DNA from: Ruminococcus sp.
GTDB taxonomy: Bacteria > Bacillota > Clostridia > Oscillospirales > Ruminococcaceae
Reading direction: 5' to 3'
Assembly: GCA_017534595.1 (NCBI GenBank)
Contig: JAFXVY010000126.1
Span: forward strand, 16,020 to 80,019
DNA length: 64,000 nucleotides
The translations under genes were made by a program, and so were the position numbers. Positions within the stretch are counted from its first letter, which is position 1, and each line of letters starts with the position of its first letter. Below the pieces are notes generated by a model. It had not been told where the DNA came from. It saw nothing but the letters and a program-made list of their open reading frames with translations, and did not search any database. Positions 1-64,000 of this stretch are shown piece by piece.

Positions 1-8
1 AGCGGGAC

Positions 9-37
9 TTGAAAAGCTCCCGCATTTGTGGTATAAT
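9..37 (+). promoter_or_regulatory. SigA-type promoter upstream of ecfA
   Basis: TTGAAA (9-14), 17-nt spacer, then TGg-TATAAT extended -10 (29-37). It lies ~80 nt upstream of the ecfA ATG. Confidence 0.55.
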
Positions 38-120
38 GATATGATACCGTTCGGCGGAGTACCCGCCCGGTATCCGAGACTCGGGGCGCAGATACCGCCC
101 CTTAAAAGGAAAGTAAGAAA

Positions 121-993
121 ATGGCAGTTATCAGAACCGAAAATCTGACTTATGTCTACGGCGAGGGTACGCCCTTCCGCAAGGTCGCCGTGGACAACGT
201 GGATCTCTCGATAGACGAGGGCGAATTCATCGGCGTCATCGGGCATACCGGCTCGGGCAAGAGCACGCTCATACAGCATTTCAACGGCCTGCTCAAGCCC
301 ACCTCCGGCAGCGTGTACATCGACGGCGAACGCCTCTGGGACGATAAGGCAAGGCTTCGCCCCATACGCTTCAAGGTCGGGCTCGTCTTCCAGTACCCCG
401 AATACCAGCTCTTTGAGGAGACCTGCTATAAGGATATCGCCTTCGGCCCCAAGAATATGGGCCTTTCGGAGGAGGAGATCGACAAGCGTGTGCGCGAGAC
501 CGCAAGGCTCGTGGGTCTGCGGGAGGAAACGCTCTCGCGTTCGCCCTTTGAGCTCTCGGGCGGCCAGAAGCGCAGAGTTGCGATAGCAGGCGTTATGGCT
601 ATGGAGCCGAAGGTGCTCATCCTCGACGAGCCGGCCTCCGGCCTCGACCCCAAGGGACGCTCGCAGATACTCGGCCTCATCAGGGAGTACCACAAGGAAA
701 AGAAAAATACCGTAATGCTCGTTTCACATTCCATGGAGGATGTGGCAAAGCATTGCTCGAAGATACTCGTCATAAATAGCGCAAAGGTGTTCTGCTTCGA
801 TACGCCCGCAAATGTCTTCCACCGCGCCGAGGAGCTCAGCTCTATGGGGCTTTCGGTGCCGCAGGTGACAAGGGTGTTCGACAGGCTCAGAGCCATGGGC
901 TGCGGCTTCGATGAGGATGTCTATACTGTCGGCTACGGCAGGCAGCTCATCCTTGACAGGCTGGGTCGCGCAAATGCGGAGGTGACGAAATGA
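121..993 (+). CDS. ecfA: ECF transporter ATPase component (EcfA2-like ABC ATPase)
   Basis: Walker A GHTGSGKST, ABC signature LSGGQKRRV and Walker B LILDEP. Sits in the ecfA..ecfT-truA context typical of Firmicutes. RBS AAAGGAAAG precedes the ATG. Confidence 0.9.
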   Translation: MAVIRTENLTYVYGEGTPFRKVAVDNVDLSIDEGEFIGVIGHTGSGKSTLIQHFNGLLKPTSGSVYIDGERLWDDKARLRPIRFKVGLVFQYPEYQLFEETCYKDIAFGPKNMGLSEEEIDKRVRETARLVGLREETLSRSPFELSGGQKRRVAIAGVMAMEPKVLILDEPASGLDPKGRSQILGLIREYHKEKKNTVMLVSHSMEDVAKHCSKILVINSAKVFCFDTPANVFHRAEELSSMGLSVPQVTRVFDRLRAMGCGFDEDVYTVGYGRQLILDRLGRANAEVTK

Positions 994-1673
994 CGACAAA
1001 GCGTCAGATGTCCGAGACCTATGTGGTCGCGGCGATACTCGCATCTGCCGGCGGCTTCCTCGATGCTTACAGCTACCTCGTCCGCGGGCACGTTTTCGCC
1101 AATGCACAGACGGGAAACATAGTCCTGCTCGGTATGCGCTTCTTTGAGCGCGACTGGCTCGGCTGCGCCAAGTACCTGCTGCCGATAGTCATGTTCGTGT
1201 TCGGAGTGCTGCTTGCCGACAGGCTCAGACTCAAGCTCAAGGATTCCTCGCTGCACTGGCGGCAGCATATAATCATAATCGAGGCGATAACCCTCGCCTT
1301 CGTCACCTACATCCCCGTGGGCGGAAAGTTCGATATCATAGCCAATACGCTGATCTCGTTCGTCTGCTCGCTGCAGGTCGAGAGCTTCCGGAAGGTACAC
1401 TCGATCAGCTTTGCCACCACGATGTGTACCGGCAATCTACGCACCGCCACCGAGCATATCTCGCTCTATATCACCACCAAGGATCCCGAGCACCTTTCCT
1501 CGGCGCTCAAGCTCTACGGAATAATACTGTTCTTTATCTTCGGTGTCGTCATAGGCACGCTGATCTGTTCGGCGCTCGGCCGCGCAGGGCTCATATTCGT
1601 GATCTTCCAGCTGATCGCCGTCTTCGTGCTGATGTTCATAGACGTCGAGAAGCAGGAGAAGGACAGTAAGTAA
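990..1673 (+). CDS. YoaK/DUF1275-family membrane protein
   Basis: N-terminal GGFLDAYSYL..GHVFANAQTGNIVLLG motif typical of DUF1275. Multi-pass hydrophobic profile. ATGA overlap with the ecfA stop. Confidence 0.7.
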   Translation: MTTKRQMSETYVVAAILASAGGFLDAYSYLVRGHVFANAQTGNIVLLGMRFFERDWLGCAKYLLPIVMFVFGVLLADRLRLKLKDSSLHWRQHIIIIEAITLAFVTYIPVGGKFDIIANTLISFVCSLQVESFRKVHSISFATTMCTGNLRTATEHISLYITTKDPEHLSSALKLYGIILFFIFGVVIGTLICSALGRAGLIFVIFQLIAVFVLMFIDVEKQEKDSK

Positions 1674-1705
1674 ACGACCCACCTGTTACAGAAGGAGACC
1701 TGACC

Positions 1706-2509
1706 TTGTTAAAGGATATTACCATAGGGCAGTATTTCCCCGGCAGCTCGCCGATACACCGCATGGACAGCCGCGTAAAGATCCTGCTGACGATCTCGTT
1801 CATCGTGATGCTGTTCATAGCCGGCAATAAGTACGGGCTTGCTGTCGGAGTGATATTCACCCTTGTCACCTACCTCATTTCGGGGATCCCGTTCAAGATG
1901 ATCCTCAAAAGCTTAAAGCCGATACTCCCCATAATCATACTCACCTCGATCCTAAACCTGCTGTTCATCCGGTCGGGAGAGGTGGTCTGGGAGTGGAAGT
2001 TCATAACCCTCACCGAGGACGGCATACATACCGCGGTGTTCATGACCGTCAGGATCGTCTGCCTGATAATCGGCAGCTCGCTGCTGACCTATACCACCTC
2101 GCCGATAGACCTCACCGACGGTATTGAGAGGCTGCTCTCACCGCTGAAGAAGATCAAGGTGCCCGTACACGAGCTGGCGATGATGATGACCATAGCCCTC
2201 AGATTTATCCCGACGCTCATCGAGGAGACCGATAAGATCATGGCGGCGCAGAAGGCCAGGGGAGCCGATATGGAGACCGGCGGCCCCATTGCAAGAGCAA
2301 GGGCTCTTGTGCCGATACTGATACCGCTGTTCGTGTCCTCCTTCCGCAGAGCGGAGGAGCTGGCGCTGGCTATGGAGTGCCGCTGCTACCACGGCGGCGA
2401 GGGCAGAACAAGGATGAAGCAGCTCAGACTCCATTTTGTGGATCTTTGCGCCGTCATCTATGTGGCTGCGTTCATAGCGGGAGTAGTGCTGACGAACATT
2501 TTTTTCTGA
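1706..2509 (+). CDS. ecfT: ECF transporter transmembrane component EcfT
   Basis: CbiQ/EcfT-like multi-pass protein with the AQKARGAD coupling-helix motif. TTG start 8 nt after GAAGGAGA. Confidence 0.85.
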   Translation: MLKDITIGQYFPGSSPIHRMDSRVKILLTISFIVMLFIAGNKYGLAVGVIFTLVTYLISGIPFKMILKSLKPILPIIILTSILNLLFIRSGEVVWEWKFITLTEDGIHTAVFMTVRIVCLIIGSSLLTYTTSPIDLTDGIERLLSPLKKIKVPVHELAMMMTIALRFIPTLIEETDKIMAAQKARGADMETGGPIARARALVPILIPLFVSSFRRAEELALAMECRCYHGGEGRTRMKQLRLHFVDLCAVIYVAAFIAGVVLTNIFF

Positions 2510-2522
2510 GACCGGAGGAGCT

Positions 2523-3278
2523 ATGAGAGTTCTGCTGTTGAAGCTTGCATATAACGGAGCCGCCTATCACGGCTGGCAGCGCCAGAACAACGCCGTCACC
2601 GTCCAGCAGACGGTGGAGGAGGCGCTTTCTCTCCTGCTCGGGCAGAGCATAGCCGTCAACGGCTGCTCGCGCACCGATGCGGGCGTCCACGCAAGAGAAT
2701 ACTGCCTCAGCTTTGAGACCGATAATCCCATACCCCCGCAGGGGCTCATAGCAGGGCTCAACGATAAGCTGCCCGACGATATCGCGGTGTATGAGTGCCG
2801 GGAGATGCCCGAGGGCTTCCATGCAAGGTTCGGCTGCGTCGGCAAGGAGTATGAGTTTCTCGTACACAACAGCGCGATCAAGGATCCCTTTTACAAGGAT
2901 ACCGCCATGCGCTGGAAATACCCGATAGATGCCCGGCTGCTTGACCGCGAGGCCAAGGACTTCATAGGCACCCACGATTTCAAGGCGTTCTGCAGCGCCG
3001 CCTGCGATAAGGAAAACACCGTCCGCGAGATCTTCGCCTACGATGTCAGGCGGGAAGGGGACCTCGTCAGGTTCACCGTTTCCGGCAGCGGATTTCTGTA
3101 TAATATGGTACGCATCACAGTCGGAACGCTGCTGTATATCGGCGAGGGGAAGCTGCCTCAGGGCTGCATACCCGAGCTGATAGCGTCCCGCGACCGCACC
3201 CGGGCAGGCATAACCGCCGAGCCGCAGGGACTGTACCTCAACCGAGTTTTTTATGACAAAGGAAAGATATTCAGATGA
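2523..3278 (+). CDS. truA: tRNA pseudouridine(38-40) synthase TruA
   Basis: Catalytic motif CSRTDAGVHA, YHGWQRQ near the N-terminus, conserved position after ecfT. Confidence 0.92.
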   Translation: MRVLLLKLAYNGAAYHGWQRQNNAVTVQQTVEEALSLLLGQSIAVNGCSRTDAGVHAREYCLSFETDNPIPPQGLIAGLNDKLPDDIAVYECREMPEGFHARFGCVGKEYEFLVHNSAIKDPFYKDTAMRWKYPIDARLLDREAKDFIGTHDFKAFCSAACDKENTVREIFAYDVRREGDLVRFTVSGSGFLYNMVRITVGTLLYIGEGKLPQGCIPELIASRDRTRAGITAEPQGLYLNRVFYDKGKIFR

Positions 3279-4879
3279 GTAAGGATAACGACAACAAGCT
3301 CTCTCCCGAGGAGCGGGAGGCGATGCGGCTCGCCGCCGAGGCCGGCCCCGACCGCAGGAGCCTTATCGAGCATACCCGCATAGAGGATCTCACCGATGAG
3401 GAGATCGAGGCGCGTAAGCGGGCTCACGCCGAGCGCAAGGCGGAGCGCAGGAAAGCCTCCGGCAAAAAGAGCTCTCAGGGTAAGCCCGACAGGGCAGACA
3501 AGAAGGATAAGAAGGCCGCCGCGCCCTCTCCCGACCGCCGCTCGCAGAGCTTCGACGATGAGCACTCCGACAGGATAGGCAGAAGGCGCACCAAGCCGGC
3601 GGAGAAGCACGGCCGCCCCAAGGATAAGGAAAAAGAGAAGCATAAGGAAAAGGAAAAAGAAAAAGAGAAGGAAAAGAAGCTCCTCCCCCATGAGAAGGAG
3701 CCCCTCGATATGGACGACTTCCGCCGCGAGCGCAGCCGCCTCAAATCAAGGAAGCGTCTGAAAAGGCTGATAATAGTCCTGATACTTGCGATCATAGCTG
3801 CAGCGGTCTATTATACGAGAAGCCTCTGGGTGCCCAAGCTCGAGGGCATACTCGACAAGAAGCACGATACCATCGTCAATGAGGACGGCGTGGTGCAGTC
3901 GGGGAATTTCCCTCTCGATATCGGCAACAACAATACCGTTCAGCTCTCGCTGCTCGACGGCAGCCTGATCTCCGTTGACGGCGGGCATATCTTCACCTAC
4001 GACACCAACGGAAAGCTCCGCGATACCGCCTACCACAGCTACGGCAACCCCGTCATCCGCTCGGAAGGCAAGCGCCTGCTGCTCTACGATTTCGGCGGCA
4101 CCAGCTTCAAGCTCTACAACAAGACCGGCGAGATGTTCGACAAGCGCATGGAGTCCTCCGTGATGCTCGGCGCCCTCTCGGAGACCGGCAGCTGCCTTAT
4201 CGTCACCGAGGACGACAAGTACCGCACCAAGGCTACCATTTTCGATAAGAACGGCACCGTTATCTATACCTGGCAGAACGGCGACAAGATCGTCGATGCC
4301 GAATTCTGCGACGGCGGTGACGGCTGTGTCATCACGACCTTTACCGTGGCTAACGGCAGGATGATCTCCTCCGTCCACTATATCGACATAACCAAGAGCA
4401 ACTCGGTCATCACAGGCGACGAGATCGAAGGGCTCGTGCTGCGCGCCTGCAAGAACAAGGAGGGCTGCATCTGGGCAGTCACAAAGGATAGGCTCTCCCT
4501 GCTTTCCGAGGCGGGGCAGATCATCGGCACCTATGACTTCTCCACTTCGCTCGCGGCGTTTGATATCTGCGGCGAGAGCGCCTGCCTTGCACTCGATGGC
4601 ATAGGTCACGATGCGCAGGAGCTTATGGTCTTCGATGCCTCCGACCTGACCCTTACTCCCAAAAGGATCACCGAAGATATCGGCAATACCGTAAAGATCA
4701 GGTGCTTTGACGGTATGGCGTTCGTGCTCGGCACACGCAGCCTCTGCGCCTATGCCGCCGACGGCAGCCTTATATCCACCGCCGCCCCCGACGGAGACTA
4801 CAAGGACTTCGTTTACAGCAGCGACGCGGTATATCTGCTCGGCATCAGAGAGATAAACAAGCTCGTATTCAAGACCTGA
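3275..4879 (+). CDS. membrane-anchored protein (DUF5711-like): charged disordered N-tail, one TM, beta-rich ectodomain
   Basis: ~160 aa K/E/R-rich tail including KEKEKHKEKEKEKEKEKK, then TM LIIVLILAIIAAAVYY, then ~350 aa of repetitive beta-strand-like sequence. ATGA overlap with truA. The family name is recalled, not verified. Confidence 0.55.
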   Translation: MSKDNDNKLSPEEREAMRLAAEAGPDRRSLIEHTRIEDLTDEEIEARKRAHAERKAERRKASGKKSSQGKPDRADKKDKKAAAPSPDRRSQSFDDEHSDRIGRRRTKPAEKHGRPKDKEKEKHKEKEKEKEKEKKLLPHEKEPLDMDDFRRERSRLKSRKRLKRLIIVLILAIIAAAVYYTRSLWVPKLEGILDKKHDTIVNEDGVVQSGNFPLDIGNNNTVQLSLLDGSLISVDGGHIFTYDTNGKLRDTAYHSYGNPVIRSEGKRLLLYDFGGTSFKLYNKTGEMFDKRMESSVMLGALSETGSCLIVTEDDKYRTKATIFDKNGTVIYTWQNGDKIVDAEFCDGGDGCVITTFTVANGRMISSVHYIDITKSNSVITGDEIEGLVLRACKNKEGCIWAVTKDRLSLLSEAGQIIGTYDFSTSLAAFDICGESACLALDGIGHDAQELMVFDASDLTLTPKRITEDIGNTVKIRCFDGMAFVLGTRSLCAYAADGSLISTAAPDGDYKDFVYSSDAVYLLGIREINKLVFKT

Positions 4880-4895
4880 CCGGAAGGAAAGAGAT

Positions 4896-5768
4896 ATGCC
4901 CTGGATCATTGATTTGGCAGCGCTCGCGCTCATCGCGCTCACAGCGTTCATCGGCTATAAAAGGGGCTTTATCAGATATGTGATAAAGCTCCTCGGTACG
5001 GCCGCCTGTATCGTTGCGGCACTGATAGTGTCGGATATGATAAGCGGCCCCATATATAGGAACATCGTGGCTCCGCGGCTCGAAAACTCCATCAGAGACG
5101 AGCTCAGGGGCTTCGATATCACTCAGGATGTCAGGAAGTCCCTCGAGGAGAGCGGCGTCGAGCTCGATATGACCGACGACGAGCTGAAGAAGATCCTCAG
5201 CGACAACGGCAGCATATCCGCAGCCTTCGAGCGTGAGGCGCTGAGCTCCGGCAAGACCAAAGAGGAGGCTGCCGAGCTCAGGGATAAGACCCAGAACTTC
5301 TTTGAGAATGACTTCGGCACCTCGATGCTGAAAAGCGTCGGCTTCGGCAACGCCGAGATCCTCAACGACAAGCTCGATATCAGCGCAGCCAAGGCCTTTG
5401 ACCTCGTCAGAGCCTTTGCGTCGAGAGACGGCCTCACCAAGGGAGTCAATTATATCGTCACCAACGTGCTGGATAAGATGATGACCGCGCTGATAAGATA
5501 TGTACTGTTCATCGTGCTGTTCATCATAGGTGAGGCAATACTGGCGGTGGTGTTCTCCATCGCGGGAGTGCTCGATCATCTGCCCGCCGTCTCGGGGACG
5601 AACAGATTTCTCGGGCTGCTGCTCGGTATACTCAAGGGCGTGCTCTATATCGTGCTCGCCGCGGCGATAATCTCGTCGCTCTGCGACAGCGGAGCCGTAG
5701 CCGACAGCTCTCCCTACGAGGATTCGCACTTCTTCGGGATGTTCTTCAGCCTTTTCCATAAGGGCTGA
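4896..5768 (+). CDS. CvpA-family membrane protein
   Basis: N-terminus IIDLAALALIALTAFIGYKRGFIR is typical of CvpA. Hydrophobic helices at both ends with a soluble insert between them. Confidence 0.6.
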   Translation: MPWIIDLAALALIALTAFIGYKRGFIRYVIKLLGTAACIVAALIVSDMISGPIYRNIVAPRLENSIRDELRGFDITQDVRKSLEESGVELDMTDDELKKILSDNGSISAAFEREALSSGKTKEEAAELRDKTQNFFENDFGTSMLKSVGFGNAEILNDKLDISAAKAFDLVRAFASRDGLTKGVNYIVTNVLDKMMTALIRYVLFIVLFIIGEAILAVVFSIAGVLDHLPAVSGTNRFLGLLLGILKGVLYIVLAAAIISSLCDSGAVADSSPYEDSHFFGMFFSLFHKG

Positions 5769-5789
5769 GCCCGGGAACGGAGGAATGAT

Positions 5790-6251
5790 ATGAGCGATTA
5801 TACAAAGAGCGTCGCGGGAGTAGTGATCCGCGGCGGCAAGGTGCTGCTGGCAAGGCACACCTACGGCAGGGGAGCGGGCAAGCTCATCTGCCCCGGAGGA
5901 TATATAGAACCCGGCGAGTCGCCGGAGGCTGCGGTCGTCCGCGAATACCGTGAGGAAACAGGAGTAGAGGTCAGGCCGAAGGAGCTTATAGCCGTCCGCT
6001 TCAATAACCGGGACTGGTATATGGTCTTCCGCGCAGAGTATGTCTCGGGTACCCCGGCTTCCGATCACAACGAAAACAGCGAGGTCGTCTGGCTCGAGAC
6101 CGAAAAGGCTCTCGAGGACGAGACCGTGCCCTATCTTTCTAAAGAGATCATCCGCGCCGCACTCAGCGGCGGAGGGCTCTCGCTTGCGGAATACGACGAT
6201 AAGGAGCGTGCTCCCGCGTCGCTTTACCGCAGCTTTCAGGATATACGATAA
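5790..6251 (+). CDS. NUDIX hydrolase
   Basis: Nudix box GGYIEPGESPEAAVVREYREETGV (GX5EX7REUXEEXGU). Confidence 0.88.
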   Translation: MSDYTKSVAGVVIRGGKVLLARHTYGRGAGKLICPGGYIEPGESPEAAVVREYREETGVEVRPKELIAVRFNNRDWYMVFRAEYVSGTPASDHNENSEVVWLETEKALEDETVPYLSKEIIRAALSGGGLSLAEYDDKERAPASLYRSFQDIR

Positions 6252-6297
6252 TGCGATATAACAGCAAACACCCGTACAGAGAAAGGAGACAAAACGT

Positions 6298-8604
6298 ATG
6301 GAACCCGTAATGTGTTCAAGATGCGGAAAGCGTCCCGCTGCGGTATTCATCTCGCAGCCCGACCCGCAGGACAGATCAAAAAAGAAACACGAAGCGCTCT
6401 GTCTGCCGTGCGCCTGTGAGCTCGGCATATCCCAGAGCGAGGATTTCAAGAAAATGCTCGGCATCTCCGATGAGGATATCAAGAACATGACAGATCAGCT
6501 CATGGAGATCAACGACGGCAGCGACTTTGAAATGGGCGGCAGCGGCACCATGCCGAATTTTCTCAGCCAGCTTTTCGGCGGCCTCAACGGCGGCAATAAC
6601 GCCGAAGAGCCCCCCGCAGAGCATCCCATGCCCTCGGAGACTGGCAGCGGCCCCGCACCTTCAAGGCGCAAGGAAAAGCGCGAGAAGAAAAAGGAGCTCA
6701 AGTTCCTCAACAACTACTGCACCAACCTTACCGAGCGTGCCCTCAACGGCGAGCTCGACAACATCATCGGCAGGGATAAGGAGATCTCGAGAGTCATCCA
6801 TATCCTGTCGAGAAGGCAGAAGAACAACCCCTGCCTGATCGGTGAGCCCGGCGTTGGCAAGACCGCCGTTGCCGAGGGCATAGCCCAGCGGATAGTCGCC
6901 GGGAACGTGCCCTTCCACCTTCAGGGCAAGGAGGTCTATCTGCTCGACCTGACCGCTCTCGTCGCGGGGACACAGTTCAGAGGCCAGTTTGAGAGCCGCT
7001 GCAAGGGCCTCGTTGAGGAGGTCAAGCGCGAGGGGAATATCATCCTGTTCATCGACGAGGTGCATACCCTTGTCGGCGCGGGAGACAGCGAAGGCTCGAT
7101 GAACGCCGCGAATATCTTAAAGCCCGCCCTTTCGAGAGGCGAGATACAGGTCATCGGCGCGACTACCTTCAAGGAGTACAGAAAGCATATCGAAAAGGAC
7201 GCCGCACTCGAGCGCCGCTTCCAGCCGGTGAATATCGGCGAGCCCACCGTCGAGGAGACGGTAGAGGTGCTCAAGGGCATCAAGCACTACTATGAGCAGT
7301 TCCACAGAGTCCACGTTACCGACGCGATGGTCAGAAAGTGCGCCGTGCTCTCCGAGAGATATATCAACGACCGCTTCCTGCCCGACAAGGCGATAGATCT
7401 GCTCGACGAGGCCTGCGCCTGCCGCAGTATCGCCACTCCCGAGCTCGCGGAGTTCGACAGGCTCAACGACGAGCTCAAAAAGCACAGGGATCTGGTGTCC
7501 GAGTATGAGGAGAAGTCTGACCCCGACTATGAGATCCTTGCCACCGAAAAGGCCGAGATCTCGCGTATAGAGAACAGGCTCGGAGAGGTGGAGGAGCTGC
7601 TCAAAAAGGTCTTTGTGACTGACGAGGATGTCTCCAAGGTCATCGAGCTCTGGACGGGCATACCCGCCAACAAGATCGTCGAGACCGAATTCGAGAAGAT
7701 CCGCGGCCTCAAGGACGCGCTGCTCAAGCGCATCATCGGTCAGGATAAGGCCGTTGACGCCGTCGCCAAGGCGATAAAGCGCACAAGAGTCCAGCTCTCC
7801 AAGCGCAGGCGCCCCGCTTCGTTCATCTTCGTCGGCCCCACCGGCGTCGTCAAGACCGAGCTCGTAAAGGTGCTCGGCGAGGAGCTGTTCGATGCCACCG
7901 AGCCGATAATCCGCGTGGATATGTCGGAGTATATGGAGAAGCATTCGGTATCCAAGCTGATAGGTTCGCCTCCGGGATATGTCGGCTTCGACGAGGCAGG
8001 TCAGCTCACCGAGAAGATCCGCCGCAGACCCTATTCGGTAGTCCTCTTTGACGAGATCGAAAAGGCGCATCCGGACGTTATGAATATAATGCTCCAGATC
8101 CTCGACGAAGGCCGCCTGCGTGACGCGCAGGGCAGGGACGTCAACTTCGAGAACACCGTCATCGTCATGACTTCCAATGCCGGCTCGACTTCTAAGGATT
8201 CGGGCGTAGGCTTCAATAAGACAGAGAGCGAGATCTCGCAGGAGAAGGCCATGAAGGCTCTGCGTGAGTTCCTCAGACCCGAATTCCTCGGCCGCGTGGA
8301 CGAGATCGTCGTCTTCGACCCGCTCACCGAGTCCGACTATGCAAGGATCGCGGGTCTCATGCTCGACGAAATGAAAGAACCTCTCGCCGAAAACGGCATT
8401 ACCTTCGCTTACGACGATAAGGCCACCGCCCTGATAGCTCACAAGACCTTCGGCGGCAAGCTCGGAGCCCGCGATATCAGGCATCTGATACGTGAGGAGG
8501 TCGAGGACAAGGTAGCCGAAAAGCTCCTTGACAGCCCCGAGGGAAGCATCTCGGCGCTGGGTCTCACAGAAGAAAACGGTGAGCTCAGGCTCGATACCCT
8601 CTGA
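6298..8604 (+). CDS. ClpC/ClpA-class double-AAA+ unfoldase with a C4 zinc N-domain in place of Clp_N repeats
   Basis: D1 Walker A GEPGVGKT. D2 P-loop reads GPTGVVKT (see findings). Short coiled-coil M-domain. GVGF ClpP-docking-like tripeptide. N-terminus CSRCGK...CLPC. Confidence 0.88.
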   Translation: MEPVMCSRCGKRPAAVFISQPDPQDRSKKKHEALCLPCACELGISQSEDFKKMLGISDEDIKNMTDQLMEINDGSDFEMGGSGTMPNFLSQLFGGLNGGNNAEEPPAEHPMPSETGSGPAPSRRKEKREKKKELKFLNNYCTNLTERALNGELDNIIGRDKEISRVIHILSRRQKNNPCLIGEPGVGKTAVAEGIAQRIVAGNVPFHLQGKEVYLLDLTALVAGTQFRGQFESRCKGLVEEVKREGNIILFIDEVHTLVGAGDSEGSMNAANILKPALSRGEIQVIGATTFKEYRKHIEKDAALERRFQPVNIGEPTVEETVEVLKGIKHYYEQFHRVHVTDAMVRKCAVLSERYINDRFLPDKAIDLLDEACACRSIATPELAEFDRLNDELKKHRDLVSEYEEKSDPDYEILATEKAEISRIENRLGEVEELLKKVFVTDEDVSKVIELWTGIPANKIVETEFEKIRGLKDALLKRIIGQDKAVDAVAKAIKRTRVQLSKRRRPASFIFVGPTGVVKTELVKVLGEELFDATEPIIRVDMSEYMEKHSVSKLIGSPPGYVGFDEAGQLTEKIRRRPYSVVLFDEIEKAHPDVMNIMLQILDEGRLRDAQGRDVNFENTVIVMTSNAGSTSKDSGVGFNKTESEISQEKAMKALREFLRPEFLGRVDEIVVFDPLTESDYARIAGLMLDEMKEPLAENGITFAYDDKATALIAHKTFGGKLGARDIRHLIREEVEDKVAEKLLDSPEGSISALGLTEENGELRLDTL

Positions 8605-8619
8605 TCCGGGAGGTACAGC

Positions 8620-9018
8620 ATGAAACGTGAATTGGGTATAGCAAGGTGCGGGCTCGCCTGCTGCCTCTGCTCGGAGAATACACAGTGCAAGGGCTGCAAG
8701 CGGGACGGCTTCAAGGAGCTTTCCTGGTGCAAGGATGCTGAGTGGTGCGAGGTCAGGAAATGCGTGATCTCAAAGGGTCTGAGAGGCTGTTATGAGTGTG
8801 AGCCGAAGGGCTGCTGCAAGGGTCTGCTTGCCGATAAGATCAAGCCCCGGGCATTTTCCGAATTCGCAGGAAGATACGGCCTCGACGAGCTGCTCGACTG
8901 CCTCGAGCGCAACGAGCAGGCAGGTATTGTGTACCACAGAGAGGGCATAATCGGCGACTACGACGATTTTGACGATATCGAGGCGCTGATAGACTTCATA
9001 AGGAAAGGCAAGAGATAA
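8620..9018 (+). CDS. DUF3795-like cysteine-rich protein
   Basis: CGLACCLCSENTQCKGC...C..C..RGCYEC cysteine pattern typical of DUF3795. Confidence 0.6.
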   Translation: MKRELGIARCGLACCLCSENTQCKGCKRDGFKELSWCKDAEWCEVRKCVISKGLRGCYECEPKGCCKGLLADKIKPRAFSEFAGRYGLDELLDCLERNEQAGIVYHREGIIGDYDDFDDIEALIDFIRKGKR

Positions 9019-9048
9019 CCGTATATCAAATCGAAAGGACGGATAAAT

Positions 9049-9708
9049 ATGACCTACAAGGAAGAATTCATCAAGTTCATGGTAGACAGCGGCGTGCTGA
9101 CCTTCGGGGAGTTCACGCTCAAGAGCGGCAGAAAGGCGCCCTATTTCATCAACTGCGGCAACTATAAGACCGGCGCACAGCTTGCCCGCCTCGGCGGGTT
9201 CTATGCCGACTGCATCGTTGACAACAAGATACCTGTCGAGACGCTGTTCGGCCCTGCCTACAAGGGCATCCCGCTGGCGGTATCGGCTGTTGTGGCGCTG
9301 GCGAACAAGTACGGCGTTGACTGCTCCTACTGCTTTGACCGCAAGGAGGCCAAGGATCACGGCGAGGGCGGAATGTTTGTCGGCAAGACGCTTACTGACA
9401 ATGAGAAGGTCATCATCATAGATGACGTCATGACCTCCGGCAAGGCGCTGAGGGAGTCGCTTCCGAAGCTAAAGAGTGCGGCGGATGTTGACGTTACGGC
9501 TATGGTCATCACAGTTGACAGGATGGAGAAGTCGCTGACCTCTGACAATTCTGCGGTACAGGATGCGTTCACGGAATTCGGCATCAAGGTATACTCGATC
9601 GTTACGATCAACGACATTATCAAGGCGATAGAGGATGGTATTGTTGAGGGCAAGGAATATCTTGGAGCGATGAAGCAGTACAGGGCAGATTACGGAGTGG
9701 AGTACTGA
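9049..9708 (+). CDS. pyrE: orotate phosphoribosyltransferase
   Basis: PRPP-binding motif VIIIDDVMTSGKAL, FTLKSGRKAPYF N-terminal motif, size ~219 aa. Confidence 0.9.
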   Translation: MTYKEEFIKFMVDSGVLTFGEFTLKSGRKAPYFINCGNYKTGAQLARLGGFYADCIVDNKIPVETLFGPAYKGIPLAVSAVVALANKYGVDCSYCFDRKEAKDHGEGGMFVGKTLTDNEKVIIIDDVMTSGKALRESLPKLKSAADVDVTAMVITVDRMEKSLTSDNSAVQDAFTEFGIKVYSIVTINDIIKAIEDGIVEGKEYLGAMKQYRADYGVEY

Positions 9709-9763
9709 GAAAAGCTGTAAGATCCAAACGCGGCACCAAATTCCTATTATTCAGAGAAACTAA

Positions 9764-9806
9764 AACGCTGCATCCCTATGAAACGGGGTGCAGCGTTATT
9801 CTTTAC
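9764..9806 (+). terminator. rho-independent terminator of pyrE
   Basis: Stem ACGCTGCAtCCC / GGGgTGCAGCGT (9765-9796) followed by TATTCTTTACTTT. Confidence 0.7.
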
Positions 9807-9830
9807 TTTGTAGGAGCCGCAAGTTTCAAC

Positions 9831-9912
9831 ATTTGTTCAGTCCGCCGTCAAACTACGGTGCTTTCCTGCACCCCATAAACCAAAGGCGGAAATACGCCGA
9901 CCGCGTCAGGAC
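9831..9912 (-). repeat. dispersed ~82-nt intergenic element, inverted copy of the 46707/46808 repeats
   Basis: The reverse complement (gtcctgacgcggtcggcgtatttccgcctttggtttatggggtgcaggaaagcacc...) aligns along its full length with 46707-46790, with about a dozen mismatches. Confidence 0.85.
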
Positions 9913-10151
9913 CGCCCCCGAAGCCCTTCGGGTGCCCCCACTCAGGATGAAAAAGCCCCATATAAGCGAAAAAGACAGCCTATTGGCTGCCTTCTTGCTT
10001 GTGTAAAAATTTTGGAGAGGATGAAACGAGCTAAGTTTTCTTAGCAAATGCATTTTCTGCTCTTTCTGTTTGTTCTACATCTTTAATTATACTCCCCGAT
10101 ATGGGAAAATCAAGAACAACAAAGTTACATTTTACTACAAAACCGTTACAT

Positions 10152-11159
10152 TCACTCCGCCGGATCGGCTTCGGCTTCGCCGGAGATCACTGCCTCCGGA
10201 GCCTCCGATGCCTCGGTCGTATCGGTCTCTTCATCCTGTTCCTTGTCTTCGTGCCAGTGGGTCTTCTTCCACTGCTTCTTTAAGTGCCGGATGTATAAAG
10301 TGTGGATGACCTGCGCCGATATGATGAGTACCGCGCCGGCAATAAGGATTATAAGCTGCACTGTGATGATGTTGTCAAGCGCGACCTCGAACAGTCCCGT
10401 CACCGAACGGTGGATGTATTCGTTCATGATGAAGAAGGAGCTGAAATAATTCGTCTTCTGAAGTATCAGCGCCGGTACAAAGAAGCCCGCAGAGGTCACG
10501 ACCATTATAAGTCCCAGCCAGTAGGGGAAATCCCGGGGATGGTGCCTGTCGATGATGACCATTACGGCCATAAGCGCGATCGCCAGCCCGATAAGTACCC
10601 AGAAGGCGACGGTCAACATACCCGAGTGCTTGTGTATCGTTGTACCGATATCCGTCTTGGAGAGGGTGTAGAGCATCATCGTGTCAAGACGGCTCTCGAC
10701 CTGTTCCTTTGCGATCTTGACCGTGTTGTCACGCAGTTCTTTGTATTCCTTGTCCATCTTGATCTGTCGTTCGGCAGCATCGTTCTCGATATAGTCAACA
10801 ATGCTCTTTTCGAGCCCGGAGAGGTCAAGCGTGCTCTTGGGCTTGGGAGCCGAATCGTTGTTGAGATAGTCGAGCGAATCCTTCAGCAGACGGTAGGATG
10901 CCGAATACAGCTCCTCCTCGGAGAGGGGATCGGTAAACACCTCGGGGGGGATGCCCGTAGCGGAGGACAGCGATTTGAAATACTCGGTCAGCTCGTCATA
11001 GATCGCAGTGGATACGGATTTCTGATCCATGGCGTCCTTGTAGACATCAGGGTCGAGCAGCACGTTCTTTGTAAATGCCGAAGCCTCGGCAAGCATGATG
11101 AACAGCGACACGAACACCGAAAGTATCACAAGCGGGAGATAGTGGTAAAGCTTTTTCAA
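10152..11159 (-). CDS. multi-pass membrane protein of unknown function, last gene of the sortase operon
   Basis: Likely TTG start at 11159 preceded by GGAGGTGG, forming a TTGA overlap with the sortase stop. One N-terminal TM, ~170-aa soluble loop, 3-4 C-terminal TMs and an acidic tail. Confidence 0.6.
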   Translation of the reverse strand: MKKLYHYLPLVILSVFVSLFIMLAEASAFTKNVLLDPDVYKDAMDQKSVSTAIYDELTEYFKSLSSATGIPPEVFTDPLSEEELYSASYRLLKDSLDYLNNDSAPKPKSTLDLSGLEKSIVDYIENDAAERQIKMDKEYKELRDNTVKIAKEQVESRLDTMMLYTLSKTDIGTTIHKHSGMLTVAFWVLIGLAIALMAVMVIIDRHHPRDFPYWLGLIMVVTSAGFFVPALILQKTNYFSSFFIMNEYIHRSVTGLFEVALDNIITVQLIILIAGAVLIISAQVIHTLYIRHLKKQWKKTHWHEDKEQDEETDTTEASEAPEAVISGEAEADPAE

Positions 11160-11902
11160 TTCGCCACCTCCACCTTTTTCCACTCGCGTGAAACGAGGTC
11201 GCCGAGTATGGCGATACGGGTCTTGCTCATTCCGAGCCTGCCGTTGTTCCAGCAGGTGTAGGCGGTGAGCCTGTCGTGGCCGAAGGTCGGGTTAATGTAG
11301 GTCGAGTCGTTCTCATCAAAGGTCACGATCTCGCCGATGATATAGGTCATCTTGACATAATCGGTCTCGATAACAACGATATCGCCCACCTTGCACCAGG
11401 GAAGGTTATAGAAATACGTATGGTTATGCGCCGCGAGCACAAGGTTGCCGACATTTCCGATATAAACAGAGCCGTTATACCAGCCTATTCCCTTTTCGAG
11501 GACATCGAGCCTGGTGCCCGCATAGATCGGCAGATCGATCATGCCTGCGTTCTCGCAGGTGAAGGTGCCGTAGAAGTCCCCGTAGTAGGGGTAGATCATA
11601 GTATGAGTTTCCTCGGTCTCTTCATTTGTGACCTCGCGGATCCTCAGCGGAGCATCGTCGGGATGGTAGATGCTTACCTGCTTATCGCCCTGGGTCTGCT
11701 TGTTCTCCTCATTGAAGACGAGGTTGAGGTAGGGCTTGAAGTCATTATACGGCTTCAGCAGCCCGAGCACGAATACACCGCAGACAACTGTAAGAACCAA
11801 AAAAGGTGTGAGAACAAATGTAACTGTTCTCAACACCTTATTCGACTCAGAATGTTTGCGGTGACGAGATCTGCTGTGTTTAACAGATTTACTGTCACTC
11901 AT
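11156..11902 (-). CDS. sortase-family transpeptidase
   Basis: Catalytic triad context: LVLAAHNH (His), LTAYTCW (TLxTC-like Cys), KTRIAILG (Arg). N-terminal TM. ATG at 11902 preceded by GGAGTGAA. The longer 11959 start would overlap the upstream gene. Confidence 0.8.
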   Translation of the reverse strand: MSDSKSVKHSRSRHRKHSESNKVLRTVTFVLTPFLVLTVVCGVFVLGLLKPYNDFKPYLNLVFNEENKQTQGDKQVSIYHPDDAPLRIREVTNEETEETHTMIYPYYGDFYGTFTCENAGMIDLPIYAGTRLDVLEKGIGWYNGSVYIGNVGNLVLAAHNHTYFYNLPWCKVGDIVVIETDYVKMTYIIGEIVTFDENDSTYINPTFGHDRLTAYTCWNNGRLGMSKTRIAILGDLVSREWKKVEVAN

Positions 11903-11933
11903 TATTTCATTCACTCCGTAGTTTTGGCAGGGA

Positions 11934-12521
11934 TTAGTTCTCCTTGTTCTTCTTGGCAACTACAACGATGCCGGTGCCGGCAAGCATGATAGCGCAGGCA
12001 GCAACGAATGCAGCAGCACTGTTTGCAGTCTCACCGGTAGGAGAAGGCTTGTTGTCGTCGATAGGAGTCTTCTCACCGTCGAACTCAACGATTACATCGT
12101 AGCCGTCGTTGGTAGCTCTCTTCTCGGTGGTGATCTTTACGCCGTACTCTGCGCCGGTATCAACGAGAGCCTTGAGGATAGCCTGTCTGTCTTCCTCGGT
12201 CATATTCTTGAAAAGAGCAGTTCTGGCATCGTTGTCTAAGCTGCTGGCTGCTGTATCAGCGTCAAGATACTTGAAAACAACATCGTTAAAGGTCTTCTCG
12301 ATAGCCTTGCACATACCAACATACTGCTCGGTAGTGAACTTGTCGGAGTTCTTCTCGAGGAAGTTGGAAAGCTGCTGAACGTTATGATCCTGAACGCCGC
12401 AATCCTTAGCGCACTGAACAACGCTCTCCCATGTAGCGGCAGCAGCAAAAGCAGAAACGCTCATGGAAGCTGCAATAGCAAGAGAAGCAACGGCTGTGGT
12501 GATTTTCTTAGCAAGTTTCAT
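11934..12521 (-). CDS. secreted, probably sortase-anchored small surface protein
   Basis: Signal peptide MKLAKKITTAVASLAIAASMSVSAFA. C-terminal PSPTG motif, then hydrophobic segment AAAFVAACAIMLAGTGIVVV, then KKNKEN tail (cell-wall sorting-signal architecture). RBS GGAGGAA. Confidence 0.7.
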   Translation of the reverse strand: MKLAKKITTAVASLAIAASMSVSAFAAAATWESVVQCAKDCGVQDHNVQQLSNFLEKNSDKFTTEQYVGMCKAIEKTFNDVVFKYLDADTAASSLDNDARTALFKNMTEEDRQAILKALVDTGAEYGVKITTEKRATNDGYDVIVEFDGEKTPIDDNKPSPTGETANSAAAFVAACAIMLAGTGIVVVAKKNKEN

Positions 12522-12580
12522 TTTTATATTCCTCCTAAAATGTATTGCATAATCATACAGATATAAAATCTTACACGATT

Positions 12581-12609
12581 AGTATATCACAAGGGAAATC
12601 AGATTGCAA
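12581..12609 (-). promoter_or_regulatory. SigA-type promoter of the surface-protein/sortase operon
   Basis: On the minus strand: TTGCAA, 17 nt, TGa-TATACT. About 55 nt upstream of the 12521 start. Confidence 0.5.
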
Positions 12610-13013
12610 CGTTTTTTTGGGGCTTTTTCAAAATTTCAGCACATTAAACAATTACATTGTTCACAATTTGTAATAAAATATATAAATCACAAAATATGAA
12701 AAGTCTTTTAACAAATATGGTCAGTGCGATTTCCTGAATGTGCCAAGACTTTTATGTCCGCCCGCCTGACGGTCGGGATACCCGGGCGTTCATCCGCTGC
12801 CGGAGGCACCGGGGGTGTACTATTATATATTATAGCGTCTGCGGAGAGGGGAGTTGTGAATAAAATATAAAATTTTGAAAGAATACGATTACATCAAAAA
12901 CTTAATCGTTTTCAAGTGTTTTCGGGGTATTGCAAAATCCAAAAAAATGTGTTATTACTATATCAGAGCCAAAGCTCCGAAAATACGAAACAAGAATGAA
13001 AGGCGGAATCAAT

Positions 13014-14012
13014 ATGAACGTGAAGATCATCAACGGACAGTCGATCCCCAATATCCCCTGGCAGGATAAGTCCGAGGGCTGCAATGACGTTATCTGGAGA
13101 TACAATGCCAACCCCATCATCCCCAGAAACCTGCTGCCCACCTCCAATTCCATATTCAACAGCGCAGTAGTTACCTTTAACGGCAAATTCGCAGGCGTTT
13201 TCCGTGTGGACGACAAGGTCCGCAACATGGAGCTCCATGCCGGCTTCTCAGATGACGGCATCCACTGGAACATCGACCCTGACAGGATCGTATTCGTTCA
13301 GGCTGAAAAGTCCACCGAGGAAGTTAATCAGTGGGGCTACGGCTACGATCCCCGCGTTTGCTGGATCGAGGACAGATACTGGGTGACCTGGTGCAACGCC
13401 TACGGCTGGAAGCCGACTATCGGCGTCGGCTACACCTTCGATTTCAAGACCTTCTATCAGTGCGAGAACGCATTCCTGCCCTTCAACAGGAACGGCGTAC
13501 TCTTCCCGAGAAAGATAAACGATAAGTTCGTTATGTTCTCCCGTCCCTCCGACAGCGGACACACTCCCTTCGGTGATATGTATCTGTCCCAGTCCCCCGA
13601 TATGAAATACTGGGGCGAGCACAGACACGTTATGGGGCCCCTCAAGGCCTGGGAGTCCAAGAAGATAGGCGCAGGTCCGATCCCGATAGAGACCTCCGAG
13701 GGCTGGCTCTGCTTCTATCACGGCGTTCTTGAGAGCTGCAACGGCTTCGTATACAGCTTCTCCGCCTGCATCCTTGACAAGGACGAGCCCTGGAAGGTCA
13801 AGTACCGCTGCGCCGAGTATCTGCTCAGCCCGCAGGAGCTTTACGAGTGCGTGGGCGACGTTCAGAACGTTACCTTCCCCTGCGCTACCCTTGTTGACGC
13901 CGACACCGGCCGCATAGCTATCTACTACGGCTGCGCCGACACCTGCGTTTCCATGGCGTTCACCACCGTTGATTCCGTCGTTGAATACGTTAAGTCTCAT
14001 TCGTCCGTCTGA
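13014..14012 (+). CDS. GH130 family beta-1,4-mannoside/mannooligosaccharide phosphorylase-like protein
   Basis: The whole sequence looks GH130-like (NIPWQD..., [49 protein letters not shown]). ATG at 13014 after AAAGGCGGAA. Confidence 0.8.
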
Positions 14013-14074
14013 TGGCACCTGACGGCCGGATGTGCAGATAACTTCTCTTTCGGAAATTAGAGATGATCAAAAGG

Positions 14075-14113
14075 CTCCCTGCCGGTATCTTCCGGCAGGG
14101 AGCGCGTTTTTTT
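14075..14113. terminator. bidirectional rho-independent terminator between GH130 and tsaB
   Basis: Perfect stem CTCCCTGCCGG / CCGGCAGGGAG (14075-14101) followed by CGCGTTTTTTT. A-rich on the 5' side, so it can also serve the minus strand. Confidence 0.8.
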
Positions 14114-14184
14114 AATGAATAAATAATAATGAATAATGAATAATTAAGGTGTCGCCTGCGGCGACGGATTATTTTGATCATTCA

Positions 14185-14886
14185 TTACATTTCGCTGTGG
14201 GCTTTGTCTTTTTCGGCTTTTGTTGCTTGCAGATAGCTTGCGGCGAGGTCTTCCGGATCGACGGCGCGGGAGGGGTCAGCGAGGAAGGCGGCGCAGAGGG
14301 CGGAGGCTCGCTGGAGGCGGTTTGCGGTAGGCGCAAGGAGCACGTCCGCATCGTTTGCGAAGTACAGCGACTTTATCTCGGCGGCGCGGTCGCCGGTCAG
14401 CATCACGGGCACAGATCTTTCAAGCGAGGCGAAGAACTCCGCTTCGTCGGTGATCCTGTCCTCGCTCAGAGCGCGGATACCCGCAGCAGAGCTCTCATAC
14501 TCCCCGACATAGATCTTCCCCGGCCGTGCATACAGCACAGGGACTATCCTGCCCGTGAAGCCCGCAAGCTCGCGGCAGAGCGCTTCGAGGGTGGACACCG
14601 CCGCGCATTTCAGGTGCGGCGCTCCGAGGACTATCCCCTTGACCGCGGCTATGCCTATGCGCAGCCCGGTATAGGAGCCGGGCCCCGCCGCGCAGACTAT
14701 GCCGTCGAGGTCCTTGAAGGTCAGCGAGCAGTCTGCAAGCAGCTCCTCGGCCATGGGAAGTATTATCTGTGAATGGGTAAGCTTGGTGTAAACGAGATTT
14801 TCGGCAAGCAGACGCTCCTCGCTCATAACGGCGCAGGACGCCACCTTACCCGAGGTCTCTATCCCCAATATCAGCAAATCTATCAT
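14185..14886 (-). CDS. tsaB: tRNA t6A37 biosynthesis protein TsaB (YeaZ)
   Basis: N-terminus LILGIETSGKVASCAV, ASKHA-fold-like profile, adjacent to tsaE. Confidence 0.85.
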   Translation of the reverse strand: MIDLLILGIETSGKVASCAVMSEERLLAENLVYTKLTHSQIILPMAEELLADCSLTFKDLDGIVCAAGPGSYTGLRIGIAAVKGIVLGAPHLKCAAVSTLEALCRELAGFTGRIVPVLYARPGKIYVGEYESSAAGIRALSEDRITDEAEFFASLERSVPVMLTGDRAAEIKSLYFANDADVLLAPTANRLQRASALCAAFLADPSRAVDPEDLAASYLQATKAEKDKAHSEM

Positions 14887-15304
14887 CTCCGTCTATCGTG
14901 ATCTTCCGCGTCTCGTCGCCGGTGCGTTCGAGGCGGATATATACAGCCGTATCCGGCAGAGAACCGCTTATGTTCTCGCTCCACTCCACGGCGAGCACCG
15001 TGTCCTCGTCCATGTAGTCGAAGAAGCCGGTGGTCTCGAGGTCGGCGTCCGAGGTTATGCGGTACATATCGAAGTGGCAGAGGCTCAGCCCCCTGCCTCT
15101 GTACTCGTTGACGAGGGCAAAGGTCGGTGAGGTGACATCGTCATCGAGCCCCATGCCGACGGCTATGCCGCGGGTCATCGTGGTTTTCCCCGCTCCGAGG
15201 TCGCCGAGATAGGCTATGCAGTCGCCGCCGTGCAGCCTCCTGCCGACGGCTCTGCCGAGGGCTATCGTCTCGGCGGGGGAGCCTGTATAAAAGGTGTAAG
15301 TCAT
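14846..15304 (-). CDS. tsaE: tRNA t6A37 biosynthesis ATPase TsaE (YjeE)
   Basis: P-loop GDLGAGKTT, SPTF motif (TSPTFALVNEY), ~150 aa. Confidence 0.88.
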   Translation of the reverse strand: MTYTFYTGSPAETIALGRAVGRRLHGGDCIAYLGDLGAGKTTMTRGIAVGMGLDDDVTSPTFALVNEYRGRGLSLCHFDMYRITSDADLETTGFFDYMDEDTVLAVEWSENISGSLPDTAVYIRLERTGDETRKITIDGDDRFADIGDRDLG

Positions 15305-15310
15305 AGTTTG

Positions 15311-16435
15311 TCACTTATCCTGCTTTCCTATGCCGTAATCGAGCAGAAGGTCAACCATTCTGCCGTAGCTTTTCTTGCCGTCCTTGACGCCGTTGAATTT
15401 CAGCGAGGCCTCCATAGCCGAGTCGGAGATCTTGGCCACCGTCTTCGACGGCAGCAGACCCTCATCGCTCTCCTGAACGCTCCGCCAATAGCTTGAATTC
15501 CCGTTGATGTCCACGGCTACCTCGTAGGCGAGAGCGCCGTAAACTTCGGAGATCTCCTCGTCGGTGCAGTTGTCCTTTACCTGCGAGAGCACATATTTCA
15601 GCGCCCGCAGATAGCCGCTGTACTGATAATCCGGGTGGCTGCACCGTGCGCAGGCGAGGAAGGCTATGAAATTCGCCTCGTCCTCGAGCATGAAGCCCTT
15701 GGTGTGGGCAAGCTCGTGGCAGACCGTCTCCGGCAGGTTCGAGGGGTACATCTGGCTGTTGTAGTTTGCCTCAAGGGAGAACGGGAAATATATCCCCATC
15801 ATATACTGCTGGCTCATGAAGTAGGAATTGATTATCGGCTTGGGGGTCACATAGTAGCCCGCAAGCTGCGGGAATTCATCTCCGAGGGCTGCCATCGCAT
15901 AGCGGGCGGTCTCGTCGAGGTCGGCGGTGAGGATGAATTTTCCTTTCTCGTCGCGCTTGACCTGCTTCGAGAGCTCGTTGGTGTTGACGGTCAGGTAGCT
16001 GCAGAGGTCGAGCAGCTCGGCGTTGGTGTGCTCCGTGGTGGGGATGTTATAGATCTCGCCGAAGGTCGAGCGCTGATAGAGTATGAAGCAGTTGAGCGTC
16101 TCGGTGACGAGTATAAAGGCTATGATCCAGGCATAAATGAACCCGCAGACCTTGAGCACCAGCTTTCTGCGCCCCTTGAGCACTATAAGCAGCACGGTCA
16201 GCGCCGGTACCGTGAGCAGAATTATCACTATCGCCGCGATTATCATTATCTCGCCCAGCGAGAAGGGGAGCAGCGCTATCGGTCTGCCGATGGCGTTGAC
16301 CCAGAACGGGAAGATATGCTCTCCGTACCAGTCGGCGAAGGAGGTCGAGACCCTTGCGAGGATATTCAGAAAAATGCAGGCAGCGTATATTATCAGTATT
16401 ACGGTCAGCTGCTTGCCGAGCTTCTTTCTTACCAT
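15311..16435 (-). CDS. DUF3810-like membrane zinc-metallopeptidase-like protein
   Basis: Three N-terminal TMs and a HELAHTKG (HExxH) motif. Architecture typical of DUF3810. Confidence 0.65.
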   Translation of the reverse strand: MVRKKLGKQLTVILIIYAACIFLNILARVSTSFADWYGEHIFPFWVNAIGRPIALLPFSLGEIMIIAAIVIILLTVPALTVLLIVLKGRRKLVLKVCGFIYAWIIAFILVTETLNCFILYQRSTFGEIYNIPTTEHTNAELLDLCSYLTVNTNELSKQVKRDEKGKFILTADLDETARYAMAALGDEFPQLAGYYVTPKPIINSYFMSQQYMMGIYFPFSLEANYNSQMYPSNLPETVCHELAHTKGFMLEDEANFIAFLACARCSHPDYQYSGYLRALKYVLSQVKDNCTDEEISEVYGALAYEVAVDINGNSSYWRSVQESDEGLLPSKTVAKISDSAMEASLKFNGVKDGKKSYGRMVDLLLDYGIGKQDK

Positions 16436-18126
16436 AGCTGACCATCACCTTCCGCTGCGGTGTTGTACTCGGTATCGTACACGGTGACGGTTATCTTCTT
16501 GCCCGAGACCATATCCGGTGTCAGGTCCTCGTCGGAGTCAACGGAATGTACCGTTACCGTGGCAAGGGAAGCGCTTTTCCCGGGCGCGGGGATCTTTCCG
16601 TAGAAGGAGAGCCCGGTGCCCTCCGGCGAGGAGAGGTATATCGAATAGTATTCCTCCGAAGAGTTCACCGCAAGGAACTCTCCGCGGAGATAGCCGTTTT
16701 TGTCGGTAAAGCCCAGCAGATAGAGGTCTGTTGTGCCGTCCGACCAGACGAGCTTGGACTCGCCGGGAGCCTTCGGCCTGTTCAGCTCATCCGAGAAGGC
16801 GATGCGGGTCAGAGGCGTCCGCCCGATCAGCGAGGAGCCGTCGGTGCGGCCGTCGTCATAGGAGTATTCAAAGCTGAGATCGGCGTCGGTGAGGTCGCCC
16901 AGGAAGCCGGAATCCGGCGCCTTGAAGCGCACTTCTATATAGTCCTCGGTCATGGCGGGTATGCTGCCCGAGCAGGTCAGCTCGAGGAATATGCCGTTGA
17001 CATAGCCGAGGCAGTCAAATGTTATCTGCTTGTCGAGCTCGTTGCGGGCTTTGAAGAAGAGCCTGTACCTGTCGGCGGATGAGGTGGTCTCGCGGACGCC
17101 GAACACATAATCGAGCTTTACGCTGCCGCCGTCATGCGAGAACTTTGCCGCTGACGTCATCGGGAGCTCGGAGGAATACTCATCAAGAAACTCCTGCTTG
17201 AATTCCTCGAGGGGTACTGCCTCCGTGATCCTGTCGGGTACCGTGACTTCCGGTCTGCCGGAGCGCGGAAGCTCCAGAGTTATGCCGCTGTAAGTCACTT
17301 CGTTTTCGTAGGAGGTGCCGGTCATATAGCCGCCGGCTTCGTAGGCGATAAGGTCAAAGGTCATGCGGTCGAGCTCAGCCGCGGAAATGGTGTGGTTGTA
17401 GGTGCGCACGGTGACATCCGGCCAGCCGCGCCCGCCCGCCGGGATCACGCCGCTTATCGTAGCCGTGAAATCGCTGTGCTCGCATCTGAGGTTAGAGGAG
17501 CGCAGATAGATGTCCCTGTCTGTCTTGTTGACCGCGAACAGCGTAAGCGTTACGTCCTCGCCGTCATCGGAGTAGGCAGTCTTGACGAGGCTCAGCTTGA
17601 TATCGTCGTTTTCGAAGAACACCGTCCCGAGGGGGTCGGGGTTCATGATGTTCTTGTCCGAGAACCTTACCGTCACCGGGTCGCTGAGGCTGCCGTCTAT
17701 GTATTTCCAGGTGTCCGTTTCGATGAGCATGAACCGCGTCCTGAGAGTCCTGACATTGATGTTCATCGAAGGAGCGAACACGAGATCGTCGCTGCCGCCG
17801 GGGTCGAGATAGGACACGATCGAATCGCGGTTGTGGCATACACCGTCGCACTCGACATAGAGCGAGCAGAGCGCTTTTTTTACATCGGTCTTGTTTTCGG
17901 CACGCAGGAATATCCTGTCTTCGCTGAAGCCCGTGACTTTCAGCGTTACGCCGCAGCTGTCGTACAGCACGCTCCCGTCCTCGGACGGCACATTTTCGCC
18001 GTTGACGAGTATCGTCGCGGAGGTCTCGGCGGCGGAGGAATTCGTCGGCTTGCCGGTCTCGGGTATGCTGTCGCAGCCGCACAGCACAAGAGCTGCCGAA
18101 AGCAGCGCCGCAGCAAGTCTTTTCAC
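16429..18126 (-). CDS. lipoprotein with four internal ~130-aa repeats
   Basis: Likely GTG start (18126) 6 nt after GGAGGTG. Lipobox LVLCGC. Four modules share the pattern ..L.L.G......(A/K).N(K/E/S)(T/L/S)(D/E). Confidence 0.65.
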   Translation of the reverse strand: MKRLAAALLSAALVLCGCDSIPETGKPTNSSAAETSATILVNGENVPSEDGSVLYDSCGVTLKVTGFSEDRIFLRAENKTDVKKALCSLYVECDGVCHNRDSIVSYLDPGGSDDLVFAPSMNINVRTLRTRFMLIETDTWKYIDGSLSDPVTVRFSDKNIMNPDPLGTVFFENDDIKLSLVKTAYSDDGEDVTLTLFAVNKTDRDIYLRSSNLRCEHSDFTATISGVIPAGGRGWPDVTVRTYNHTISAAELDRMTFDLIAYEAGGYMTGTSYENEVTYSGITLELPRSGRPEVTVPDRITEAVPLEEFKQEFLDEYSSELPMTSAAKFSHDGGSVKLDYVFGVRETTSSADRYRLFFKARNELDKQITFDCLGYVNGIFLELTCSGSIPAMTEDYIEVRFKAPDSGFLGDLTDADLSFEYSYDDGRTDGSSLIGRTPLTRIAFSDELNRPKAPGESKLVWSDGTTDLYLLGFTDKNGYLRGEFLAVNSSEEYYSIYLSSPEGTGLSFYGKIPAPGKSASLATVTVHSVDSDEDLTPDMVSGKKITVTVYDTEYNTAAEGDGQLW

Positions 18127-18491
18127 AGCATACACCTCCATTATAATAAAGCCGATAATACACTCCTATATTATATACTTTTAAAGCGCCTTTGTCAAGG
18201 AAAGCGAAAGCCGGCTGACAGTTAATTTTTTACAATTAAGTTATCGCCTCCGGCGGCGTTTATTACTCAAATCGCCGGGAAATACAGCCCGCCTGCGGGG
18301 GCAGGGTTTATGCACAACTATTAACGAAATGTGAAGTAAAAATGTGAATTTATGCAATCTGCACAGACCAAATGGAAAATATTTCCGCTCAAACGTTTTC
18401 GTTTGACATCATACTGTTGTGCAATATCACTAATTATCAAAGGGCAAATTGATATGATTTAACGATTTTAGTCTTTTTTGCGATTTATGCT

Positions 18492-18519
18492 TTGACATTT
18501 ACAAATATTGTGGTAAAAT
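18492..18519 (+). promoter_or_regulatory. SigA-type promoter upstream of the MinD-like gene
   Basis: TTGACA (18492-18497), 16-nt spacer, TGg-TAAAAT (18511-18519). Confidence 0.5.
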
Positions 18520-18662
18520 ATAAACAGGTAACGCTTGCTTATGGGCGGAGTGTCTCCGTTTGAAGGAGCGGGCGTCCCGGGCGTAAAGCTTTGGAGATCT
18601 GTATCGCTGCCTGTTGCACCTGCGTGCGGCGGCGTGATATAACGAAAGGGGCAATAGTTTAT

Positions 18663-19400
18663 ATGTCAAAGATCATTGCTGTAACCTCAGGTAAGGGCGG
18701 AACGGGCAAATCGTCCATCAGCGCCTGTCTTGGATATGCACTTGCCAAGCAGGGCAACAGGACGCTTATCATCGAGCTCGACTTCGGCCTGAGATGTATG
18801 GATATCATGCTCGGTATGCAGGGAAATATAACCTACGATCTGGGCGATGTTATCGAGGGTACCTGCGATGTCTATAAGGCTACGACCACGGTCAAGCTCG
18901 CATCGAACCTCAGCGTTCTGTGCGCACCCTCCGACCCGTTCGTTCAGCTCAAGACCGAAGATATCGAGAAGATCACCTCGGAGATGAAGAAATACTTCGA
19001 GTACATCATCATCGACACCTCGGCCGGCATCAACAACAGCGTATTTGATATCGTCACAAATTCCGATCTCATCCTGATCGTCACCACACCTGACCCTGTC
19101 TGCGTGCGTGACGCAAGAATGATGAGCGATGAGTTCTACAAGCGCGGCAACCAGAAGCAGCGCCTGCTCATCAACAAGGCAAGCAAGAGGATATTCGAGT
19201 ATGACGAGATGGACGATCTCGACGCTATCATAGATACCGTCGGCGTTCAGCTGCTCGGCGTTATCCCCGAGGACAGTGCGATACCCCTCGCTACCGGCAA
19301 GGGCGCTCCTCTTTCCTCGAGCTCAATGGGCTTCCTTGCTTTCTCGGCTATCTCGAGAAGGATCAAGGGCGAACACATCCCGCTCTCGCTGAAGATGTAA
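18663..19400 (+). CDS. MinD/ParA-family P-loop ATPase
   Basis: Deviant Walker A SGKGGTGKSS, MinD-like length (~245 aa) from the ATG at 18663. No minC or minE adjacent. Confidence 0.75.
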   Translation: MSKIIAVTSGKGGTGKSSISACLGYALAKQGNRTLIIELDFGLRCMDIMLGMQGNITYDLGDVIEGTCDVYKATTTVKLASNLSVLCAPSDPFVQLKTEDIEKITSEMKKYFEYIIIDTSAGINNSVFDIVTNSDLILIVTTPDPVCVRDARMMSDEFYKRGNQKQRLLINKASKRIFEYDEMDDLDAIIDTVGVQLLGVIPEDSAIPLATGKGAPLSSSSMGFLAFSAISRRIKGEHIPLSLKM

Positions 19401-19440
19401 GAGGGCAGACCGTAAAAATTTTAAAAGGGGGCGCAGCTGC

Positions 19441-19842
19441 TTGAATATCGCATTGATCGCACATGACTCCAAGAAGGAGCTTATGGTGCAGTTCTGCATA
19501 GCATATTGCGGAATACTCAGTAAACACACCCTTTGCGCAACAGGTACAACAGGCAAGATGGTAGGTGAGGCTACCGGGCTCAGGATCCAGCGCTATCTGA
19601 GCGGGTCTCAGGGCGGCGGAGAGCAGATCTCCGCAAGGATCAGCTGCAACGAGATAGATATTCTCCTGTTTTTCAGGGATCCCATATCCGCCAAGCCCAC
19701 CGAGCCGAAGGACAGTGACCTTCTCAGGCTCTGTGATGTACACAATATCCCGATCGCGACCAATATCGCGACTGCCGAGGCTCTTATCCACGCTCTCGAG
19801 CGCGGCGACCTCGACTGGAGAGAGATAGTAAATCCGTCATAA
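19441..19842 (+). CDS. mgsA: methylglyoxal synthase
   Basis: N-terminus NIALIAHDSKKELM and GTTG motif. ~133 aa. TTG start. Confidence 0.88.
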   Translation: MNIALIAHDSKKELMVQFCIAYCGILSKHTLCATGTTGKMVGEATGLRIQRYLSGSQGGGEQISARISCNEIDILLFFRDPISAKPTEPKDSDLLRLCDVHNIPIATNIATAEALIHALERGDLDWREIVNPS

Positions 19843-19864
19843 GTCAAAGCTTGACGGTATATAT

Positions 19865-20107
19865 GAAATGCTGTGACGGGGAGAGTAGGCTGCTCCTATG
19901 GTCTGCGTAAAGCGATGGACGGTACGGTGAAAGCGTCCGCAGGCAGGCATCCGAAGGACACCCCCGAGCACGCCGCTGACAAAGGCGGTGCGTAGCCTCT
20001 GCGTTAAGGAGAAGATAAGCGGCGGAGCTGTATCGAATGCTCCGCAATTAGGGTGGTATCACGATCACAGTCGTCCCTATTCAGGGGGCGGCTGTGTTTT
20101 TTTAAGC
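19865..20107 (+). promoter_or_regulatory. T-box riboswitch leader (His-type by context) with terminator
   Basis: Stem I start TGTGACGGGGAGAGTAG. Distal GGTGAAAG. Conserved T-box AATTAGGGTGGTATCACG (20046-20063). 12-bp terminator stem CACAGTCGTCCC/GGGGGCGGCTGTG followed by TTTTTTT (20066-20103). CAC triplets at 19959 and 19969 lie where a specifier would be expected. Confidence 0.85.
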
Positions 20108-20146
20108 CCGTCAGGGCAAAACGAAAGTAAGGAAAGGAAGAATGAA

Positions 20147-21493
20147 ATGGCAGTAAACATCAAAAGACCGAACGGAACCATGGACGTAGTCCCGGGCGAG
20201 GCTTATAAGTGGCATACCGTAGAGAGCGTGGTCAGGGAGAACGCCGAGCAGTTCGGTTTCAGGGAGATCAGGATCCCCACATTTGAGGAGACAGGGCTCT
20301 TCGTGCGTTCGGTGGGAGATACCACCGACGTCGTTCAGAAGGAGATGTACACCGTATCCTCCACCGGAGACAAGACTTATACACTCCGTCCCGAGGGCAC
20401 GGCGGGCGTCATCAGGGCTACGCTCGAAAACGGCATACTCAACGAGGGACTGCCGCAGAAGGTGTTCTATATGCTCTCCTGCTTCCGCCATGAGAAGGCT
20501 CAGAAGGGAAGGCTCAGAGAGTTCCACCAGTTCGGCTGCGAGATGTTCGGCTCCCCCGACCCCGTCGCCGACGCGGATGTCATCTCGCTGGCGCACAGCG
20601 TCATAGACAGGCTGGGGCTGAAGAACATAGTGCTCAATATCAATTCGATAGGCTGCCCCGAGTGCCGCGCAAAGTACAGATCGGCGCTCAGAGCCTTCTT
20701 TGAGCCCCATAGGGACGAGCTCTGCGAGACCTGCCGCGAGAGGCTCGAGAAGAACCCCCTGCGTCTGCTCGACTGCAAGTCGGCGGAGGATCAGGCTATC
20801 GCCAAGGACGCTCCGCTCATCACCGAGTTCCTCTGCGAGGACTGCTCGGTACACTTTGAGGGCGTCAAGAAGTATCTCGGGCTTATGGGCATTGATTACG
20901 TCGTAAATCCGAGGATCGTAAGAGGCCTCGATTACTATACCCGCACCGTGTTCGAGTTCATCACCTCGGATATCGGCTCGCAGGCAGCGGTCTGCGCCGG
21001 CGGACGCTACGATAACCTCGTGGAATCGCTGGGCGGCAAGCCTACTCCGGCTCTCGGCTTCGGAATGGGTCTCGAGCGCATAATCCTCACTATGGAGAGC
21101 CAGGGGCTCGATTTCATGGAGGAGAAGACCTGCGACCTCTACCTTGCACCCATGGGGCCTGCGGCTCTCGACAAGGCGATAGAGCTTGCCGCTGTGATGC
21201 GCAGCGAGGGCTTCTTCGTGGAGTATGACCTCGTCGGGCGCGGGCTCAAAGCACAGATGAAGTATGCCGACAAGATCGGCGCGAAATACGTTATAGTTAT
21301 CGGAGACAGCGAGCTTGAGACCGGCAATGCAAGACTCAAGAACATGGCTACCGGCGAGCAGATCGACATAGCCCTCGACTCTACGCTCTGCGACAGGTTC
21401 TCGGCAAGCTACTATGAGACGCTGCTTGCTGCCGACGATGAGCTCCGCGGCTTTGTGGAAACGCTTACGGGCGGCGGCGATACCGACAAGTAA
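20147..21493 (+). CDS. hisS: histidine--tRNA ligase
   Basis: Class II motifs (RPEGTA, FRHEKAQKGRLREFHQ, GGGRYD-like GGRYDNL). ATG at 20147 downstream of the T-box terminator with RBS AAGGAAAGGAAG. Confidence 0.92.
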   Translation: MAVNIKRPNGTMDVVPGEAYKWHTVESVVRENAEQFGFREIRIPTFEETGLFVRSVGDTTDVVQKEMYTVSSTGDKTYTLRPEGTAGVIRATLENGILNEGLPQKVFYMLSCFRHEKAQKGRLREFHQFGCEMFGSPDPVADADVISLAHSVIDRLGLKNIVLNINSIGCPECRAKYRSALRAFFEPHRDELCETCRERLEKNPLRLLDCKSAEDQAIAKDAPLITEFLCEDCSVHFEGVKKYLGLMGIDYVVNPRIVRGLDYYTRTVFEFITSDIGSQAAVCAGGRYDNLVESLGGKPTPALGFGMGLERIILTMESQGLDFMEEKTCDLYLAPMGPAALDKAIELAAVMRSEGFFVEYDLVGRGLKAQMKYADKIGAKYVIVIGDSELETGNARLKNMATGEQIDIALDSTLCDRFSASYYETLLAADDELRGFVETLTGGGDTDK

Positions 21494-21505
21494 GGAGGAA
21501 ACGAT

Positions 21506-21826
21506 ATGAGATGCGATAACTGCAATATGATCCCCATAATCGAGTTCAACTCGCCTGTGGACTACCTTGCGGCGCTGGAGGCGTTCGATAAGATGGTCAA
21601 GCACGGCACCATGGAGATCGCTTATCAGAATATGCCGATAGACATAATGCTGGCGGGAGGGATAAACCTCAAGGAAAAGTTCTTCCACCAGTTCCGCTGC
21701 CCCGAGTGCGGGACGATCTACGGGATGTTCGTGAATATGAGAGCGGGCGGTCAGATCAAGATCGACGAGAGAGTGTTTGACCCCGCCGATTATCCCGATC
21801 CTCCCGAGAAGAAAGAGGAGAACTGA
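21506..21826 (+). CDS. small zinc-ribbon-like protein, unknown function
   Basis: CDNC...CPEC cysteine pairs. Tightly packed behind hisS. Confidence 0.5.
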   Translation: MRCDNCNMIPIIEFNSPVDYLAALEAFDKMVKHGTMEIAYQNMPIDIMLAGGINLKEKFFHQFRCPECGTIYGMFVNMRAGGQIKIDERVFDPADYPDPPEKKEEN

Positions 21827-22347
21827 TGCTTTCGGTATTGCCCGTGAGCTTTGAATACAGAACGTCGCTTTCCCCGAAGAAGCTGGCACGCAAGCTCGAC
21901 CGCGAGCTCACCGAGCACCGCCCGACGCTGAACATCATGTCGCAGGGGCGGTTCATGCGGGCTCATAAGTTCGAGAGCTGCTTTTACGGCTGCCGGACAT
22001 CTTCGGAGAAGTTTCAGGTCTTTCATCATCAGGCCAGGAAGCGCGACGGCGGCTCCACGGGTTTTTTCGGTACGATGACCGCTGACGGCAGCGGTACCCG
22101 CATAACAGGTTCCTTCCGCAAGCCGGTCTACACCTACGTCTTCGCGGCGGTGTGGACAGTGGTGATAATCCTGCTCGCGCTCATGGCCGCGGGACTCCGG
22201 GAATTCGTTGCGTCCGCCTGTTTTTTCGGCGTCTGGGTAGTGGGGACGGTGCTTATGTTCAACGACGACAAAAAGCCGATAATACGGGCGTTCCTTGAGA
22301 ACCTTCCCGCCGCGGAACAGTCGGATGACGGGGAGGACGGAGCATGA
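21826..22347 (+). CDS. membrane protein, unknown function
   Basis: ~100-aa soluble N-domain then two TMs (VYTYVFAAVWTVVIILLALMAAG, ACFFGVWVVGTVLMF). Start overlaps the preceding stop. Confidence 0.5.
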   Translation: MLSVLPVSFEYRTSLSPKKLARKLDRELTEHRPTLNIMSQGRFMRAHKFESCFYGCRTSSEKFQVFHHQARKRDGGSTGFFGTMTADGSGTRITGSFRKPVYTYVFAAVWTVVIILLALMAAGLREFVASACFFGVWVVGTVLMFNDDKKPIIRAFLENLPAAEQSDDGEDGA

Positions 22348-22805
22348 CCGGGAACATCAGGCCGGCTCGCGCCTCCGACGCTTCGAGGATCGCGGAGCTG
22401 ATAGTATTCAACTACCGGATGAATTTTTACCGCTTCTTTCATAACGACGAGTTCTATTTCGGGGAGCTCAACGTCATCGACACCGCCGCAGAGTATGCGC
22501 AGGGGTCGCAGGCGCTCTCCGAGGTGTGGGTCTACGATGACGGAGCGGTCAAGGGGATGCTCCGCGTAAGCGGGGATGAGATAGTAAAGCTGTTCGTCGA
22601 TCCGCAGTTCCAGAGCAGCGGCATAGGTTCGGAGCTGCTGCGCTATGCTTACGGTACCCTCGGCGCCGACTGGCTCTGGGTGCTCGAATACAACGAGCGC
22701 GGCAGGCAGTTCTACCGCCGCCACGGCTTTGAGCTGACGGGAGAGAAGATGATCGAGGACGAATGGGTGCCGCTGCTGAAAATGCGGCGGTGTTTGGAGG
22801 GGTAA
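22344..22805 (+). CDS. GNAT-family N-acetyltransferase
   Basis: AcCoA-binding motif A LFVDPQFQSSGIGSELL, then YNERGRQFYRRHGF. 4-nt overlap with the upstream gene. Confidence 0.8.
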   Translation: MTGNIRPARASDASRIAELIVFNYRMNFYRFFHNDEFYFGELNVIDTAAEYAQGSQALSEVWVYDDGAVKGMLRVSGDEIVKLFVDPQFQSSGIGSELLRYAYGTLGADWLWVLEYNERGRQFYRRHGFELTGEKMIEDEWVPLLKMRRCLEG

Positions 22806-22808
22806 CTT

Positions 22809-23612
22809 TTGAAGATAATCTGCAACGCCTGCAGCAAGAAATACGACCCGCTCAAGACAGAGGGCATCTGCCCCTACTGCGGTATGCACGCCGCCGACGC
22901 ACAGATAGCGGAGGCGCGGGCCAACGACCGCGTCAAGGGCGGCAGCGTCACAGAGGTGCTGCGAAGCTACCTGAACGAGAAACTCCGCAAGGAAAAGAAG
23001 CTCTCGCCGCTGCGTCAGAAGAAAACGCAGCTGCTGATCTGCCTTGCACTGGTGGGGTGTATGGTGCTGGTCGGGTATCTCGGCTACCGCAAGTATCAGG
23101 AGCGGCTGGATTACTATGTCGCCCAGCGGACTACCAACGATATATCCCGGGTCGGGATCCGGATGGGAGAGACCTTCGTGCTCGCCGGCGAGGACGGCAG
23201 ATCGGAGTTCAGGTTCCTGAGCTCACGCTGCGCTTCGGAGTATCAGAGCCTTGTGGAAGGCGATTTCAAGCTCATCGAGCTGGAGTATGAGGACAGCGGC
23301 AGCGTTTACAGCCAGAGAATGTCAGATATCTACATCACCACTGCGTCGGGCTGCACAGCCAAGATACTCAACAGATATACGGTAATGGATATCGTCGGGC
23401 TCACGGAGGAGCAGTTTCGGTCGGGCGAGTATGAGGACGGCCTCTTTACTGCGGGAAAAAATCAGCCCGCAAAGCACAAGGTGCTCTTCGCTCTGCCGAA
23501 GGACGACAAGGAATGCACCGTCTGCGTGCTGTCCTCCAACGACCTCTACGCCCGGGACAAGACCACCGATGTGAAATATGAGCTCAGGCTCGGAGAGGGG
23601 GATCTGAAATGA
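22809..23612 (+). CDS. zinc-ribbon / single-TM protein with beta-rich ectodomain
   Basis: CNAC...CPYCG, TM LLICLALVGCMVLVGYLGY. TTG start. Confidence 0.5.
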   Translation: MKIICNACSKKYDPLKTEGICPYCGMHAADAQIAEARANDRVKGGSVTEVLRSYLNEKLRKEKKLSPLRQKKTQLLICLALVGCMVLVGYLGYRKYQERLDYYVAQRTTNDISRVGIRMGETFVLAGEDGRSEFRFLSSRCASEYQSLVEGDFKLIELEYEDSGSVYSQRMSDIYITTASGCTAKILNRYTVMDIVGLTEEQFRSGEYEDGLFTAGKNQPAKHKVLFALPKDDKECTVCVLSSNDLYARDKTTDVKYELRLGEGDLK

Positions 23613-24109
23613 CTCTGTTCTTCGAGATAATCTTTGAGCTGCTCAAGAAGCTCTACCGCTTCTTCGGGCCGGCAGTGTTCGTGGCAGCGGTGCTGGTCAT
23701 CGAGATAATAGCCGTGCCGAACATAGCCGACAGCAAGGCCTCCGCGGAGGCTATGCACCGCGAGACCAACGAGGTCGTCTCTTTTGAGGAGACAGGCTAT
23801 AACGAGGAGACCATGGACAGAGTGTTCAAGGCGGTGCTGCGCAACACAGGCTCCGACGCCACCGTTATCGGTTCGCTCTACATAACCGATGAGAGCGGCA
23901 AGAGCATCTTCAACTATGTCGAGACCGAGTTCGAGACCTTCCAGGTCGCCGGCAGGAGAGCGGTAACGAGCTACATCCCGCCGGGAAGCGAGTGCGTGGT
24001 GACTGTCCGCATTGACGACTACAAGCTCGAGGGCATCGACCACCTCTATGTCAGCGACCTCTATTCGCAGAACGATAAGGGCAAGCGCTTCGACATAGAG
24101 AAGAAATAA
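23609..24109 (+). CDS. single-TM protein with beta-rich ectodomain
   Basis: N-terminal TM FFGPAVFVAAVLVIEIIAV. ATGA overlap with the upstream gene. Confidence 0.5.
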   Translation: MTLFFEIIFELLKKLYRFFGPAVFVAAVLVIEIIAVPNIADSKASAEAMHRETNEVVSFEETGYNEETMDRVFKAVLRNTGSDATVIGSLYITDESGKSIFNYVETEFETFQVAGRRAVTSYIPPGSECVVTVRIDDYKLEGIDHLYVSDLYSQNDKGKRFDIEKK

Positions 24110-24150
24110 AACAAACAACATCTAATACATACAGGAAAGAGGAAAATCAA

Positions 24151-25938
24151 ATGAAACTGGACACTATGGGAAATCTTCGCCGTACAGTTTACTGCGGCGA
24201 GGTATCGGAGATCGGCAGCGAGGCTGTGGTCTGCGGATTTGTTGAGAGAGTAAGGAACAAGGGCGGCGTTATCTTCATCGTTCTGCGCGACAGAACGGGA
24301 GTCGTTCAGCTGCTGTTCAACGATAAGTCCGACCCGGCCGTATTCGAGAAGGCCGAGCAGGTAAGAGGCGAGTATGTCCTCATGGCTAAGGGTAAGGTAG
24401 TCGAGCGCGAGAGCAAGAACGACAAGCTCCCCACCGGCCACCTCGAGATCTTCGTTGACGACCTGAGAGTCCTCTCGCAGGCGGAGACCACCCCCTTTGA
24501 GGTCACCAACTCGGACAACGTCCGCGAGGAGCTCAAGCTCAAGTACAGATACCTTGACCTGAGAAATCCCAGACTCCAAAAAAACCTTATCACCCGCCAT
24601 AAGATCGCGCGGGTGACAAGAGAGTATTTCTACGAGAACGGCTTTCTTGAGATCGAGACCCCGATGATGATAAAGTCCACCCCCGAGGGCGCAAGAGACT
24701 ATCTCGTTCCCTCGCGTATACATGAGGGCAGGTTCTATGCGCTGCCCCAGTCGCCGCAGATCTACAAGCAGCTGCTTATGATCTCCGGCTATGACAGATA
24801 CGTCCAGCTCGCACGCTGCTTCCGCGACGAGGATCTCCGCGCCGACAGACAGCCCGAGTTCACTCAGGTGGATTTCGAGATGTCCTTCGTTGACGCCGAG
24901 GATATCCAGACCTGCGTCGAGGGCTATATGGCAAGGCTCTTCAGGGAGATCATGGGCATCGAGCTCACTCTCCCCCTGCCCCGCCTGACCTTCGCCGACG
25001 CCATGGCACGCTACGGCTCCGACAAGCCGGATACCCGCTTCGGCTTCGAGATACAGGATATCTCAGAGACGGTCAAGGATATTGATTTCGTCGTGTTCAA
25101 GTCTGCGCTCGAAGAGGGCGGCTCGGTAAGAGCCATCTGCGTCAAGGACGGCGCCGCGACCTACACCCGCAAGGAGATCGACAAGCTCATCGAGCACGCA
25201 AAGGGCATCGGCGCAAAGGGCCTTGCCTATATCCGCTGGGCGGAGGAGCCCAACTGCTCCTTCAAGAAGTTCCTCAAGGACGGCGAGCTCGAGAGCATCT
25301 GCGAGGCGGTGGGAGCCGTACAGGGCGACCTCGTGCTCATCTGCGCTGACAAGAACAAGGTAGTCCTCCCGACCCTCGGCGCGATCAGACTTATCTGCGG
25401 CAAGCGCCTCGGAGTCGTTGACGAGAACAAGTACAATCTCCTGTGGATCACCGAGATGCCTTTCTTTGAGTATGACGAGGAGAGCGGCGCGTGGGTCGCT
25501 GCACACCACCCGTTCACCATGCCCATGGAGGAATGCCTCGAGTACCTCGACACCGATCCCGCAAACGTCAGAGCAAAGGCCTGGGATCTCGTGCTCAACG
25601 GCACCGAGCTTTCCAGCGGCTCCATGCGTATCACCAACTTCGAGCTCCAGCAGAAGATGTTTGAAGCCCTCGGCATGACCGATGAGGAGATACAGGCGAA
25701 GTTCGGCTTCCTCGTTGACGCCTACCGCTACGCCGCACCGCCTCACGGAGGCATGGGTATCGGCCTCGACCGTATCACCATGATCCTCTGCGGCGCCGAC
25801 AGCCTCAGAGACGTTGTTGCGTTCCCGAAGGTTCAGAACGCCTCCGAGCTTATGAGCGAGAGCCCCTCCGCAGTAGACCCCAAGCAGCTCGACGAGCTCC
25901 ATATCGCCCTCAAGCTCTCGGAGAAGGAGCAGGCATAA
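24151..25938 (+). CDS. aspS: aspartate--tRNA ligase
   Basis: FYALPQSPQ, CFRDEDLRADRQPEFTQ, GGMGIGLDR class IIb motifs. 595 aa. Confidence 0.93.
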   Translation: MKLDTMGNLRRTVYCGEVSEIGSEAVVCGFVERVRNKGGVIFIVLRDRTGVVQLLFNDKSDPAVFEKAEQVRGEYVLMAKGKVVERESKNDKLPTGHLEIFVDDLRVLSQAETTPFEVTNSDNVREELKLKYRYLDLRNPRLQKNLITRHKIARVTREYFYENGFLEIETPMMIKSTPEGARDYLVPSRIHEGRFYALPQSPQIYKQLLMISGYDRYVQLARCFRDEDLRADRQPEFTQVDFEMSFVDAEDIQTCVEGYMARLFREIMGIELTLPLPRLTFADAMARYGSDKPDTRFGFEIQDISETVKDIDFVVFKSALEEGGSVRAICVKDGAATYTRKEIDKLIEHAKGIGAKGLAYIRWAEEPNCSFKKFLKDGELESICEAVGAVQGDLVLICADKNKVVLPTLGAIRLICGKRLGVVDENKYNLLWITEMPFFEYDEESGAWVAAHHPFTMPMEECLEYLDTDPANVRAKAWDLVLNGTELSSGSMRITNFELQQKMFEALGMTDEEIQAKFGFLVDAYRYAAPPHGGMGIGLDRITMILCGADSLRDVVAFPKVQNASELMSESPSAVDPKQLDELHIALKLSEKEQA

Positions 25939-26076
25939 GCCCCGAAAGGCCGCTGCTTTGCCGAAAAAATGAACAAGGTGCCGGAGGGCATATTCCCAAG
26001 ACTATCAAAAAGCAACAAAACTGCATATATCGAATTGTGTTTTTTGCAAAAATTTAGGCATTACTATTAAATTCTA

Positions 26077-26105
26077 TTGACAAATTGTAAAATAAATGTT
26101 ATACT
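26077..26105 (+). promoter_or_regulatory. SigA-type promoter
   Basis: TTGACA (26077-26082), 17 nt, TATACT (26100-26105). About 60 nt upstream of the 26166 ATG. Confidence 0.55.
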
Positions 26106-26165
26106 GATGTATGGTCTATTATGATACTATGCCCGTCTTCCGACGGGTGACAGGAGGAAAAATTT

Positions 26166-27197
26166 ATGGCGGAAAGCAGATTCATCAAGACAGTCGTGTT
26201 CGGAGGCTATGACAAGGCCGACGTCGATAAGAAGCTCGAATTCCTTTATTCGCAGTATTATGAGCTCAAGAACTCTCTCAGAGAGGCTAAGCTCCTGCTC
26301 AACAAGTACAAGGAAGGCGCAGATGCGGATTCTGCTTATGAAGCCGTGCTCGCAAACGAAAGAGCAAAGCTCTCCGAGTTCCAGGTCAAGAACGAGACCA
26401 TGAGCGAGAAGCTCAAGGCCGTCGATGATGACAACAAGAACAAGGAAAAAGAGATCGCAGAGCTCAAGGAAAAGCTCCAGGCAGCCGAGGAGGCTCTTAC
26501 CGAGGCCAACAACAAGCTCACGGCTACCTCCGGCGGAGACGCTTCGATGCTCGGCGTGGTATTTGCCGAGGCTCAGAAGTCCGCGACAATGATCATCACC
26601 ACCGCCAAGCAGCAGGCATCGGATCTCGAGAACGACTCCAAGAAGCTCGCCGAGAACACCGTTACCGACGCCAACAACAAGGCCATGAAGATCATCTACG
26701 ACGCCGAGGTCAGAGCCGCAGAGCTCACCGCTGACGCCGAGAACAAGTCCGCGAGTATGGAGGTCGCTTCCGGCAACCTCAAGGCTACGATGCTCAGCGA
26801 TATGTCCAAGGTCGGCGTGGAGATGGCAAAGCTCAGAAAGCTGCTTTCCGACTTCGAGAAGACCGGCATGACAATGCTCGACGAGAGCGAGAAGCTGCTT
26901 GAGGATACTCAGGCCGAGCTGCTCGCCGGCGGAGTTCCCGTATTCAGGGAGCCCACCATGACATCCGCGAAGCTCCCCGATGCTCCCGAGTATCAGGAGG
27001 TAGACAATACATACGTTACCGGCGGCGGTGAGGCTGCTGCCAAGAAGAATGAGGAGCTCGACAAGCTCAAGGCCATGGCTGCTTCCATAGGCGGCGGCAA
27101 GCCCAAGGCAGAGGCTCCCAAGCCCGCAGAGGAAAGTGTCCCCAAGAGCGGCAGCTCGCTCGACGATATCCTGAAGAAGGCTAAGTCGATCAAGTAA
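26166..27197 (+). CDS. DivIVA-domain coiled-coil protein
   Basis: N-terminus F.KTVVFGGYDKADVDKKLEFL resembles the DivIVA N-domain. The rest is a long heptad-rich coiled coil with an A/P/K-rich tail. Confidence 0.6.
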   Translation: MAESRFIKTVVFGGYDKADVDKKLEFLYSQYYELKNSLREAKLLLNKYKEGADADSAYEAVLANERAKLSEFQVKNETMSEKLKAVDDDNKNKEKEIAELKEKLQAAEEALTEANNKLTATSGGDASMLGVVFAEAQKSATMIITTAKQQASDLENDSKKLAENTVTDANNKAMKIIYDAEVRAAELTADAENKSASMEVASGNLKATMLSDMSKVGVEMAKLRKLLSDFEKTGMTMLDESEKLLEDTQAELLAGGVPVFREPTMTSAKLPDAPEYQEVDNTYVTGGGEAAAKKNEELDKLKAMAASIGGGKPKAEAPKPAEESVPKSGSSLDDILKKAKSIK

Positions 27198-27243
27198 TAC
27201 CCCAAGGCTTAAATGCTAACAAGATCAGGAGGAATAATCTAAC

Positions 27244-28962
27244 ATGAGTACCGAAATCATTATCGTCCGGCCCGATAAGTGCGTAGGATGCAATTCCTGC
27301 GTCCGCACCTGTCCCGCTCCCGAGGCAAATATCACCAAGATGCTCGATGACGGCAGATTCGTTACCACCGTCGATCCCGACAAGTGTATATCCTGCGGCG
27401 AGTGCGTAAGAAACTGCACTCACGGCGCAAGAGATTATATCGACGATGTTGAGGCCTGTATGCAGCGTATGGCGAGAGAGAAGCTCATCGTTCTCGCTAC
27501 TCCCGCTATCAAGACCGTTTATCCTACCAAGTGGAAGGGCATCCTTGACTGGTTCAAGAGCAAGGGCTGCATAATCTTCGACGTTTCTCTCGGCGCGGAT
27601 ATCTGTACCTGGGCTCACCTCAGAGCTATCGAGAACAAGAAGGTCGGCAACGTCATCACCCAGCCCTGCGCTGCGATCGTAAAGTATATCGAGATCTATC
27701 AGCCCAAGCTGCTCGATAACCTCTCGCCTATACACAGCCCGATCTCCTGCACCGTTACCTACATCAAGAAGTATTTAAGAAGACATAACCCCGTAGCCGT
27801 TCTCACTCCCTGCATCGCAAAGAAGAACGAGTTTATGGACACCGGCCTCGTTGACTACAACGTGACCTTCAAGAAGCTCGAGGAATACTTCGACAAGAAC
27901 GGCATCAAGATCCCGAACAACGCTCCCAATGAGTTCGAGTATAAGTTCGAGGAAATGCAGGGTCAGGTCGGCGCGGTATACCCCCGTCCGGGCGGACTCA
28001 GAGACAATATCTGGCTCCATGACCCCGATATCAACATCACCACCTCCGAGGGCGTCCACAAGGTTTATCCCGAGCTGGATATGTATGCCCAGATGCCCGA
28101 GTTCAAGCACCCCGAGGTGTTCGACGTTCTCTCCTGCGAGTTTGGCTGCAACGTGGGCCCCGCTTCGGGCACCAAGCAGACCGTGTTCGACGTTATGGCT
28201 ACCATGAGAGAGATCGAGAAGGAGGCCAAGAAACGCCGTAAGACCGGCGTATTCGGCGGCGGCCAGGATAAGCTCTTCAAGAAGTTTGACGACGAGCTCA
28301 GGATCGGCGACTTCATGAGAGGCTATAAGCCCACCACCCCGACTCCGCTGCCTACCGACCGTCAGCTCGACGCCGTATTCGAGATGATGGGCAAGCATAC
28401 CGAGGAGGAGCGCAATTTCAACTGCCACGCCTGCGGCTACAGATCCTGCAAGGATATGGCTATCGCTATCTGCCGCGGCCTCAATACCGCAGATAACTGC
28501 ATCGTTCATGCAAAGACCGTCCTCACTGCAAGACACAGCGAGCTGACCGCTCAGCATGAGCTGCTCTCCGAGATCACCAACGAATGTCTCACTCTTTCGG
28601 ATAAGCTCAGAGAGGATCTCAAGAACATCAACTCCAATATGGATACGATCGGTGACTCCACTGCCAAGACCAGCGAGAGAGCCGGCGTAGTAAACGAACT
28701 GCTGACGAACGTTATCGCGTTCTGTAATGCGAACCCGACAATGGATGCCTCAAGCACCAAGCAGCTCGTCGAGATCCTCGAGACCACTCTCGATGCCTTC
28801 AATGCACTGGATGACAACGTTAACGTCACCAATGAGAGCTCCGAGACGATCCGCGGCTCTATCACCGAGATCAGCCGTCTTGTTGACAGCATCAACGACA
28901 GCCTCCGCAAGTCGGAGAAGAACGTCCACGAGGTAGGGCGTATCGTTGAGAGCATGGGCTGA
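27244..28962 (+). CDS. [FeFe]-hydrogenase-like (putative sensory) protein: 2x[4Fe-4S] ferredoxin + H-domain + CxxCGxxxC motif + coiled coil
   Basis: CVGCNSCVRTCP and CISCGECVRNC ferredoxin motifs. H-cluster-like motifs TQPCAA (degenerate L1), TPCIAKKNE (L2), SCEFGCNVGP (L3). NCHACGYRSCKDMAIAICRG resembles the RnfB-type putative Fe-S motif. C-terminal ~130-aa heptad region. Confidence 0.7.
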   Translation: MSTEIIIVRPDKCVGCNSCVRTCPAPEANITKMLDDGRFVTTVDPDKCISCGECVRNCTHGARDYIDDVEACMQRMAREKLIVLATPAIKTVYPTKWKGILDWFKSKGCIIFDVSLGADICTWAHLRAIENKKVGNVITQPCAAIVKYIEIYQPKLLDNLSPIHSPISCTVTYIKKYLRRHNPVAVLTPCIAKKNEFMDTGLVDYNVTFKKLEEYFDKNGIKIPNNAPNEFEYKFEEMQGQVGAVYPRPGGLRDNIWLHDPDINITTSEGVHKVYPELDMYAQMPEFKHPEVFDVLSCEFGCNVGPASGTKQTVFDVMATMREIEKEAKKRRKTGVFGGGQDKLFKKFDDELRIGDFMRGYKPTTPTPLPTDRQLDAVFEMMGKHTEEERNFNCHACGYRSCKDMAIAICRGLNTADNCIVHAKTVLTARHSELTAQHELLSEITNECLTLSDKLREDLKNINSNMDTIGDSTAKTSERAGVVNELLTNVIAFCNANPTMDASSTKQLVEILETTLDAFNALDDNVNVTNESSETIRGSITEISRLVDSINDSLRKSEKNVHEVGRIVESMG

Positions 28963-28995
28963 CAGGTTTGAATGAATAAGGACAGTCGCTTTTCC

Positions 28996-29031
28996 GCAGC
29001 GAAAACGCGGTCAAGCGCCTGCCCTTTTTTC
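28996..29031 (+). terminator. possible weak terminator after the hydrogenase-like gene
   Basis: Imperfect stem GCAGCG / CGcCTGC followed by CCTTTTTTC. Confidence 0.35.
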
Positions 29032-29044
29032 TTGGGAGAATGCT

Positions 29045-30562
29045 ATGGAAGACGCCTCTGCCGAAAACAGAAAACGCAGGCTTGCCGGGGAGATAATGTC
29101 CCTCTCGGCGGCTCATCTGCTGCTCGACCTGAGATTTATGGCGAGGGCGGTAAACAAGCTGCGTCCCGCGCCGGGCGGGGACAGCTTTGCCTGCAGCGGA
29201 ACTATGCTCCATTACAGCGACGACTATGTCCTCTCGCGGTACAGGCAGGGGGAGCGGCTGCTCGTCCACGATCACCTGCACGCCCTGCTGCACTGCATCT
29301 TCCGGCATTTCAAGCCCGCCTCACATCTCGACCGGGCGGCGTGGAACGCCGCTGCGGATATCGCCGTGGAGTCGGTGATAATCGAGGCTGCGACGGGAGC
29401 CTGCACCGTCGAGCACCTGACCGAGAAGCAGGCGGAGATACGCCGGCTGTCTGCGGATGTGGGCCTGCTGACGGCGGAGCGGCTGTATAAGTACTTCACC
29501 TCCGGCGGCGCGGACGAAGCCCGCCTCGCAAGGCTCTCGGAACTGTTCTCCGCCGACGATCATAAGCATTGGTTCCGTGACCCGAAGCGGGAGTATGAGG
29601 ACGAGGAAAAGTTGGATGTCCTGCCGATAGGTCTGCCCGACGAGAAGGAGGAACCATCCGAGGACAAGCCCGACGATACCTCCTCCGGGGAGGGGGATCA
29701 GGGCGAGCCGAAGAGATCCGGGGAGGACAGACAGCCCCGCCCCGACGGTGAGCCGGAGAACGATCCCTCGCTGGAGGAATGGCTCTCCAACGAACGCGGG
29801 AAGCGTGAGCAGGAGCTTGAACAGCAGTGGCGGGACATCGCCGAGCAGCTTGCCTCCGAGCTTGAAAACTTCCGGAAACAGGCCGGCAGCGAGACCAAGA
29901 ACCTTGTGGCGATGATAAAGGACACCGACAGGGACAGGTGCGACTACGCCGCCTTTCTGCGGCGCTTCGCCGTCACCGGGGAGCAGCTGCGGGTCGATCC
30001 CGACTGCTTTGATGTGAACTTTTACACCTACGGCCTCGGCCTCTACGGCAACGCCGCGCTCATCGAGCCTCTCGAATACCGCGAGACCCGCCTCGTCAGG
30101 GAGTTCGTCGTGGCGATAGACACCTCCGGCTCGGTCAGCGGAGAGACAGTGCGCAGCTTCGTGAAAAAGACCTTCAGCCTGCTGCGCAGCAGCGAGAGCT
30201 TCTTTTCAAAGGTCAATATCTATATCATGCAGTGCGATACCGAGGTCAGGGAGGCGGTGAGGATCACCGACAGCGCCGAGCTTGACCGCTTCATTTCACA
30301 AATGGAGATAAAGGGTCTCGGAGGCACCGACTTCCGCCCCGTGTTTGAATATGTTGACGGGCTGATGAAGTCCGGGGAGCTCAGGGATCTCCGGGGGCTC
30401 GTCTACTTCACCGACGGCTACGGGGAGTTCCCGAAGGAGCCCCCCGCCTATCAGACAGCCTTTGCTTTCCTGCGCAGCGATTTCCCGAACGCCGAGCCTC
30501 CCGGCACGCCGCCGTGGGCGGCAAGGCTCATACTTGAGGAGGATGATCTCAGATATGGATGA
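29045..30562 (+). CDS. DUF2201-type protein: putative metallopeptidase N-domain + vWA-like C-domain
   Basis: HDHLHALLH (HExxH-like with Glu->Asp). Acidic linker. C-terminal vWA with MIDAS start VVAIDTSGSVSG and later YFTDGYG. Confidence 0.75.
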   Translation: MEDASAENRKRRLAGEIMSLSAAHLLLDLRFMARAVNKLRPAPGGDSFACSGTMLHYSDDYVLSRYRQGERLLVHDHLHALLHCIFRHFKPASHLDRAAWNAAADIAVESVIIEAATGACTVEHLTEKQAEIRRLSADVGLLTAERLYKYFTSGGADEARLARLSELFSADDHKHWFRDPKREYEDEEKLDVLPIGLPDEKEEPSEDKPDDTSSGEGDQGEPKRSGEDRQPRPDGEPENDPSLEEWLSNERGKREQELEQQWRDIAEQLASELENFRKQAGSETKNLVAMIKDTDRDRCDYAAFLRRFAVTGEQLRVDPDCFDVNFYTYGLGLYGNAALIEPLEYRETRLVREFVVAIDTSGSVSGETVRSFVKKTFSLLRSSESFFSKVNIYIMQCDTEVREAVRITDSAELDRFISQMEIKGLGGTDFRPVFEYVDGLMKSGELRDLRGLVYFTDGYGEFPKEPPAYQTAFAFLRSDFPNAEPPGTPPWAARLILEEDDLRYG

Positions 30563-32333
30563 AAAATGCTTTGAGACCGATAACGGCATACTGATAAAAT
30601 ACAGCGGCTCCGACGAAGAGGTCAGGATACCCGACGGCATCACCGCAATCGAGGAGTTTGCATTCATAGGCTGCGACAGCATCAGAAAGGTCACTGTACC
30701 CGAGGGGGTGAAGAGCCTCGGGCAGCAGTGCTTCCGCAACTGTGCCTGCCTTGAGGAGGTCTCGCTCCACGAAGGGCTTGAGATCATCGGCAGGTTCGCT
30801 TTCTGCGGCTGCGAGATGCTGCGGAGGATAAACATACCGTCCTCGGTCTGTGAGATCGGCAACTCCGCATTCCGGGGCTGCGATATGATGGAGGACATCG
30901 AGCTTCCTGCGGGGCTGACAAGGCTGGGCGAGAGCGCATTCTCCGATTGCCGGAGCCTGCGCAGCATAGCTGTGCCCGCCGGGATCGGCGTTATCCGCAA
31001 GCGCAGCTTTTCCGACTGCGGCGGCGTCACACAGCTGACCGTCCCCGAGGGCATCACCGAGATCGACGATTACGCCTTTGAGTTCTGCGGCTCGGTAAAA
31101 AGCCTTGTGCTGCCGCAGAGCCTTAAAAAGATAGGCCGCTATGCCTTTCAGAACTGCGCCTCTCTTGCGGAGATCTCCGTTCCCGAAGGGGTCGGGGATA
31201 TAGGCTCCTGCGCCTTCTACAAGACCCCATTTGCCGACAGCGCCCCGGACGGCTATCTCGTCGTGGGCGGGGGAGTGCTGGCGGGCTGCACCGTGACCGG
31301 CGAGGAGGCCGGGGTGCCGGAGGGGGTGCGCGTCATCGCGGAGAACGCCTTTGCCGGCCTTGACGGCCTTAAACGGGTACGCCTGCCCGAAAGCGTTGAG
31401 CGCATCTGCGGCCTGGCATTTGAGAAATGCACCGCTCTTGAGGAGATCAGTCTGCCCGCAGGGCTTAAGGACATCGGCAGCAAAGCTTTTGTGGACTGCG
31501 TCTCGCTGAAAACCCTTGACCTCCCGGACGGCCTTGAACATATCGGCAGCGACGCCTTTTACGGCACCGCCATGCTCGGTGCCGACGGCGGCGAGGTCGT
31601 GATCTACAACGGGAAATATCTGATACGCTGCAGCGTAAGCGCGGTTTCATACGCCGTCCCCGACGGGGTGACGGTCATCGCGGACAGAGCCTTTTCCGGC
31701 TCCGCGGGGCTTGAAAGGGTCAGCTTCCCGCCGAGCCTCGGCTGTATCGGCGGCGGAGCCTTCAAGTGGGTGACGGGTCTGCGGGACGCCGTTATCCCGG
31801 AGACGGTCAGGGTCGTGGGCGAGGAGGCATTTGTCAGCAGTTCTGAGCTGCACGCCGTCCTCCGGCCGGAAACGACGGAGACCGGTGCCGCGGCCTTTGC
31901 GCGGGGAGCACGGCTCACCCTGCTCTGCGGCGAGCGAAGCTTTGATGTCACTCTCACCGAGGATATCCCCGGGGCTTCGCCGCTGATGAGCTTCGCGGCG
32001 CATCCCGATGCGCAGAGCTTCTCGCTCATCGTGGAGACGGAATACTATGTCCCGGCGGCAGCCTGCTTCGCAGACTGCATACCCGAGTGTCTTGAGAGGC
32101 TTCAAGCAAACGCCGCCGACGCGCTTATCTTCGCCGTCGAGCTCGGCGACAGCGCCCTGACCGACAGGCTTATCGCCCTCGGCGTCGGGGACGCCGCCGC
32201 TCTTGACGCTGCCATAGCCTTTGCCATAGACAGCGGCAGGCTCGAGCAGCAGGTTGTGCTCATGCGCCGCAAGAACGAGCTGCTCTCCGGCAGGAGCGCA
32301 GCCAGCGTAGTGGATGACAAGCTTTCGCTTTAA
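30555..32333 (+). CDS. cytoplasmic BspA-type leucine-rich-repeat protein
   Basis: More than a dozen tandem ~23-aa repeats (I.IP.GV..IG..AF..C..L). No signal peptide or TM. ~150-aa non-LRR C-terminal region. Start overlaps the vWA gene stop (ATG at 30555, alternative at 30543). Confidence 0.8.
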   Translation: MDEKCFETDNGILIKYSGSDEEVRIPDGITAIEEFAFIGCDSIRKVTVPEGVKSLGQQCFRNCACLEEVSLHEGLEIIGRFAFCGCEMLRRINIPSSVCEIGNSAFRGCDMMEDIELPAGLTRLGESAFSDCRSLRSIAVPAGIGVIRKRSFSDCGGVTQLTVPEGITEIDDYAFEFCGSVKSLVLPQSLKKIGRYAFQNCASLAEISVPEGVGDIGSCAFYKTPFADSAPDGYLVVGGGVLAGCTVTGEEAGVPEGVRVIAENAFAGLDGLKRVRLPESVERICGLAFEKCTALEEISLPAGLKDIGSKAFVDCVSLKTLDLPDGLEHIGSDAFYGTAMLGADGGEVVIYNGKYLIRCSVSAVSYAVPDGVTVIADRAFSGSAGLERVSFPPSLGCIGGGAFKWVTGLRDAVIPETVRVVGEEAFVSSSELHAVLRPETTETGAAAFARGARLTLLCGERSFDVTLTEDIPGASPLMSFAAHPDAQSFSLIVETEYYVPAAACFADCIPECLERLQANAADALIFAVELGDSALTDRLIALGVGDAAALDAAIAFAIDSGRLEQQVVLMRRKNELLSGRSAASVVDDKLSL

Positions 32334-32360
32334 AATATTCCGACCCGGGGAGGGCTGAAC

Positions 32361-33860
32361 GTGAACATAAAGCAGGCAGGAGAACAGATCAGGTATACCG
32401 TCAGGGCTTACCTTGCCAGAGATGAGGCGGGGAGGTATCTCATACCGTCCTATAAACAGCGCCCGCTGCTGCTGATAGGCCCTCCGGGCATCGGAAAGAC
32501 CGAGATCATGTCGCAGATCGCGTCGGAGCTCGGCATAGGTCTGCTCTCCTATTCCATGACACACCACACCCGCCAGAGCGCAATAGGTCTGCCGATGATA
32601 AAGCAGACCGAGTACCGCGGCGAGAGCTTCGATATCACCGAATACACGATGAGCGAGATACTTGCCTCGGTCTATGAGCTGATGAAGAACACCGGCATGG
32701 AACAGGGGATACTGTTCCTTGACGAGATAAACTGCATCTCCGAGACGCTGATGCCGATAATGCTGCAATTCCTGCAGTACAAGGTCTTCGGCGGGCATAA
32801 GCTGCCGGAGGGCTGGATCGTCGTGACGGCGGGCAATCCGCCCGAGTGCAACCGCAGCGTCCGGGAGTTCGATATCGTCACCTGCGACAGGATGAAGATC
32901 CTCGAGATCGAGCCGGATTTCGAGGTCTGGAAGGAGTACGCGAGAAAGGCGGGCGTACACAGCGCCGTCGTGACCTATCTCGAGATCAAGCCCGGGAACT
33001 TCTACCGCATCGAGAGCACGGCGGGGGAGAAGAAATACATCACCGCCCGCGGCTGGGACGATCTCGGGCGTATGCTGACCGTCTGCGAGAAACTGGGCAT
33101 CCCGGCGGATGCGCAGCTCGTAAGGCAGTATATCCGCATCGACAAGGCCGCCGACGATTTTGCGCTCTACTACGAGCTCTACAACAAATACCGCAGCGAT
33201 TACCGAATAACCGCCATCCTTGCCGGCGAGCGGGACGAGGAGATCTCCCGCAGGGCGAAGGATGCGGCCTTCGACGAGCGCTACTCGCTGCTCGGGCTGC
33301 TGCTCGACGCCGTAAGGCTCGGCACGGCGGAGGTCAGCGACAGGGAAGCGCTGCTCGGGAGGGTACGTGAGCAGCTCTCGGAGATAGGCAGCAAGTGCGC
33401 CGAGGGCGGGTCAGCCGACACGCTTTTGGAGGCAGCGGCGGAGAAGTGCAGAGCCGAGCGTGCAAGGCTCGCGGCAGCGGGAAGCCTCTCCGAGCGGACG
33501 GACAGGCTGCTTTCCGATGAGGCGCAGCTGCTTTCCGGCTTCAGGCTGCCCGCCGCAGAGAGCGGCTTCGACGGCGTCAAAGCGGAGTACGAGAGCCTTC
33601 TGACCGACTTCAAAGCGCAGGTCGGGAGGGTAAAGCAAAGCTATTCAAATATGTTCGGCTTCTGCACAGAGACCTTCGGCGAGGGCAGAGAGCTGCTCAT
33701 ACTCGTCACCGAGCTGGCCGCAGACCCCGTCTGTGCGGCGTTCATAGCCGAGTACGGCTGCGAGGAGTATTACAGATACGACAGCAAGCTGATGTTCTAC
33801 GAGCACCGCCTTGAACTCTTGCAGGAGATAGACGAACTTACCAAAGCCCCCGGGATCTGA
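32361..33860 (+). CDS. MoxR/AAA_5-class AAA+ ATPase
   Basis: Walker A GPPGIGKTE, Walker B ILFLDEIN, TAGNPPE sensor region. ~200-aa helical C-terminal extension. GTG start. Confidence 0.8.
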   Translation: MNIKQAGEQIRYTVRAYLARDEAGRYLIPSYKQRPLLLIGPPGIGKTEIMSQIASELGIGLLSYSMTHHTRQSAIGLPMIKQTEYRGESFDITEYTMSEILASVYELMKNTGMEQGILFLDEINCISETLMPIMLQFLQYKVFGGHKLPEGWIVVTAGNPPECNRSVREFDIVTCDRMKILEIEPDFEVWKEYARKAGVHSAVVTYLEIKPGNFYRIESTAGEKKYITARGWDDLGRMLTVCEKLGIPADAQLVRQYIRIDKAADDFALYYELYNKYRSDYRITAILAGERDEEISRRAKDAAFDERYSLLGLLLDAVRLGTAEVSDREALLGRVREQLSEIGSKCAEGGSADTLLEAAAEKCRAERARLAAAGSLSERTDRLLSDEAQLLSGFRLPAAESGFDGVKAEYESLLTDFKAQVGRVKQSYSNMFGFCTETFGEGRELLILVTELAADPVCAAFIAEYGCEEYYRYDSKLMFYEHRLELLQEIDELTKAPGI

Positions 33861-34047
33861 CTTTTCGGCAGGTTGACTAAATCTTCGGGCGGTGTTTGGT
33901 GAACTATGCCCTTTTTTCGGGCGAAATGACGAAAAATCCGCCGCAAAATGCGGGAGCTTTCCTCCGGAAAGCCGTTTTGACGGCAAATGTAAAGAGAATT
34001 TATGCGCCTTATACATAAGATAATTGTATATTTTGTTTAGTTTTTCC

Positions 34048-34076
34048 TTGACATATAAGGTCAAAAATGATATAAT
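34048..34076 (+). promoter_or_regulatory. consensus SigA-type promoter of the LRR-kinase-vWA-PP2C operon
   Basis: TTGACA (34048-34053), 17 nt, TATAAT (34071-34076), followed by a ~110-nt GC-rich leader. Confidence 0.65.
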
Positions 34077-34187
34077 TGTACTATATAGGTATGCAGTATC
34101 ATTTCGGCCGCTGATCTGCTGACCGGGCAAGGCTCCGAGAGCTGTCCCGGCGGGTCGGAAGGCCGGTCCAAGATGGGAGAGTTGTGT

Positions 34188-35270
34188 ATGCAGTGCGAGA
34201 ACTGTCACGCCGAGATACCGTTGGGCAAAGCGGTATGCCGAGAGTGCAGAAGCTTGCTTCGGTATAATGTCCGGGATTTCGACAACACCAGAGCTGTACA
34301 AAGGCTGCTGAAAAATGCCCTCAAGGATCAGAAGGAGGAAATAGCCGATGCCCGCCAGCTCATCGCGGTCATCTACGACTACATCCCCGGGTATGAGACT
34401 GAGAGCAGGCTGCTCGCCAAAGCCATAAACGGCGGAGTGCTGGGCGTGCTGATGAGCGGCGGCGATAAGCGGCTGGTCTTCAACGACGCCCGCAAGATAA
34501 TGATAAAAGACCTGATGATGACCAAGAAGGAGGCGGAGTTCGTCCTCGCCGCGCTGGGATATATGCTCGGCTTCGGATACCCCTCGCCGTTCATGGTCGT
34601 TTCGACCGGAGGCTCGTCTCCCGGAGGCGGCGGTACGGCTGCAAAGACAGAAGCGGAAAAGAAGGCAGAGGCTGCCGCGGCGCTTCCGCCGGAGCAGAAG
34701 GTCTTTAAAAAGCTCGACGCCTTCAAGTACAGGCTCTCGAGGAACATCGTGGTCAAGGAGGGCTATACAAAGCTCGACGGCTATTGCTTCGACGGCTTCT
34801 CTTTTGCACGGAGCATAACGCTCCCCTCAACGCTGAGAGTCATCGGAGAGTATGCTTTCTCCGACTGCAAGCATCTTGAGGAGATGACAGTGCCTGAGAA
34901 CGTGAGAAAGCTCGAAAAGGGCGCGTTCAATGCCTGCGTGGCGCTCAGAAAGCTGAAGCTCCCCAAGGGGCTGCTCGATATAGGCGACAATACCTTCCTG
35001 TGCTGCACGTCTCTGACGGCGCTGAGAGTGCCTGATACCGTCAGCAGCATCGGTGAGAACGCCTTTTCGGGGTGCGGAGACCTCAAGCGCCTCGTCATCG
35101 CGCAGCACGTCAAGTTCGTGGACGACAATGCGTTCGCATACTGCCCGCAGCTCACGATCTATTGCTACGAAAATTCCTACATACATAAATACTGTATGCA
35201 GAACAAAATAAAATACGTGACCTCGCCAATGGGAAGCATCCTCCCGGACGAGGCTGAAGGAAAGGATTGA
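34188..35270 (+). CDS. zinc-ribbon + helical domain + BspA-type LRR protein
   Basis: CENC...CREC ribbon at the N-terminus, G/A-rich linker, ~6 BspA-type LRRs at the C-terminus. No signal peptide. ATG at 34188 follows GGGAGAG (in-frame alternative ATG at 34173). Confidence 0.75.
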   Translation: MQCENCHAEIPLGKAVCRECRSLLRYNVRDFDNTRAVQRLLKNALKDQKEEIADARQLIAVIYDYIPGYETESRLLAKAINGGVLGVLMSGGDKRLVFNDARKIMIKDLMMTKKEAEFVLAALGYMLGFGYPSPFMVVSTGGSSPGGGGTAAKTEAEKKAEAAAALPPEQKVFKKLDAFKYRLSRNIVVKEGYTKLDGYCFDGFSFARSITLPSTLRVIGEYAFSDCKHLEEMTVPENVRKLEKGAFNACVALRKLKLPKGLLDIGDNTFLCCTSLTALRVPDTVSSIGENAFSGCGDLKRLVIAQHVKFVDDNAFAYCPQLTIYCYENSYIHKYCMQNKIKYVTSPMGSILPDEAEGKD

Positions 35271-35275
35271 TCCTG

Positions 35276-36625
35276 ATGACTGAGCTTAGCATTGGTCAGG
35301 AAGTAGAAATCGAAAACGGAGGTAAAGCCAAGGTCACCGGCATTATCGGCAGCGGCGGTCAGGGCGTTGTCTATTCCGTAGAGTACAACAGCATGAGCTG
35401 GGCTCTCAAGTGGTACGACATCTCCAAGATGAAAGAGCCTGCGGCTTTCAAGAACAATATCAAGAAGAATATAGAGGACGGCGCTCCGAGCAATAAGTTC
35501 CTCTGGCCGAAATATCTTACCAAGAACCAGCCCGACGGCACCTTCGGTTATCTCATGGAGCTCAAGCCCGACAGCTTCGACTCCTTCGTGGATATCCTCA
35601 ATACCTATAAGCTCAAGGTCGATCCCCTCACGGGCAGAGCCGTAAAGCACCCCGTAAGGTTCACCGACCTCTCTGCAATGGTAACTGCAGCGATCAATAT
35701 ATCCAATGCGTTCAGACAGCTCCACCGTGCAGGAAAGAGCTATCAGGACCTTAACGACGGAGGTTTCTTCGTAAACGTCAACACCGGCGCGATACTCGTC
35801 TGCGACTGCGATAACATCGCTCCCGACGGCTCGAACTTCGGCATCGGCGGCAAGCCCGGATATATGGCTCCCGAGATCGTAAGAGGTCTCGCAAAGCCGG
35901 ACGTTCAGACCGATAAGTATTCTCTGGCGGTTGTGCTCTTCAAGCTGCTGTTCAGAGGCGACCCCATGGAGGGTGAGAAGGTCATCAAGGACGTCTGCCT
36001 CACCGAGGCCGCAGAGCTCAAGCATTACGGCTCTCAGGCAGTGTTCGTATATGACCCCGACAACGATACCAACCGCCCCGTAAGAGGCATTCACGATAAC
36101 GTCATCAAGTTCTGGAGACTCTATCCCGATTATATCAAGTATGCGTTCATTGACTCCTTCACCAAAGGACTTACCGATCCCAACCGCAGACTTATCGAGA
36201 ACGAGTGGCAGAAGATGTTCGTAAGGCTCAGGTATGAGATCATCACCTGCCCCTGCGGCAGACAGAACTTCACCTCGATGTTCGAGGCTGTCGATGACAA
36301 GACCTATAAGTGCCCCAAGTGCGGTACTACATTCGCAACACTCAAGTTCAGCAACAGAGAGCAGCGTATGCCGCTCTACATCGGCTCGAAGATCTATGAG
36401 TGTGAGCTCAAGCCCGAGACCGACGACTTCGCCGCCGTTGCAGGCGAGCTCGTCGAGAACAAGCTCAAGCCCGGAGTTCTGGGTATCAAGAACTGCTCGG
36501 ATGAGACATGGCGCGTAAGAATGCCCGACGGCGTTTATTACGACGTGGCTCCCGGAAAGGGCTGCCCGATCTGGCAGGGTCTCGAGATACAGTTTGAGGA
36601 CAGCAACGTCTCCGCTTGGATCTGA
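35276..36625 (+). CDS. atypical Ser/Thr protein-kinase-like protein with C-terminal zinc ribbon and FHA-like domain
   Basis: GSGGQGVVY glycine loop, WALKW lysine, YQDLNDGG in place of HRDLKPxN, DCD in place of DFG, GYMAPE. Then CPCG...CPKCG, then a beta-rich ~100-aa tail. An alternative TTG at 35267 overlaps the upstream stop. Confidence 0.75.
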   Translation: MTELSIGQEVEIENGGKAKVTGIIGSGGQGVVYSVEYNSMSWALKWYDISKMKEPAAFKNNIKKNIEDGAPSNKFLWPKYLTKNQPDGTFGYLMELKPDSFDSFVDILNTYKLKVDPLTGRAVKHPVRFTDLSAMVTAAINISNAFRQLHRAGKSYQDLNDGGFFVNVNTGAILVCDCDNIAPDGSNFGIGGKPGYMAPEIVRGLAKPDVQTDKYSLAVVLFKLLFRGDPMEGEKVIKDVCLTEAAELKHYGSQAVFVYDPDNDTNRPVRGIHDNVIKFWRLYPDYIKYAFIDSFTKGLTDPNRRLIENEWQKMFVRLRYEIITCPCGRQNFTSMFEAVDDKTYKCPKCGTTFATLKFSNREQRMPLYIGSKIYECELKPETDDFAAVAGELVENKLKPGVLGIKNCSDETWRVRMPDGVYYDVAPGKGCPIWQGLEIQFEDSNVSAWI

Positions 36626-36674
36626 GGCGTTCACAACGATATAATAACGATCTTACGAAAAAGGAGCAAATCAT

Positions 36675-37529
36675 ATGAGCAAGAAAAACAAGCCTGCGAA
36701 CAGCGCACCGAAGCCGCCTGTTCAGGAACAGCAGACAAAACTTCCGGAGCTGCCCGAGGACGATTTCGATATGCTGGATTTCGACGACGATCCGCTGAGC
36801 GCAACGGGCGTTTCCAGAAAGAGCCTCGTTATCTTCTTCCTCATCGACACCTCCGGTTCGATGAAGGGTACCAAGATGGGCGAGCTCAATACCGTAATGG
36901 AGGAGCTCATCCCCGAGATCAGGCGCGTAGGTGAGGCCGATACTGAGGTCAAGATCGCCGTGCTGACCTTCTCGACGGGCGTTAAGTGGATGTATGCAGA
37001 GCCTATCGCTATCGAGGAGTTCGAGTGGCAGAGGCTTACCGCTTCCGGCGTTACCAGCATGGGCGAGGCCTTTAAGGAGCTCTCGATGAGAATGTCGAGA
37101 AACAGCTTCCTCAATTCGCCTTCGCTTTCCTTCGCACCCGTTATCTTCCTGATGACCGACGGCTATCCCTCCGACGACTATAAGGAGGGTCTCGAGGCTC
37201 TGTCCTCCAACAGCTGGTATAAGTTCGGCCTCAAGGCTGCGCTGGGTATCGGAAACGAGGCCAACGACGATATGCTCGCCGAGTTCACCGGCTCGAAGGA
37301 TACCGTTGTTCACGCCTATTCGGGCAATCAGCTCGCACAGATGATCAAGATCGTTGCAGTTACCGCTTCTCAGATCGGAAGCAAGAGTATGACCCTTGCC
37401 GATCAGAACGAGCAGGAGCTCAGCGATGAGGATGTATATGCCTCCAAGCAGAAGATGCTCGGTCAGCAGATACAGGAGCTTGTCAGCAAGAACGAGTCGG
37501 ACGATGTATCGTTCGATTCCGGCTGGTAA
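36675..37529 (+). CDS. vWA-domain protein (TerY-like) with complete MIDAS
   Basis: FFLIDTSGSMKG (DxSxS), SGVTSMG (Thr), FLMTDGYPSD (Asp). RBS AAAGGAG. Confidence 0.85.
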   Translation: MSKKNKPANSAPKPPVQEQQTKLPELPEDDFDMLDFDDDPLSATGVSRKSLVIFFLIDTSGSMKGTKMGELNTVMEELIPEIRRVGEADTEVKIAVLTFSTGVKWMYAEPIAIEEFEWQRLTASGVTSMGEAFKELSMRMSRNSFLNSPSLSFAPVIFLMTDGYPSDDYKEGLEALSSNSWYKFGLKAALGIGNEANDDMLAEFTGSKDTVVHAYSGNQLAQMIKIVAVTASQIGSKSMTLADQNEQELSDEDVYASKQKMLGQQIQELVSKNESDDVSFDSGW

Positions 37530-37577
37530 AGAGACCGCTGCAAATTTAATTTGACCGAGAAGGAGCTGTGAGAGATA

Positions 37578-38477
37578 ATGTTCAACGGTTTCTGTCACTC
37601 TGTTATGGGTGCAAGCCATGAAAAAAGAGGCATAGTGTGTCAGGATGCCTCCGCATTTAAGGTCGGCGAGGGCTTCGCCGTGGCGGTCGTAGCCGACGGT
37701 CACGGAAGCAAAAAGCACTTCAGGAGCAATATAGGCTCAAAGTGTGCCGCCGAGGCTGCGGTGGAAACTATCGAGACATTCTTTGCCGATCCCGATGCGT
37801 TTGACGCAAGCTTCAAGGAGGACCATAAGTGGCTCATCAGGAAGCTTGAAAAATATGTGATCTATCTCTGGAACGAGAAAACTATGGCTCACCTCAAGGA
37901 GAACCCCGTCACCATCGACGAGAAGCATCTCTTTGAGCACAAGGATTTCATAGAGATCCCCGAGTCGTCCTATTACGGCACCACGCTTGTTGTGGCCGTA
38001 GCCGCAAGAGGCTATACCTTCGGCTTCCAGATAGGCGACGGAAGTCTCGTTGCCGTCTTTGAGGACGGCGAGACCTCTCAGATCATTGATTATGAGGAGT
38101 CAAATCCCGCTAACATCACCGCCTCGATGTGCAACGCCATGGCGATCGCTATGTTCGATTCGTTCTATGTAAAGGATAAGAGGCTGCTCTGCTTCTGCAT
38201 CTCTACCGACGGACTTTATACCTCCTTCGGCAGCGATTACGACTTCCTTGACTACCATACCATAATCGCGGGTCAGCTGCCCAATATCGAAGCGTTCCTG
38301 CCTTCGCTGAAAAACAATCTCGTAAAGCGTTCGCATTACGGCACAGAGGACGATATCTCACTCTCGTGCATCTACGATCCCGAGTTGGTCGTTTCGGCTA
38401 ATGAGACGGTCAAGGCCAAGATCCTCGATAACAAGCGAAAGGCTGCCGAGAGGAAGGCAAAGCTGCTCAACAAGTGA
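37578..38477 (+). CDS. PP2C-family protein phosphatase (PP2C_2 type)
   Basis: GASHEKRGIVCQDA, VVADGHGS, QIGDGS, STDGLY metal-binding Asp motifs. Confidence 0.8.
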   Translation: MFNGFCHSVMGASHEKRGIVCQDASAFKVGEGFAVAVVADGHGSKKHFRSNIGSKCAAEAAVETIETFFADPDAFDASFKEDHKWLIRKLEKYVIYLWNEKTMAHLKENPVTIDEKHLFEHKDFIEIPESSYYGTTLVVAVAARGYTFGFQIGDGSLVAVFEDGETSQIIDYEESNPANITASMCNAMAIAMFDSFYVKDKRLLCFCISTDGLYTSFGSDYDFLDYHTIIAGQLPNIEAFLPSLKNNLVKRSHYGTEDDISLSCIYDPELVVSANETVKAKILDNKRKAAERKAKLLNK

Positions 38478-38518
38478 GCGCATTACTGCAAATAAGAATG
38501 ATAAGGCAGGTGTTCTGA

Positions 38519-39247
38519 TTGAACCTCAGTGAACTGTACGAAAAAGCAAAGGAATTCTCAGATAAGATAAGGACTGAAAAGCCCGCATTTATCGACAGAT
38601 ATGCGGCTTTCATCGCAGGCGATAACGACGAGGTGTATCTCGGCGTTTCGGGTCTTGCTCTGAGAGACGGGAAGCTCGTCAATCAGCCGGCGGACGTCTC
38701 TGCGGCGCTCAATATGGCTAATGCAGGCTGCCGCGTAGCGACAGGTCTGGTGATAATCAGTCCCAAGAGCGGCTCGGTGCTCAAGCCTTCCGAGGAGGGT
38801 CTGGCGCTGCTGTTCAAGACCAATGCCAAGAACGACGGCTGCCTCGTTTACCTCTCCGAGACGGATAACCCCACTGTGCTGAAGCTCAGATTCGGCGATA
38901 ATGCCGCCTCGATGATGGACGGCTTCGATTTCGGCGGTGACGACAGCGCACCCGCGCCTTCCGCTTCCGCTGCTGCTCCGGCTGCAAAGCCCGCAGGGGA
39001 AAAGGAAGCCTCGAACGTTATCAGAGGCGTGGGCATCGACGAGAACAACCCCTTCTATGAGGCTCCGAGCGACGTCAAGCCGCCCGAGGAGATCATCGCT
39101 GCCGACAATGCAGCCGCCGCTGCTGCCGCTGCACAGAAAAAGCCCGCCCCCGAGGAGCCCGAGCTTACTCCCGAGGAGCTGCTCGAGCAGGCCAAGAGGC
39201 GCAAGAAGGTCGCAAGATCGAACTTCCTGTTCAGGAGAAAGAAATAA
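38519..39247 (+). CDS. unknown protein: globular N-domain, Ala/Pro-rich linker, strongly basic C-tail
   Basis: TTG start 6 nt after AGGCAGGTG. No motif recognised. C-terminus KRRKKVARSNFLFRRKK. Last gene before the operon terminator. Confidence 0.55.
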   Translation: MNLSELYEKAKEFSDKIRTEKPAFIDRYAAFIAGDNDEVYLGVSGLALRDGKLVNQPADVSAALNMANAGCRVATGLVIISPKSGSVLKPSEEGLALLFKTNAKNDGCLVYLSETDNPTVLKLRFGDNAASMMDGFDFGGDDSAPAPSASAAAPAAKPAGEKEASNVIRGVGIDENNPFYEAPSDVKPPEEIIAADNAAAAAAAAQKKPAPEEPELTPEELLEQAKRRKKVARSNFLFRRKK

Positions 39248-39258
39248 CGTATTAAATT

Positions 39259-39294
39259 ACCGCCGTGCTGTCAGACAGTGCGGCGGTGTTTTTA
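39259..39294 (+). terminator. terminator of the kinase/vWA/PP2C operon
   Basis: Stem ACCGCCG..CTG / CAG..CGGCGGT followed by GTTTTTA. Confidence 0.65.
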
Positions 39295-39299
39295 TGCCC

Positions 39300-39332
39300 G
39301 AAGCAAAAGCCCGGGAGCAGAAGCTCCCGGGC
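39300..39332 (-). terminator. terminator of the convergent zinc-ribbon membrane-protein gene
   Basis: Perfect 10-bp stem GCCCGGGAGC / GCTCCCGGGC, followed on the minus strand by TTTTGCTT. Confidence 0.65.
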
Positions 39333-39357
39333 TCGGTTCGTTATTCGGTTTTGAGGC

Positions 39358-41388
39358 TTATTCCTCAGACTCCGACTCGGTCTCCGACTCAGTTTCGGAT
39401 TCGGTCTCGGACTCTGTCTCAGACTCGGTCTCGGACTCGTCGGGAGTGCTCTCCTCGGGCTCCTCGGAGGACTCATCGGGCTGGCTCTCGTCGGTGGAAC
39501 CGTCAAGCTTTACCAGAGCCTTCTTGCCCTCTTCCTTCTCGATAACATTCTTGTAGATATCATTTACGTTGTCGTAAACTGACATCTGGATGTAGCTGCC
39601 GAAGTCAACGTTGCCCTCTGCGTCGATGAGGCAGTTGGAAAGCTTCATGCCGAGGTAGATGTCCTGATTCTTGGTAGCGGTCTCATCCTCAACAGTTACC
39701 TCAACGGTAACGGGGATCTTGTAGATGTAGTAGAGCACGGTCTTGTCGTAGTCGGTGCGTGTGCCGTCCTCGAAGCCGTCCTTGGTTACGCTGTAAGCGG
39801 TCTGGAAGGTCGCCTCGCCGAAGCTCTTGGACTTGCCGTTCTCAAATCTTACGTTGCCGATAGACGAGCGGTCAACATAATCGGTCTTGAACTTTTCAAC
39901 CTGCTCTTCGAGCCTCTTGGCTATCGCGTCGATATCCTCCTTGCTTACGGAAGAGGCGGTGATGTAGTGGCCGAAGCTGTCGTCAACGGTGTACTCCTTG
40001 ACATAGTTGCCGTCGGCATCGGGAGTGCCTGCGGGCTTGTAGCCTGCGGACTTGAAGCCGCTGTAAGGCTGGCAGATGACCTTGAAGGTATCGCCTGCCT
40101 TGAGGTAATCCTTTTCGGACTCGATCTTGAAGTATACGTTATCCTTGATAACGCTGTCGCAGTTATCGGTGTTCACGCCTCTGATCTGGAGATAAGGAGA
40201 AGCGCCGGCGGTCTTGAAGGTGATGTCGGCGAATACGTCGATATCCTGAGGCTCGGACAGACCGGAAACGGTAAAGGACTTCTTGGGAGCAGTCTCCTCA
40301 AGGATGTAGGTGGTACCCTTGTAGGTGAAGTAGAGACCCTTGTCGTAGTTGTTGGGATCAAGGTAAGCGTAGCTTTCAAGCTGGCTGGTGTAGAGCGAAG
40401 CGGTGATCTCGATAGTATCGCCGTTCTTTACGTCCCATGCGCTGCCGCTGGACATATAGTACTCAATGAAGTCGTACTTGGAGTTGTTCCTGCTGTACTC
40501 GATCTTGCCCTCGCCGTCCATACCGGTGAAGGAGATCTCAAAGCCGTCCCATACATCGAGCTTGGTGCCCTCTACAAGGCCCTCGACCTCGATCTCAAAC
40601 TCGGTGTTCTCGAGCTTGATGTTGACCTCGCTGAGCTCTTCCTCGTCGTACTCTACCTTAACGGAGATCTTGTCGCCGTTGGAGAGGCCTTCCTTCTTGT
40701 CGAGCTCTGCCTTGAGCTTGTACTCGCCCTTCTTCTTGGCGAGCAGAGCGTCTCTCATATCCTTGGCCTCGTCCTTATCGGAGGCCTTGTCGAATGCCTT
40801 GGTCAGATCCTTGGAGGCGTTTGAGAAATACTTGCTGTAAGACTTCTCGATGACCTCGCCGTTCTCGTCGCGCTCAACATCGTAGGGGTTGGGATCAGCC
40901 TCCTGAGCGTTGAGGTAAGCAACAGCGTTGCCGCTGCCGTTGAGACCGGTGAACTTGAATGCGAACAGATCCTTGGCGTCGATCTTCTGATACTTGGTAA
41001 GGTTCATTATAACGATGATCGCAGCAACGATCACTGCTATGCCCACAAATCCGAGGATGATCGGAACTTTGTGCTTACCGATGGCGGCGGCAATATTCTT
41101 GCCTGCCTGGGAAGCGGGGGTAGCGCCGGCATTGGGCTGGAAACCGTTTACGGCATCCTGCGCGGGAGCGGCGTAATTATTCACAGCGCCCTGGACCGGA
41201 GCGGAAGCGGTAACATCGCTCACTGCCTGATCAACAGCTGCTTCTGCCTGCGTAACAACGGGCTCGGGAGTCGGCTCGGGAACAGGTACGGAAGCCGCAG
41301 CAGCTACGGGAGCGCCGCATTTCCCGCAGAATTTCTCGTTTTCGCCGAGAGGGTTCCCGCAGGCACCACAAAACTTTGCTTGACTCAT
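39358..41388 (-). CDS. double-zinc-ribbon, single-TM protein with large beta-rich ectodomain and acidic (S/T)E-repeat tail
   Basis: FCGACGNPL..FCGKCGAP N-terminus, TM ILGFVGIAVIVAAIIVIM, ~480-aa extracellular part, C-terminal ESETESETESETESETESETESESEE. Confidence 0.75.
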   Translation of the reverse strand: MSQAKFCGACGNPLGENEKFCGKCGAPVAAAASVPVPEPTPEPVVTQAEAAVDQAVSDVTASAPVQGAVNNYAAPAQDAVNGFQPNAGATPASQAGKNIAAAIGKHKVPIILGFVGIAVIVAAIIVIMNLTKYQKIDAKDLFAFKFTGLNGSGNAVAYLNAQEADPNPYDVERDENGEVIEKSYSKYFSNASKDLTKAFDKASDKDEAKDMRDALLAKKKGEYKLKAELDKKEGLSNGDKISVKVEYDEEELSEVNIKLENTEFEIEVEGLVEGTKLDVWDGFEISFTGMDGEGKIEYSRNNSKYDFIEYYMSSGSAWDVKNGDTIEITASLYTSQLESYAYLDPNNYDKGLYFTYKGTTYILEETAPKKSFTVSGLSEPQDIDVFADITFKTAGASPYLQIRGVNTDNCDSVIKDNVYFKIESEKDYLKAGDTFKVICQPYSGFKSAGYKPAGTPDADGNYVKEYTVDDSFGHYITASSVSKEDIDAIAKRLEEQVEKFKTDYVDRSSIGNVRFENGKSKSFGEATFQTAYSVTKDGFEDGTRTDYDKTVLYYIYKIPVTVEVTVEDETATKNQDIYLGMKLSNCLIDAEGNVDFGSYIQMSVYDNVNDIYKNVIEKEEGKKALVKLDGSTDESQPDESSEEPEESTPDESETESETESETESETESETESESEE
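39361..39445 (-). repeat. in-frame hexanucleotide-like (S/T)E codon repeat
   Basis: tcggactc / tcggtctc units repeated about 10 times at the 3' end of the gene. Confidence 0.8.
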
Positions 41389-41454
41389 ATCATTTCCTCC
41401 ATAGTTAAAAAACTCGGATAAAAGAAAATACTTTTACCCCAATTATACATTCAT

Positions 41455-41483
41455 ATTATAATATGTAAACGGTTGTTTGTCAA
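41455..41483 (-). promoter_or_regulatory. consensus SigA-type promoter of the 39358-41388 gene
   Basis: On the minus strand: TTGACA, 17 nt, TATAAT. Confidence 0.6.
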
Positions 41484-41551
41484 TGATGTTATTTAACAAA
41501 AAAACACTGTAAAACACAACGTTTCACAGCGTTTTAGGCAACTTGCGGCCT

Positions 41552-41929
41552 TTACAGCAGAGAGTAGGGCAGGGGTATCTGATTTTCACGTATCAGCTCG
41601 GCAAGACGGCGTATCCCGCGGCATTCGGCGGCTGCGTCGGCGGGCTCGCTGAGGCAGAGAAAGCGCAGTCTGGCGATGCCGTAGGAGATATCCCCGAGTG
41701 GCCCCGCCTGCACCGCAAGGGACAGCCATTTCCGGCAGCCGTCCCAGTATTCTTCGAGGTCGTCCACTGCCTCCTGAGCACGTCCGGTGTCTCCCGCAAG
41801 ACAGGCTTCCTCCACCTTATCGACGAGAGCGGTAAGCCTGTCGGTGCTTTGGTCCGTGGCTATGAGCGAGCCGGTGCAGGCCGCACCTATCATAAACAGC
41901 AGCAGAGCGCAGATCACGGCGCGGTTCAT
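41552..41929 (-). CDS. DUF4363-like small secreted/membrane-anchored protein
   Basis: ATG at 41929 forms an ATGA overlap with the DUF421 stop and follows GGAGGG. N-terminal signal/TM AVICALLLFMIGAAC. The pairing with DUF421 is recalled as typical in Clostridia. Confidence 0.6.
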   Translation of the reverse strand: MNRAVICALLLFMIGAACTGSLIATDQSTDRLTALVDKVEEACLAGDTGRAQEAVDDLEEYWDGCRKWLSLAVQAGPLGDISYGIARLRFLCLSEPADAAAECRGIRRLAELIRENQIPLPYSLL

Positions 41930-42603
41930 CGGGTACCCTCCTTTTTGATAAGCGTGTAGATCCCGTCGGTGTCGGCGGTGAGGATCAGGACGTTCTCGGG
42001 GGACGTTCCGGCGCTGCGGGTGATCTTCTCGATCCATTTTCTGTCCCTGCCCACAGCGGCGAGATCCTCGTCGGAGATGCAGCCGTCGGAGATGATGAGC
42101 CGCGGCGGATCCTTGCAGGCGGTCTTTATCCCCGACTCCTCCTTTGTGGGCGGCTGGGCAGTCTGCTTCTGGAAGACCGAGATCTTGCCGGTGGTCTCGA
42201 CTATCGCCAGCTGCACCTCGGAGATATCGAACACCGAGCAGCTTCTCAGTGACTCCATAAGGTCATCCACCGTGAAGCGCAGACTCCGCAGCATTTTCTC
42301 GTCCACCTCGCCGTTTGAAATGATGATCTTCGGCTCGCCGGAGATCAGCTTGCGGATGCGCTTCGATCTCAGCGCCAGCTGCGAGCCCAGCACATCGAGG
42401 CTCACGAGGGTGAATATGGGTATTATCCCCATAAGCATGGGGATGGAAACATCCTCAAGGGGGAGGGTGGCGATATTTGAAACGAGTATCGTGACCACCA
42501 GCTCCGCCGGCTGGAGCTCCCCGAGCTGACGCTTCCCCATGAGCCTGAGCGCGGCGATTATGAGGATATAGAGTATCACGGCTCTGATAAAAACTATAAG
42601 CAA
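41926..42603 (-). CDS. DUF421/YetF-family membrane protein
   Basis: LMGKRQLGELQPAELVVTILVSNIA motif and a YetF-like C-domain. Likely TTG start at 42603, 7 nt after AGAGGTG. The annotated ATG at 42663 lies inside the rimM promoter. Confidence 0.7.
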   Translation of the reverse strand: MLIVFIRAVILYILIIAALRLMGKRQLGELQPAELVVTILVSNIATLPLEDVSIPMLMGIIPIFTLVSLDVLGSQLALRSKRIRKLISGEPKIIISNGEVDEKMLRSLRFTVDDLMESLRSCSVFDISEVQLAIVETTGKISVFQKQTAQPPTKEESGIKTACKDPPRLIISDGCISDEDLAAVGRDRKWIEKITRSAGTSPENVLILTADTDGIYTLIKKEGTR

Positions 42604-42657
42604 GACGCAGCACCTCTTTTGAGAAAGTATTGGCAGACCTGCGGGAAATATTCGCTC

Positions 42658-42686
42658 TTGCAAAACGCGGCGGGATATGGTACAAT
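42658..42686 (+). promoter_or_regulatory. SigA-type promoter of rimM-trmD
   Basis: TTGCAA, 17 nt, TGg-TACAAT. Confidence 0.5.
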
Positions 42687-42774
42687 GATATCAATGCACA
42701 ATGCACAATTGCCGTGACCGCGGGAATGCGTTTGTACGGAAGCCGTGTGCGGCGGAAAATAAAGGAGCAATACC

Positions 42775-43275
42775 ATGAAAAAATATCTCGAGATAGGCAA
42801 GATAGTCTCCGTGTTCGGGCTAAAGGGAGAGGTCAAGGTGCAGCCGTGGTGCGACAGCCCCGATTTCCTCTGCGAGTTCGATACACTATATTATAAAAGC
42901 GGCACCCCCGTCGAGGTCGAGCGCTCAAGGGTTCAGAAGAACATCGTAGTTATGAAGATCAAGGGCTGCGATACCGTCGAGGAAGCGCAGAAGCTCCGCA
43001 ACCGCGTGCTCTATATGGACAGGGAGGACGTCGAGCTCGAGGAGGGCGCATACTTCGTTCAGGATCTCATCGGGCTGACCGTCGTGGATGCGGAAAGCGG
43101 CGAGACCTACGGCGAGCTCACCGAGGTCAGCGAGACCGGTGCCAACGACGTATACCATATTAAAATGACCGACGGCAGGACCTGCTATATCCCCGCCATC
43201 CCCGATGTGGTCAGGGAGACTGATACAGAGGGCGGAATAATGAAGATCACGCCCCTTGACGGGCTGTTTGACTGA
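42775..43275 (+). CDS. rimM: 16S rRNA processing protein RimM
   Basis: LEIGKIVSVFGLKGEVKV N-terminus, PRC-barrel-like C-terminus, followed by trmD. Confidence 0.9.
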   Translation: MKKYLEIGKIVSVFGLKGEVKVQPWCDSPDFLCEFDTLYYKSGTPVEVERSRVQKNIVVMKIKGCDTVEEAQKLRNRVLYMDREDVELEEGAYFVQDLIGLTVVDAESGETYGELTEVSETGANDVYHIKMTDGRTCYIPAIPDVVRETDTEGGIMKITPLDGLFD

Positions 43276-43283
43276 GGTGGATC

Positions 43284-44033
43284 ATGCGTTTTGATATTGC
43301 CACACTTTTTCCCGAGGCTCTCGATTTCTGGCTCTCGCAGAGCGTTATAGGCCGTGCCCGCGCCCGGGGACTCTTTACCGCGGAGTGTCACAACATCCGC
43401 GATTACGCCTTCAACAAGCACCGCCGCGTCGATGACACCCCCTACTCAGAGCGGCAGGGAATGCTTATGCAGTGCGAGCCGATATACCGCTGCTGGCAGG
43501 CAATCTGCGATATGACCCGCTCCCAGCCGCACGTTATCTATATGTCCCCGCAGGGAAAGACCCTTACGCAGCAGCGCTGTGTCGAGCTTGCGGGTATGGA
43601 GCATATAATGATACTGTGCGGGCACTATGAGGGGGTCGATCAGCGGATACTTGACAAGATCGTGGATGAGGAGATCTCGGTGGGGGACTATGTGCTCACC
43701 GGCGGCGAGCTGCCGGCGCTGACGCTCGTTGACAGCGTCGTGAGGCTTCTGGACGGCGTTCTCGCCGAGCCGGACTGCTTCGAGGACGAGAGCCATTTCT
43801 GCGGCCTGCTCGAATACCCTCAGTACACCCGCCCGGAGGTGTGGCAGGGGGAGAGAGTGCCGGAGATACTGCTCTCGGGACACCATGCGAACATACTGAA
43901 ATGGCGTCACGAGCAGGCTTTGCTGACCACTGCGAAAAAGCGTCCCGAAATGCTTGAGGACTATCCGCTGACCGACGAGGATTTGTCTATAATCACTAAC
44001 GGCGTAGGCAATTTTGACAACAAAAAAATCTGA
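43284..44033 (+). CDS. trmD: tRNA (guanine37-N1)-methyltransferase TrmD
   Basis: SPQG, GHYEGVDQR and VGDYVLTGGELPA motifs. Confidence 0.92.
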   Translation: MRFDIATLFPEALDFWLSQSVIGRARARGLFTAECHNIRDYAFNKHRRVDDTPYSERQGMLMQCEPIYRCWQAICDMTRSQPHVIYMSPQGKTLTQQRCVELAGMEHIMILCGHYEGVDQRILDKIVDEEISVGDYVLTGGELPALTLVDSVVRLLDGVLAEPDCFEDESHFCGLLEYPQYTRPEVWQGERVPEILLSGHHANILKWRHEQALLTTAKKRPEMLEDYPLTDEDLSIITNGVGNFDNKKI

Positions 44034-44205
44034 AACTCTCCAAACGTGAACAAACTGCTGATGATTGTGAAATGATTTTGTCCAAAGTGTCTCAATGAGT
44101 TAATATTTTTTGTGCAGCTTGTATACCTATAAACAATTCTTAATCGTTGTACTTGGCAATTCGCCAAAATATCTACAGATTTTGTGTGTTTGGTAATAAT
44201 TTGCG

Positions 44206-44234
44206 TTGACGGGTTCGGGGACTTCTTGTATAAT
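44206..44234 (+). promoter_or_regulatory. SigA-type promoter of ptsH
   Basis: TTGACG, 17 nt, TATAAT. Confidence 0.55.
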
Positions 44235-44319
44235 GTAGGTATAGAAGTTATCAAAGGGTTATTCGTTATCCGCAAAGTTTCATGCTTTGCGGAAATCTAA
44301 TGAATGGAGAGATTTAATT

Positions 44320-44592
44320 ATGTTCGTAAAAGACGTTGTAGTTCAGAATCAGGTTGGACTTCATGCCCGTCCCGCTACTTTCTTCATCCAGAAGGCAAAC
44401 GAGTTCAAGAGCTCGATTTGGATCGAGAAGGAAGAGAGAAGAGTAAATGCCAAGAGCCTTCTCGGTATTCTTTCTCTCGGTATCGTAGGCGGCACAACTA
44501 TCAGGATCATTGCTGACGGTTCCGATGAGCAGGCAGCAGTAGAGGGTCTGGTAGAACTCGTAGACAGCGGTTTCTCCGAGGAAGCAAGATAA
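44320..44592 (+). CDS. ptsH: phosphocarrier protein HPr
   Basis: Active-site GLHARPA (His15) and regulatory NAKSLLGIL (Ser46). ATG at 44320 after ATGGAGAG. Confidence 0.92.
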   Translation: MFVKDVVVQNQVGLHARPATFFIQKANEFKSSIWIEKEERRVNAKSLLGILSLGIVGGTTIRIIADGSDEQAAVEGLVELVDSGFSEEAR

Positions 44593-44607
44593 GCTTGAGA
44601 TATTAGC

Positions 44608-44636
44608 AAGGCGCAGCTTTATGCTGCGCCTTTTTT
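44608..44636. terminator. rho-independent terminator after ptsH (shared with the convergent small ORF)
   Basis: Stem AAGGCGCAGC / GCTGCGCCTT followed by TTTT. Confidence 0.8.
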
Positions 44637-44658
44637 CATGCCCTGATATCTGCCGGGT

Positions 44659-44883
44659 CTACCTCGGGAGCAGAGGGTCTGTGCCGAAGGGGAAAAGATC
44701 GCGGTTCTCACCGTACTGCTCGGCGGTGAGGTCTCCGCCGCCGGGGATAAGGCCGGTCATCTCACCCGCCGATGCCGCCCCCGAATCGAGTATATCGCCC
44801 TCCGCTCCGCCGAGGATCTCCGGGACGAGCTCCTTCTTTACGCCCTCTATGCCGGAGGACATCTTCTTTCTGCGCTTGGTCAT
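44659..44883 (-). CDS. small (74-aa) Gly-rich hypothetical protein
   Basis: ATG at 44883 follows AAAGGAGTTG with a 5-nt spacer. It fills the otherwise empty 400-bp gap between the ptsH terminator and pyrK. MTKRRKKMSSGIEGVKKELVPEILGG... Confidence 0.5.
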   Translation of the reverse strand: MTKRRKKMSSGIEGVKKELVPEILGGAEGDILDSGAASAGEMTGLIPGGGDLTAEQYGENRDLFPFGTDPLLPR

Positions 44884-45034
44884 GCTATCAACTCCTTTGC
44901 TCGGACAACTGTCCGGGAATAGTATGTGCAGAAGCGGGAGCAGTATGCTGCGCAGGCCGAATTTTCCCGTTCTTATTGACACCGCCCGCCGAATAAGTTA
45001 TAATAAATATATCCTGAAAATAGGAGGGACTCAG

Positions 45035-45802
45035 ATGTACAAACAGGGACTTTACCCAATTATCAAGAAAACTGCCTCCGCAAAGGGGATATTCGATATC
45101 ACCGTGCTTTGCCCGGAGGTCGCCGAGCTCGCACAGGCAGGGCAGTTCGCACAGCTGCTCGCCGAGGGCTTCTTCCTTCGCAGACCTATCTCCATCTGTC
45201 AGATCGACAATGCGGCGGGTACCGTAAGAATGGTGTTTGAGGTTCGCGGAAACGGCACCGAGGCGCTCTCAAGGCTCAACGTCGGAGATAACATAGACCT
45301 CATCGCTCCCCTCGGTCACGGCTTTACAAAGCGCGAGGGCAGAGCGGTCTGCATAGGCGGAGGGATAGGCGTACCCCCCATGCTCGGCATTGCTTCCGGG
45401 TACGGCGCCGATGCAGCGGTCATAACCGGGTTCAGGAACGCCGCCGCGGTCATCCTTCAGGAGGACTTCAAGGCTGCCGGCTGCGAGACAATACTCTGTA
45501 CAGATGACGGGTCTGCGGGCATCCACGGGTTCGTCACCACGGCTCTCGAGGAATATTTAAAGTCCAATAAAACGGACAGTATATACGCCTGTGGACCTAT
45601 GCCGATGCTCAGAGCAGTCGCCGCGATCGCCGAAAGAGAGGGCATTTTCTGCGAGGTATCGCTTGAGCAGAGAATGGCCTGCGGCGTCGGAGCCTGCCTC
45701 GGCTGCGCCTGCCGGATAATGCAGGACGGCAAAGAGGTCTTCAAGCACGTCTGCAAGGACGGCCCCGTATTCAACGCAAGGGAGGTGATCTTTGATGGCT
45801 GA
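45035..45802 (+). CDS. pyrK: dihydroorotate dehydrogenase B electron-transfer subunit
   Basis: FAD/NAD-binding fold and C-terminal 2Fe-2S motif MACGVGACLGCAC. ATG at 45035 after TAGGAGGGA. Overlaps the pyrD start. Confidence 0.88.
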   Translation: MYKQGLYPIIKKTASAKGIFDITVLCPEVAELAQAGQFAQLLAEGFFLRRPISICQIDNAAGTVRMVFEVRGNGTEALSRLNVGDNIDLIAPLGHGFTKREGRAVCIGGGIGVPPMLGIASGYGADAAVITGFRNAAAVILQEDFKAAGCETILCTDDGSAGIHGFVTTALEEYLKSNKTDSIYACGPMPMLRAVAAIAEREGIFCEVSLEQRMACGVGACLGCACRIMQDGKEVFKHVCKDGPVFNAREVIFDG

Positions 45803-46706
45803 TCTGAGAGTTAGTCTGGCGGGAGTGGAGTTCAAAAACCCCGTCATCCCCGCAAGCGGAACCTACGGCTACGGCAGGGAGTATGAGGCGCTTTACCCTC
45901 TCTCAAAGCTCGGAGGGATCTCCGTCAAGGGTACCACGCTCCATGAGCGAAACGGAAACATCCCCCCGCGTATCGCAGAAACCCCCATGGGTATGCTCAA
46001 CTCGGTAGGCCTCCAGAACGGCGGTGCCGAGAAGTTCATAAAGTATGAGCTGCCGAACCTCGTCACCAAGGATACCCGCATCGTTGCGAATATCGCGGGC
46101 TCCACGATAGAGGAGTGCGCAGAGCTGGCGGGTATGCTCAACGATACTGCTGTGGATATGGTGGAGCTTAACATCTCCTGCCCTAATGTCAAGGCGGGAG
46201 GCGCCGCCTTCGGCACCGACTGCACAGTCGCCGGAGCCGTTACAAAGGCGGTCAGGGATGCTTGCAGCAAGCCGCTTATGGTCAAGCTCTCGCCGAACGT
46301 GACGAGCATAACCGAGATCGCGAAGTCGGTGGAGGCCAACGGTGCGGATGCGGTGTCGCTCATCAATACGCTGCTGGGTATGCGTATCGACATAAAGACC
46401 CGGAGACCCGTGCTGCACAATAATGTCGGCGGACTTTCGGGGCCGGCGGTGTTCCCGGTGGCGGTCAGGATGGTATGGCAGACAGCGAACGCAGTGAAGA
46501 TACCCGTTTGCGGGATGGGAGGAATCTCGACGGCGGAGGATGCGATAGAGATGATGATGGCGGGAGCGTCGGCTGTTCAGGTAGGAGCGGCGATATTCCG
46601 CGATCCGTATGCGCCGGTGAAGATCATAGACGGGATGAACGAATGGTGTGACAGGAACGGCATAAAGGCGATAAAGGACATAGTCGGAACAGTAAAGCCG
46701 TGGTAA
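45792..46706 (+). CDS. pyrD: dihydroorotate dehydrogenase B catalytic subunit
   Basis: Class 1B DHOD motifs (NPVIPASGT, ELNISCPN, VKLSPN, GGLSGP). Confidence 0.92.
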   Translation: MMADLRVSLAGVEFKNPVIPASGTYGYGREYEALYPLSKLGGISVKGTTLHERNGNIPPRIAETPMGMLNSVGLQNGGAEKFIKYELPNLVTKDTRIVANIAGSTIEECAELAGMLNDTAVDMVELNISCPNVKAGGAAFGTDCTVAGAVTKAVRDACSKPLMVKLSPNVTSITEIAKSVEANGADAVSLINTLLGMRIDIKTRRPVLHNNVGGLSGPAVFPVAVRMVWQTANAVKIPVCGMGGISTAEDAIEMMMAGASAVQVGAAIFRDPYAPVKIIDGMNEWCDRNGIKAIKDIVGTVKPW

Positions 46707-46807
46707 GTCCTAACGCGGACGGCGCAGTTCCGCCTTTGGTTTATGGAGTGCAGGAAAACACTTCGGTTTGACGGCGGGCTGAGCAAAGCTGTGTGACCCC
46801 AACGCAA
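46707..46807 (+). repeat. ~101-nt intergenic element, tandem copy 1
   Basis: Starts at the base after the pyrD stop codon. Near-identical to 46808-46907, with identity over the first ~35 nt and few substitutions over ~85 nt. Confidence 0.9.
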
Positions 46808-46907
46808 GTCCTAACGCGGACGGCGCAGTTCCGCCTTTGGTTCATGTGGTGCAGGAAAGCACTTTGGTTTGACGGCGGGCTGAGCAAAGTGTGAGGCCAT
46901 AACGCGG
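46808..46907 (+). repeat. ~101-nt intergenic element, tandem copy 2
   Basis: Direct repeat of 46707-46807. A third, inverted copy lies at 9831-9912. Confidence 0.9.
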
Positions 46908-47000
46908 CATCTGCGACTGCGGCTCCGTATAAAGCAGGAGTGTCGGGCGGAGAGCGAACAAGCGAACAAGTACAAATAATCGTACAGTTTAATAAGGTGA

Positions 47001-47044
47001 CGAAAACAAAAACCGGGGCCGCCGCGAAAACGCAGCAGCCCCGT
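47001..47044 (-). terminator. rho-independent terminator (minus strand) downstream of the DUF5131 module
   Basis: On the minus strand: CGGGGC...GCCCCG stem followed by GTTTTTGTTTTCG. Confidence 0.5.
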
Positions 47045-47187
47045 ATCCAAAACAGAGACAGAATTAAATAACAGATAATTCTGTTATTTACAAGGCCGTA
47101 CACGGAGACGCTGTCTGCGAAGCATGGGTATGCCTCCTGCCTGACCCGCCGCAGACGCAGCAAAATGCCGCAGCTCTGTTTTGTGCG

Positions 47188-47676
47188 TTAGTTAAGCGCC
47201 GAGCGTACACGCCCCGAAACGTAGGAGCGGGTGTTCCACCAGCCGTCGTGATCGTAGTAGAAGCGAAGATAGGGAGTTCCCGAAAGCTGGCATTCGCGGC
47301 GGAAGCGCGTAGCGTTGCTCGCCTCGGAAAGCACCTCGACCTGTAATGCGATGCGGCCGCCCTGCGTGAAGGTGAATAATGTGCCCCTCGTCCGGGGAGC
47401 AGGGGAGGCCGTAACCGTGTATTCCGGGAAATCAGCCGCGAATACATGGCTGAAATAATCAACATAGCTGCCGTTGTAAGAGAACTGGTTCTCCTCCGCA
47501 GGCATTACGGGCCCCCACGAAAGCCCCGTCTGAGGAGCCTGCGCCGCCTGACGTACAGGCTCGTCGTAACGGTCCGCTTCCTTGGCTGCGGTGTCGGTAA
47601 AATATTTCTTCTCCTCGCCGAACATATCGGCTGCCGCCTTTTCGGCACGGTTAAAGAGCTTGGAAAACAGGCTCAT
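47188..47676 (-). CDS. hypothetical 162-aa protein, partner of DUF5131
   Basis: RBS AAGGAGGA 7 nt before the ATG, 18 nt after the DUF5131 stop. No motif recognised with confidence. Confidence 0.6.
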   Translation of the reverse strand: MSLFSKLFNRAEKAAADMFGEEKKYFTDTAAKEADRYDEPVRQAAQAPQTGLSWGPVMPAEENQFSYNGSYVDYFSHVFAADFPEYTVTASPAPRTRGTLFTFTQGGRIALQVEVLSEASNATRFRRECQLSGTPYLRFYYDHDGWWNTRSYVSGRVRSALN

Positions 47677-47694
47677 ATATATTCCTCCTTATTA

Positions 47695-48411
47695 TCACGG
47701 CAGGTTTATCCCCGCCTTTAATGCCTGTGAATGCTGGATGTGCCGCGGGATCCGGTAAAGTCTGCCGTCCTTGCGGAACAGCGCCCCCGTCTGCTTGAAG
47801 TAGAAGCGGGTGCGGTATTGCTCGCACTGGCTTCGCAGGAAGAGTACCCAGCCGTAGTCGCAGACCCTTGCCCCGCTGCCCGATTCTCCCCCGCAGGTGA
47901 TCTGCTCGATACGCCCCGAGGCAAGATATTTGGATATGTCCACCCGGCCGAGCATCGGCTCTGTGATGACCTCAAGATGCCGTAAAGGCAGCGAAAGCGC
48001 GATAGGCAAACGCCTGTCCGCATTGAGCTGATCCTCGCAGGTGACGGAAAGCGTCACGTTATCGTAGCCGCTGCCCCAGTCGGAGGGGAGCGAAACATAA
48101 AACCTGTCCGGACGCTTGGTGATGATCTCGAAGTGCAGATCGCTGCGCCTGCGTATCATCTCCCACGCCTCGGCACGCCAGCCGTCCGCTTCGGAGACGA
48201 AAAAATCCGAGGTCATGCAGGTGAAGACCGTCCCCTCGCCCGAAAGCCGGTAAGCGCCGTTTCTGTCGCAGCGCAGAGGAAGATCGAAGGATGAGGTCTT
48301 CGTGACCACCGAGCTGTCCTTGCCGAACTCGGCGTCACGGCGGTACATATAGCAGTTTCGGCAGCCCTCGCTGATCTTGTGGCAGCCGTGCCAGGGGTTC
48401 CAGATCTCCAT
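47695..48411 (-). CDS. DUF5131 (phage Gp37/Gp68) family protein
   Basis: N-terminus MEIWNPWHGCHKISEGCRNCYMY with the family's three-Cys motif. Confidence 0.8.
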   Translation of the reverse strand: MEIWNPWHGCHKISEGCRNCYMYRRDAEFGKDSSVVTKTSSFDLPLRCDRNGAYRLSGEGTVFTCMTSDFFVSEADGWRAEAWEMIRRRSDLHFEIITKRPDRFYVSLPSDWGSGYDNVTLSVTCEDQLNADRRLPIALSLPLRHLEVITEPMLGRVDISKYLASGRIEQITCGGESGSGARVCDYGWVLFLRSQCEQYRTRFYFKQTGALFRKDGRLYRIPRHIQHSQALKAGINLP

Positions 48412-48461
48412 TTCAGATCACCGCCCGTATGCTCGATTTATGCCGGATCGCTTCCTTTTAC

Positions 48462-48491
48462 AGTATAACACAGCCCCCGGCGGTTCGTCAA
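48462..48491 (-). promoter_or_regulatory. SigA-type promoter of the DUF5131 module
   Basis: On the minus strand: TTGACG, 18 nt, TGt-TATACT. Confidence 0.5.
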
Positions 48492-48636
48492 TGGAAATTC
48501 CCATTTTTTTCATTATTAACCGACAAAAGATTTGATTTTTTATTTCAGACTTGTAAATTTAATGCCAAGAATTCGTTAAATTTACAATTTGTTAATGCTG
48601 TGTTTACAGTATATGCAATATTGCACGGTTGCTTTT

Positions 48637-48645
48637 TGGTATAAT
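48637..48645 (+). promoter_or_regulatory. extended -10 promoter element upstream of the response-regulator gene
   Basis: TGgTATAAT. No good -35 at 17 nt. About 115-nt leader. Confidence 0.4.
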
Positions 48646-48759
48646 GATAGTATATATTATAAACAGATTTTTAAGAATATTATGCTGTTTTCAGAACAGA
48701 TAAACGCTGAAAAACCAAACTGAAAACAGAGAAATATAAAATTTGAGGAGGATAACGTT

Positions 48760-49464
48760 ATGTCGCTTGGAAGAGTCCTTGTAGTTGATGATGACAAGAA
48801 TATATGTGAGCTGCTCAGGCTCTATCTCGAAAAGGAAGGCTACGGCGTCATACTTGCGCATGACGGCGAGGAGGCTGTCGTTAAGTTCAGCGCCCTCAAG
48901 CCGGATATCATCCTGCTCGACATCATGCTGCCGACTATGGACGGCTGGCAGGTATGCCGTGAGATCAGGAAGAAGTCCAATGTTCCGATAATCATGATCA
49001 CCGCCAAGCAGGAGACCTTTGATAAGGTCCTCGGCCTGGAGCTCGGTGCCGATGACTATATCGTAAAGCCCTTCGATACCAAGGAGGTCATCGCAAGGAT
49101 CAAGGCGGTATACCGCCGCGTAGGTCAGAATGCCGGCGAGCAGGAGATCAAGGAAGTCAAGTACGATAAGCTCTCTGTCAATATGACAAGATATGAGCTG
49201 AGAGTTGACGGCAAGGTCATTGATACTCCGCCCAAGGAGCTCGAGCTGCTGTTCCACCTCGCATCCAATCCGAACCGCGTATATACGCGCGATCAGCTCC
49301 TTGACGAGGTCTGGGGCTTCGAGTATTACGGCGATTCGAGAACTATCGACGTTCATGTAAAGAGGCTTCGTGAAAAGCTCGAGGGCGTTTCAGACAAGTG
49401 GGCTCTCAAGACCGTCTGGGGCGTAGGCTATAAGTTCGAGGTCGCGGAAGGAACTCATGAATAA
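48760..49464 (+). CDS. OmpR-family response regulator
   Basis: Receiver domain (DD..., LDIMLP, K-site) plus winged-helix output (TRDQLLDEVWG..., DVHVKRLREKL). Confidence 0.92.
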   Translation: MSLGRVLVVDDDKNICELLRLYLEKEGYGVILAHDGEEAVVKFSALKPDIILLDIMLPTMDGWQVCREIRKKSNVPIIMITAKQETFDKVLGLELGADDYIVKPFDTKEVIARIKAVYRRVGQNAGEQEIKEVKYDKLSVNMTRYELRVDGKVIDTPPKELELLFHLASNPNRVYTRDQLLDEVWGFEYYGDSRTIDVHVKRLREKLEGVSDKWALKTVWGVGYKFEVAEGTHE

Positions 49465-50872
49465 CGGCAAAAGCATATTTATTAAATACTTTATGATCTG
49501 TTCAGCAGTAATACTCATAAGCTTTATATGCTTAGGCGCAGTATTACTGCTTGTTTCTTCCCGCTATTTTTTGCAGGAGAAAAAGGATCTGTTAAAAAAG
49601 AACGTCGAATCAGCCTCCTCTGCGGTCATGCAGATGATCTCCGATTCGCCTACGGGTTGGAGGGAAGAGGCTGTGCGTACCGTCAGCGGTATGGCGGCGG
49701 GCAGCAATATCGAGCTGATATTCTGCGATAAGAACGGAAACATCATCGCCGGCTCCGATGCAAGAGGAAGCTATGCCGACAGGACTGTCGACAGCACCCT
49801 GCTCTCCAATTTCGGAGAGGAAGCATCGTATGTCAGAGCTGCGGTCGGCGACGATGAGGACGAATCGCATATCGTCGGGGTGAGCTTCAAGGTCAGCGGC
49901 CCCGAATACTATGTGCTCGCAATGACCCCCAAGGCCGAGCAGGACGACTACATCTGGCAGATAATGCGGGTGTTCCTGCTTTCGATACTCCTGGTGTTCA
50001 TTGTGGTCGTTATCTTCGTTTACTTTATCGCGGGACGTCTTTCTGCGCCCATAATCCAGATTGCGGACGTTTCGAGAAGGCTCGGAAAGGGAGATTTCTC
50101 CGTCCAGCTGCCGAAGTACGATATCTATGAGATGCAGGAGCTCGCCAACGCCTTCAACGATATGGCGGCCTCGCTGAAAAACTACGATACCATGAGAAAC
50201 AGCTTCATAGCCAATGTTTCCCATGAGCTGCGTACCCCCATGACCTCTATCGGCGGCTTCATCGACGGCATCCTCGACGGGACCATCCCCCCCGAGCAGC
50301 ACGAGTATTATCTCAGGATAATCTCCTCTGAGGTCGCAAGACTTACAAGACTTGTCCGCTCGATGCTCAACCTCGCCAAGATAGAGGCCGGTGAGCTCAA
50401 GCTCAACTGCACAAAGTTCTCGGTGCTCGAGCCGATAGTCGATACCCTCGTGACCTTCGAGAAGCGTCTCGAAGCCAAGAGTATCGAGATACGCGGCCTC
50501 GATACCGACAGATACAACCTCTATGCGGATAACGACCTAATCCATCAGGTCATGTATAACCTTATAGAGAATGCGATAAAGTTCGTGGACGAGAACGGCT
50601 ATATCGAGTTCAATTTCGACAGCGTCGGCCCCATGACGGTCATCGCTATCAGAAACAGCGGCGAGGGACTCAGTGAGGACGAGCTGCCGCTGGTGTTCGA
50701 CAGATTTTACAAGACAGATAAATCCCGCGGCCTCGATGCAACAGGCGTGGGTCTCGGACTCAATATCGTCCGCTCGATAATCAGACTTCACGGCGGAAAG
50801 ATAATGGTCAGAAGCGTAAAGGGCGAGTATACCGAGTTCGTGTTTACTGTGCCCAACAAGCCGATAGATTGA
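49457..50872 (+). CDS. sensor histidine kinase (2 TM, HAMP, HisKA, HATPase_c)
   Basis: H-box NVSHELRTPMTSI, N-box NLIENAIKF, G-boxes GLGLNIV. Overlaps the response-regulator stop. Confidence 0.9.
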   Translation: MNNGKSIFIKYFMICSAVILISFICLGAVLLLVSSRYFLQEKKDLLKKNVESASSAVMQMISDSPTGWREEAVRTVSGMAAGSNIELIFCDKNGNIIAGSDARGSYADRTVDSTLLSNFGEEASYVRAAVGDDEDESHIVGVSFKVSGPEYYVLAMTPKAEQDDYIWQIMRVFLLSILLVFIVVVIFVYFIAGRLSAPIIQIADVSRRLGKGDFSVQLPKYDIYEMQELANAFNDMAASLKNYDTMRNSFIANVSHELRTPMTSIGGFIDGILDGTIPPEQHEYYLRIISSEVARLTRLVRSMLNLAKIEAGELKLNCTKFSVLEPIVDTLVTFEKRLEAKSIEIRGLDTDRYNLYADNDLIHQVMYNLIENAIKFVDENGYIEFNFDSVGPMTVIAIRNSGEGLSEDELPLVFDRFYKTDKSRGLDATGVGLGLNIVRSIIRLHGGKIMVRSVKGEYTEFVFTVPNKPID

Positions 50873-50904
50873 TCTGACAGATCGGCGCAAAGGAGGTGAG
50901 ACGG

Positions 50905-52308
50905 GTGGATGAGTTTGAAAACGGCATCGGGCAGAGTGAGGAGCATGAAGAATCATATCAGCCGCAGGAGCAGGTGACGGAAGAGGTCACCGAGGCTGCG
51001 GAAGAAGCCGTGCGAGAGGAACCGGAGGAGGCTCCCGAGCCTATACGCCCCGCGTCGGGCACCGCTTATGCCGACCCGTACTTCAACGTCCCGCCTGTGC
51101 TTGCCGACGCCGCTGCGCTCGATAAGGAGGCCTTCTGGAAAAACATAGCCGCCGAAGGCAGGAAACGCCGCAGGCATAAGATCTCGCCGCTTATAATCAT
51201 ATTGGCGGTGCTGCTGCTGATAATAGCCGCAGTCACGCTGATAACCATAATCAACGGCAAGGGCTGGCTGCTCCGGGCGCTCAACGGCGGAAAGAGCATA
51301 GATTTCACCCTGCCCGCCGCGAATAAGCCGATATCCTCGGAATCCGCTTATCAGGCGGACGGCAGATATACCGTCGAGGGAGTGGCGGAGGCGCTGATGC
51401 CCTCGATAGTCGAGATACAGATCTATACCTCCAAGACCGCGATCATGCCCTCAAGCCAGGGCAGCGGCATCATCGCTTCTGAGGACGGATATATCGTCAC
51501 CAACGCTCACGTTGTCGATGAAGCGGAAAAGATAAAAGTTCATCTGAACACCGGCGAGGAGTATGCCGCGGATATCGTCGGTTCCGACCCGACCGCGGAT
51601 ATAGCCGTGGTCAAGATCGGCAAAAAGGGTCTCACACCCGCCACCTTCGGCAACTCGGACGAGGCCAAGCTCGGCGAGGATGTGGTGGTCATCGGCTCGC
51701 CTGCCGGCTTCTACGGCTCGGTAACAAAGGGCATCGTCTCCGGCATAGACCGGCTTATCAAGGTCGAGAGCTTCTCGATACCGATGAAGTGTCTGCAGGT
51801 CGATGCAGCCATAAACCCCGGCAACTCCGGCGGAGCGCTTGTAAATATGTGGGGTCAGGTCGTGGGGATAGTCAGCTCTAAGCTGGCCTCGCGCACCTAC
51901 TACGGCATAGGCTTCGCGATCACCATAAACGCCGCTAAGCCGATAATCGAGGATATCATCGCCAGAGGCTATGTGGCCGAATGGCCGAAGATAGGCATAA
52001 CCTTCTATACGATCAGCAAGGAGTATGCTGAGAGCGCAGGCGTCAAGCCCGGACTCTATATCGTTGAGATCGACCCCGAATGCGATATCGCCAATTCGGG
52101 TCTGCAGGTCGGGGACATCATCACCTTTATGGACGGCAAGGCCCGCACCACTACCGACGACGTCCGCGAGATGCTCAAAGCGCACAGCCCGGGGGATGTC
52201 ATAGATGCAAAGGTATACCGTCCCGAGGCAGAAAACAAGGGCACCGAGTTCGAGATAAGCTATGTGCTTGCCGCCGACAGCCCCTCATTTGTACAAAAAA
52301 CGGAGTGA
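50905..52308 (+). CDS. HtrA/DegP-family serine protease with PDZ domain
   Basis: TNAHVV (His), GNSGGALVN (Ser), C-terminal PDZ. One TM. Likely GTG start at 50905, 6 nt after AAGGAGGTG (the ORF-track start at 50896 lies inside the SD). Confidence 0.85.
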   Translation: MDEFENGIGQSEEHEESYQPQEQVTEEVTEAAEEAVREEPEEAPEPIRPASGTAYADPYFNVPPVLADAAALDKEAFWKNIAAEGRKRRRHKISPLIIILAVLLLIIAAVTLITIINGKGWLLRALNGGKSIDFTLPAANKPISSESAYQADGRYTVEGVAEALMPSIVEIQIYTSKTAIMPSSQGSGIIASEDGYIVTNAHVVDEAEKIKVHLNTGEEYAADIVGSDPTADIAVVKIGKKGLTPATFGNSDEAKLGEDVVVIGSPAGFYGSVTKGIVSGIDRLIKVESFSIPMKCLQVDAAINPGNSGGALVNMWGQVVGIVSSKLASRTYYGIGFAITINAAKPIIEDIIARGYVAEWPKIGITFYTISKEYAESAGVKPGLYIVEIDPECDIANSGLQVGDIITFMDGKARTTTDDVREMLKAHSPGDVIDAKVYRPEAENKGTEFEISYVLAADSPSFVQKTE

Positions 52309-52330
52309 TACTGGATCACTCCGATTTTTG
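52301..52330 (+). terminator. rho-independent terminator overlapping the htrA stop
   Basis: Stem CGGAGTGAT / ATCACTCCG followed by ATTTTTG. Confidence 0.7.
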
Positions 52331-52363
52331 ATGATAATATCTGTTTGATAGGAGAGATAGAAA

Positions 52364-53260
52364 TTGTCACCGCTGAAGATCATACTGACGCTCGCGGTCA
52401 GCGGGCTGATCGGATATTTCACAAACTATATCGCCGTGAAGATGCTGTTCCGCCCGAGAACGGAGAAGCATATTTTCGGAAAAAGGGTACCCTTTACTCC
52501 GGGCGTTGTCCCCAAGAATCAGCCGAGGCTCGCCAAGGCGCTGGGCAGAACGGTGAGCGAACAGCTGCTGACCGGCGACGATCTCAAGCAGGCGCTGACC
52601 TCCGAGAAGACCGCCGACACCGTCGCGCAGAAGATCACCGAGGCGCTGTTCACCGACAGGCAGATAAGCGATCTGACCGCAGACTTTGCCGGCACCGAGA
52701 ACGCTGCGGCTCTGCGTGCCTTTGCCGAGGAGAAGATCACGTCTTTGGCTGTCCAGAAGCTCAAGGAGGCGGATATCGGCGCTTTGATAATCAATGAGGG
52801 TACGGCGGCAGTCAAGGAGAAGGTCGCGGGCTCGATGCTCGCCATGTTCGTGAACGACGAGCTGATCGCCTCGCTGGCGGCACCTCTCGGTGAGAAGATA
52901 ACCGCTTACATCGACTCCAACGCCGACGGGATGATCGGCAAAGCAGTTACCGAGGAGCTTGACCGCCTTGAAGCCTCAACTCCTGCAGACCTGCTCGCCG
53001 GCGCAGGCGTCGCCCCGGAGACAGTCAGAGCGGCAGCCTCGCAGCTGTTCATGCGTGCCGCCGCCGACGCCATAGATCCGCTGCTCGCCTCGGTGGACAT
53101 CCCCGCGATGGTGGAGGCAAGGGTCAACGCCATGAGCGTCGTCGAGGTGGAGGAGCTTGTGATGTCGGTCATGAAGCACGAGCTCAACGCGGTCATAAAT
53201 CTCGGCGCACTGATCGGTATAGTCATCGGCCTGCTGAACCTGCTGGTGCAGAGCATCTGA
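52364..53260 (+). CDS. DUF445-family membrane protein
   Basis: GYFTNYIAVKMLFRP...PFTPGVVPKN N-terminal motif and a C-terminal TM. TTG start after AGGAGAG. Confidence 0.7.
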   Translation: MSPLKIILTLAVSGLIGYFTNYIAVKMLFRPRTEKHIFGKRVPFTPGVVPKNQPRLAKALGRTVSEQLLTGDDLKQALTSEKTADTVAQKITEALFTDRQISDLTADFAGTENAAALRAFAEEKITSLAVQKLKEADIGALIINEGTAAVKEKVAGSMLAMFVNDELIASLAAPLGEKITAYIDSNADGMIGKAVTEELDRLEASTPADLLAGAGVAPETVRAAASQLFMRAAADAIDPLLASVDIPAMVEARVNAMSVVEVEELVMSVMKHELNAVINLGALIGIVIGLLNLLVQSI

Positions 53261-53390
53261 GCTCAGCGCGGAAATCTGTCGTTGCTGAACAGCTCGCAGA
53301 TCAGCAGAAATATCGTTACGGCAGCAGCAAGATCGGCTGTCAGCATTGCATTCACCTGATTTCATATATTGATATTTCCCGGCGGAGCGC

Positions 53391-54710
53391 TTACATCGTG
53401 AGCGTTCCGCTTTCGCTTTCATAGAGGATGAGGATCTGTTCCTCGCGGCCGGTCTGAGCTCCGAAGTAGACAAGCACATGGGTTTTGTCTGCGGACTCGC
53501 ACTTGAACTCATAGCAGAGCTTTTCCTCTCCGCCGTCGGAGGGGATGACCGCCAGACCTCGCGATAATACCGTGAGTTCCGGGCTGAGCTTCTTCTGTAC
53601 CGTCCTCACCGAGACGAGCTTTTCCGGCATCTCGCGCCTGCGGTGGTTGACGAGATACCCTCTCGCATCAAGGCCGACTATCTCACCTGTGTCCAGCGCC
53701 GCAGAGACCTTGATAAGGTCGGTGTAGCAGCAGACCTCGCCCTGACAGTAGGCGTAGTTGACAGTGAGAACGTGGTCAATATTTTCATAGTAGGTGTACT
53801 TCATATTGTTGTAGCCGAGCGCTTTGAGTATTTCATCGCAGGCGTCGATCGCATCTTCTACCGAAACGCTCTCGCTGTACACATCCCGGTTTTTAAGAAA
53901 ATATGAAACATACCCTCCCTGCTTGGTAACGGCGCAGGAGGCCGAACCGTCGGCAGCAGAGAAAACATAAGAGGGCATCTTACCGCTCTCCTCATATTCC
54001 TCCGAAAGCACTGCATCCGAGACTCCGAGTGCAGCTTCCGCACGGGCTCTTGCGGCCTCCCGGGAGATCTCATCCTTGCCCTTGGTCATCAGCGGAGTTT
54101 TCTCCATGATGTGATCCGAAAAGGGCCCGTCGTACACCAGCGAGGGGTAGGAATCAAAGCCTTCCTCGAACTCGGTGAAGCCCTCGGTCACAGCCGGAGG
54201 CTCTCCGGTATCGCTCTCTGCAAACAGTCCCTCACCGCTTGCGGCACGGTTCTCGAGCTTCCACATATCGTCACGGAGGCGCTGCGAGAACTCCCACAGC
54301 TCCGACAGCCGCTGACGCTCATCGTCGGTTACGCTGCCTGACTCTCTAGCCTTCCCACTCACTGAAAGCGCGTAGTTTCCGACCTGCGAGAGAAATTTGC
54401 TCGTGTTCTCAAGGGTGGCATCGCCCATCGGCAGCTGCGACAGAGCCGCCTTTGCCATAGCCGAATCCCGCCAGAGCTGCTGCGAAAGCTTCGCCTGCAT
54501 ATCCGCTGTGCCGGCGTAAAGCTGCTTCTGCAGGGTGTTGGAGATGTTGTCCGCTGCGAGGGAAAGCTCCTCGAGCGCGTGGGTGTACCCCGCCTCAACG
54601 GTGCGCAGAGCGCGTTCGTTCTCACGCATCAGTATAACGTTGCGGATGAGCAGTACACCTGCTGCCGCCGCAGAAAAAACAAAGACCCGTATCAGAGTGC
54701 GTCGTTTCAT
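53391..54710 (-). CDS. ypeB: spore germination protein YpeB
   Basis: N-terminal TM, then the YpeB-like LEELSLAADNISNTLQK...LENTSKFLSQVGNYA region and PepSY-like C-terminal repeats. ATG at 54710 after AAGGAGGA. Confidence 0.8.
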   Translation of the reverse strand: MKRRTLIRVFVFSAAAAGVLLIRNVILMRENERALRTVEAGYTHALEELSLAADNISNTLQKQLYAGTADMQAKLSQQLWRDSAMAKAALSQLPMGDATLENTSKFLSQVGNYALSVSGKARESGSVTDDERQRLSELWEFSQRLRDDMWKLENRAASGEGLFAESDTGEPPAVTEGFTEFEEGFDSYPSLVYDGPFSDHIMEKTPLMTKGKDEISREAARARAEAALGVSDAVLSEEYEESGKMPSYVFSAADGSASCAVTKQGGYVSYFLKNRDVYSESVSVEDAIDACDEILKALGYNNMKYTYYENIDHVLTVNYAYCQGEVCCYTDLIKVSAALDTGEIVGLDARGYLVNHRRREMPEKLVSVRTVQKKLSPELTVLSRGLAVIPSDGGEEKLCYEFKCESADKTHVLVYFGAQTGREEQILILYESESGTLTM

Positions 54711-54960
54711 ATATCCTCCTTGTGTACAAAAAACCGTACAGAACAATCAACGCCCGAGCTAATGTCAGGAGTGCCCGTTCCGGTATAACTGTCCCAAAAA
54801 TTACACTTGTTTCCTTATATAGTATGCTCACCGAGAGACAGTATATTCGTCGGAACATATAAGAATATTCGCTCAGAACTCGCGCACTTGATTTATTTAC
54901 AATTATGTGATACAATTAAAATGAAGATTTATGCGTTGCTTTTTGAAAGGATCTGATCTG

Positions 54961-56091
54961 ATGATATATCTTGACAACGCCGCGACGACCCGACCGTCGC
55001 AGGCGTGTATCGACGCGGTGACTCAGGGTCTTGCGGAGTTCGGCAACCCCTCCTCGCTGCACGGTCTCGGCCTCGCTGCCGAACAGAAACGGGAGGCTGC
55101 AAGGGAGGCAGTCGCCAAAGCGCTCGGCGCTCAGCCGGAGGAGATCTTCTTCACCTCCTGCGCTACCGAGAGCAGCAACACCGTGATCTTCGGCGCGGCG
55201 CAGACGGTCGGCAAGCGCAAGAAGCGTATTGTCACCACCTCGGTCGAGCATCCGTCGGTGGCGGTCTGCTGCGATAAGCTCGCCGAGCGCGGGTTCGAGA
55301 TCGTCCGCGTCCGTCCCCGGGAGGACAAAAGGATCCACGCCGATGACATCACCGCTGCCTGCGACGACAACACCGCGCTGGTCAGCGTCATGCTCGTCAA
55401 CAACGAGACCGGAAGCGTCATCCCCGCCGAGACGGCTTTCGCGGCGATCAAGAAAAAGTATCCCCAGACCCTCACTCACTGCGATTGCGTTCAGGGCTTT
55501 CTCAAGCTCCCGATCCGCGCTCCGAAGCTCGGCGCCGACTTCATCTCGCTGAGCGCTCACAAGATCCACGGCCCCAAGGGTATCGGTGCGCTGTACATCC
55601 GCAAGGGAGTCCACCTCCCGGCGTTCATCGTCGGCGGAGGTCAGGAGCGGGGGTTCCGCTCGGGTACGGAAAGCGTCCCGCTGATCGCCGGGTTCGGCGC
55701 GGCCTGTGAGGAGCTTTCAGGCAATATCACCCAGCGCCATGACAAGGTGCTTGCGCTTCGGAAAAAGCTCCGCGAGCTCTGTGAGCGGACCGAGGGCGTC
55801 TATTTCAACAGCCCCGACGACGGCTCCCCCTATATCTGCAGCATCGCGGTCAAGGGATTGCGTTCGGAGGTGCTGCTGCACTTCCTCGAGCAGCGCGGGA
55901 TCTATGTATCGAGCGGGTCGGCGTGCTCAAAGGGTAAGAAAAGTTCGGTCATCGCCGAGTTCGGCATACCCTCCGAGCTGGCGGATTCGGTGCTTAGGAT
56001 CAGCTTCTGCTCCGATAACACCCCGGAAGAGCTGGACGAGCTCTTTGACGCTGTGAAGACTGCACAAAAAACGCTTGCCAAAATCAGGTAA
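54961..56091 (+). CDS. cysteine desulfurase (NifS/IscS class V aminotransferase)
   Basis: IYLDNAATT start, SAHKIHGPKGIG PLP-lysine motif, SSGSACS active-site Cys loop. Followed by thiI. Confidence 0.9.
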   Translation: MIYLDNAATTRPSQACIDAVTQGLAEFGNPSSLHGLGLAAEQKREAAREAVAKALGAQPEEIFFTSCATESSNTVIFGAAQTVGKRKKRIVTTSVEHPSVAVCCDKLAERGFEIVRVRPREDKRIHADDITAACDDNTALVSVMLVNNETGSVIPAETAFAAIKKKYPQTLTHCDCVQGFLKLPIRAPKLGADFISLSAHKIHGPKGIGALYIRKGVHLPAFIVGGGQERGFRSGTESVPLIAGFGAACEELSGNITQRHDKVLALRKKLRELCERTEGVYFNSPDDGSPYICSIAVKGLRSEVLLHFLEQRGIYVSSGSACSKGKKSSVIAEFGIPSELADSVLRISFCSDNTPEELDELFDAVKTAQKTLAKIR

Positions 56092-56175
56092 AAAGCCGAG
56101 AACGAAAGTTCCATACTATTATAAATATATAAGAGACAGAATAAGAGATAATAACAGGAAAGCTGAGGAAGAAAA

Positions 56176-57354
56176 ATGAAAGAACTCATACTTTGCAAGT
56201 ACGGCGAGATAGCCCTCAAGGGTCTCAACAAGAGCAGCTTCGAGAGCGTGCTCCAGAAAAATGTCAAGCGCAGGCTCCAGGATCTCGGAAAGTTCAGCGT
56301 GACCCGGGCGCAGTCCACCGTCTACGTCGAGCCCCTCGAGGACGGTATCGACATGGACGAAGCGGTCGAGAGACTCAGAAAGGTCTTCGGCATCGCCAAG
56401 CTCACCCGCGCACTCGAGGTCGAGAAGTCGATGGACGCCATACTCAACGATACAATGGATTACCTCGCCCTCGCCTTCGACGGCAAGCGGACCTTCAAGG
56501 TCAATGCGAAACGCGCCGATAAGAAGTTTCCGGTCAAGTCCCCGGAGATCTGCTCCGAGCTCGGGCATAAGATCCTCGAGCGTTTCCCGGATATGAAGGT
56601 GGACGTCCACGAGCCGGATGTTACCGTAACGGTGGAGATCAGAGAGAAGCACGCCTTTATCAACGCCCTGCGCCTCGACGGTGCCGGCGGCATCCCGGTG
56701 GGTACCGGCGGAAGAGGTCTGCTGCTGCTTTCGGGCGGCATCGACTCGCCGGTGGCGGGATATATGCTCGCCAAGAGGGGAGTGGTCGTTCAGGCGATAC
56801 ACTTCGAGGCGCCGCCCTATACCTCAGAGAGAGCAAGGCTCAAAGTCGAGAAGCTGGCCGCGAAGATCTCCGAGTACTGCGGAGACATCAATTTCCACTG
56901 CGTCCCCTTCACCGAGATACAGGAAGCCATCCGGGACAACTGCCCCGAGGAGCTGTTCACGATCATCATGCGCAGACTCATGATGGAGATCGCACAGCGC
57001 ATCGCCGCCAAAGAGGACTGCTCCTGCCTGATAACCGGCGAAAGCCTCGGGCAGGTAGCCAGCCAGACGATGTACGCCATGGTCTGCACAGACGCCGCCT
57101 GCCGGATACCCGTTTTCCGTCCCTGCATCGGATTGGACAAGTCAGAGATCGTGGAAATATCCAGAAAGATAGACACTTTCGAGACCTCGATCCTTCCTTA
57201 CGAGGATTGCTGCACGGTGTTCACTCCGAAGCATCCGAAGACAAGGCCCACGCTTGATGATGTGGAAAAAGCGCAGAAATTATTTGATTTTGAGCCGCTC
57301 CTGCAAAAGGCAGTGGATACCGCAACAGTCAAGCTTATTAAAAAATTCGTATGA
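56176..57354 (+). CDS. thiI: tRNA 4-thiouridine(8) synthase ThiI
   Basis: THUMP N-domain, PP-loop LLLSGGIDSPVA. Confidence 0.9.
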   Translation: MKELILCKYGEIALKGLNKSSFESVLQKNVKRRLQDLGKFSVTRAQSTVYVEPLEDGIDMDEAVERLRKVFGIAKLTRALEVEKSMDAILNDTMDYLALAFDGKRTFKVNAKRADKKFPVKSPEICSELGHKILERFPDMKVDVHEPDVTVTVEIREKHAFINALRLDGAGGIPVGTGGRGLLLLSGGIDSPVAGYMLAKRGVVVQAIHFEAPPYTSERARLKVEKLAAKISEYCGDINFHCVPFTEIQEAIRDNCPEELFTIIMRRLMMEIAQRIAAKEDCSCLITGESLGQVASQTMYAMVCTDAACRIPVFRPCIGLDKSEIVEISRKIDTFETSILPYEDCCTVFTPKHPKTRPTLDDVEKAQKLFDFEPLLQKAVDTATVKLIKKFV

Positions 57355-57596
57355 TAAAAGACCGTCATTTTGACCAAATCGCGCAGCTGCGCAGGATGAC
57401 CGTGTCAAGAAAAACAGCTTTCTGAAAGAATATTAGCTGACAGATAGCTCCTCTATTTACAAATAATTACATATTGCCCGAATGTGAACAGACTGCTAAA
57501 AAAGCACAGTGTAAAGGTTTTGACCTTTCAAAAACTGACTTATACAGATTTTTGGACGCATTCGGGCGATAATTTTCAGCAAGATTATGCTAAAAA

Positions 57597-57605
57597 TGGT
57601 ATAAT
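57597..57605 (+). promoter_or_regulatory. extended -10 promoter element inside the long thiI-cinA spacer
   Basis: TGgTATAAT at 57597-57605. It would give a ~320-nt 5' leader before cinA. Confidence 0.35.
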
Positions 57606-57930
57606 ATGGAAAGAAAAACGACTGTGAAAAATATCGGACAGTTAAAAAGTTACATTCCGGTTAAAAGTGTAACCTGCCTTTAACGTGCTTGTACCGATTT
57701 TTGGACACACGCCATTTGATACCGTTTTTGTGCATATTTCACAAATGCCTATTCAAGGGCTTTTCGTGACTTCGAGCACTTTCCGGAGACTCTCACCCGA
57801 GCCGGAAAAGATGCCGTCAGACCCTCCCGATGAGTAACATTTTGATTACTCCGGAGGGCAAAAACGGGTGATTTTTTTGTTATTTGTGAGTACAGACGTT
57901 CGCAAAATATTCAAATTTGAGGTGATTTCT

Positions 57931-58512
57931 ATGTGCAATATGAAAAAGAATGGCGCTGACGGCTCGTGTAATTTTGCCAAAGATAACAAAATGGTTACAA
58001 AAAGGCTTGACATTGTAACAGATCGTGTTGTAAAATATATGATAGCGAAACACATCAGCCTGTCTGCGGCCGAAAGCTGCACCGGCGGGATGATAAGCGA
58101 AAAGGTCACGGGCGTGGCCGGAGCTTCCGCGGTATATGCCGGCGGTGTGTGCAGCTACAGCGAGGACGTAAAGGAAAGAGTGCTGGGCGTGAGCCGTGAG
58201 ACACTCGACCGCTTTACCGTCTACTCCGCAGAAACGGCTGACGAGATGAGCGCCGGGGTCATGAGGCTGATGCGCACCGATGCCGCGATCGGAGTCACCG
58301 GGATCGCCGGTCCGGGCGGCGGCAGTGAAGAGAAGCCTGTCGGTACCGTCTACGTCAGCGTAAGGTACAAGGATAAAAAGACCGTGCGCGATCTCGCCCT
58401 GTATAAAGAATATGAAGATCCGGACAGAGAGTTCATTCGTATCGCGGCTTCGGCGGAGGCGCTGGAAATGCTTGAGCAGCTCCTTCGCGGTAATGAAAGC
58501 GAGGCAAACTGA
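57931..58512 (+). CDS. CinA C-terminal domain protein (PncC-type NMN amidohydrolase)
   Basis: SAAESCTGGMI, GVTGIAGPGGG, KPVGTVY motifs. ATG at 57931 after GAGGTGA. Confidence 0.85.
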   Translation: MCNMKKNGADGSCNFAKDNKMVTKRLDIVTDRVVKYMIAKHISLSAAESCTGGMISEKVTGVAGASAVYAGGVCSYSEDVKERVLGVSRETLDRFTVYSAETADEMSAGVMRLMRTDAAIGVTGIAGPGGGSEEKPVGTVYVSVRYKDKKTVRDLALYKEYEDPDREFIRIAASAEALEMLEQLLRGNESEAN

Positions 58513-59621
58513 TGTCTATGGCAAATGAAGTCAATAACCTGCCTGAGCAGGATGATACAAATTTCTTCGTCAGGTTCCTGAAATACTTTATCCCCTGGAA
58601 GGGTGACGGAGCGTCGGAGATCATACGAAAGATAGTCTTCGCGTTCTCGATAGTGCTCTTCGTGCTCTCGCTCAATGAGCTGACCGACTTCCTCAAAACG
58701 GATCAGGCCGAGCTCAACTACGCGCAGAACATCGTGAAGTACGAGCCCGACTGGGACGATGAGCTCAACCTCGACGACGTCAGCGCAGATATCTCCGATT
58801 CCTCGGCGGACGTTCCGAAGGGGAACGACAGCGAGAGCGGTTCCAAGGAAAGAAAAGTTCAGGCCTGGGCAAACGAGCTGCTGCAGCGCAACAGCGATGT
58901 GGTCGGCTGGATCAAGATCCCCGGCTTCTGCAACGACAACGGCGATGAGTTCATCAATTTCCCCGTCCTCCAGAGAGAGTACAAGGGAAGCATAGACGAG
59001 GCCAATAACTACTATCTAACGCGCAACATCGACGGGTATTACTACGAGTCGGGAAGCATCTTCGCCGACTGCCTCATACCCATCAATGAAAAGGGCCAGG
59101 CGGACAACATAGTTATCTACGGCCACCACATGAGAAGGCTGGGCACCTCCTTCACCCACCTCGCCGAGTATAAATCCGGCGTGGATATCGTGAAGAAGTA
59201 TCCGGTGATCCAGTTCAACACCATATACGAAAATAATCAGAAGTACGTTATCATCGGCTGCTTCGTTGCCGCTGCTGACGACTCGCAGGATGATATCGAG
59301 ATCTTCGATTATTGGAGATACAGAAACTTCGACGACGACAAGTACTCGTTCGATAAATGGATAGCGAACGTGAGAAAGCAGAGCTGGTACTCCTGCGACG
59401 TCGAATGTACAGCAGACGATGATTACATCACGCTCTCGACCTGCTCCAATGAGGTCGCTGAAATGCGCTGGGTAATCGTGGCAAAAAAGGTCACAGCCGC
59501 CGACAATCTCGACCTTATAGTCAAGTCCTATAAGGAGCGGCCCGATTCGGAGATCTATTTCCCGAGGGTCTGGAGAAATGTCTGGGGAAACAACAAGAAA
59601 TATCTCGGCTGGTCCTACTGA
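58512..59621 (+). CDS. class B-like sortase
   Basis: N-terminal TM. IVIYGHHM (His), ITLSTCS (Cys), MRWVIVAKK (Arg). Start shares a base with the cinA stop (TGATG). Confidence 0.8.
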   Translation: MSMANEVNNLPEQDDTNFFVRFLKYFIPWKGDGASEIIRKIVFAFSIVLFVLSLNELTDFLKTDQAELNYAQNIVKYEPDWDDELNLDDVSADISDSSADVPKGNDSESGSKERKVQAWANELLQRNSDVVGWIKIPGFCNDNGDEFINFPVLQREYKGSIDEANNYYLTRNIDGYYYESGSIFADCLIPINEKGQADNIVIYGHHMRRLGTSFTHLAEYKSGVDIVKKYPVIQFNTIYENNQKYVIIGCFVAAADDSQDDIEIFDYWRYRNFDDDKYSFDKWIANVRKQSWYSCDVECTADDDYITLSTCSNEVAEMRWVIVAKKVTAADNLDLIVKSYKERPDSEIYFPRVWRNVWGNNKKYLGWSY

Positions 59622-59678
59622 TATCTGGCTGCTCCGTGCAGCAAATCGCGGCTGCTTGATGGCCGCGGGAAAGGTTAT

Positions 59679-60971
59679 GTGATCCCAATGAAATTTTCCA
59701 ACTCGGCAGACAGTGATAAACAGACTCTGAAGCTTTCTGCAATGAAGACCGGCGTTGCCCTCTGTGCAGCAGTCGTGATGCTCCTCGGCGGTACCGTTGC
59801 CGTTTACGGCATGGGCTCGAGAGACGAATCCGACATCAAGGCACAGGACATCGCAGTTTCCGCAGCGGACAGCAGCAGCGAAAGTGAGTCAGAGAACGCC
59901 GAAGAGTCCGGCGAGGAAGGTCTTGCAGAGACAGTCTCCTCCGAGGACGACGGTTTTGAGTACGTCGAGTGGCGTAAGGCCGATGTCGGCGCTTACAGCG
60001 ACTCCTACCTCAACACCGAGGCAGATAAGGTGACTACGGTATCCACTACCGAAGTTTCCGTAGCTGAAACAGTTGCTCCGGACGCTGAGCCCGAGACCAA
60101 GGCAAGCACTACCACCGCCAAGGCTGCGACTACCACAAAGGCGTCCACCACGACAAAGGCTTCAACTACGACCACCAAGGCCGCAACTACGACCAAGGCT
60201 GCAACCACTACCACCAAGGCTGCAACTACTACCAAGTCAACGACCACTACCACCAAGCAGACTACTACCACCACTGCGCTCAAGTTCAAGGACATCACCT
60301 CCAAGACCATGTACGTCAAGAGCCAGGTGAACTTCAGAACAGGCCCCTCCAAGAGCTCGCCTATCCTGCTGATCCTCAACACCAACACCGCAGTCACCGT
60401 CAATAAGCTCAGCACCGACGGCGAATGGTATGCAGTCAAGTACAGCGGTTACTCCGGCTACATAATGGCATCCTACCTCACCGATACAGCCCCCGCTACC
60501 ACTACCGCCAAGGTGACTACCACCACCCGCGGCACAACGAGCTCCGGCGGCACCTACGCCAACGGCTACGTTATCCCGATCACCGACGAGGAGTTCGAGA
60601 TGATGACCTACGTAGTACAGTTTGAGGTCGGCAACTGCAGCGAGACCCTTAAGCTCGCCTGTGCAAATGTCATCATCAACAGGATGTACTCGAGCGTCTT
60701 CCCCAAGACCATCAAGGAGATCCTGACACAGCGCAATCAGTTCACCGCTGTTTATTCCTACTACAACAAGAGCGTAACTCCCAATCAGAATACGATCAAC
60801 TGCGTAAGACGCGCTCTTCAGGGCGAAGGAAACGCACTCGTTAACGGCGCAACCGCCTATTACGCTCCCAGATATTCCACACCGTCCGCATCTGCATGGT
60901 TTGAAAGCCTCTGCTTCTGCGCTCAGCTTGAGGGCGTAAGATACTTCAAGCTTTGGCAGGAGGTAAAGTAA
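59679..60971 (+). CDS. SleB/CwlJ-type cell-wall hydrolase (Hydrolase_2) with SH3 domain and Thr/Lys/Ala-rich linker
   Basis: TM, acidic region, (TTTKAA)n linker, SH3-like YVKSQVNFRTGPS...WYAVKYSGYSGYI, C-terminal ANVIINRM...QRNQFTAV hydrolase motif. Start is the GTG at 59679 or the ATG at 59688. Confidence 0.75.
   Translation: MIPMKFSNSADSDKQTLKLSAMKTGVALCAAVVMLLGGTVAVYGMGSRDESDIKAQDIAVSAADSSSESESENAEESGEEGLAETVSSEDDGFEYVEWRKADVGAYSDSYLNTEADKVTTVSTTEVSVAETVAPDAEPETKASTTTAKAATTTKASTTTKASTTTTKAATTTKAATTTTKAATTTKSTTTTTKQTTTTTALKFKDITSKTMYVKSQVNFRTGPSKSSPILLILNTNTAVTVNKLSTDGEWYAVKYSGYSGYIMASYLTDTAPATTTAKVTTTTRGTTSSGGTYANGYVIPITDEEFEMMTYVVQFEVGNCSETLKLACANVIINRMYSSVFPKTIKEILTQRNQFTAVYSYYNKSVTPNQNTINCVRRALQGEGNALVNGATAYYAPRYSTPSASAWFESLCFCAQLEGVRYFKLWQEVK
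60100..60276 (+). repeat. in-frame Thr-Lys-Ala codon tandem repeat
   Basis: Encodes KASTTTAKAATTTKASTTTKASTTTTKAATTTKAATTTTKAATTTKSTTTTTKQTTTTT. Confidence 0.8.
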
Positions 60972-61143
60972 CCAAATTTTGATGCTCGGAATTGTGTAAA
61001 ATGACGAAATGTCAAGACGTTCGCGAATAATGTCTTGACATTTTCCTTTAGGTATGCAAAAATTAGGTAGAAATCTGTCAGCCGGATAAGGTTCCGGCAG
61101 CAGAGTCAAGACGCGGCATCAGCCGCATGAAGGGATAGGTAAG

Positions 61144-62625
61144 ATGGATCTTCTGCGAAAGAAAAATCTCACAAGGACTGCGGCAGCCGCCGCGGGTATA
61201 GCCTGCGCCATGACGGTCGGATCACTGTTCCCGACCACCGCTAAGAACACTGCGGATGCCGCAGTGAAGCAGACTCCCGCCGTAAAGGCCGTATCTGCGC
61301 CGGTTGAGGACGCTGAGCCCGAGACCATCGAGTTCATCGAGTTCCGCAAGGCCGGCATCGACGAGTATGCTCTTACCGCCGCCGTTACCTCTGTTCCCGA
61401 AACGGATACCCCCGCAGAGGAGAAGGAGGAGCAGCAGCCCGACGTCTATAAGGCTGAGTTCGCCGTATCCATGCCCGCCGACGGCACAAAGGTCTACGAT
61501 CCCCAGCCCGCAAAGCAGAACTATACCGCCACAAGATCGGTGGCAAATGAGTTTTATACCGTCTATGACCTCGTTTCCAAGCGCAACGTCACCATGAACG
61601 CCACCGAGCTGCTCTGCCGGATGGTCTATAACGAGATCGGCGATTCCTGGAATGAGGAGGCTATCAAGGCTCAGATCGTTGCCGCCTATTCGCACCTGCG
61701 TTTCAGCGAGGCTATCAATTTCATCCCGCAGGTCGGCCTCAAGGCCAACTATACCGCAAAGATCAAGAGATGCGTCGCAGCTGTCGAGGGACAGTGCGTC
61801 TACTATAACGGCGGCATAATCAATGCCGTTTATGCTGCTTCCTTCGCAGGCTATTCCTGTGACAGCTCCAAGGTGTTCGGTGCAAGCTACGGCTACCTCA
61901 AGCCGGTAGTCAGCGCCTACGATACCTCCGACCCCAACTGGGGCACCGTGACTACCTTTGCCGAGAGCTATATCAGAAAGACTCTCGAGGCAAGGCTCGG
62001 CTTCAAGCTCTCGAACAACGTCTCCGAGTGGTTCAAGGTCGGCTCGGTATTCAGCGGGAAGTATGTCGATAAGCTCATAATCGACGGCGGCAAGGCCACT
62101 ATGACCGGTCAGGCAGCAAGAAAGCTGTTCGGCCTCAAGTCCGCTGCTTTCGAGATAACCTACAAGAACGGAGTGTTCAGCTTCAAGACCTACGGCTTCG
62201 GCCACGGAGTAGGTATGTCCCAGTGGGGCGCCAAGCTCTATGCCGATCACGGCTACTCCTACGATCAGATACTCCGCCATTACTATGTCAATACCACCGT
62301 CAAGGTCTCCGAGACCAGCGCTGCGGCTGTGAAGAGGGGCGGTATGTCCGCCGCAGAGCTCGAGAGCCAGATCAAGAGCTCGACCGTTGCATCCGCCGAG
62401 GGTACGGTATCTGCGCCCGTTGACGAGATAACCGTGGACAAGAACGCCGTTAAGCAGGCCGAGCAGCAGGAAGCTGTCCAGCAGCAGACGACCGAAAAGC
62501 CCAAGACCGAGGAAAAGCCCGCAGAGGAGAAGCCTGCGGAGGAAAAGCCCGCCGAGGAGGATAAGCCCGCGGAGGATACCCCTGCCGAGGAGACTCCCGC
62601 CGAAGAGGCCGCTCCGGCCGAATAA
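61144..62625 (+). CDS. spoIID: SpoIID/LytB-domain protein
   Basis: VYNEIG, AAYSH, VYYNGGIINAVYAAS, GHGVGMSQWGA motifs. (EKPAE)n acidic tail. Confidence 0.8.
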   Translation: MDLLRKKNLTRTAAAAAGIACAMTVGSLFPTTAKNTADAAVKQTPAVKAVSAPVEDAEPETIEFIEFRKAGIDEYALTAAVTSVPETDTPAEEKEEQQPDVYKAEFAVSMPADGTKVYDPQPAKQNYTATRSVANEFYTVYDLVSKRNVTMNATELLCRMVYNEIGDSWNEEAIKAQIVAAYSHLRFSEAINFIPQVGLKANYTAKIKRCVAAVEGQCVYYNGGIINAVYAASFAGYSCDSSKVFGASYGYLKPVVSAYDTSDPNWGTVTTFAESYIRKTLEARLGFKLSNNVSEWFKVGSVFSGKYVDKLIIDGGKATMTGQAARKLFGLKSAAFEITYKNGVFSFKTYGFGHGVGMSQWGAKLYADHGYSYDQILRHYYVNTTVKVSETSAAAVKRGGMSAAELESQIKSSTVASAEGTVSAPVDEITVDKNAVKQAEQQEAVQQQTTEKPKTEEKPAEEKPAEEKPAEEDKPAEDTPAEETPAEEAAPAE

Positions 62626-62675
62626 GGGCTCGCATACCGAAAATTCTGCATTTTGTGCATTGAGGAGGAATATAT

Positions 62676-63581
62676 ATGGGAATATTTGACAGAGACCCCG
62701 CAGCTGCTGCCAAGAAAAGCGAAGCTGCAAGAGTTGACCGTGAGATCAACAACGATCTCGCTCAGATCAACAACAAGTACACCGAGATAGGCAGGATCGT
62801 CAAGCTGCGCTGTCTCGATCAGGTGACCAATGAGGACGTCCGCCGCCTTGCCGGTGAGATAGACGTTCTGCTCGCCGACCTCAAGCGCCTCAATGAGGAG
62901 CTCAATGTCATCAACGGTATCAAGGTATGCCCCAACTGCAGCGGCAAGATAGATATCGGCGTTGCTTTCTGCCCGCTCTGCGGAACAAAGCAGCCTGCCG
63001 CAAATCAGCCCGCAGCTCCGGCTCCCGCACCCGTTCAGCCTGCTCCCGTATATACCCAGCCGGCTCCGGCACCCGTACCCGCACCTGCTCCGGCACCTGC
63101 ACCGGTACCCGTACCCGCACCTGCTCCGGCACCTGTTCCCGTACCCGCTCCGGCTCCCGAGCCCGAGCCTGTTTTGGCACCTGTTGAGGAGCCCGTGAAC
63201 GAAGTTGTCGAGGATGCAGTGGAGGAGACCGTCTCTGAGGCTGCTGAGACGCTCACAGAGACCTCCGACGGTGTCGCTGAGGAAATTACCCGTGAAACAG
63301 AAGAGGCGGCTCAGGACGCGGCTGAGAGCGTTACAGAGACAGTCACCCAGAAGGTCGAGCCTGTCGTACCCAAGCCGGTAGAGGTTAAGCCCTTTGAGAT
63401 GCCCGCTCCCACACCGGTAGCTCCGGCACCCGCTCCGGCTCCGATACCCGCTCCGGCACCCGTACCCGCACCTGCGCCGAGCGCAGCTCCCGCCGGCGGA
63501 TTTGTATTCTGCACACAGTGCGGCAGCAAGGAGCCCGCAGGCACCCGCTTCTGCTCGCAGTGCGGAAACAGGATGCAGTAA
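62676..63581 (+). CDS. coiled-coil / double zinc-ribbon protein with Pro-Ala repeat linkers
   Basis: CPNC...CPLCG and CTQCG...CSQCG ribbons separated by PAPAPVPAPAPAPAPVPVPAPAPAPVPVPAPAP and acidic segments. RBS GAGGAGGA. Confidence 0.7.
   Translation: MGIFDRDPAAAAKKSEAARVDREINNDLAQINNKYTEIGRIVKLRCLDQVTNEDVRRLAGEIDVLLADLKRLNEELNVINGIKVCPNCSGKIDIGVAFCPLCGTKQPAANQPAAPAPAPVQPAPVYTQPAPAPVPAPAPAPAPVPVPAPAPAPVPVPAPAPEPEPVLAPVEEPVNEVVEDAVEETVSEAAETLTETSDGVAEEITRETEEAAQDAAESVTETVTQKVEPVVPKPVEVKPFEMPAPTPVAPAPAPAPIPAPAPVPAPAPSAAPAGGFVFCTQCGSKEPAGTRFCSQCGNRMQ
63010..63172 (+). repeat. in-frame Pro-Ala(-Val) codon tandem repeat
   Basis: ccggcacc(c/t)g(t/c)(a/t)ccc-type units. A second block lies at ~63405-63500. 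Confidence 0.8.
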
Positions 63582-63595
63582 TATTTCGATCCTTC

Positions 63596-63630
63596 GGGCG
63601 GACGCAGTGCTCTGCGTCCGCCCTTTTGAT
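63596..63630 (+). terminator. rho-independent terminator
   Basis: Perfect 12-bp stem GGGCGGACGCAG / CTGCGTCCGCCC followed by TTTTGATTT. Confidence 0.85.
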
Positions 63631-63665
63631 TTGGCCCTCACGGGCAGGAAACGGATGTGTTGTTA

Positions 63666-64000
63666 TGATCTTCGGATATGAAAAAGTCCTCGCCGGCAGG
63701 CGGGTGGTGCTCGCCTCGAAGTCCCCGAGGCGCCAGGAGCTGCTAAAGCTCATATTCCCCGAGTTTGAGATAATCCCCGCGCTGGGGGAGGAGGTCGTCC
63801 CGGAGGGCGTCCCCGCCGAGGACGTTTCGCGCCTGCTTGCCGTTCAGAAGTGCAGGGAGGTCGCGGAGAACTGCCCCGACGCGCTTGTCATCGGCTGCGA
63901 TACCACCGTCGCGGTGTCGGGAGAGCTGCTCGGTAAGCCCGCAGACGCCGCCGATGCCGTAAGGATGCTGCGTCTGCTGTCCGATACCCGCCACGAGGTC
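63666..64000 (+). CDS. maf: Maf-family nucleotide pyrophosphatase (5' part, runs off the window)
   Basis: My own translation from the ATG at 63666: MIFGYEKVLAGRRVVLASKSPRRQELL...GCDTTVAVSGELLGKP. No stop before the window end. Confidence 0.85.

What the first reader, a model, noticed from the sequence alone, without database searches (positions are those of the whole stretch)
34048..39294. Five-gene operon: TerY-P-like kinase/vWA/PP2C triad extended by a Zn-ribbon-LRR protein and an unknown basic-tailed protein
A consensus promoter (TTGACA-17-TATAAT) with a GC-rich ~110-nt leader, and a hairpin+T-run terminator, bracket five tightly spaced same-strand genes.

Genes 2-4 form a recognisable trio:
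- a Ser/Thr-kinase-like protein
- a vWA protein with a complete MIDAS site (DTSGS/T/D)
- a PP2C_2-type phosphatase

This composition matches the 'TerY-P triad' that comparative genomics of Ter systems defined (Anantharaman, Iyer and Aravind). As far as I recall it was later listed among experimentally supported anti-phage systems (TerY-P, Gao et al. 2020).

The triad does not explain three things:
- gene 1: C4 zinc ribbon + helical domain + BspA-type LRRs, with no signal peptide, so a cytoplasmic LRR
- gene 5: 242 aa, no recognisable motif, Ala/Pro linker, KRRKKVARSNFLFRRKK tail
- the kinase's own C-terminal zinc ribbon plus FHA-like beta domain

A cytoplasmic LRR next to a phospho-switch (kinase/PP2C/FHA-like) and a MIDAS adaptor has the logic of a sensor-transducer-effector conflict system. 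I do not know of this five-gene combination having been described.
Basis: partly seen in the sequence, partly recalled or inferred. Interest (0 to 1): 0.75.

Follow-up and report, generated by a model that had tools for sequence, protein, structure and literature searches.

The report
Ruminococcus five-gene TerY-P-like kinase operon
This is a real five-gene operon: a known kinase/vWA/phosphatase signalling trio (TerY-P type) permanently joined to a cytoplasmic leucine-rich-repeat protein and a degenerate deaminase-like protein, inherited vertically and tightly conserved across Ruminococcus, so it looks more like a fixed core signalling module than a mobile anti-phage island.

Summary
Five same-strand ORFs (34188-39247) lie between a perfect TTGACA-17-TATAAT promoter and a 14-bp hairpin terminator.

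Genes 2-4 are a Hanks-type kinase with a C-terminal Zn ribbon, a vWA protein with a complete MIDAS site, and a PP2C_2 phosphatase. Their plasmid relatives are canonical ter-linked TerY-P triads, so the TerY-P reading is supported. The kinase's Zn ribbon and β-domain are standard for that family.

Genes 1 and 5 are strictly linked to the triad. In all 80 species-level genome loci fetched (Ruminococcus albus, R. flavefaciens and many MAGs), the order g1-kinase-vWA-PP2C-g5 is invariant wherever the contig allows.

Gene 5 does have a recognisable feature. Its N-domain has a cytidine/blasticidin-S deaminase fold whose Zn ligands are lost here. Eight of 74 orthologues, in three clades, keep H[AS]E…PCxxC. 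A linker with conserved short motifs and a polybasic tail follow.

The operon sits among housekeeping genes and co-diverges with its neighbours. All five genes are under strong purifying selection (ω 0.01-0.09). No relative appears in viral contigs.

This argues against a patchy, mobile defence island. It favours a domesticated, genus-wide phospho-switch. An immune role is not excluded.

Verdict: new variant of a known kind; moderate interest.

The parts
34048..34076 (+). Sigma-70/SigA-type promoter TTGACA-17-TATAAT with extended-10 TG
   Evidence: 12/12 match. At least 11/12 matches are conserved upstream of gene 1 in 68 of 79 orthologous loci.
34077..34187 (+). 5' leader, 111 nt, GC 0.58, ending in a GGAGAG ribosome-binding site
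   Evidence: Sequence read. Not conserved among orthologues apart from the RBS. No Rfam family matches.
34188..35270 (+). Gene 1 (360 aa; the ORF could also start at 34173). N-terminal C4 zinc ribbon (C3, C6, C17, C20), an unknown helical domain of about 110 aa, an Ala/Gly/Pro linker, and C-terminal BspA-type LRR_5 repeats (nt 34770-35153). Cytoplasmic.
   Evidence: LRR_5 1.9e-33. Zn-ribbon Cys conserved in at least 81/83 orthologues. No TM segment or signal peptide. Always the first gene of the cassette. Median identity 33% (N-domain) and 53% (LRR), ω 0.06 and 0.02. No TerY_C match.
35276..36625 (+). Gene 2 (449 aa; ORF from 35267). Hanks-type Ser/Thr kinase, C4 zinc ribbon (nt about 36248-36325), and a C-terminal all-β domain of about 100 aa (nt about 36329-36622).
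   Evidence: Pkinase 2.7e-9. Fold matches CDK2, TAK1, PknI, PknA and PknB. GSGGQG, K45, D158, D177/D179, APE and the 4 Zn-ribbon Cys are 100% conserved in 82 orthologues, as is a Gly at the catalytic-loop Asn position. 39% identical over its full length to the Prevotella plasmid triad kinase. ω 0.01. C-terminal region pLDDT 84-92.
36675..37529 (+). Gene 3 (284 aa). TerY-like vWA protein with a complete MIDAS site. It has a disordered N-terminus ending in a near-invariant acidic motif φDFDDD(D)PL. There is no TerY-C domain.
   Evidence: VWA 1.1e-8. MIDAS residues 100% conserved in 79 orthologues. tblastn finds TerY of ter plasmids. Profile hits Moraxella TerY at 3e-18. Acidic motif present in 74/79. 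Most conserved gene of the operon: median 83% identity, ω 0.03.
37578..38477 (+). Gene 4 (299 aa). PP2C_2-type Ser/Thr phosphatase with all metal-binding aspartates intact.
   Evidence: PP2C_2 2.3e-33. D23, D40-G-H-G, G-D154-G, D211-G and D258-D259 are 100% conserved in 77 orthologues. ω 0.04. Its divergence tracks the chromosomal neighbour (Spearman 0.90).
38519..39247 (+). Gene 5 (242 aa). The N-terminal domain (aa 1-125, nt 38519-38893) has a cytidine/blasticidin-S-deaminase fold with the Zn ligands lost (PAD…PSEEG). A disordered linker (nt 38894-39163) carries conserved short motifs: G[FY]D, NPF, PP. A conserved Ser/Thr217 lies in [ML][ST][KP]E[ED][ML]L. The tail KRRKKVARSNFLFRRKK is polybasic.
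   Evidence: AF2 pLDDT about 90 for aa 1-110. The Foldseek top 50 PDB hits are all CDA or BSD, E 1.7e-6, TMt 0.72. Eight of 74 orthologues in 3 clades keep H[AS]E…PCxxC. NPF in 72-75/75, S/T217 in 70/70, tail Lys/Asn conserved. Always the last gene of the cassette. Family of only 223 representatives among 1.84 billion. ω 0.07-0.09.
39258..39298 (+). Intrinsic terminator: 14-bp stem, 3-nt loop, T-run. It lies between the operon and a convergent gene.
   Evidence: The downstream gene 39358-41388 is on the minus strand.

Best explanation
The locus is a single transcription unit. It encodes a TerY-P-type phospho-switch: a Hanks kinase with Zn ribbon and β-domain, a TerY-like vWA protein with a MIDAS site, and a PP2C. 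In the Ruminococcus lineage this triad has become permanently coupled to two lineage-specific soluble partners. It is inherited vertically as part of the core chromosome.

Shown:
- All enzymatic and ligand-binding residues are invariant.
- The five-gene order is invariant.
- The strong promoter is conserved.
- All genes are under purifying selection.

Inferred mechanism:
- The kinase and the PP2C set the phosphorylation state of an output protein, and the vWA MIDAS site binds a metal plus an acidic ligand.
- Candidate acidic ligands are the vWA protein's own near-invariant φDFDDDD motif, acting as a pseudo-ligand, and gene 5's G[FY]D[DE] motif.
- Gene 1 acts as a cytoplasmic adaptor or sensor. 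Its Zn-ribbon and helical part would dock on the kinase; the two genes are 5 nt apart. Its LRR surface would recruit a protein ligand.
- Gene 5 is the scaffold or substrate. A deaminase-fold core that has mostly lost catalysis would oligomerise. The linker motifs (NPF, G[FY]D, PP) would dock on the other subunits.
- Phosphorylation of the conserved Ser/Thr217 next to the +10 polybasic tail would switch that tail's binding to an anionic partner. That partner could be nucleic acid, an acidic membrane, or the acidic vWA N-terminus.

Given the genus-wide, syntenic and highly constrained distribution, the most likely role is a constitutively expressed stress or physiology signalling module. A mobile anti-phage cassette is less likely.
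For: Operon anatomy.

Domain calls and invariant catalytic, MIDAS and Zn-ribbon residues.

Homology to canonical TerY-P triads. Published definition: PMC11090510 and PMC4978471.

Invariant five-gene order in 80 species-level loci, including cultured R. albus and R. flavefaciens; the kinase signature occurs in 385 stretches of a collection with one genome per species.

Core-genome context (hisS, aspS, rimM, trmD).

The same neighbour pair is kept in most loci.

Co-divergence with the neighbour (Spearman 0.90). The vWA (83%) and kinase (77%) are more conserved than the adjacent hydrogenase-like gene (69%).

ω 0.01-0.09 for every gene and sub-domain, like the neighbours at 0.05-0.08.

Promoter conserved at 11/12 or better in 68 of 79 loci.

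No relatives in IMG/VR. Only two weak phage hits. Gene 5 is absent from plasmids and phages.

Gene 5 fold, motifs and repeated loss of the Zn site.
Against: - No experiment or interaction prediction was possible. Every protein-protein contact, the phospho-site and the role of the MIDAS ligand are inference.
- The invariant Gly at the catalytic-loop Asn position could mean an atypical or weak kinase.
- TerY-P relatives elsewhere sit in mobile, defence-like contexts, and a stand-alone TerY-P module is reported to protect against T7-like phages (PMC7699616). An immune function therefore remains plausible.
- The fastest-evolving parts are exactly genes 1 (N-domain, 33% identity) and 5 (28%).
- The intact deaminase site in three clades suggests an enzymatic effector in at least some species.
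- Gene-wide dN/dS cannot detect site-specific positive selection.
Confidence: 0.5

Rival explanations
1. It is an anti-phage or conflict system: a TerY-P-type defence module extended by a cytoplasmic LRR sensor (gene 1) and a deaminase-derived effector or adaptor (gene 5). It happens to be fixed in the genus. Infection would be sensed through the LRR or vWA, relayed by the kinase and PP2C, and executed through gene 5 or an unidentified target.
For: - The triad is homologous to TerY-P.
- Stand-alone TerY-P is reported as anti-phage (PMC7699616; PMC11090510).
- The closest non-Ruminococcus relative is plasmid-borne, next to an HTH, TerY-C and an exonuclease.
- Genes 1 (N-domain) and 5 are the fastest-evolving components.
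- Eight orthologues keep an intact deaminase site.
- An accessory DUF2201-LRR-MoxR module is inserted beside the operon in some genomes.
- A TIR-domain gene lies 4 kb downstream in L001.
Against: - Genus-wide presence in conserved synteny within housekeeping genes.
- Vertical co-divergence with the neighbour.
- ω 0.01-0.09 with no elevated signal in the LRR (0.02) or in gene 5.
- Absent from viral contigs, and gene 5 absent from plasmids and phages.
- The effector candidate has lost its Zn ligands in most species, including this one, yet stays under purifying selection.
- The perfect consensus constitutive promoter would be unusual for a toxic abortive-infection effector.
Confidence: 0.27
2. 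The operon works with its conserved neighbours, a DivIVA-like coiled-coil protein (26166-27197) and a sensory [FeFe]-hydrogenase-like protein (27244-28962). It would couple a redox or H2 signal to Ser/Thr phosphorylation of a cell-division or polarity factor.
For: - The pair stays adjacent to the cassette in most of 80 loci, in three different relative orientations.
- The hydrogenase-like protein has degenerate H-cluster motifs and a long coiled-coil C-terminus, which looks sensor-like.
- The 343-aa protein begins with a DivIVA-like motif. From general knowledge, DivIVA-family proteins are classic Hanks-kinase substrates; this was not tested here.
Against: - The operon has its own conserved promoter and terminator.
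- Orientation relative to the pair is not fixed, and in-place inversions explain the adjacency without functional selection.
- A three-gene insertion separates them in the window.
- The DivIVA and sensor assignments rest on reading motifs. Pfam gave no DivIVA hit at 1e-3.
Confidence: 0.12
3. The five genes are merely adjacent, and the apparent operon and trio are coincidental.
For: None beyond the generic nature of the Pkinase, VWA and LRR domains.
Against: Identical order and strand in all 80 loci over a divergence at which gene 5 falls to 22-59% identity. Conserved promoter. Spacers of 5-49 nt.
Confidence: 0.01

Closest known systems
TerY-P (TerY-phosphorylation) triad of Ter stress-response and restriction-associated islands. 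Source: Anantharaman, Iyer and Aravind 2012, as summarised in PMC11090510 and PMC4978471. Example: Moraxella osloensis pNP7-1 (L090).
   Same: - vWA with MIDAS, PP2C_2 phosphatase, and a Hanks-type kinase followed by a Zn ribbon and a β-rich C-terminal domain.
- The same Pfam signature, with a partial Pkinase match over the same model region.
- Reciprocal sequence similarity for all three proteins.
   Different: - Gene order here is kinase-vWA-PP2C; the canonical order is vWA-PP2C-kinase.
- No TerY-C domain.
- No Ter genes (TerD/TerX) and no DNA-processing partners.
- Core-chromosomal, vertically inherited and genus-wide, where the canonical triad is island- or plasmid-borne.
- Two extra obligate genes (ZnR-LRR and pseudo-deaminase) that the canonical triads lack.
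- Catalytic-loop Asn replaced by an invariant Gly.
Prevotella sp. E2-28 plasmid pE2-28 cluster (L087): TerY-C protein, kinase, vWA, PP2C.
   Same: - Closest relative found outside Ruminococcus: kinase 39% identical over its full length, vWA 41%, PP2C 31%.
- Same kinase-vWA-PP2C order.
- A small metal-binding protein occupies the gene 1 position.
- Same habitat (sheep gut/rumen).
   Different: - Plasmid-borne.
- The upstream gene is a TerY-C protein, not a ZnR-LRR protein.
- The downstream genes are unrelated hypotheticals, an FGE-like protein and an exonuclease. There is no gene 5 homologue.
- Its kinase keeps the catalytic-loop Asn.
Stand-alone anti-phage TerY-P system of Gao et al. 2020, as described in PMC7699616 and PMC11090510.
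   Same: Three-component vWA, PP2C and Ser/Thr kinase composition.
   Different: - That kinase is described as fused to an OB fold rather than a Zn ribbon (PMC11090510).
- It is a three-gene defence-island system.
- Sequence-model membership could not be tested, because PADLOC has no power here.
- The window's operon has five genes and behaves like core genome.
Homotetrameric cytidine deaminase / blasticidin-S deaminase family (e.g. PDB 4f3w, 2z3g, 1jtk), compared with gene 5.
   Same: - Fold match: TMt up to 0.73, E 1.7e-6.
- Eight orthologues retain the H/C-A-E and PCxxC signature in the expected register.
   Different: - No sequence-level similarity.
- The window copy has PAD…PSEEG, so no Zn ligands remain.
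- It carries a long disordered linker with docking motifs and a polybasic tail.
- It is a small orphan family of 223 representatives, restricted to this operon.
Housekeeping PASTA-kinase/phosphatase pair Stk1(PrkC)/Stp1 of Firmicutes.
   Same: A Hanks kinase with a PP2C phosphatase in one operon, conserved in the core genome.
   Different: - NCBIfam scores are far below cutoffs: 17 against 450 and 20 against 230.
- No TM segment or PASTA domains.
- vWA, LRR and deaminase-fold partners are present.

Membership tests
TerY-P triad (Anantharaman et al. 2012; PMC11090510) | TerY-like vWA protein with a MIDAS site | tested here: met
   VWA 1.1e-8. MIDAS 100% conserved. tblastn hits TerY / 'TerY-C metal binding domain-containing protein' on 2306 plasmids. 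Profile hits Moraxella TerY1-3 at about 3e-18.
TerY-P triad (Anantharaman et al. 2012; PMC11090510) | Adjacent PP2C-type phosphatase | tested here: met
   PP2C_2 2.3e-33. Catalytic Asp residues invariant. Weak but specific profile hit to the Moraxella triad PP2C, 4.7e-5. 31% identity to the Prevotella triad PP2C.
TerY-P triad (Anantharaman et al. 2012; PMC11090510) | Ser/Thr kinase fused C-terminally to a zinc ribbon | tested here: met
   Pkinase 2.7e-9. CxC…CxxC 100% conserved. The alignment to the Moraxella triad kinase runs through the Zn ribbon, 6e-16. 1607 plasmid hits. Definition read.
TerY-P triad (Anantharaman et al. 2012; PMC11090510) | TerY-C metal-binding domain on the vWA protein or a neighbour (frequent, not strictly defining) | tested here: not met
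   No PF15616 hit in the gene 1 N-terminus at E up to 1, or in the vWA protein at E up to 0.01. The controls do hit: Prevotella 4.6e-7, Moraxella 1.4e-50.
TerY-P triad (Anantharaman et al. 2012; PMC11090510) | Association with Ter genes, restriction or DNA-processing modules, or mobile islands | tested here: not met
   The window's neighbours are hisS, aspS, rimM, trmD and a hydrogenase-like gene. The same context holds in 80 loci.
Anti-phage TerY-P (Gao et al. 2020) | Matches to the system's protein models (PADLOC / DefenseFinder) | tested here: inconclusive
   The vWA and PP2C give no PADLOC hit even at E up to 10. Three control triads, including a canonical ter-linked one, also give none. 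DefenseFinder models were not available.
Anti-phage TerY-P (Gao et al. 2020) | Kinase fused to a C-terminal OB fold (per PMC11090510) | tested here: inconclusive
   The kinase has a Zn ribbon and an all-β domain of about 100 aa with pLDDT 84-92. Kinase hits dominated the fold search, so the domain could not be classified. There is no FHA or OB sequence signal.
Anti-phage TerY-P (Gao et al. 2020) | Protection against phage | not testable with these tools
   Requires an experiment.
Stk1/Stp1 (PrkC/PrpC) housekeeping pair | NCBIfam equivalog scores; PASTA and TM architecture | tested here: not met
   17.3 bits against a 450 cutoff and 20 against 230. No TM segment. No PASTA domain.
Cytidine/blasticidin-S deaminase (gene 5 N-domain) | CDA α/β fold | tested here: met
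   AF2 pLDDT about 90. The Foldseek top 50 hits are all CDA or BSD, E 1.7e-6, TMt 0.72.
Cytidine/blasticidin-S deaminase (gene 5 N-domain) | Zn/catalytic signature [HC]AE … PCxxC | tested here: not met
   The window has P57-A58-D59 … P90-S91-E-E-G94. Eight of 74 orthologues do keep H[AS]E…PCxxC.
   No Pfam FHA hit at E up to 1. hhalign against a small FHA alignment gives probability 0.2%. The fold could not be tested.

The most novel reading that the evidence does not exclude
A genus-fixed, five-component immune-like signalling machine. An ancestrally mobile TerY-P triad captured a cytoplasmic LRR receptor and a Zn-deaminase effector. Under this reading the LRR senses a cytoplasmic, possibly phage- or stress-derived, protein. 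The kinase/PP2C/vWA switch licenses the deaminase-fold protein. In most lineages the effector's catalysis was replaced by a phospho-regulated scaffold function. This would be a bacterial analogue of LRR-kinase innate-immune signalling, embedded in the core genome of keystone rumen cellulolytic bacteria.
Probability: 0.22. Interest if true: 0.78.

Novelty: new variant of a known kind. Interest (0 to 1): 0.5.

Why it matters
TerY-P triads are known almost entirely from comparative genomics and one defence screen. Their mechanism and targets are unknown.

This operon offers a version that is constitutively promoted, present in cultured and genetically approachable R. albus and R. flavefaciens, and fixed with two candidate partner or substrate proteins.

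- Gene 5 supplies a concrete, testable candidate output: a conserved Ser/Thr next to a polybasic tail, docking motifs, and a deaminase core caught in evolutionary transition from enzyme to scaffold.
- Gene 1 supplies a rare cytoplasmic bacterial LRR tied to a kinase.

The locus therefore makes testable what a TerY-P switch phosphorylates and what its vWA MIDAS site binds.

It also shows that a module usually filed under 'defence' can be a strongly constrained core component of an ecologically important gut and rumen genus.

Tried and rejected
1. PADLOC as a membership test. The vWA, the PP2C, gene 1 and gene 5 gave no hits. The Prevotella, Deinococcus and canonical Moraxella triads also gave none, so this negative carries no weight.
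2. Homologue search with gene 1's N-terminal 186 aa returned nothing. Clear orthologues exist in every locus, so this was a failure of the word-index search.
3. Sequence-level link of gene 5 to deaminases. The PDB profile search and hhalign against B. subtilis Cdd were not significant. Only the fold and the orthologues with an intact motif show the relationship.
4. FHA assignment for the kinase C-terminus. There is no Pfam hit and no hhalign signal. Kinase hits swamped the fold search of the whole kinase model.
5. Gene 5's tail as an amphipathic membrane-targeting helix: rejected. μH is 0.13, below the shuffle mean of 0.32. It is simply polybasic.
6. Riboswitch or conserved regulatory leader: rejected.
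7. Phage or plasmid carriage. No relatives of the kinase were found in IMG/VR. There were two weak phage hits at 25-29%. Gene 5 had no hit in plasmids or phages.
8. The founding paper (Anantharaman 2012) could not be retrieved. Its definitions were taken second-hand from PMC11090510, PMC4978471 and PMC7699616.
9. The B. subtilis spoIIE-yabS-yabT adjacency (PP2C, vWA, Hanks kinase) is recalled from memory as a possible Firmicute analogue. The literature search was uninformative and no sequences were at hand, so it was not tested.
10. Diversifying selection on genes 1 and 5: gene-wide ω is 0.02-0.09, so no such signal. Site models were not run.

Full report
**1. Observation**

- gene 1: 34173/34188-35270
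- gene 2: 35267/35276-36625
- gene 3: 36675-37529
- gene 4: 37578-38477
- gene 5: 38519-39247

Spacers are 5, 49, 48 and 41 nt. The consensus scan finds a 12/12 TTGACA-17-TATAAT promoter with an extended-10 TG at 34048-34076. It also finds a terminator at 39258-39288 with a 14-bp stem, 8 GC pairs and a T-run. The next gene (39358-41388) is convergent.

The likely true start codons are:
- 34188 (MQCENC, with GGAGAG 6 nt upstream)
- 35276 (MTEL…, as in all orthologues)

Pfam confirms LRR_5 (1.9e-33), Pkinase (2.7e-9), VWA (1.1e-8) and PP2C_2 (2.3e-33). Gene 5 has no significant family. None of the five proteins has a TM segment or signal-peptide-like stretch, whereas two neighbouring membrane proteins score clearly.

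**2. The operon is real and conserved**

Gene 5 homologues at 35-44% identity all sit at the end of the same LRR-kinase-vWA-PP2C-gene 5 array.

A scan of a collection with one genome per species used two kinase signature peptides, [WY]ALKWYD[IV] and GKSYQDLN. It found 385 relatives. The best 80 are Ruminococcus or Oscillospiraceae genomes, including cultured R. albus 8 and KH2T6 and at least eight R. flavefaciens strains.

I ran phmmer with the window proteins against six-frame ORFs of all loci. Every locus with enough contig has the order: gene 1 (N-domain plus LRR), kinase, vWA, PP2C, gene 5, all on one strand.

The promoter is phylogenetically conserved. Sixty-eight of 79 loci have at least 11/12 matches to the consensus with a 17-nt spacer upstream of gene 1.

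The leader is not conserved apart from the RBS. It is AT-rich in most species and has no Rfam match. The 'GC-rich leader' is therefore a local feature (111 nt, GC 0.58).

**3. Genes 2-4 are a TerY-P-type triad**

The literature defines TerY-P as a TerY-like vWA protein, a PP2C, and a Ser/Thr kinase fused C-terminally to a zinc ribbon (PMC11090510; PMC4978471).

Evidence from plasmids:
- tblastn of the window vWA finds 2306 plasmids. Most are Klebsiella, E. coli or Salmonella ter plasmids, where the hit is TerY / 'TerY-C metal binding domain-containing protein'.
- The kinase finds 1607 plasmids of the same kind.
- A canonical example, Moraxella pNP7-1, reads TerY-TerX(TerD)-TerY-TerY(+TerY-C)-PP2C-kinase.
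- HMMs built from the Ruminococcus orthologues hit its kinase at 6e-16 (through the Zn ribbon), its TerY paralogues at about 3e-18, and its PP2C at 4.7e-5.
- Its Pfam signature is the same as the window's, apart from TerY_C.

The closest relative outside Ruminococcus is on a sheep-derived Prevotella plasmid. Identities are kinase 39% over its full length, vWA 41% and PP2C 31%. The kinase-vWA-PP2C order is the same, and a small TerY-C protein sits in the gene 1 position.

The Moraxella, Prevotella and Deinococcus kinases all carry a Zn ribbon followed by a β-rich tail of about 100 aa. The whole architecture of the window kinase is therefore canonical.

The 'FHA-like' label is unsupported by sequence. 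The fold search of the full model returned only Hanks kinases.

PADLOC gave no vWA or PP2C hits. Three control triads behave the same way, so that test has no power.

The proteins are not Stk1/Stp1 equivalogs.

**4. State of the enzymes**

Residues were scored across 77-82 orthologues.
- The kinase Gly-loop, K45, D158, D177/D179, APE and all four Zn-ribbon cysteines are 100% conserved.
- The vWA MIDAS residues are 100% conserved.
- Every PP2C metal-binding Asp is 100% conserved.

One oddity is equally invariant. The catalytic loop reads D-L-N-D-G-G, with Gly where Hanks kinases have Asn. The Prevotella, Deinococcus and Moraxella triad kinases do have Asn there.

The vWA protein has a near-invariant acidic motif, φDFDDD(D)PL, immediately before its first β-strand (74/79).

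**5. Gene 5 is a deaminase-fold protein**

- AlphaFold2 with the family alignment gives pLDDT of about 90 for residues 1-110. Residues 125-215 are disordered, and there is a C-terminal helix.
- The top 50 Foldseek PDB hits are all homotetrameric cytidine or blasticidin-S deaminases (E 1.7e-6, target TM 0.72).
- There is no sequence-level signal.
- Eight of 74 orthologues carry the canonical H[AS]E…PCxxC signature at exactly the positions where the window has PAD…PSEEG. This validates both the homology and the register.
- On a kinase+vWA+PP2C tree, the intact sites fall in three separate clades, and a fourth lineage keeps PCxxC only. The ancestor was therefore most likely an active Zn-deaminase, and catalysis was lost repeatedly.
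- The protein nevertheless stays under purifying selection (ω 0.07).

The linker carries conserved short motifs:
- G[FY]D
- NPF (72-75 of 75)
- PP
- [ML][ST][KP]E[ED][ML]L, with Ser/Thr in 70/70

The tail is polybasic (+10 net charge over 17 residues). The tail is not amphipathic.

The family is tiny: 223 representatives among 1.84 billion proteins. It is absent from the plasmid and phage collections.

**6. Gene 1**

Gene 1 has four parts:
- a C4 Zn ribbon, with Cys conserved in at least 81/83 orthologues
- a helical domain of about 110 aa and unknown fold; this is the fastest-evolving folded part (33% median identity, ω 0.06)
- a low-complexity linker
- LRR_5 repeats (53% identity, ω 0.02)

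It is not a TerY-C domain by Pfam. The dedicated homologue search failed for technical reasons.

**7. Evolutionary behaviour**

The window's neighbours are housekeeping genes (hisS, aspS, rimM, trmD). An unknown DivIVA-like protein and a hydrogenase-like protein stay next to the cassette in most loci.

| Protein | Median identity to the window |
|---|---|
| vWA | 83% |
| kinase | 77% |
| hydrogenase-like neighbour | 69% |
| PP2C | 59% |
| LRR | 53% |
| gene 1 N-domain | 33% |
| gene 5 | 28% |

PP2C divergence correlates with that of the neighbour (Spearman 0.90).

I computed pairwise Nei-Gojobori dN/dS on 14 close pairs.

| Gene or region | ω |
|---|---|
| kinase | 0.01 |
| LRR | 0.02 |
| vWA | 0.03 |
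| PP2C | 0.04 |
| gene 1 N-domain | 0.06 |
| gene 5 (domain and linker) | 0.07-0.09 |
| neighbours | 0.05-0.08 |

No relative occurs in IMG/VR viral contigs. This is the pattern of a vertically inherited, strongly constrained core operon. It is not the pattern of a patchy, mobile defence island.

**8. Interpretation**

The best-supported reading is a domesticated TerY-P-type phospho-switch with two obligate lineage-specific partners.

The mechanism is inferred, not shown:
- The kinase and PP2C set the phospho-state of an output.
- The MIDAS site binds metal plus an acidic ligand. Candidates are the vWA protein's own DFDDDD motif or gene 5's G[FY]D[DE].
- Gene 1 is a cytoplasmic LRR adaptor or sensor.
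- Gene 5 is the scaffold or substrate. Its conserved Ser/Thr next to the polybasic tail is the likely switch.

An immune role remains possible (about 0.25), given the family's history and the ancestral deaminase. Coupling to the neighbouring sensor-like hydrogenase and DivIVA-like pair is a weaker alternative.

No paper describing this operon was found, though the searchable library is limited.

**9. Verdict**

The TerY-P triad and the conserved five-gene linkage hold. The 'unexplained' kinase extras, the 'no motif' description of gene 5, and the conflict-system framing do not hold or are weakened.
- Novelty: a new variant of a known kind.
- Interest is moderate. The locus turns the poorly understood TerY-P switch into a tractable five-protein system in cultured rumen bacteria, with specific residues and motifs to mutate.

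Noticed in passing
window 29045-33860 (+): A three-gene accessory module lies directly upstream of the operon. It comprises a DUF2201 protein (metallopeptidase-like plus VWA-like), a 623-aa BspA-type LRR protein, and an AAA_5/MoxR-like ATPase. It is present only in the window and in a few close relatives (L001, L008, L013, L015, L019, partly L016), always inserted between the hydrogenase-like gene and gene 1. Its LRRs cross-hit gene 1's LRRs.
   Followed up: partly
window 27244-28962 (+): A 572-aa [FeFe]-hydrogenase-like protein with 2x[4Fe-4S], Fe_hyd_lg_C and PF04060. Its H-cluster motifs are degenerate (TQPCAAIV, LTPCIAKKNE, SCEFGCNVGP), and it has a C-terminal coiled coil of about 150 aa. 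It looks like a sensory protein and not a catalytic hydrogenase. It stays adjacent to the cassette in most of 80 loci, in three orientations.
   Followed up: partly
window 26166-27197 (+): A 343-aa protein with no Pfam hit. Its N-terminus (FIKTVVFGGYDKADVDKKLEFL) looks like a DivIVA-domain motif, followed by a long coiled coil and an Ala/Pro/Lys tail. It is always paired with the hydrogenase-like gene.
   Followed up: no
window 35741-35773 (kinase residues 156-166 counted from 35276, YQDLNDGGFFV): The catalytic-loop Asn of Hanks kinases (HRDxxxxN) is replaced by a Gly that is invariant in 82 Ruminococcus orthologues. The Prevotella, Deinococcus and Moraxella TerY-P kinases keep Asn. This suggests atypical metal coordination or altered activity.
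   Followed up: partly
window 36675-36850 (vWA N-terminus): The disordered, variable N-terminus ends in a near-invariant acidic motif φDFDDD(D)PL[GS]AT just before β1 of the vWA domain (74/79 orthologues). It resembles gene 5's G[FY]D[DE] motif. It may be a MIDAS pseudo-ligand or the partner of gene 5's polybasic tail.
   Followed up: partly
window 39358-41388 (-): A convergent 676-aa protein with an N-terminal zinc ribbon, one TM segment, a large extracytoplasmic region and a C-terminal (SETE)n acidic repeat. The operon's terminator hairpin lies between the two convergent genes.
   Followed up: no
L087 (Prevotella sp. E2-28 plasmid pE2-28, locus coordinates 5069-14678): A rumen Bacteroidota plasmid carries the closest non-Ruminococcus triad (31-41% identity). 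Its order is HTH, TerY-C protein, kinase, vWA, PP2C. Three hypothetical proteins, an FGE-like protein and a 3'-5' exonuclease follow. This suggests cross-phylum exchange of this triad subtype within the rumen.
   Followed up: partly
L001 14491-17892 and 13444-14181: In one related genome, a DDE transposase and a 1133-aa TIR-domain plus β-propeller protein lie about 4 kb downstream of the cassette. This is the only defence-like neighbour seen in the loci I inspected.
   Followed up: no
phage records MT835511.1 (32605-33579) and MT836238.1 (7036-7986): Two unannotated human-faecal phage contigs encode distant relatives of the kinase (25-29% identity, E 3e-16 and 7e-11).
   Followed up: no
window 12001-13000, 18001-19000, 44001-45000, 48001-49000, 57001-58000: One-kb stretches with a clearly lower GC (0.42-0.48) than the window average of about 0.55. 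I did not examine them.
   Followed up: no
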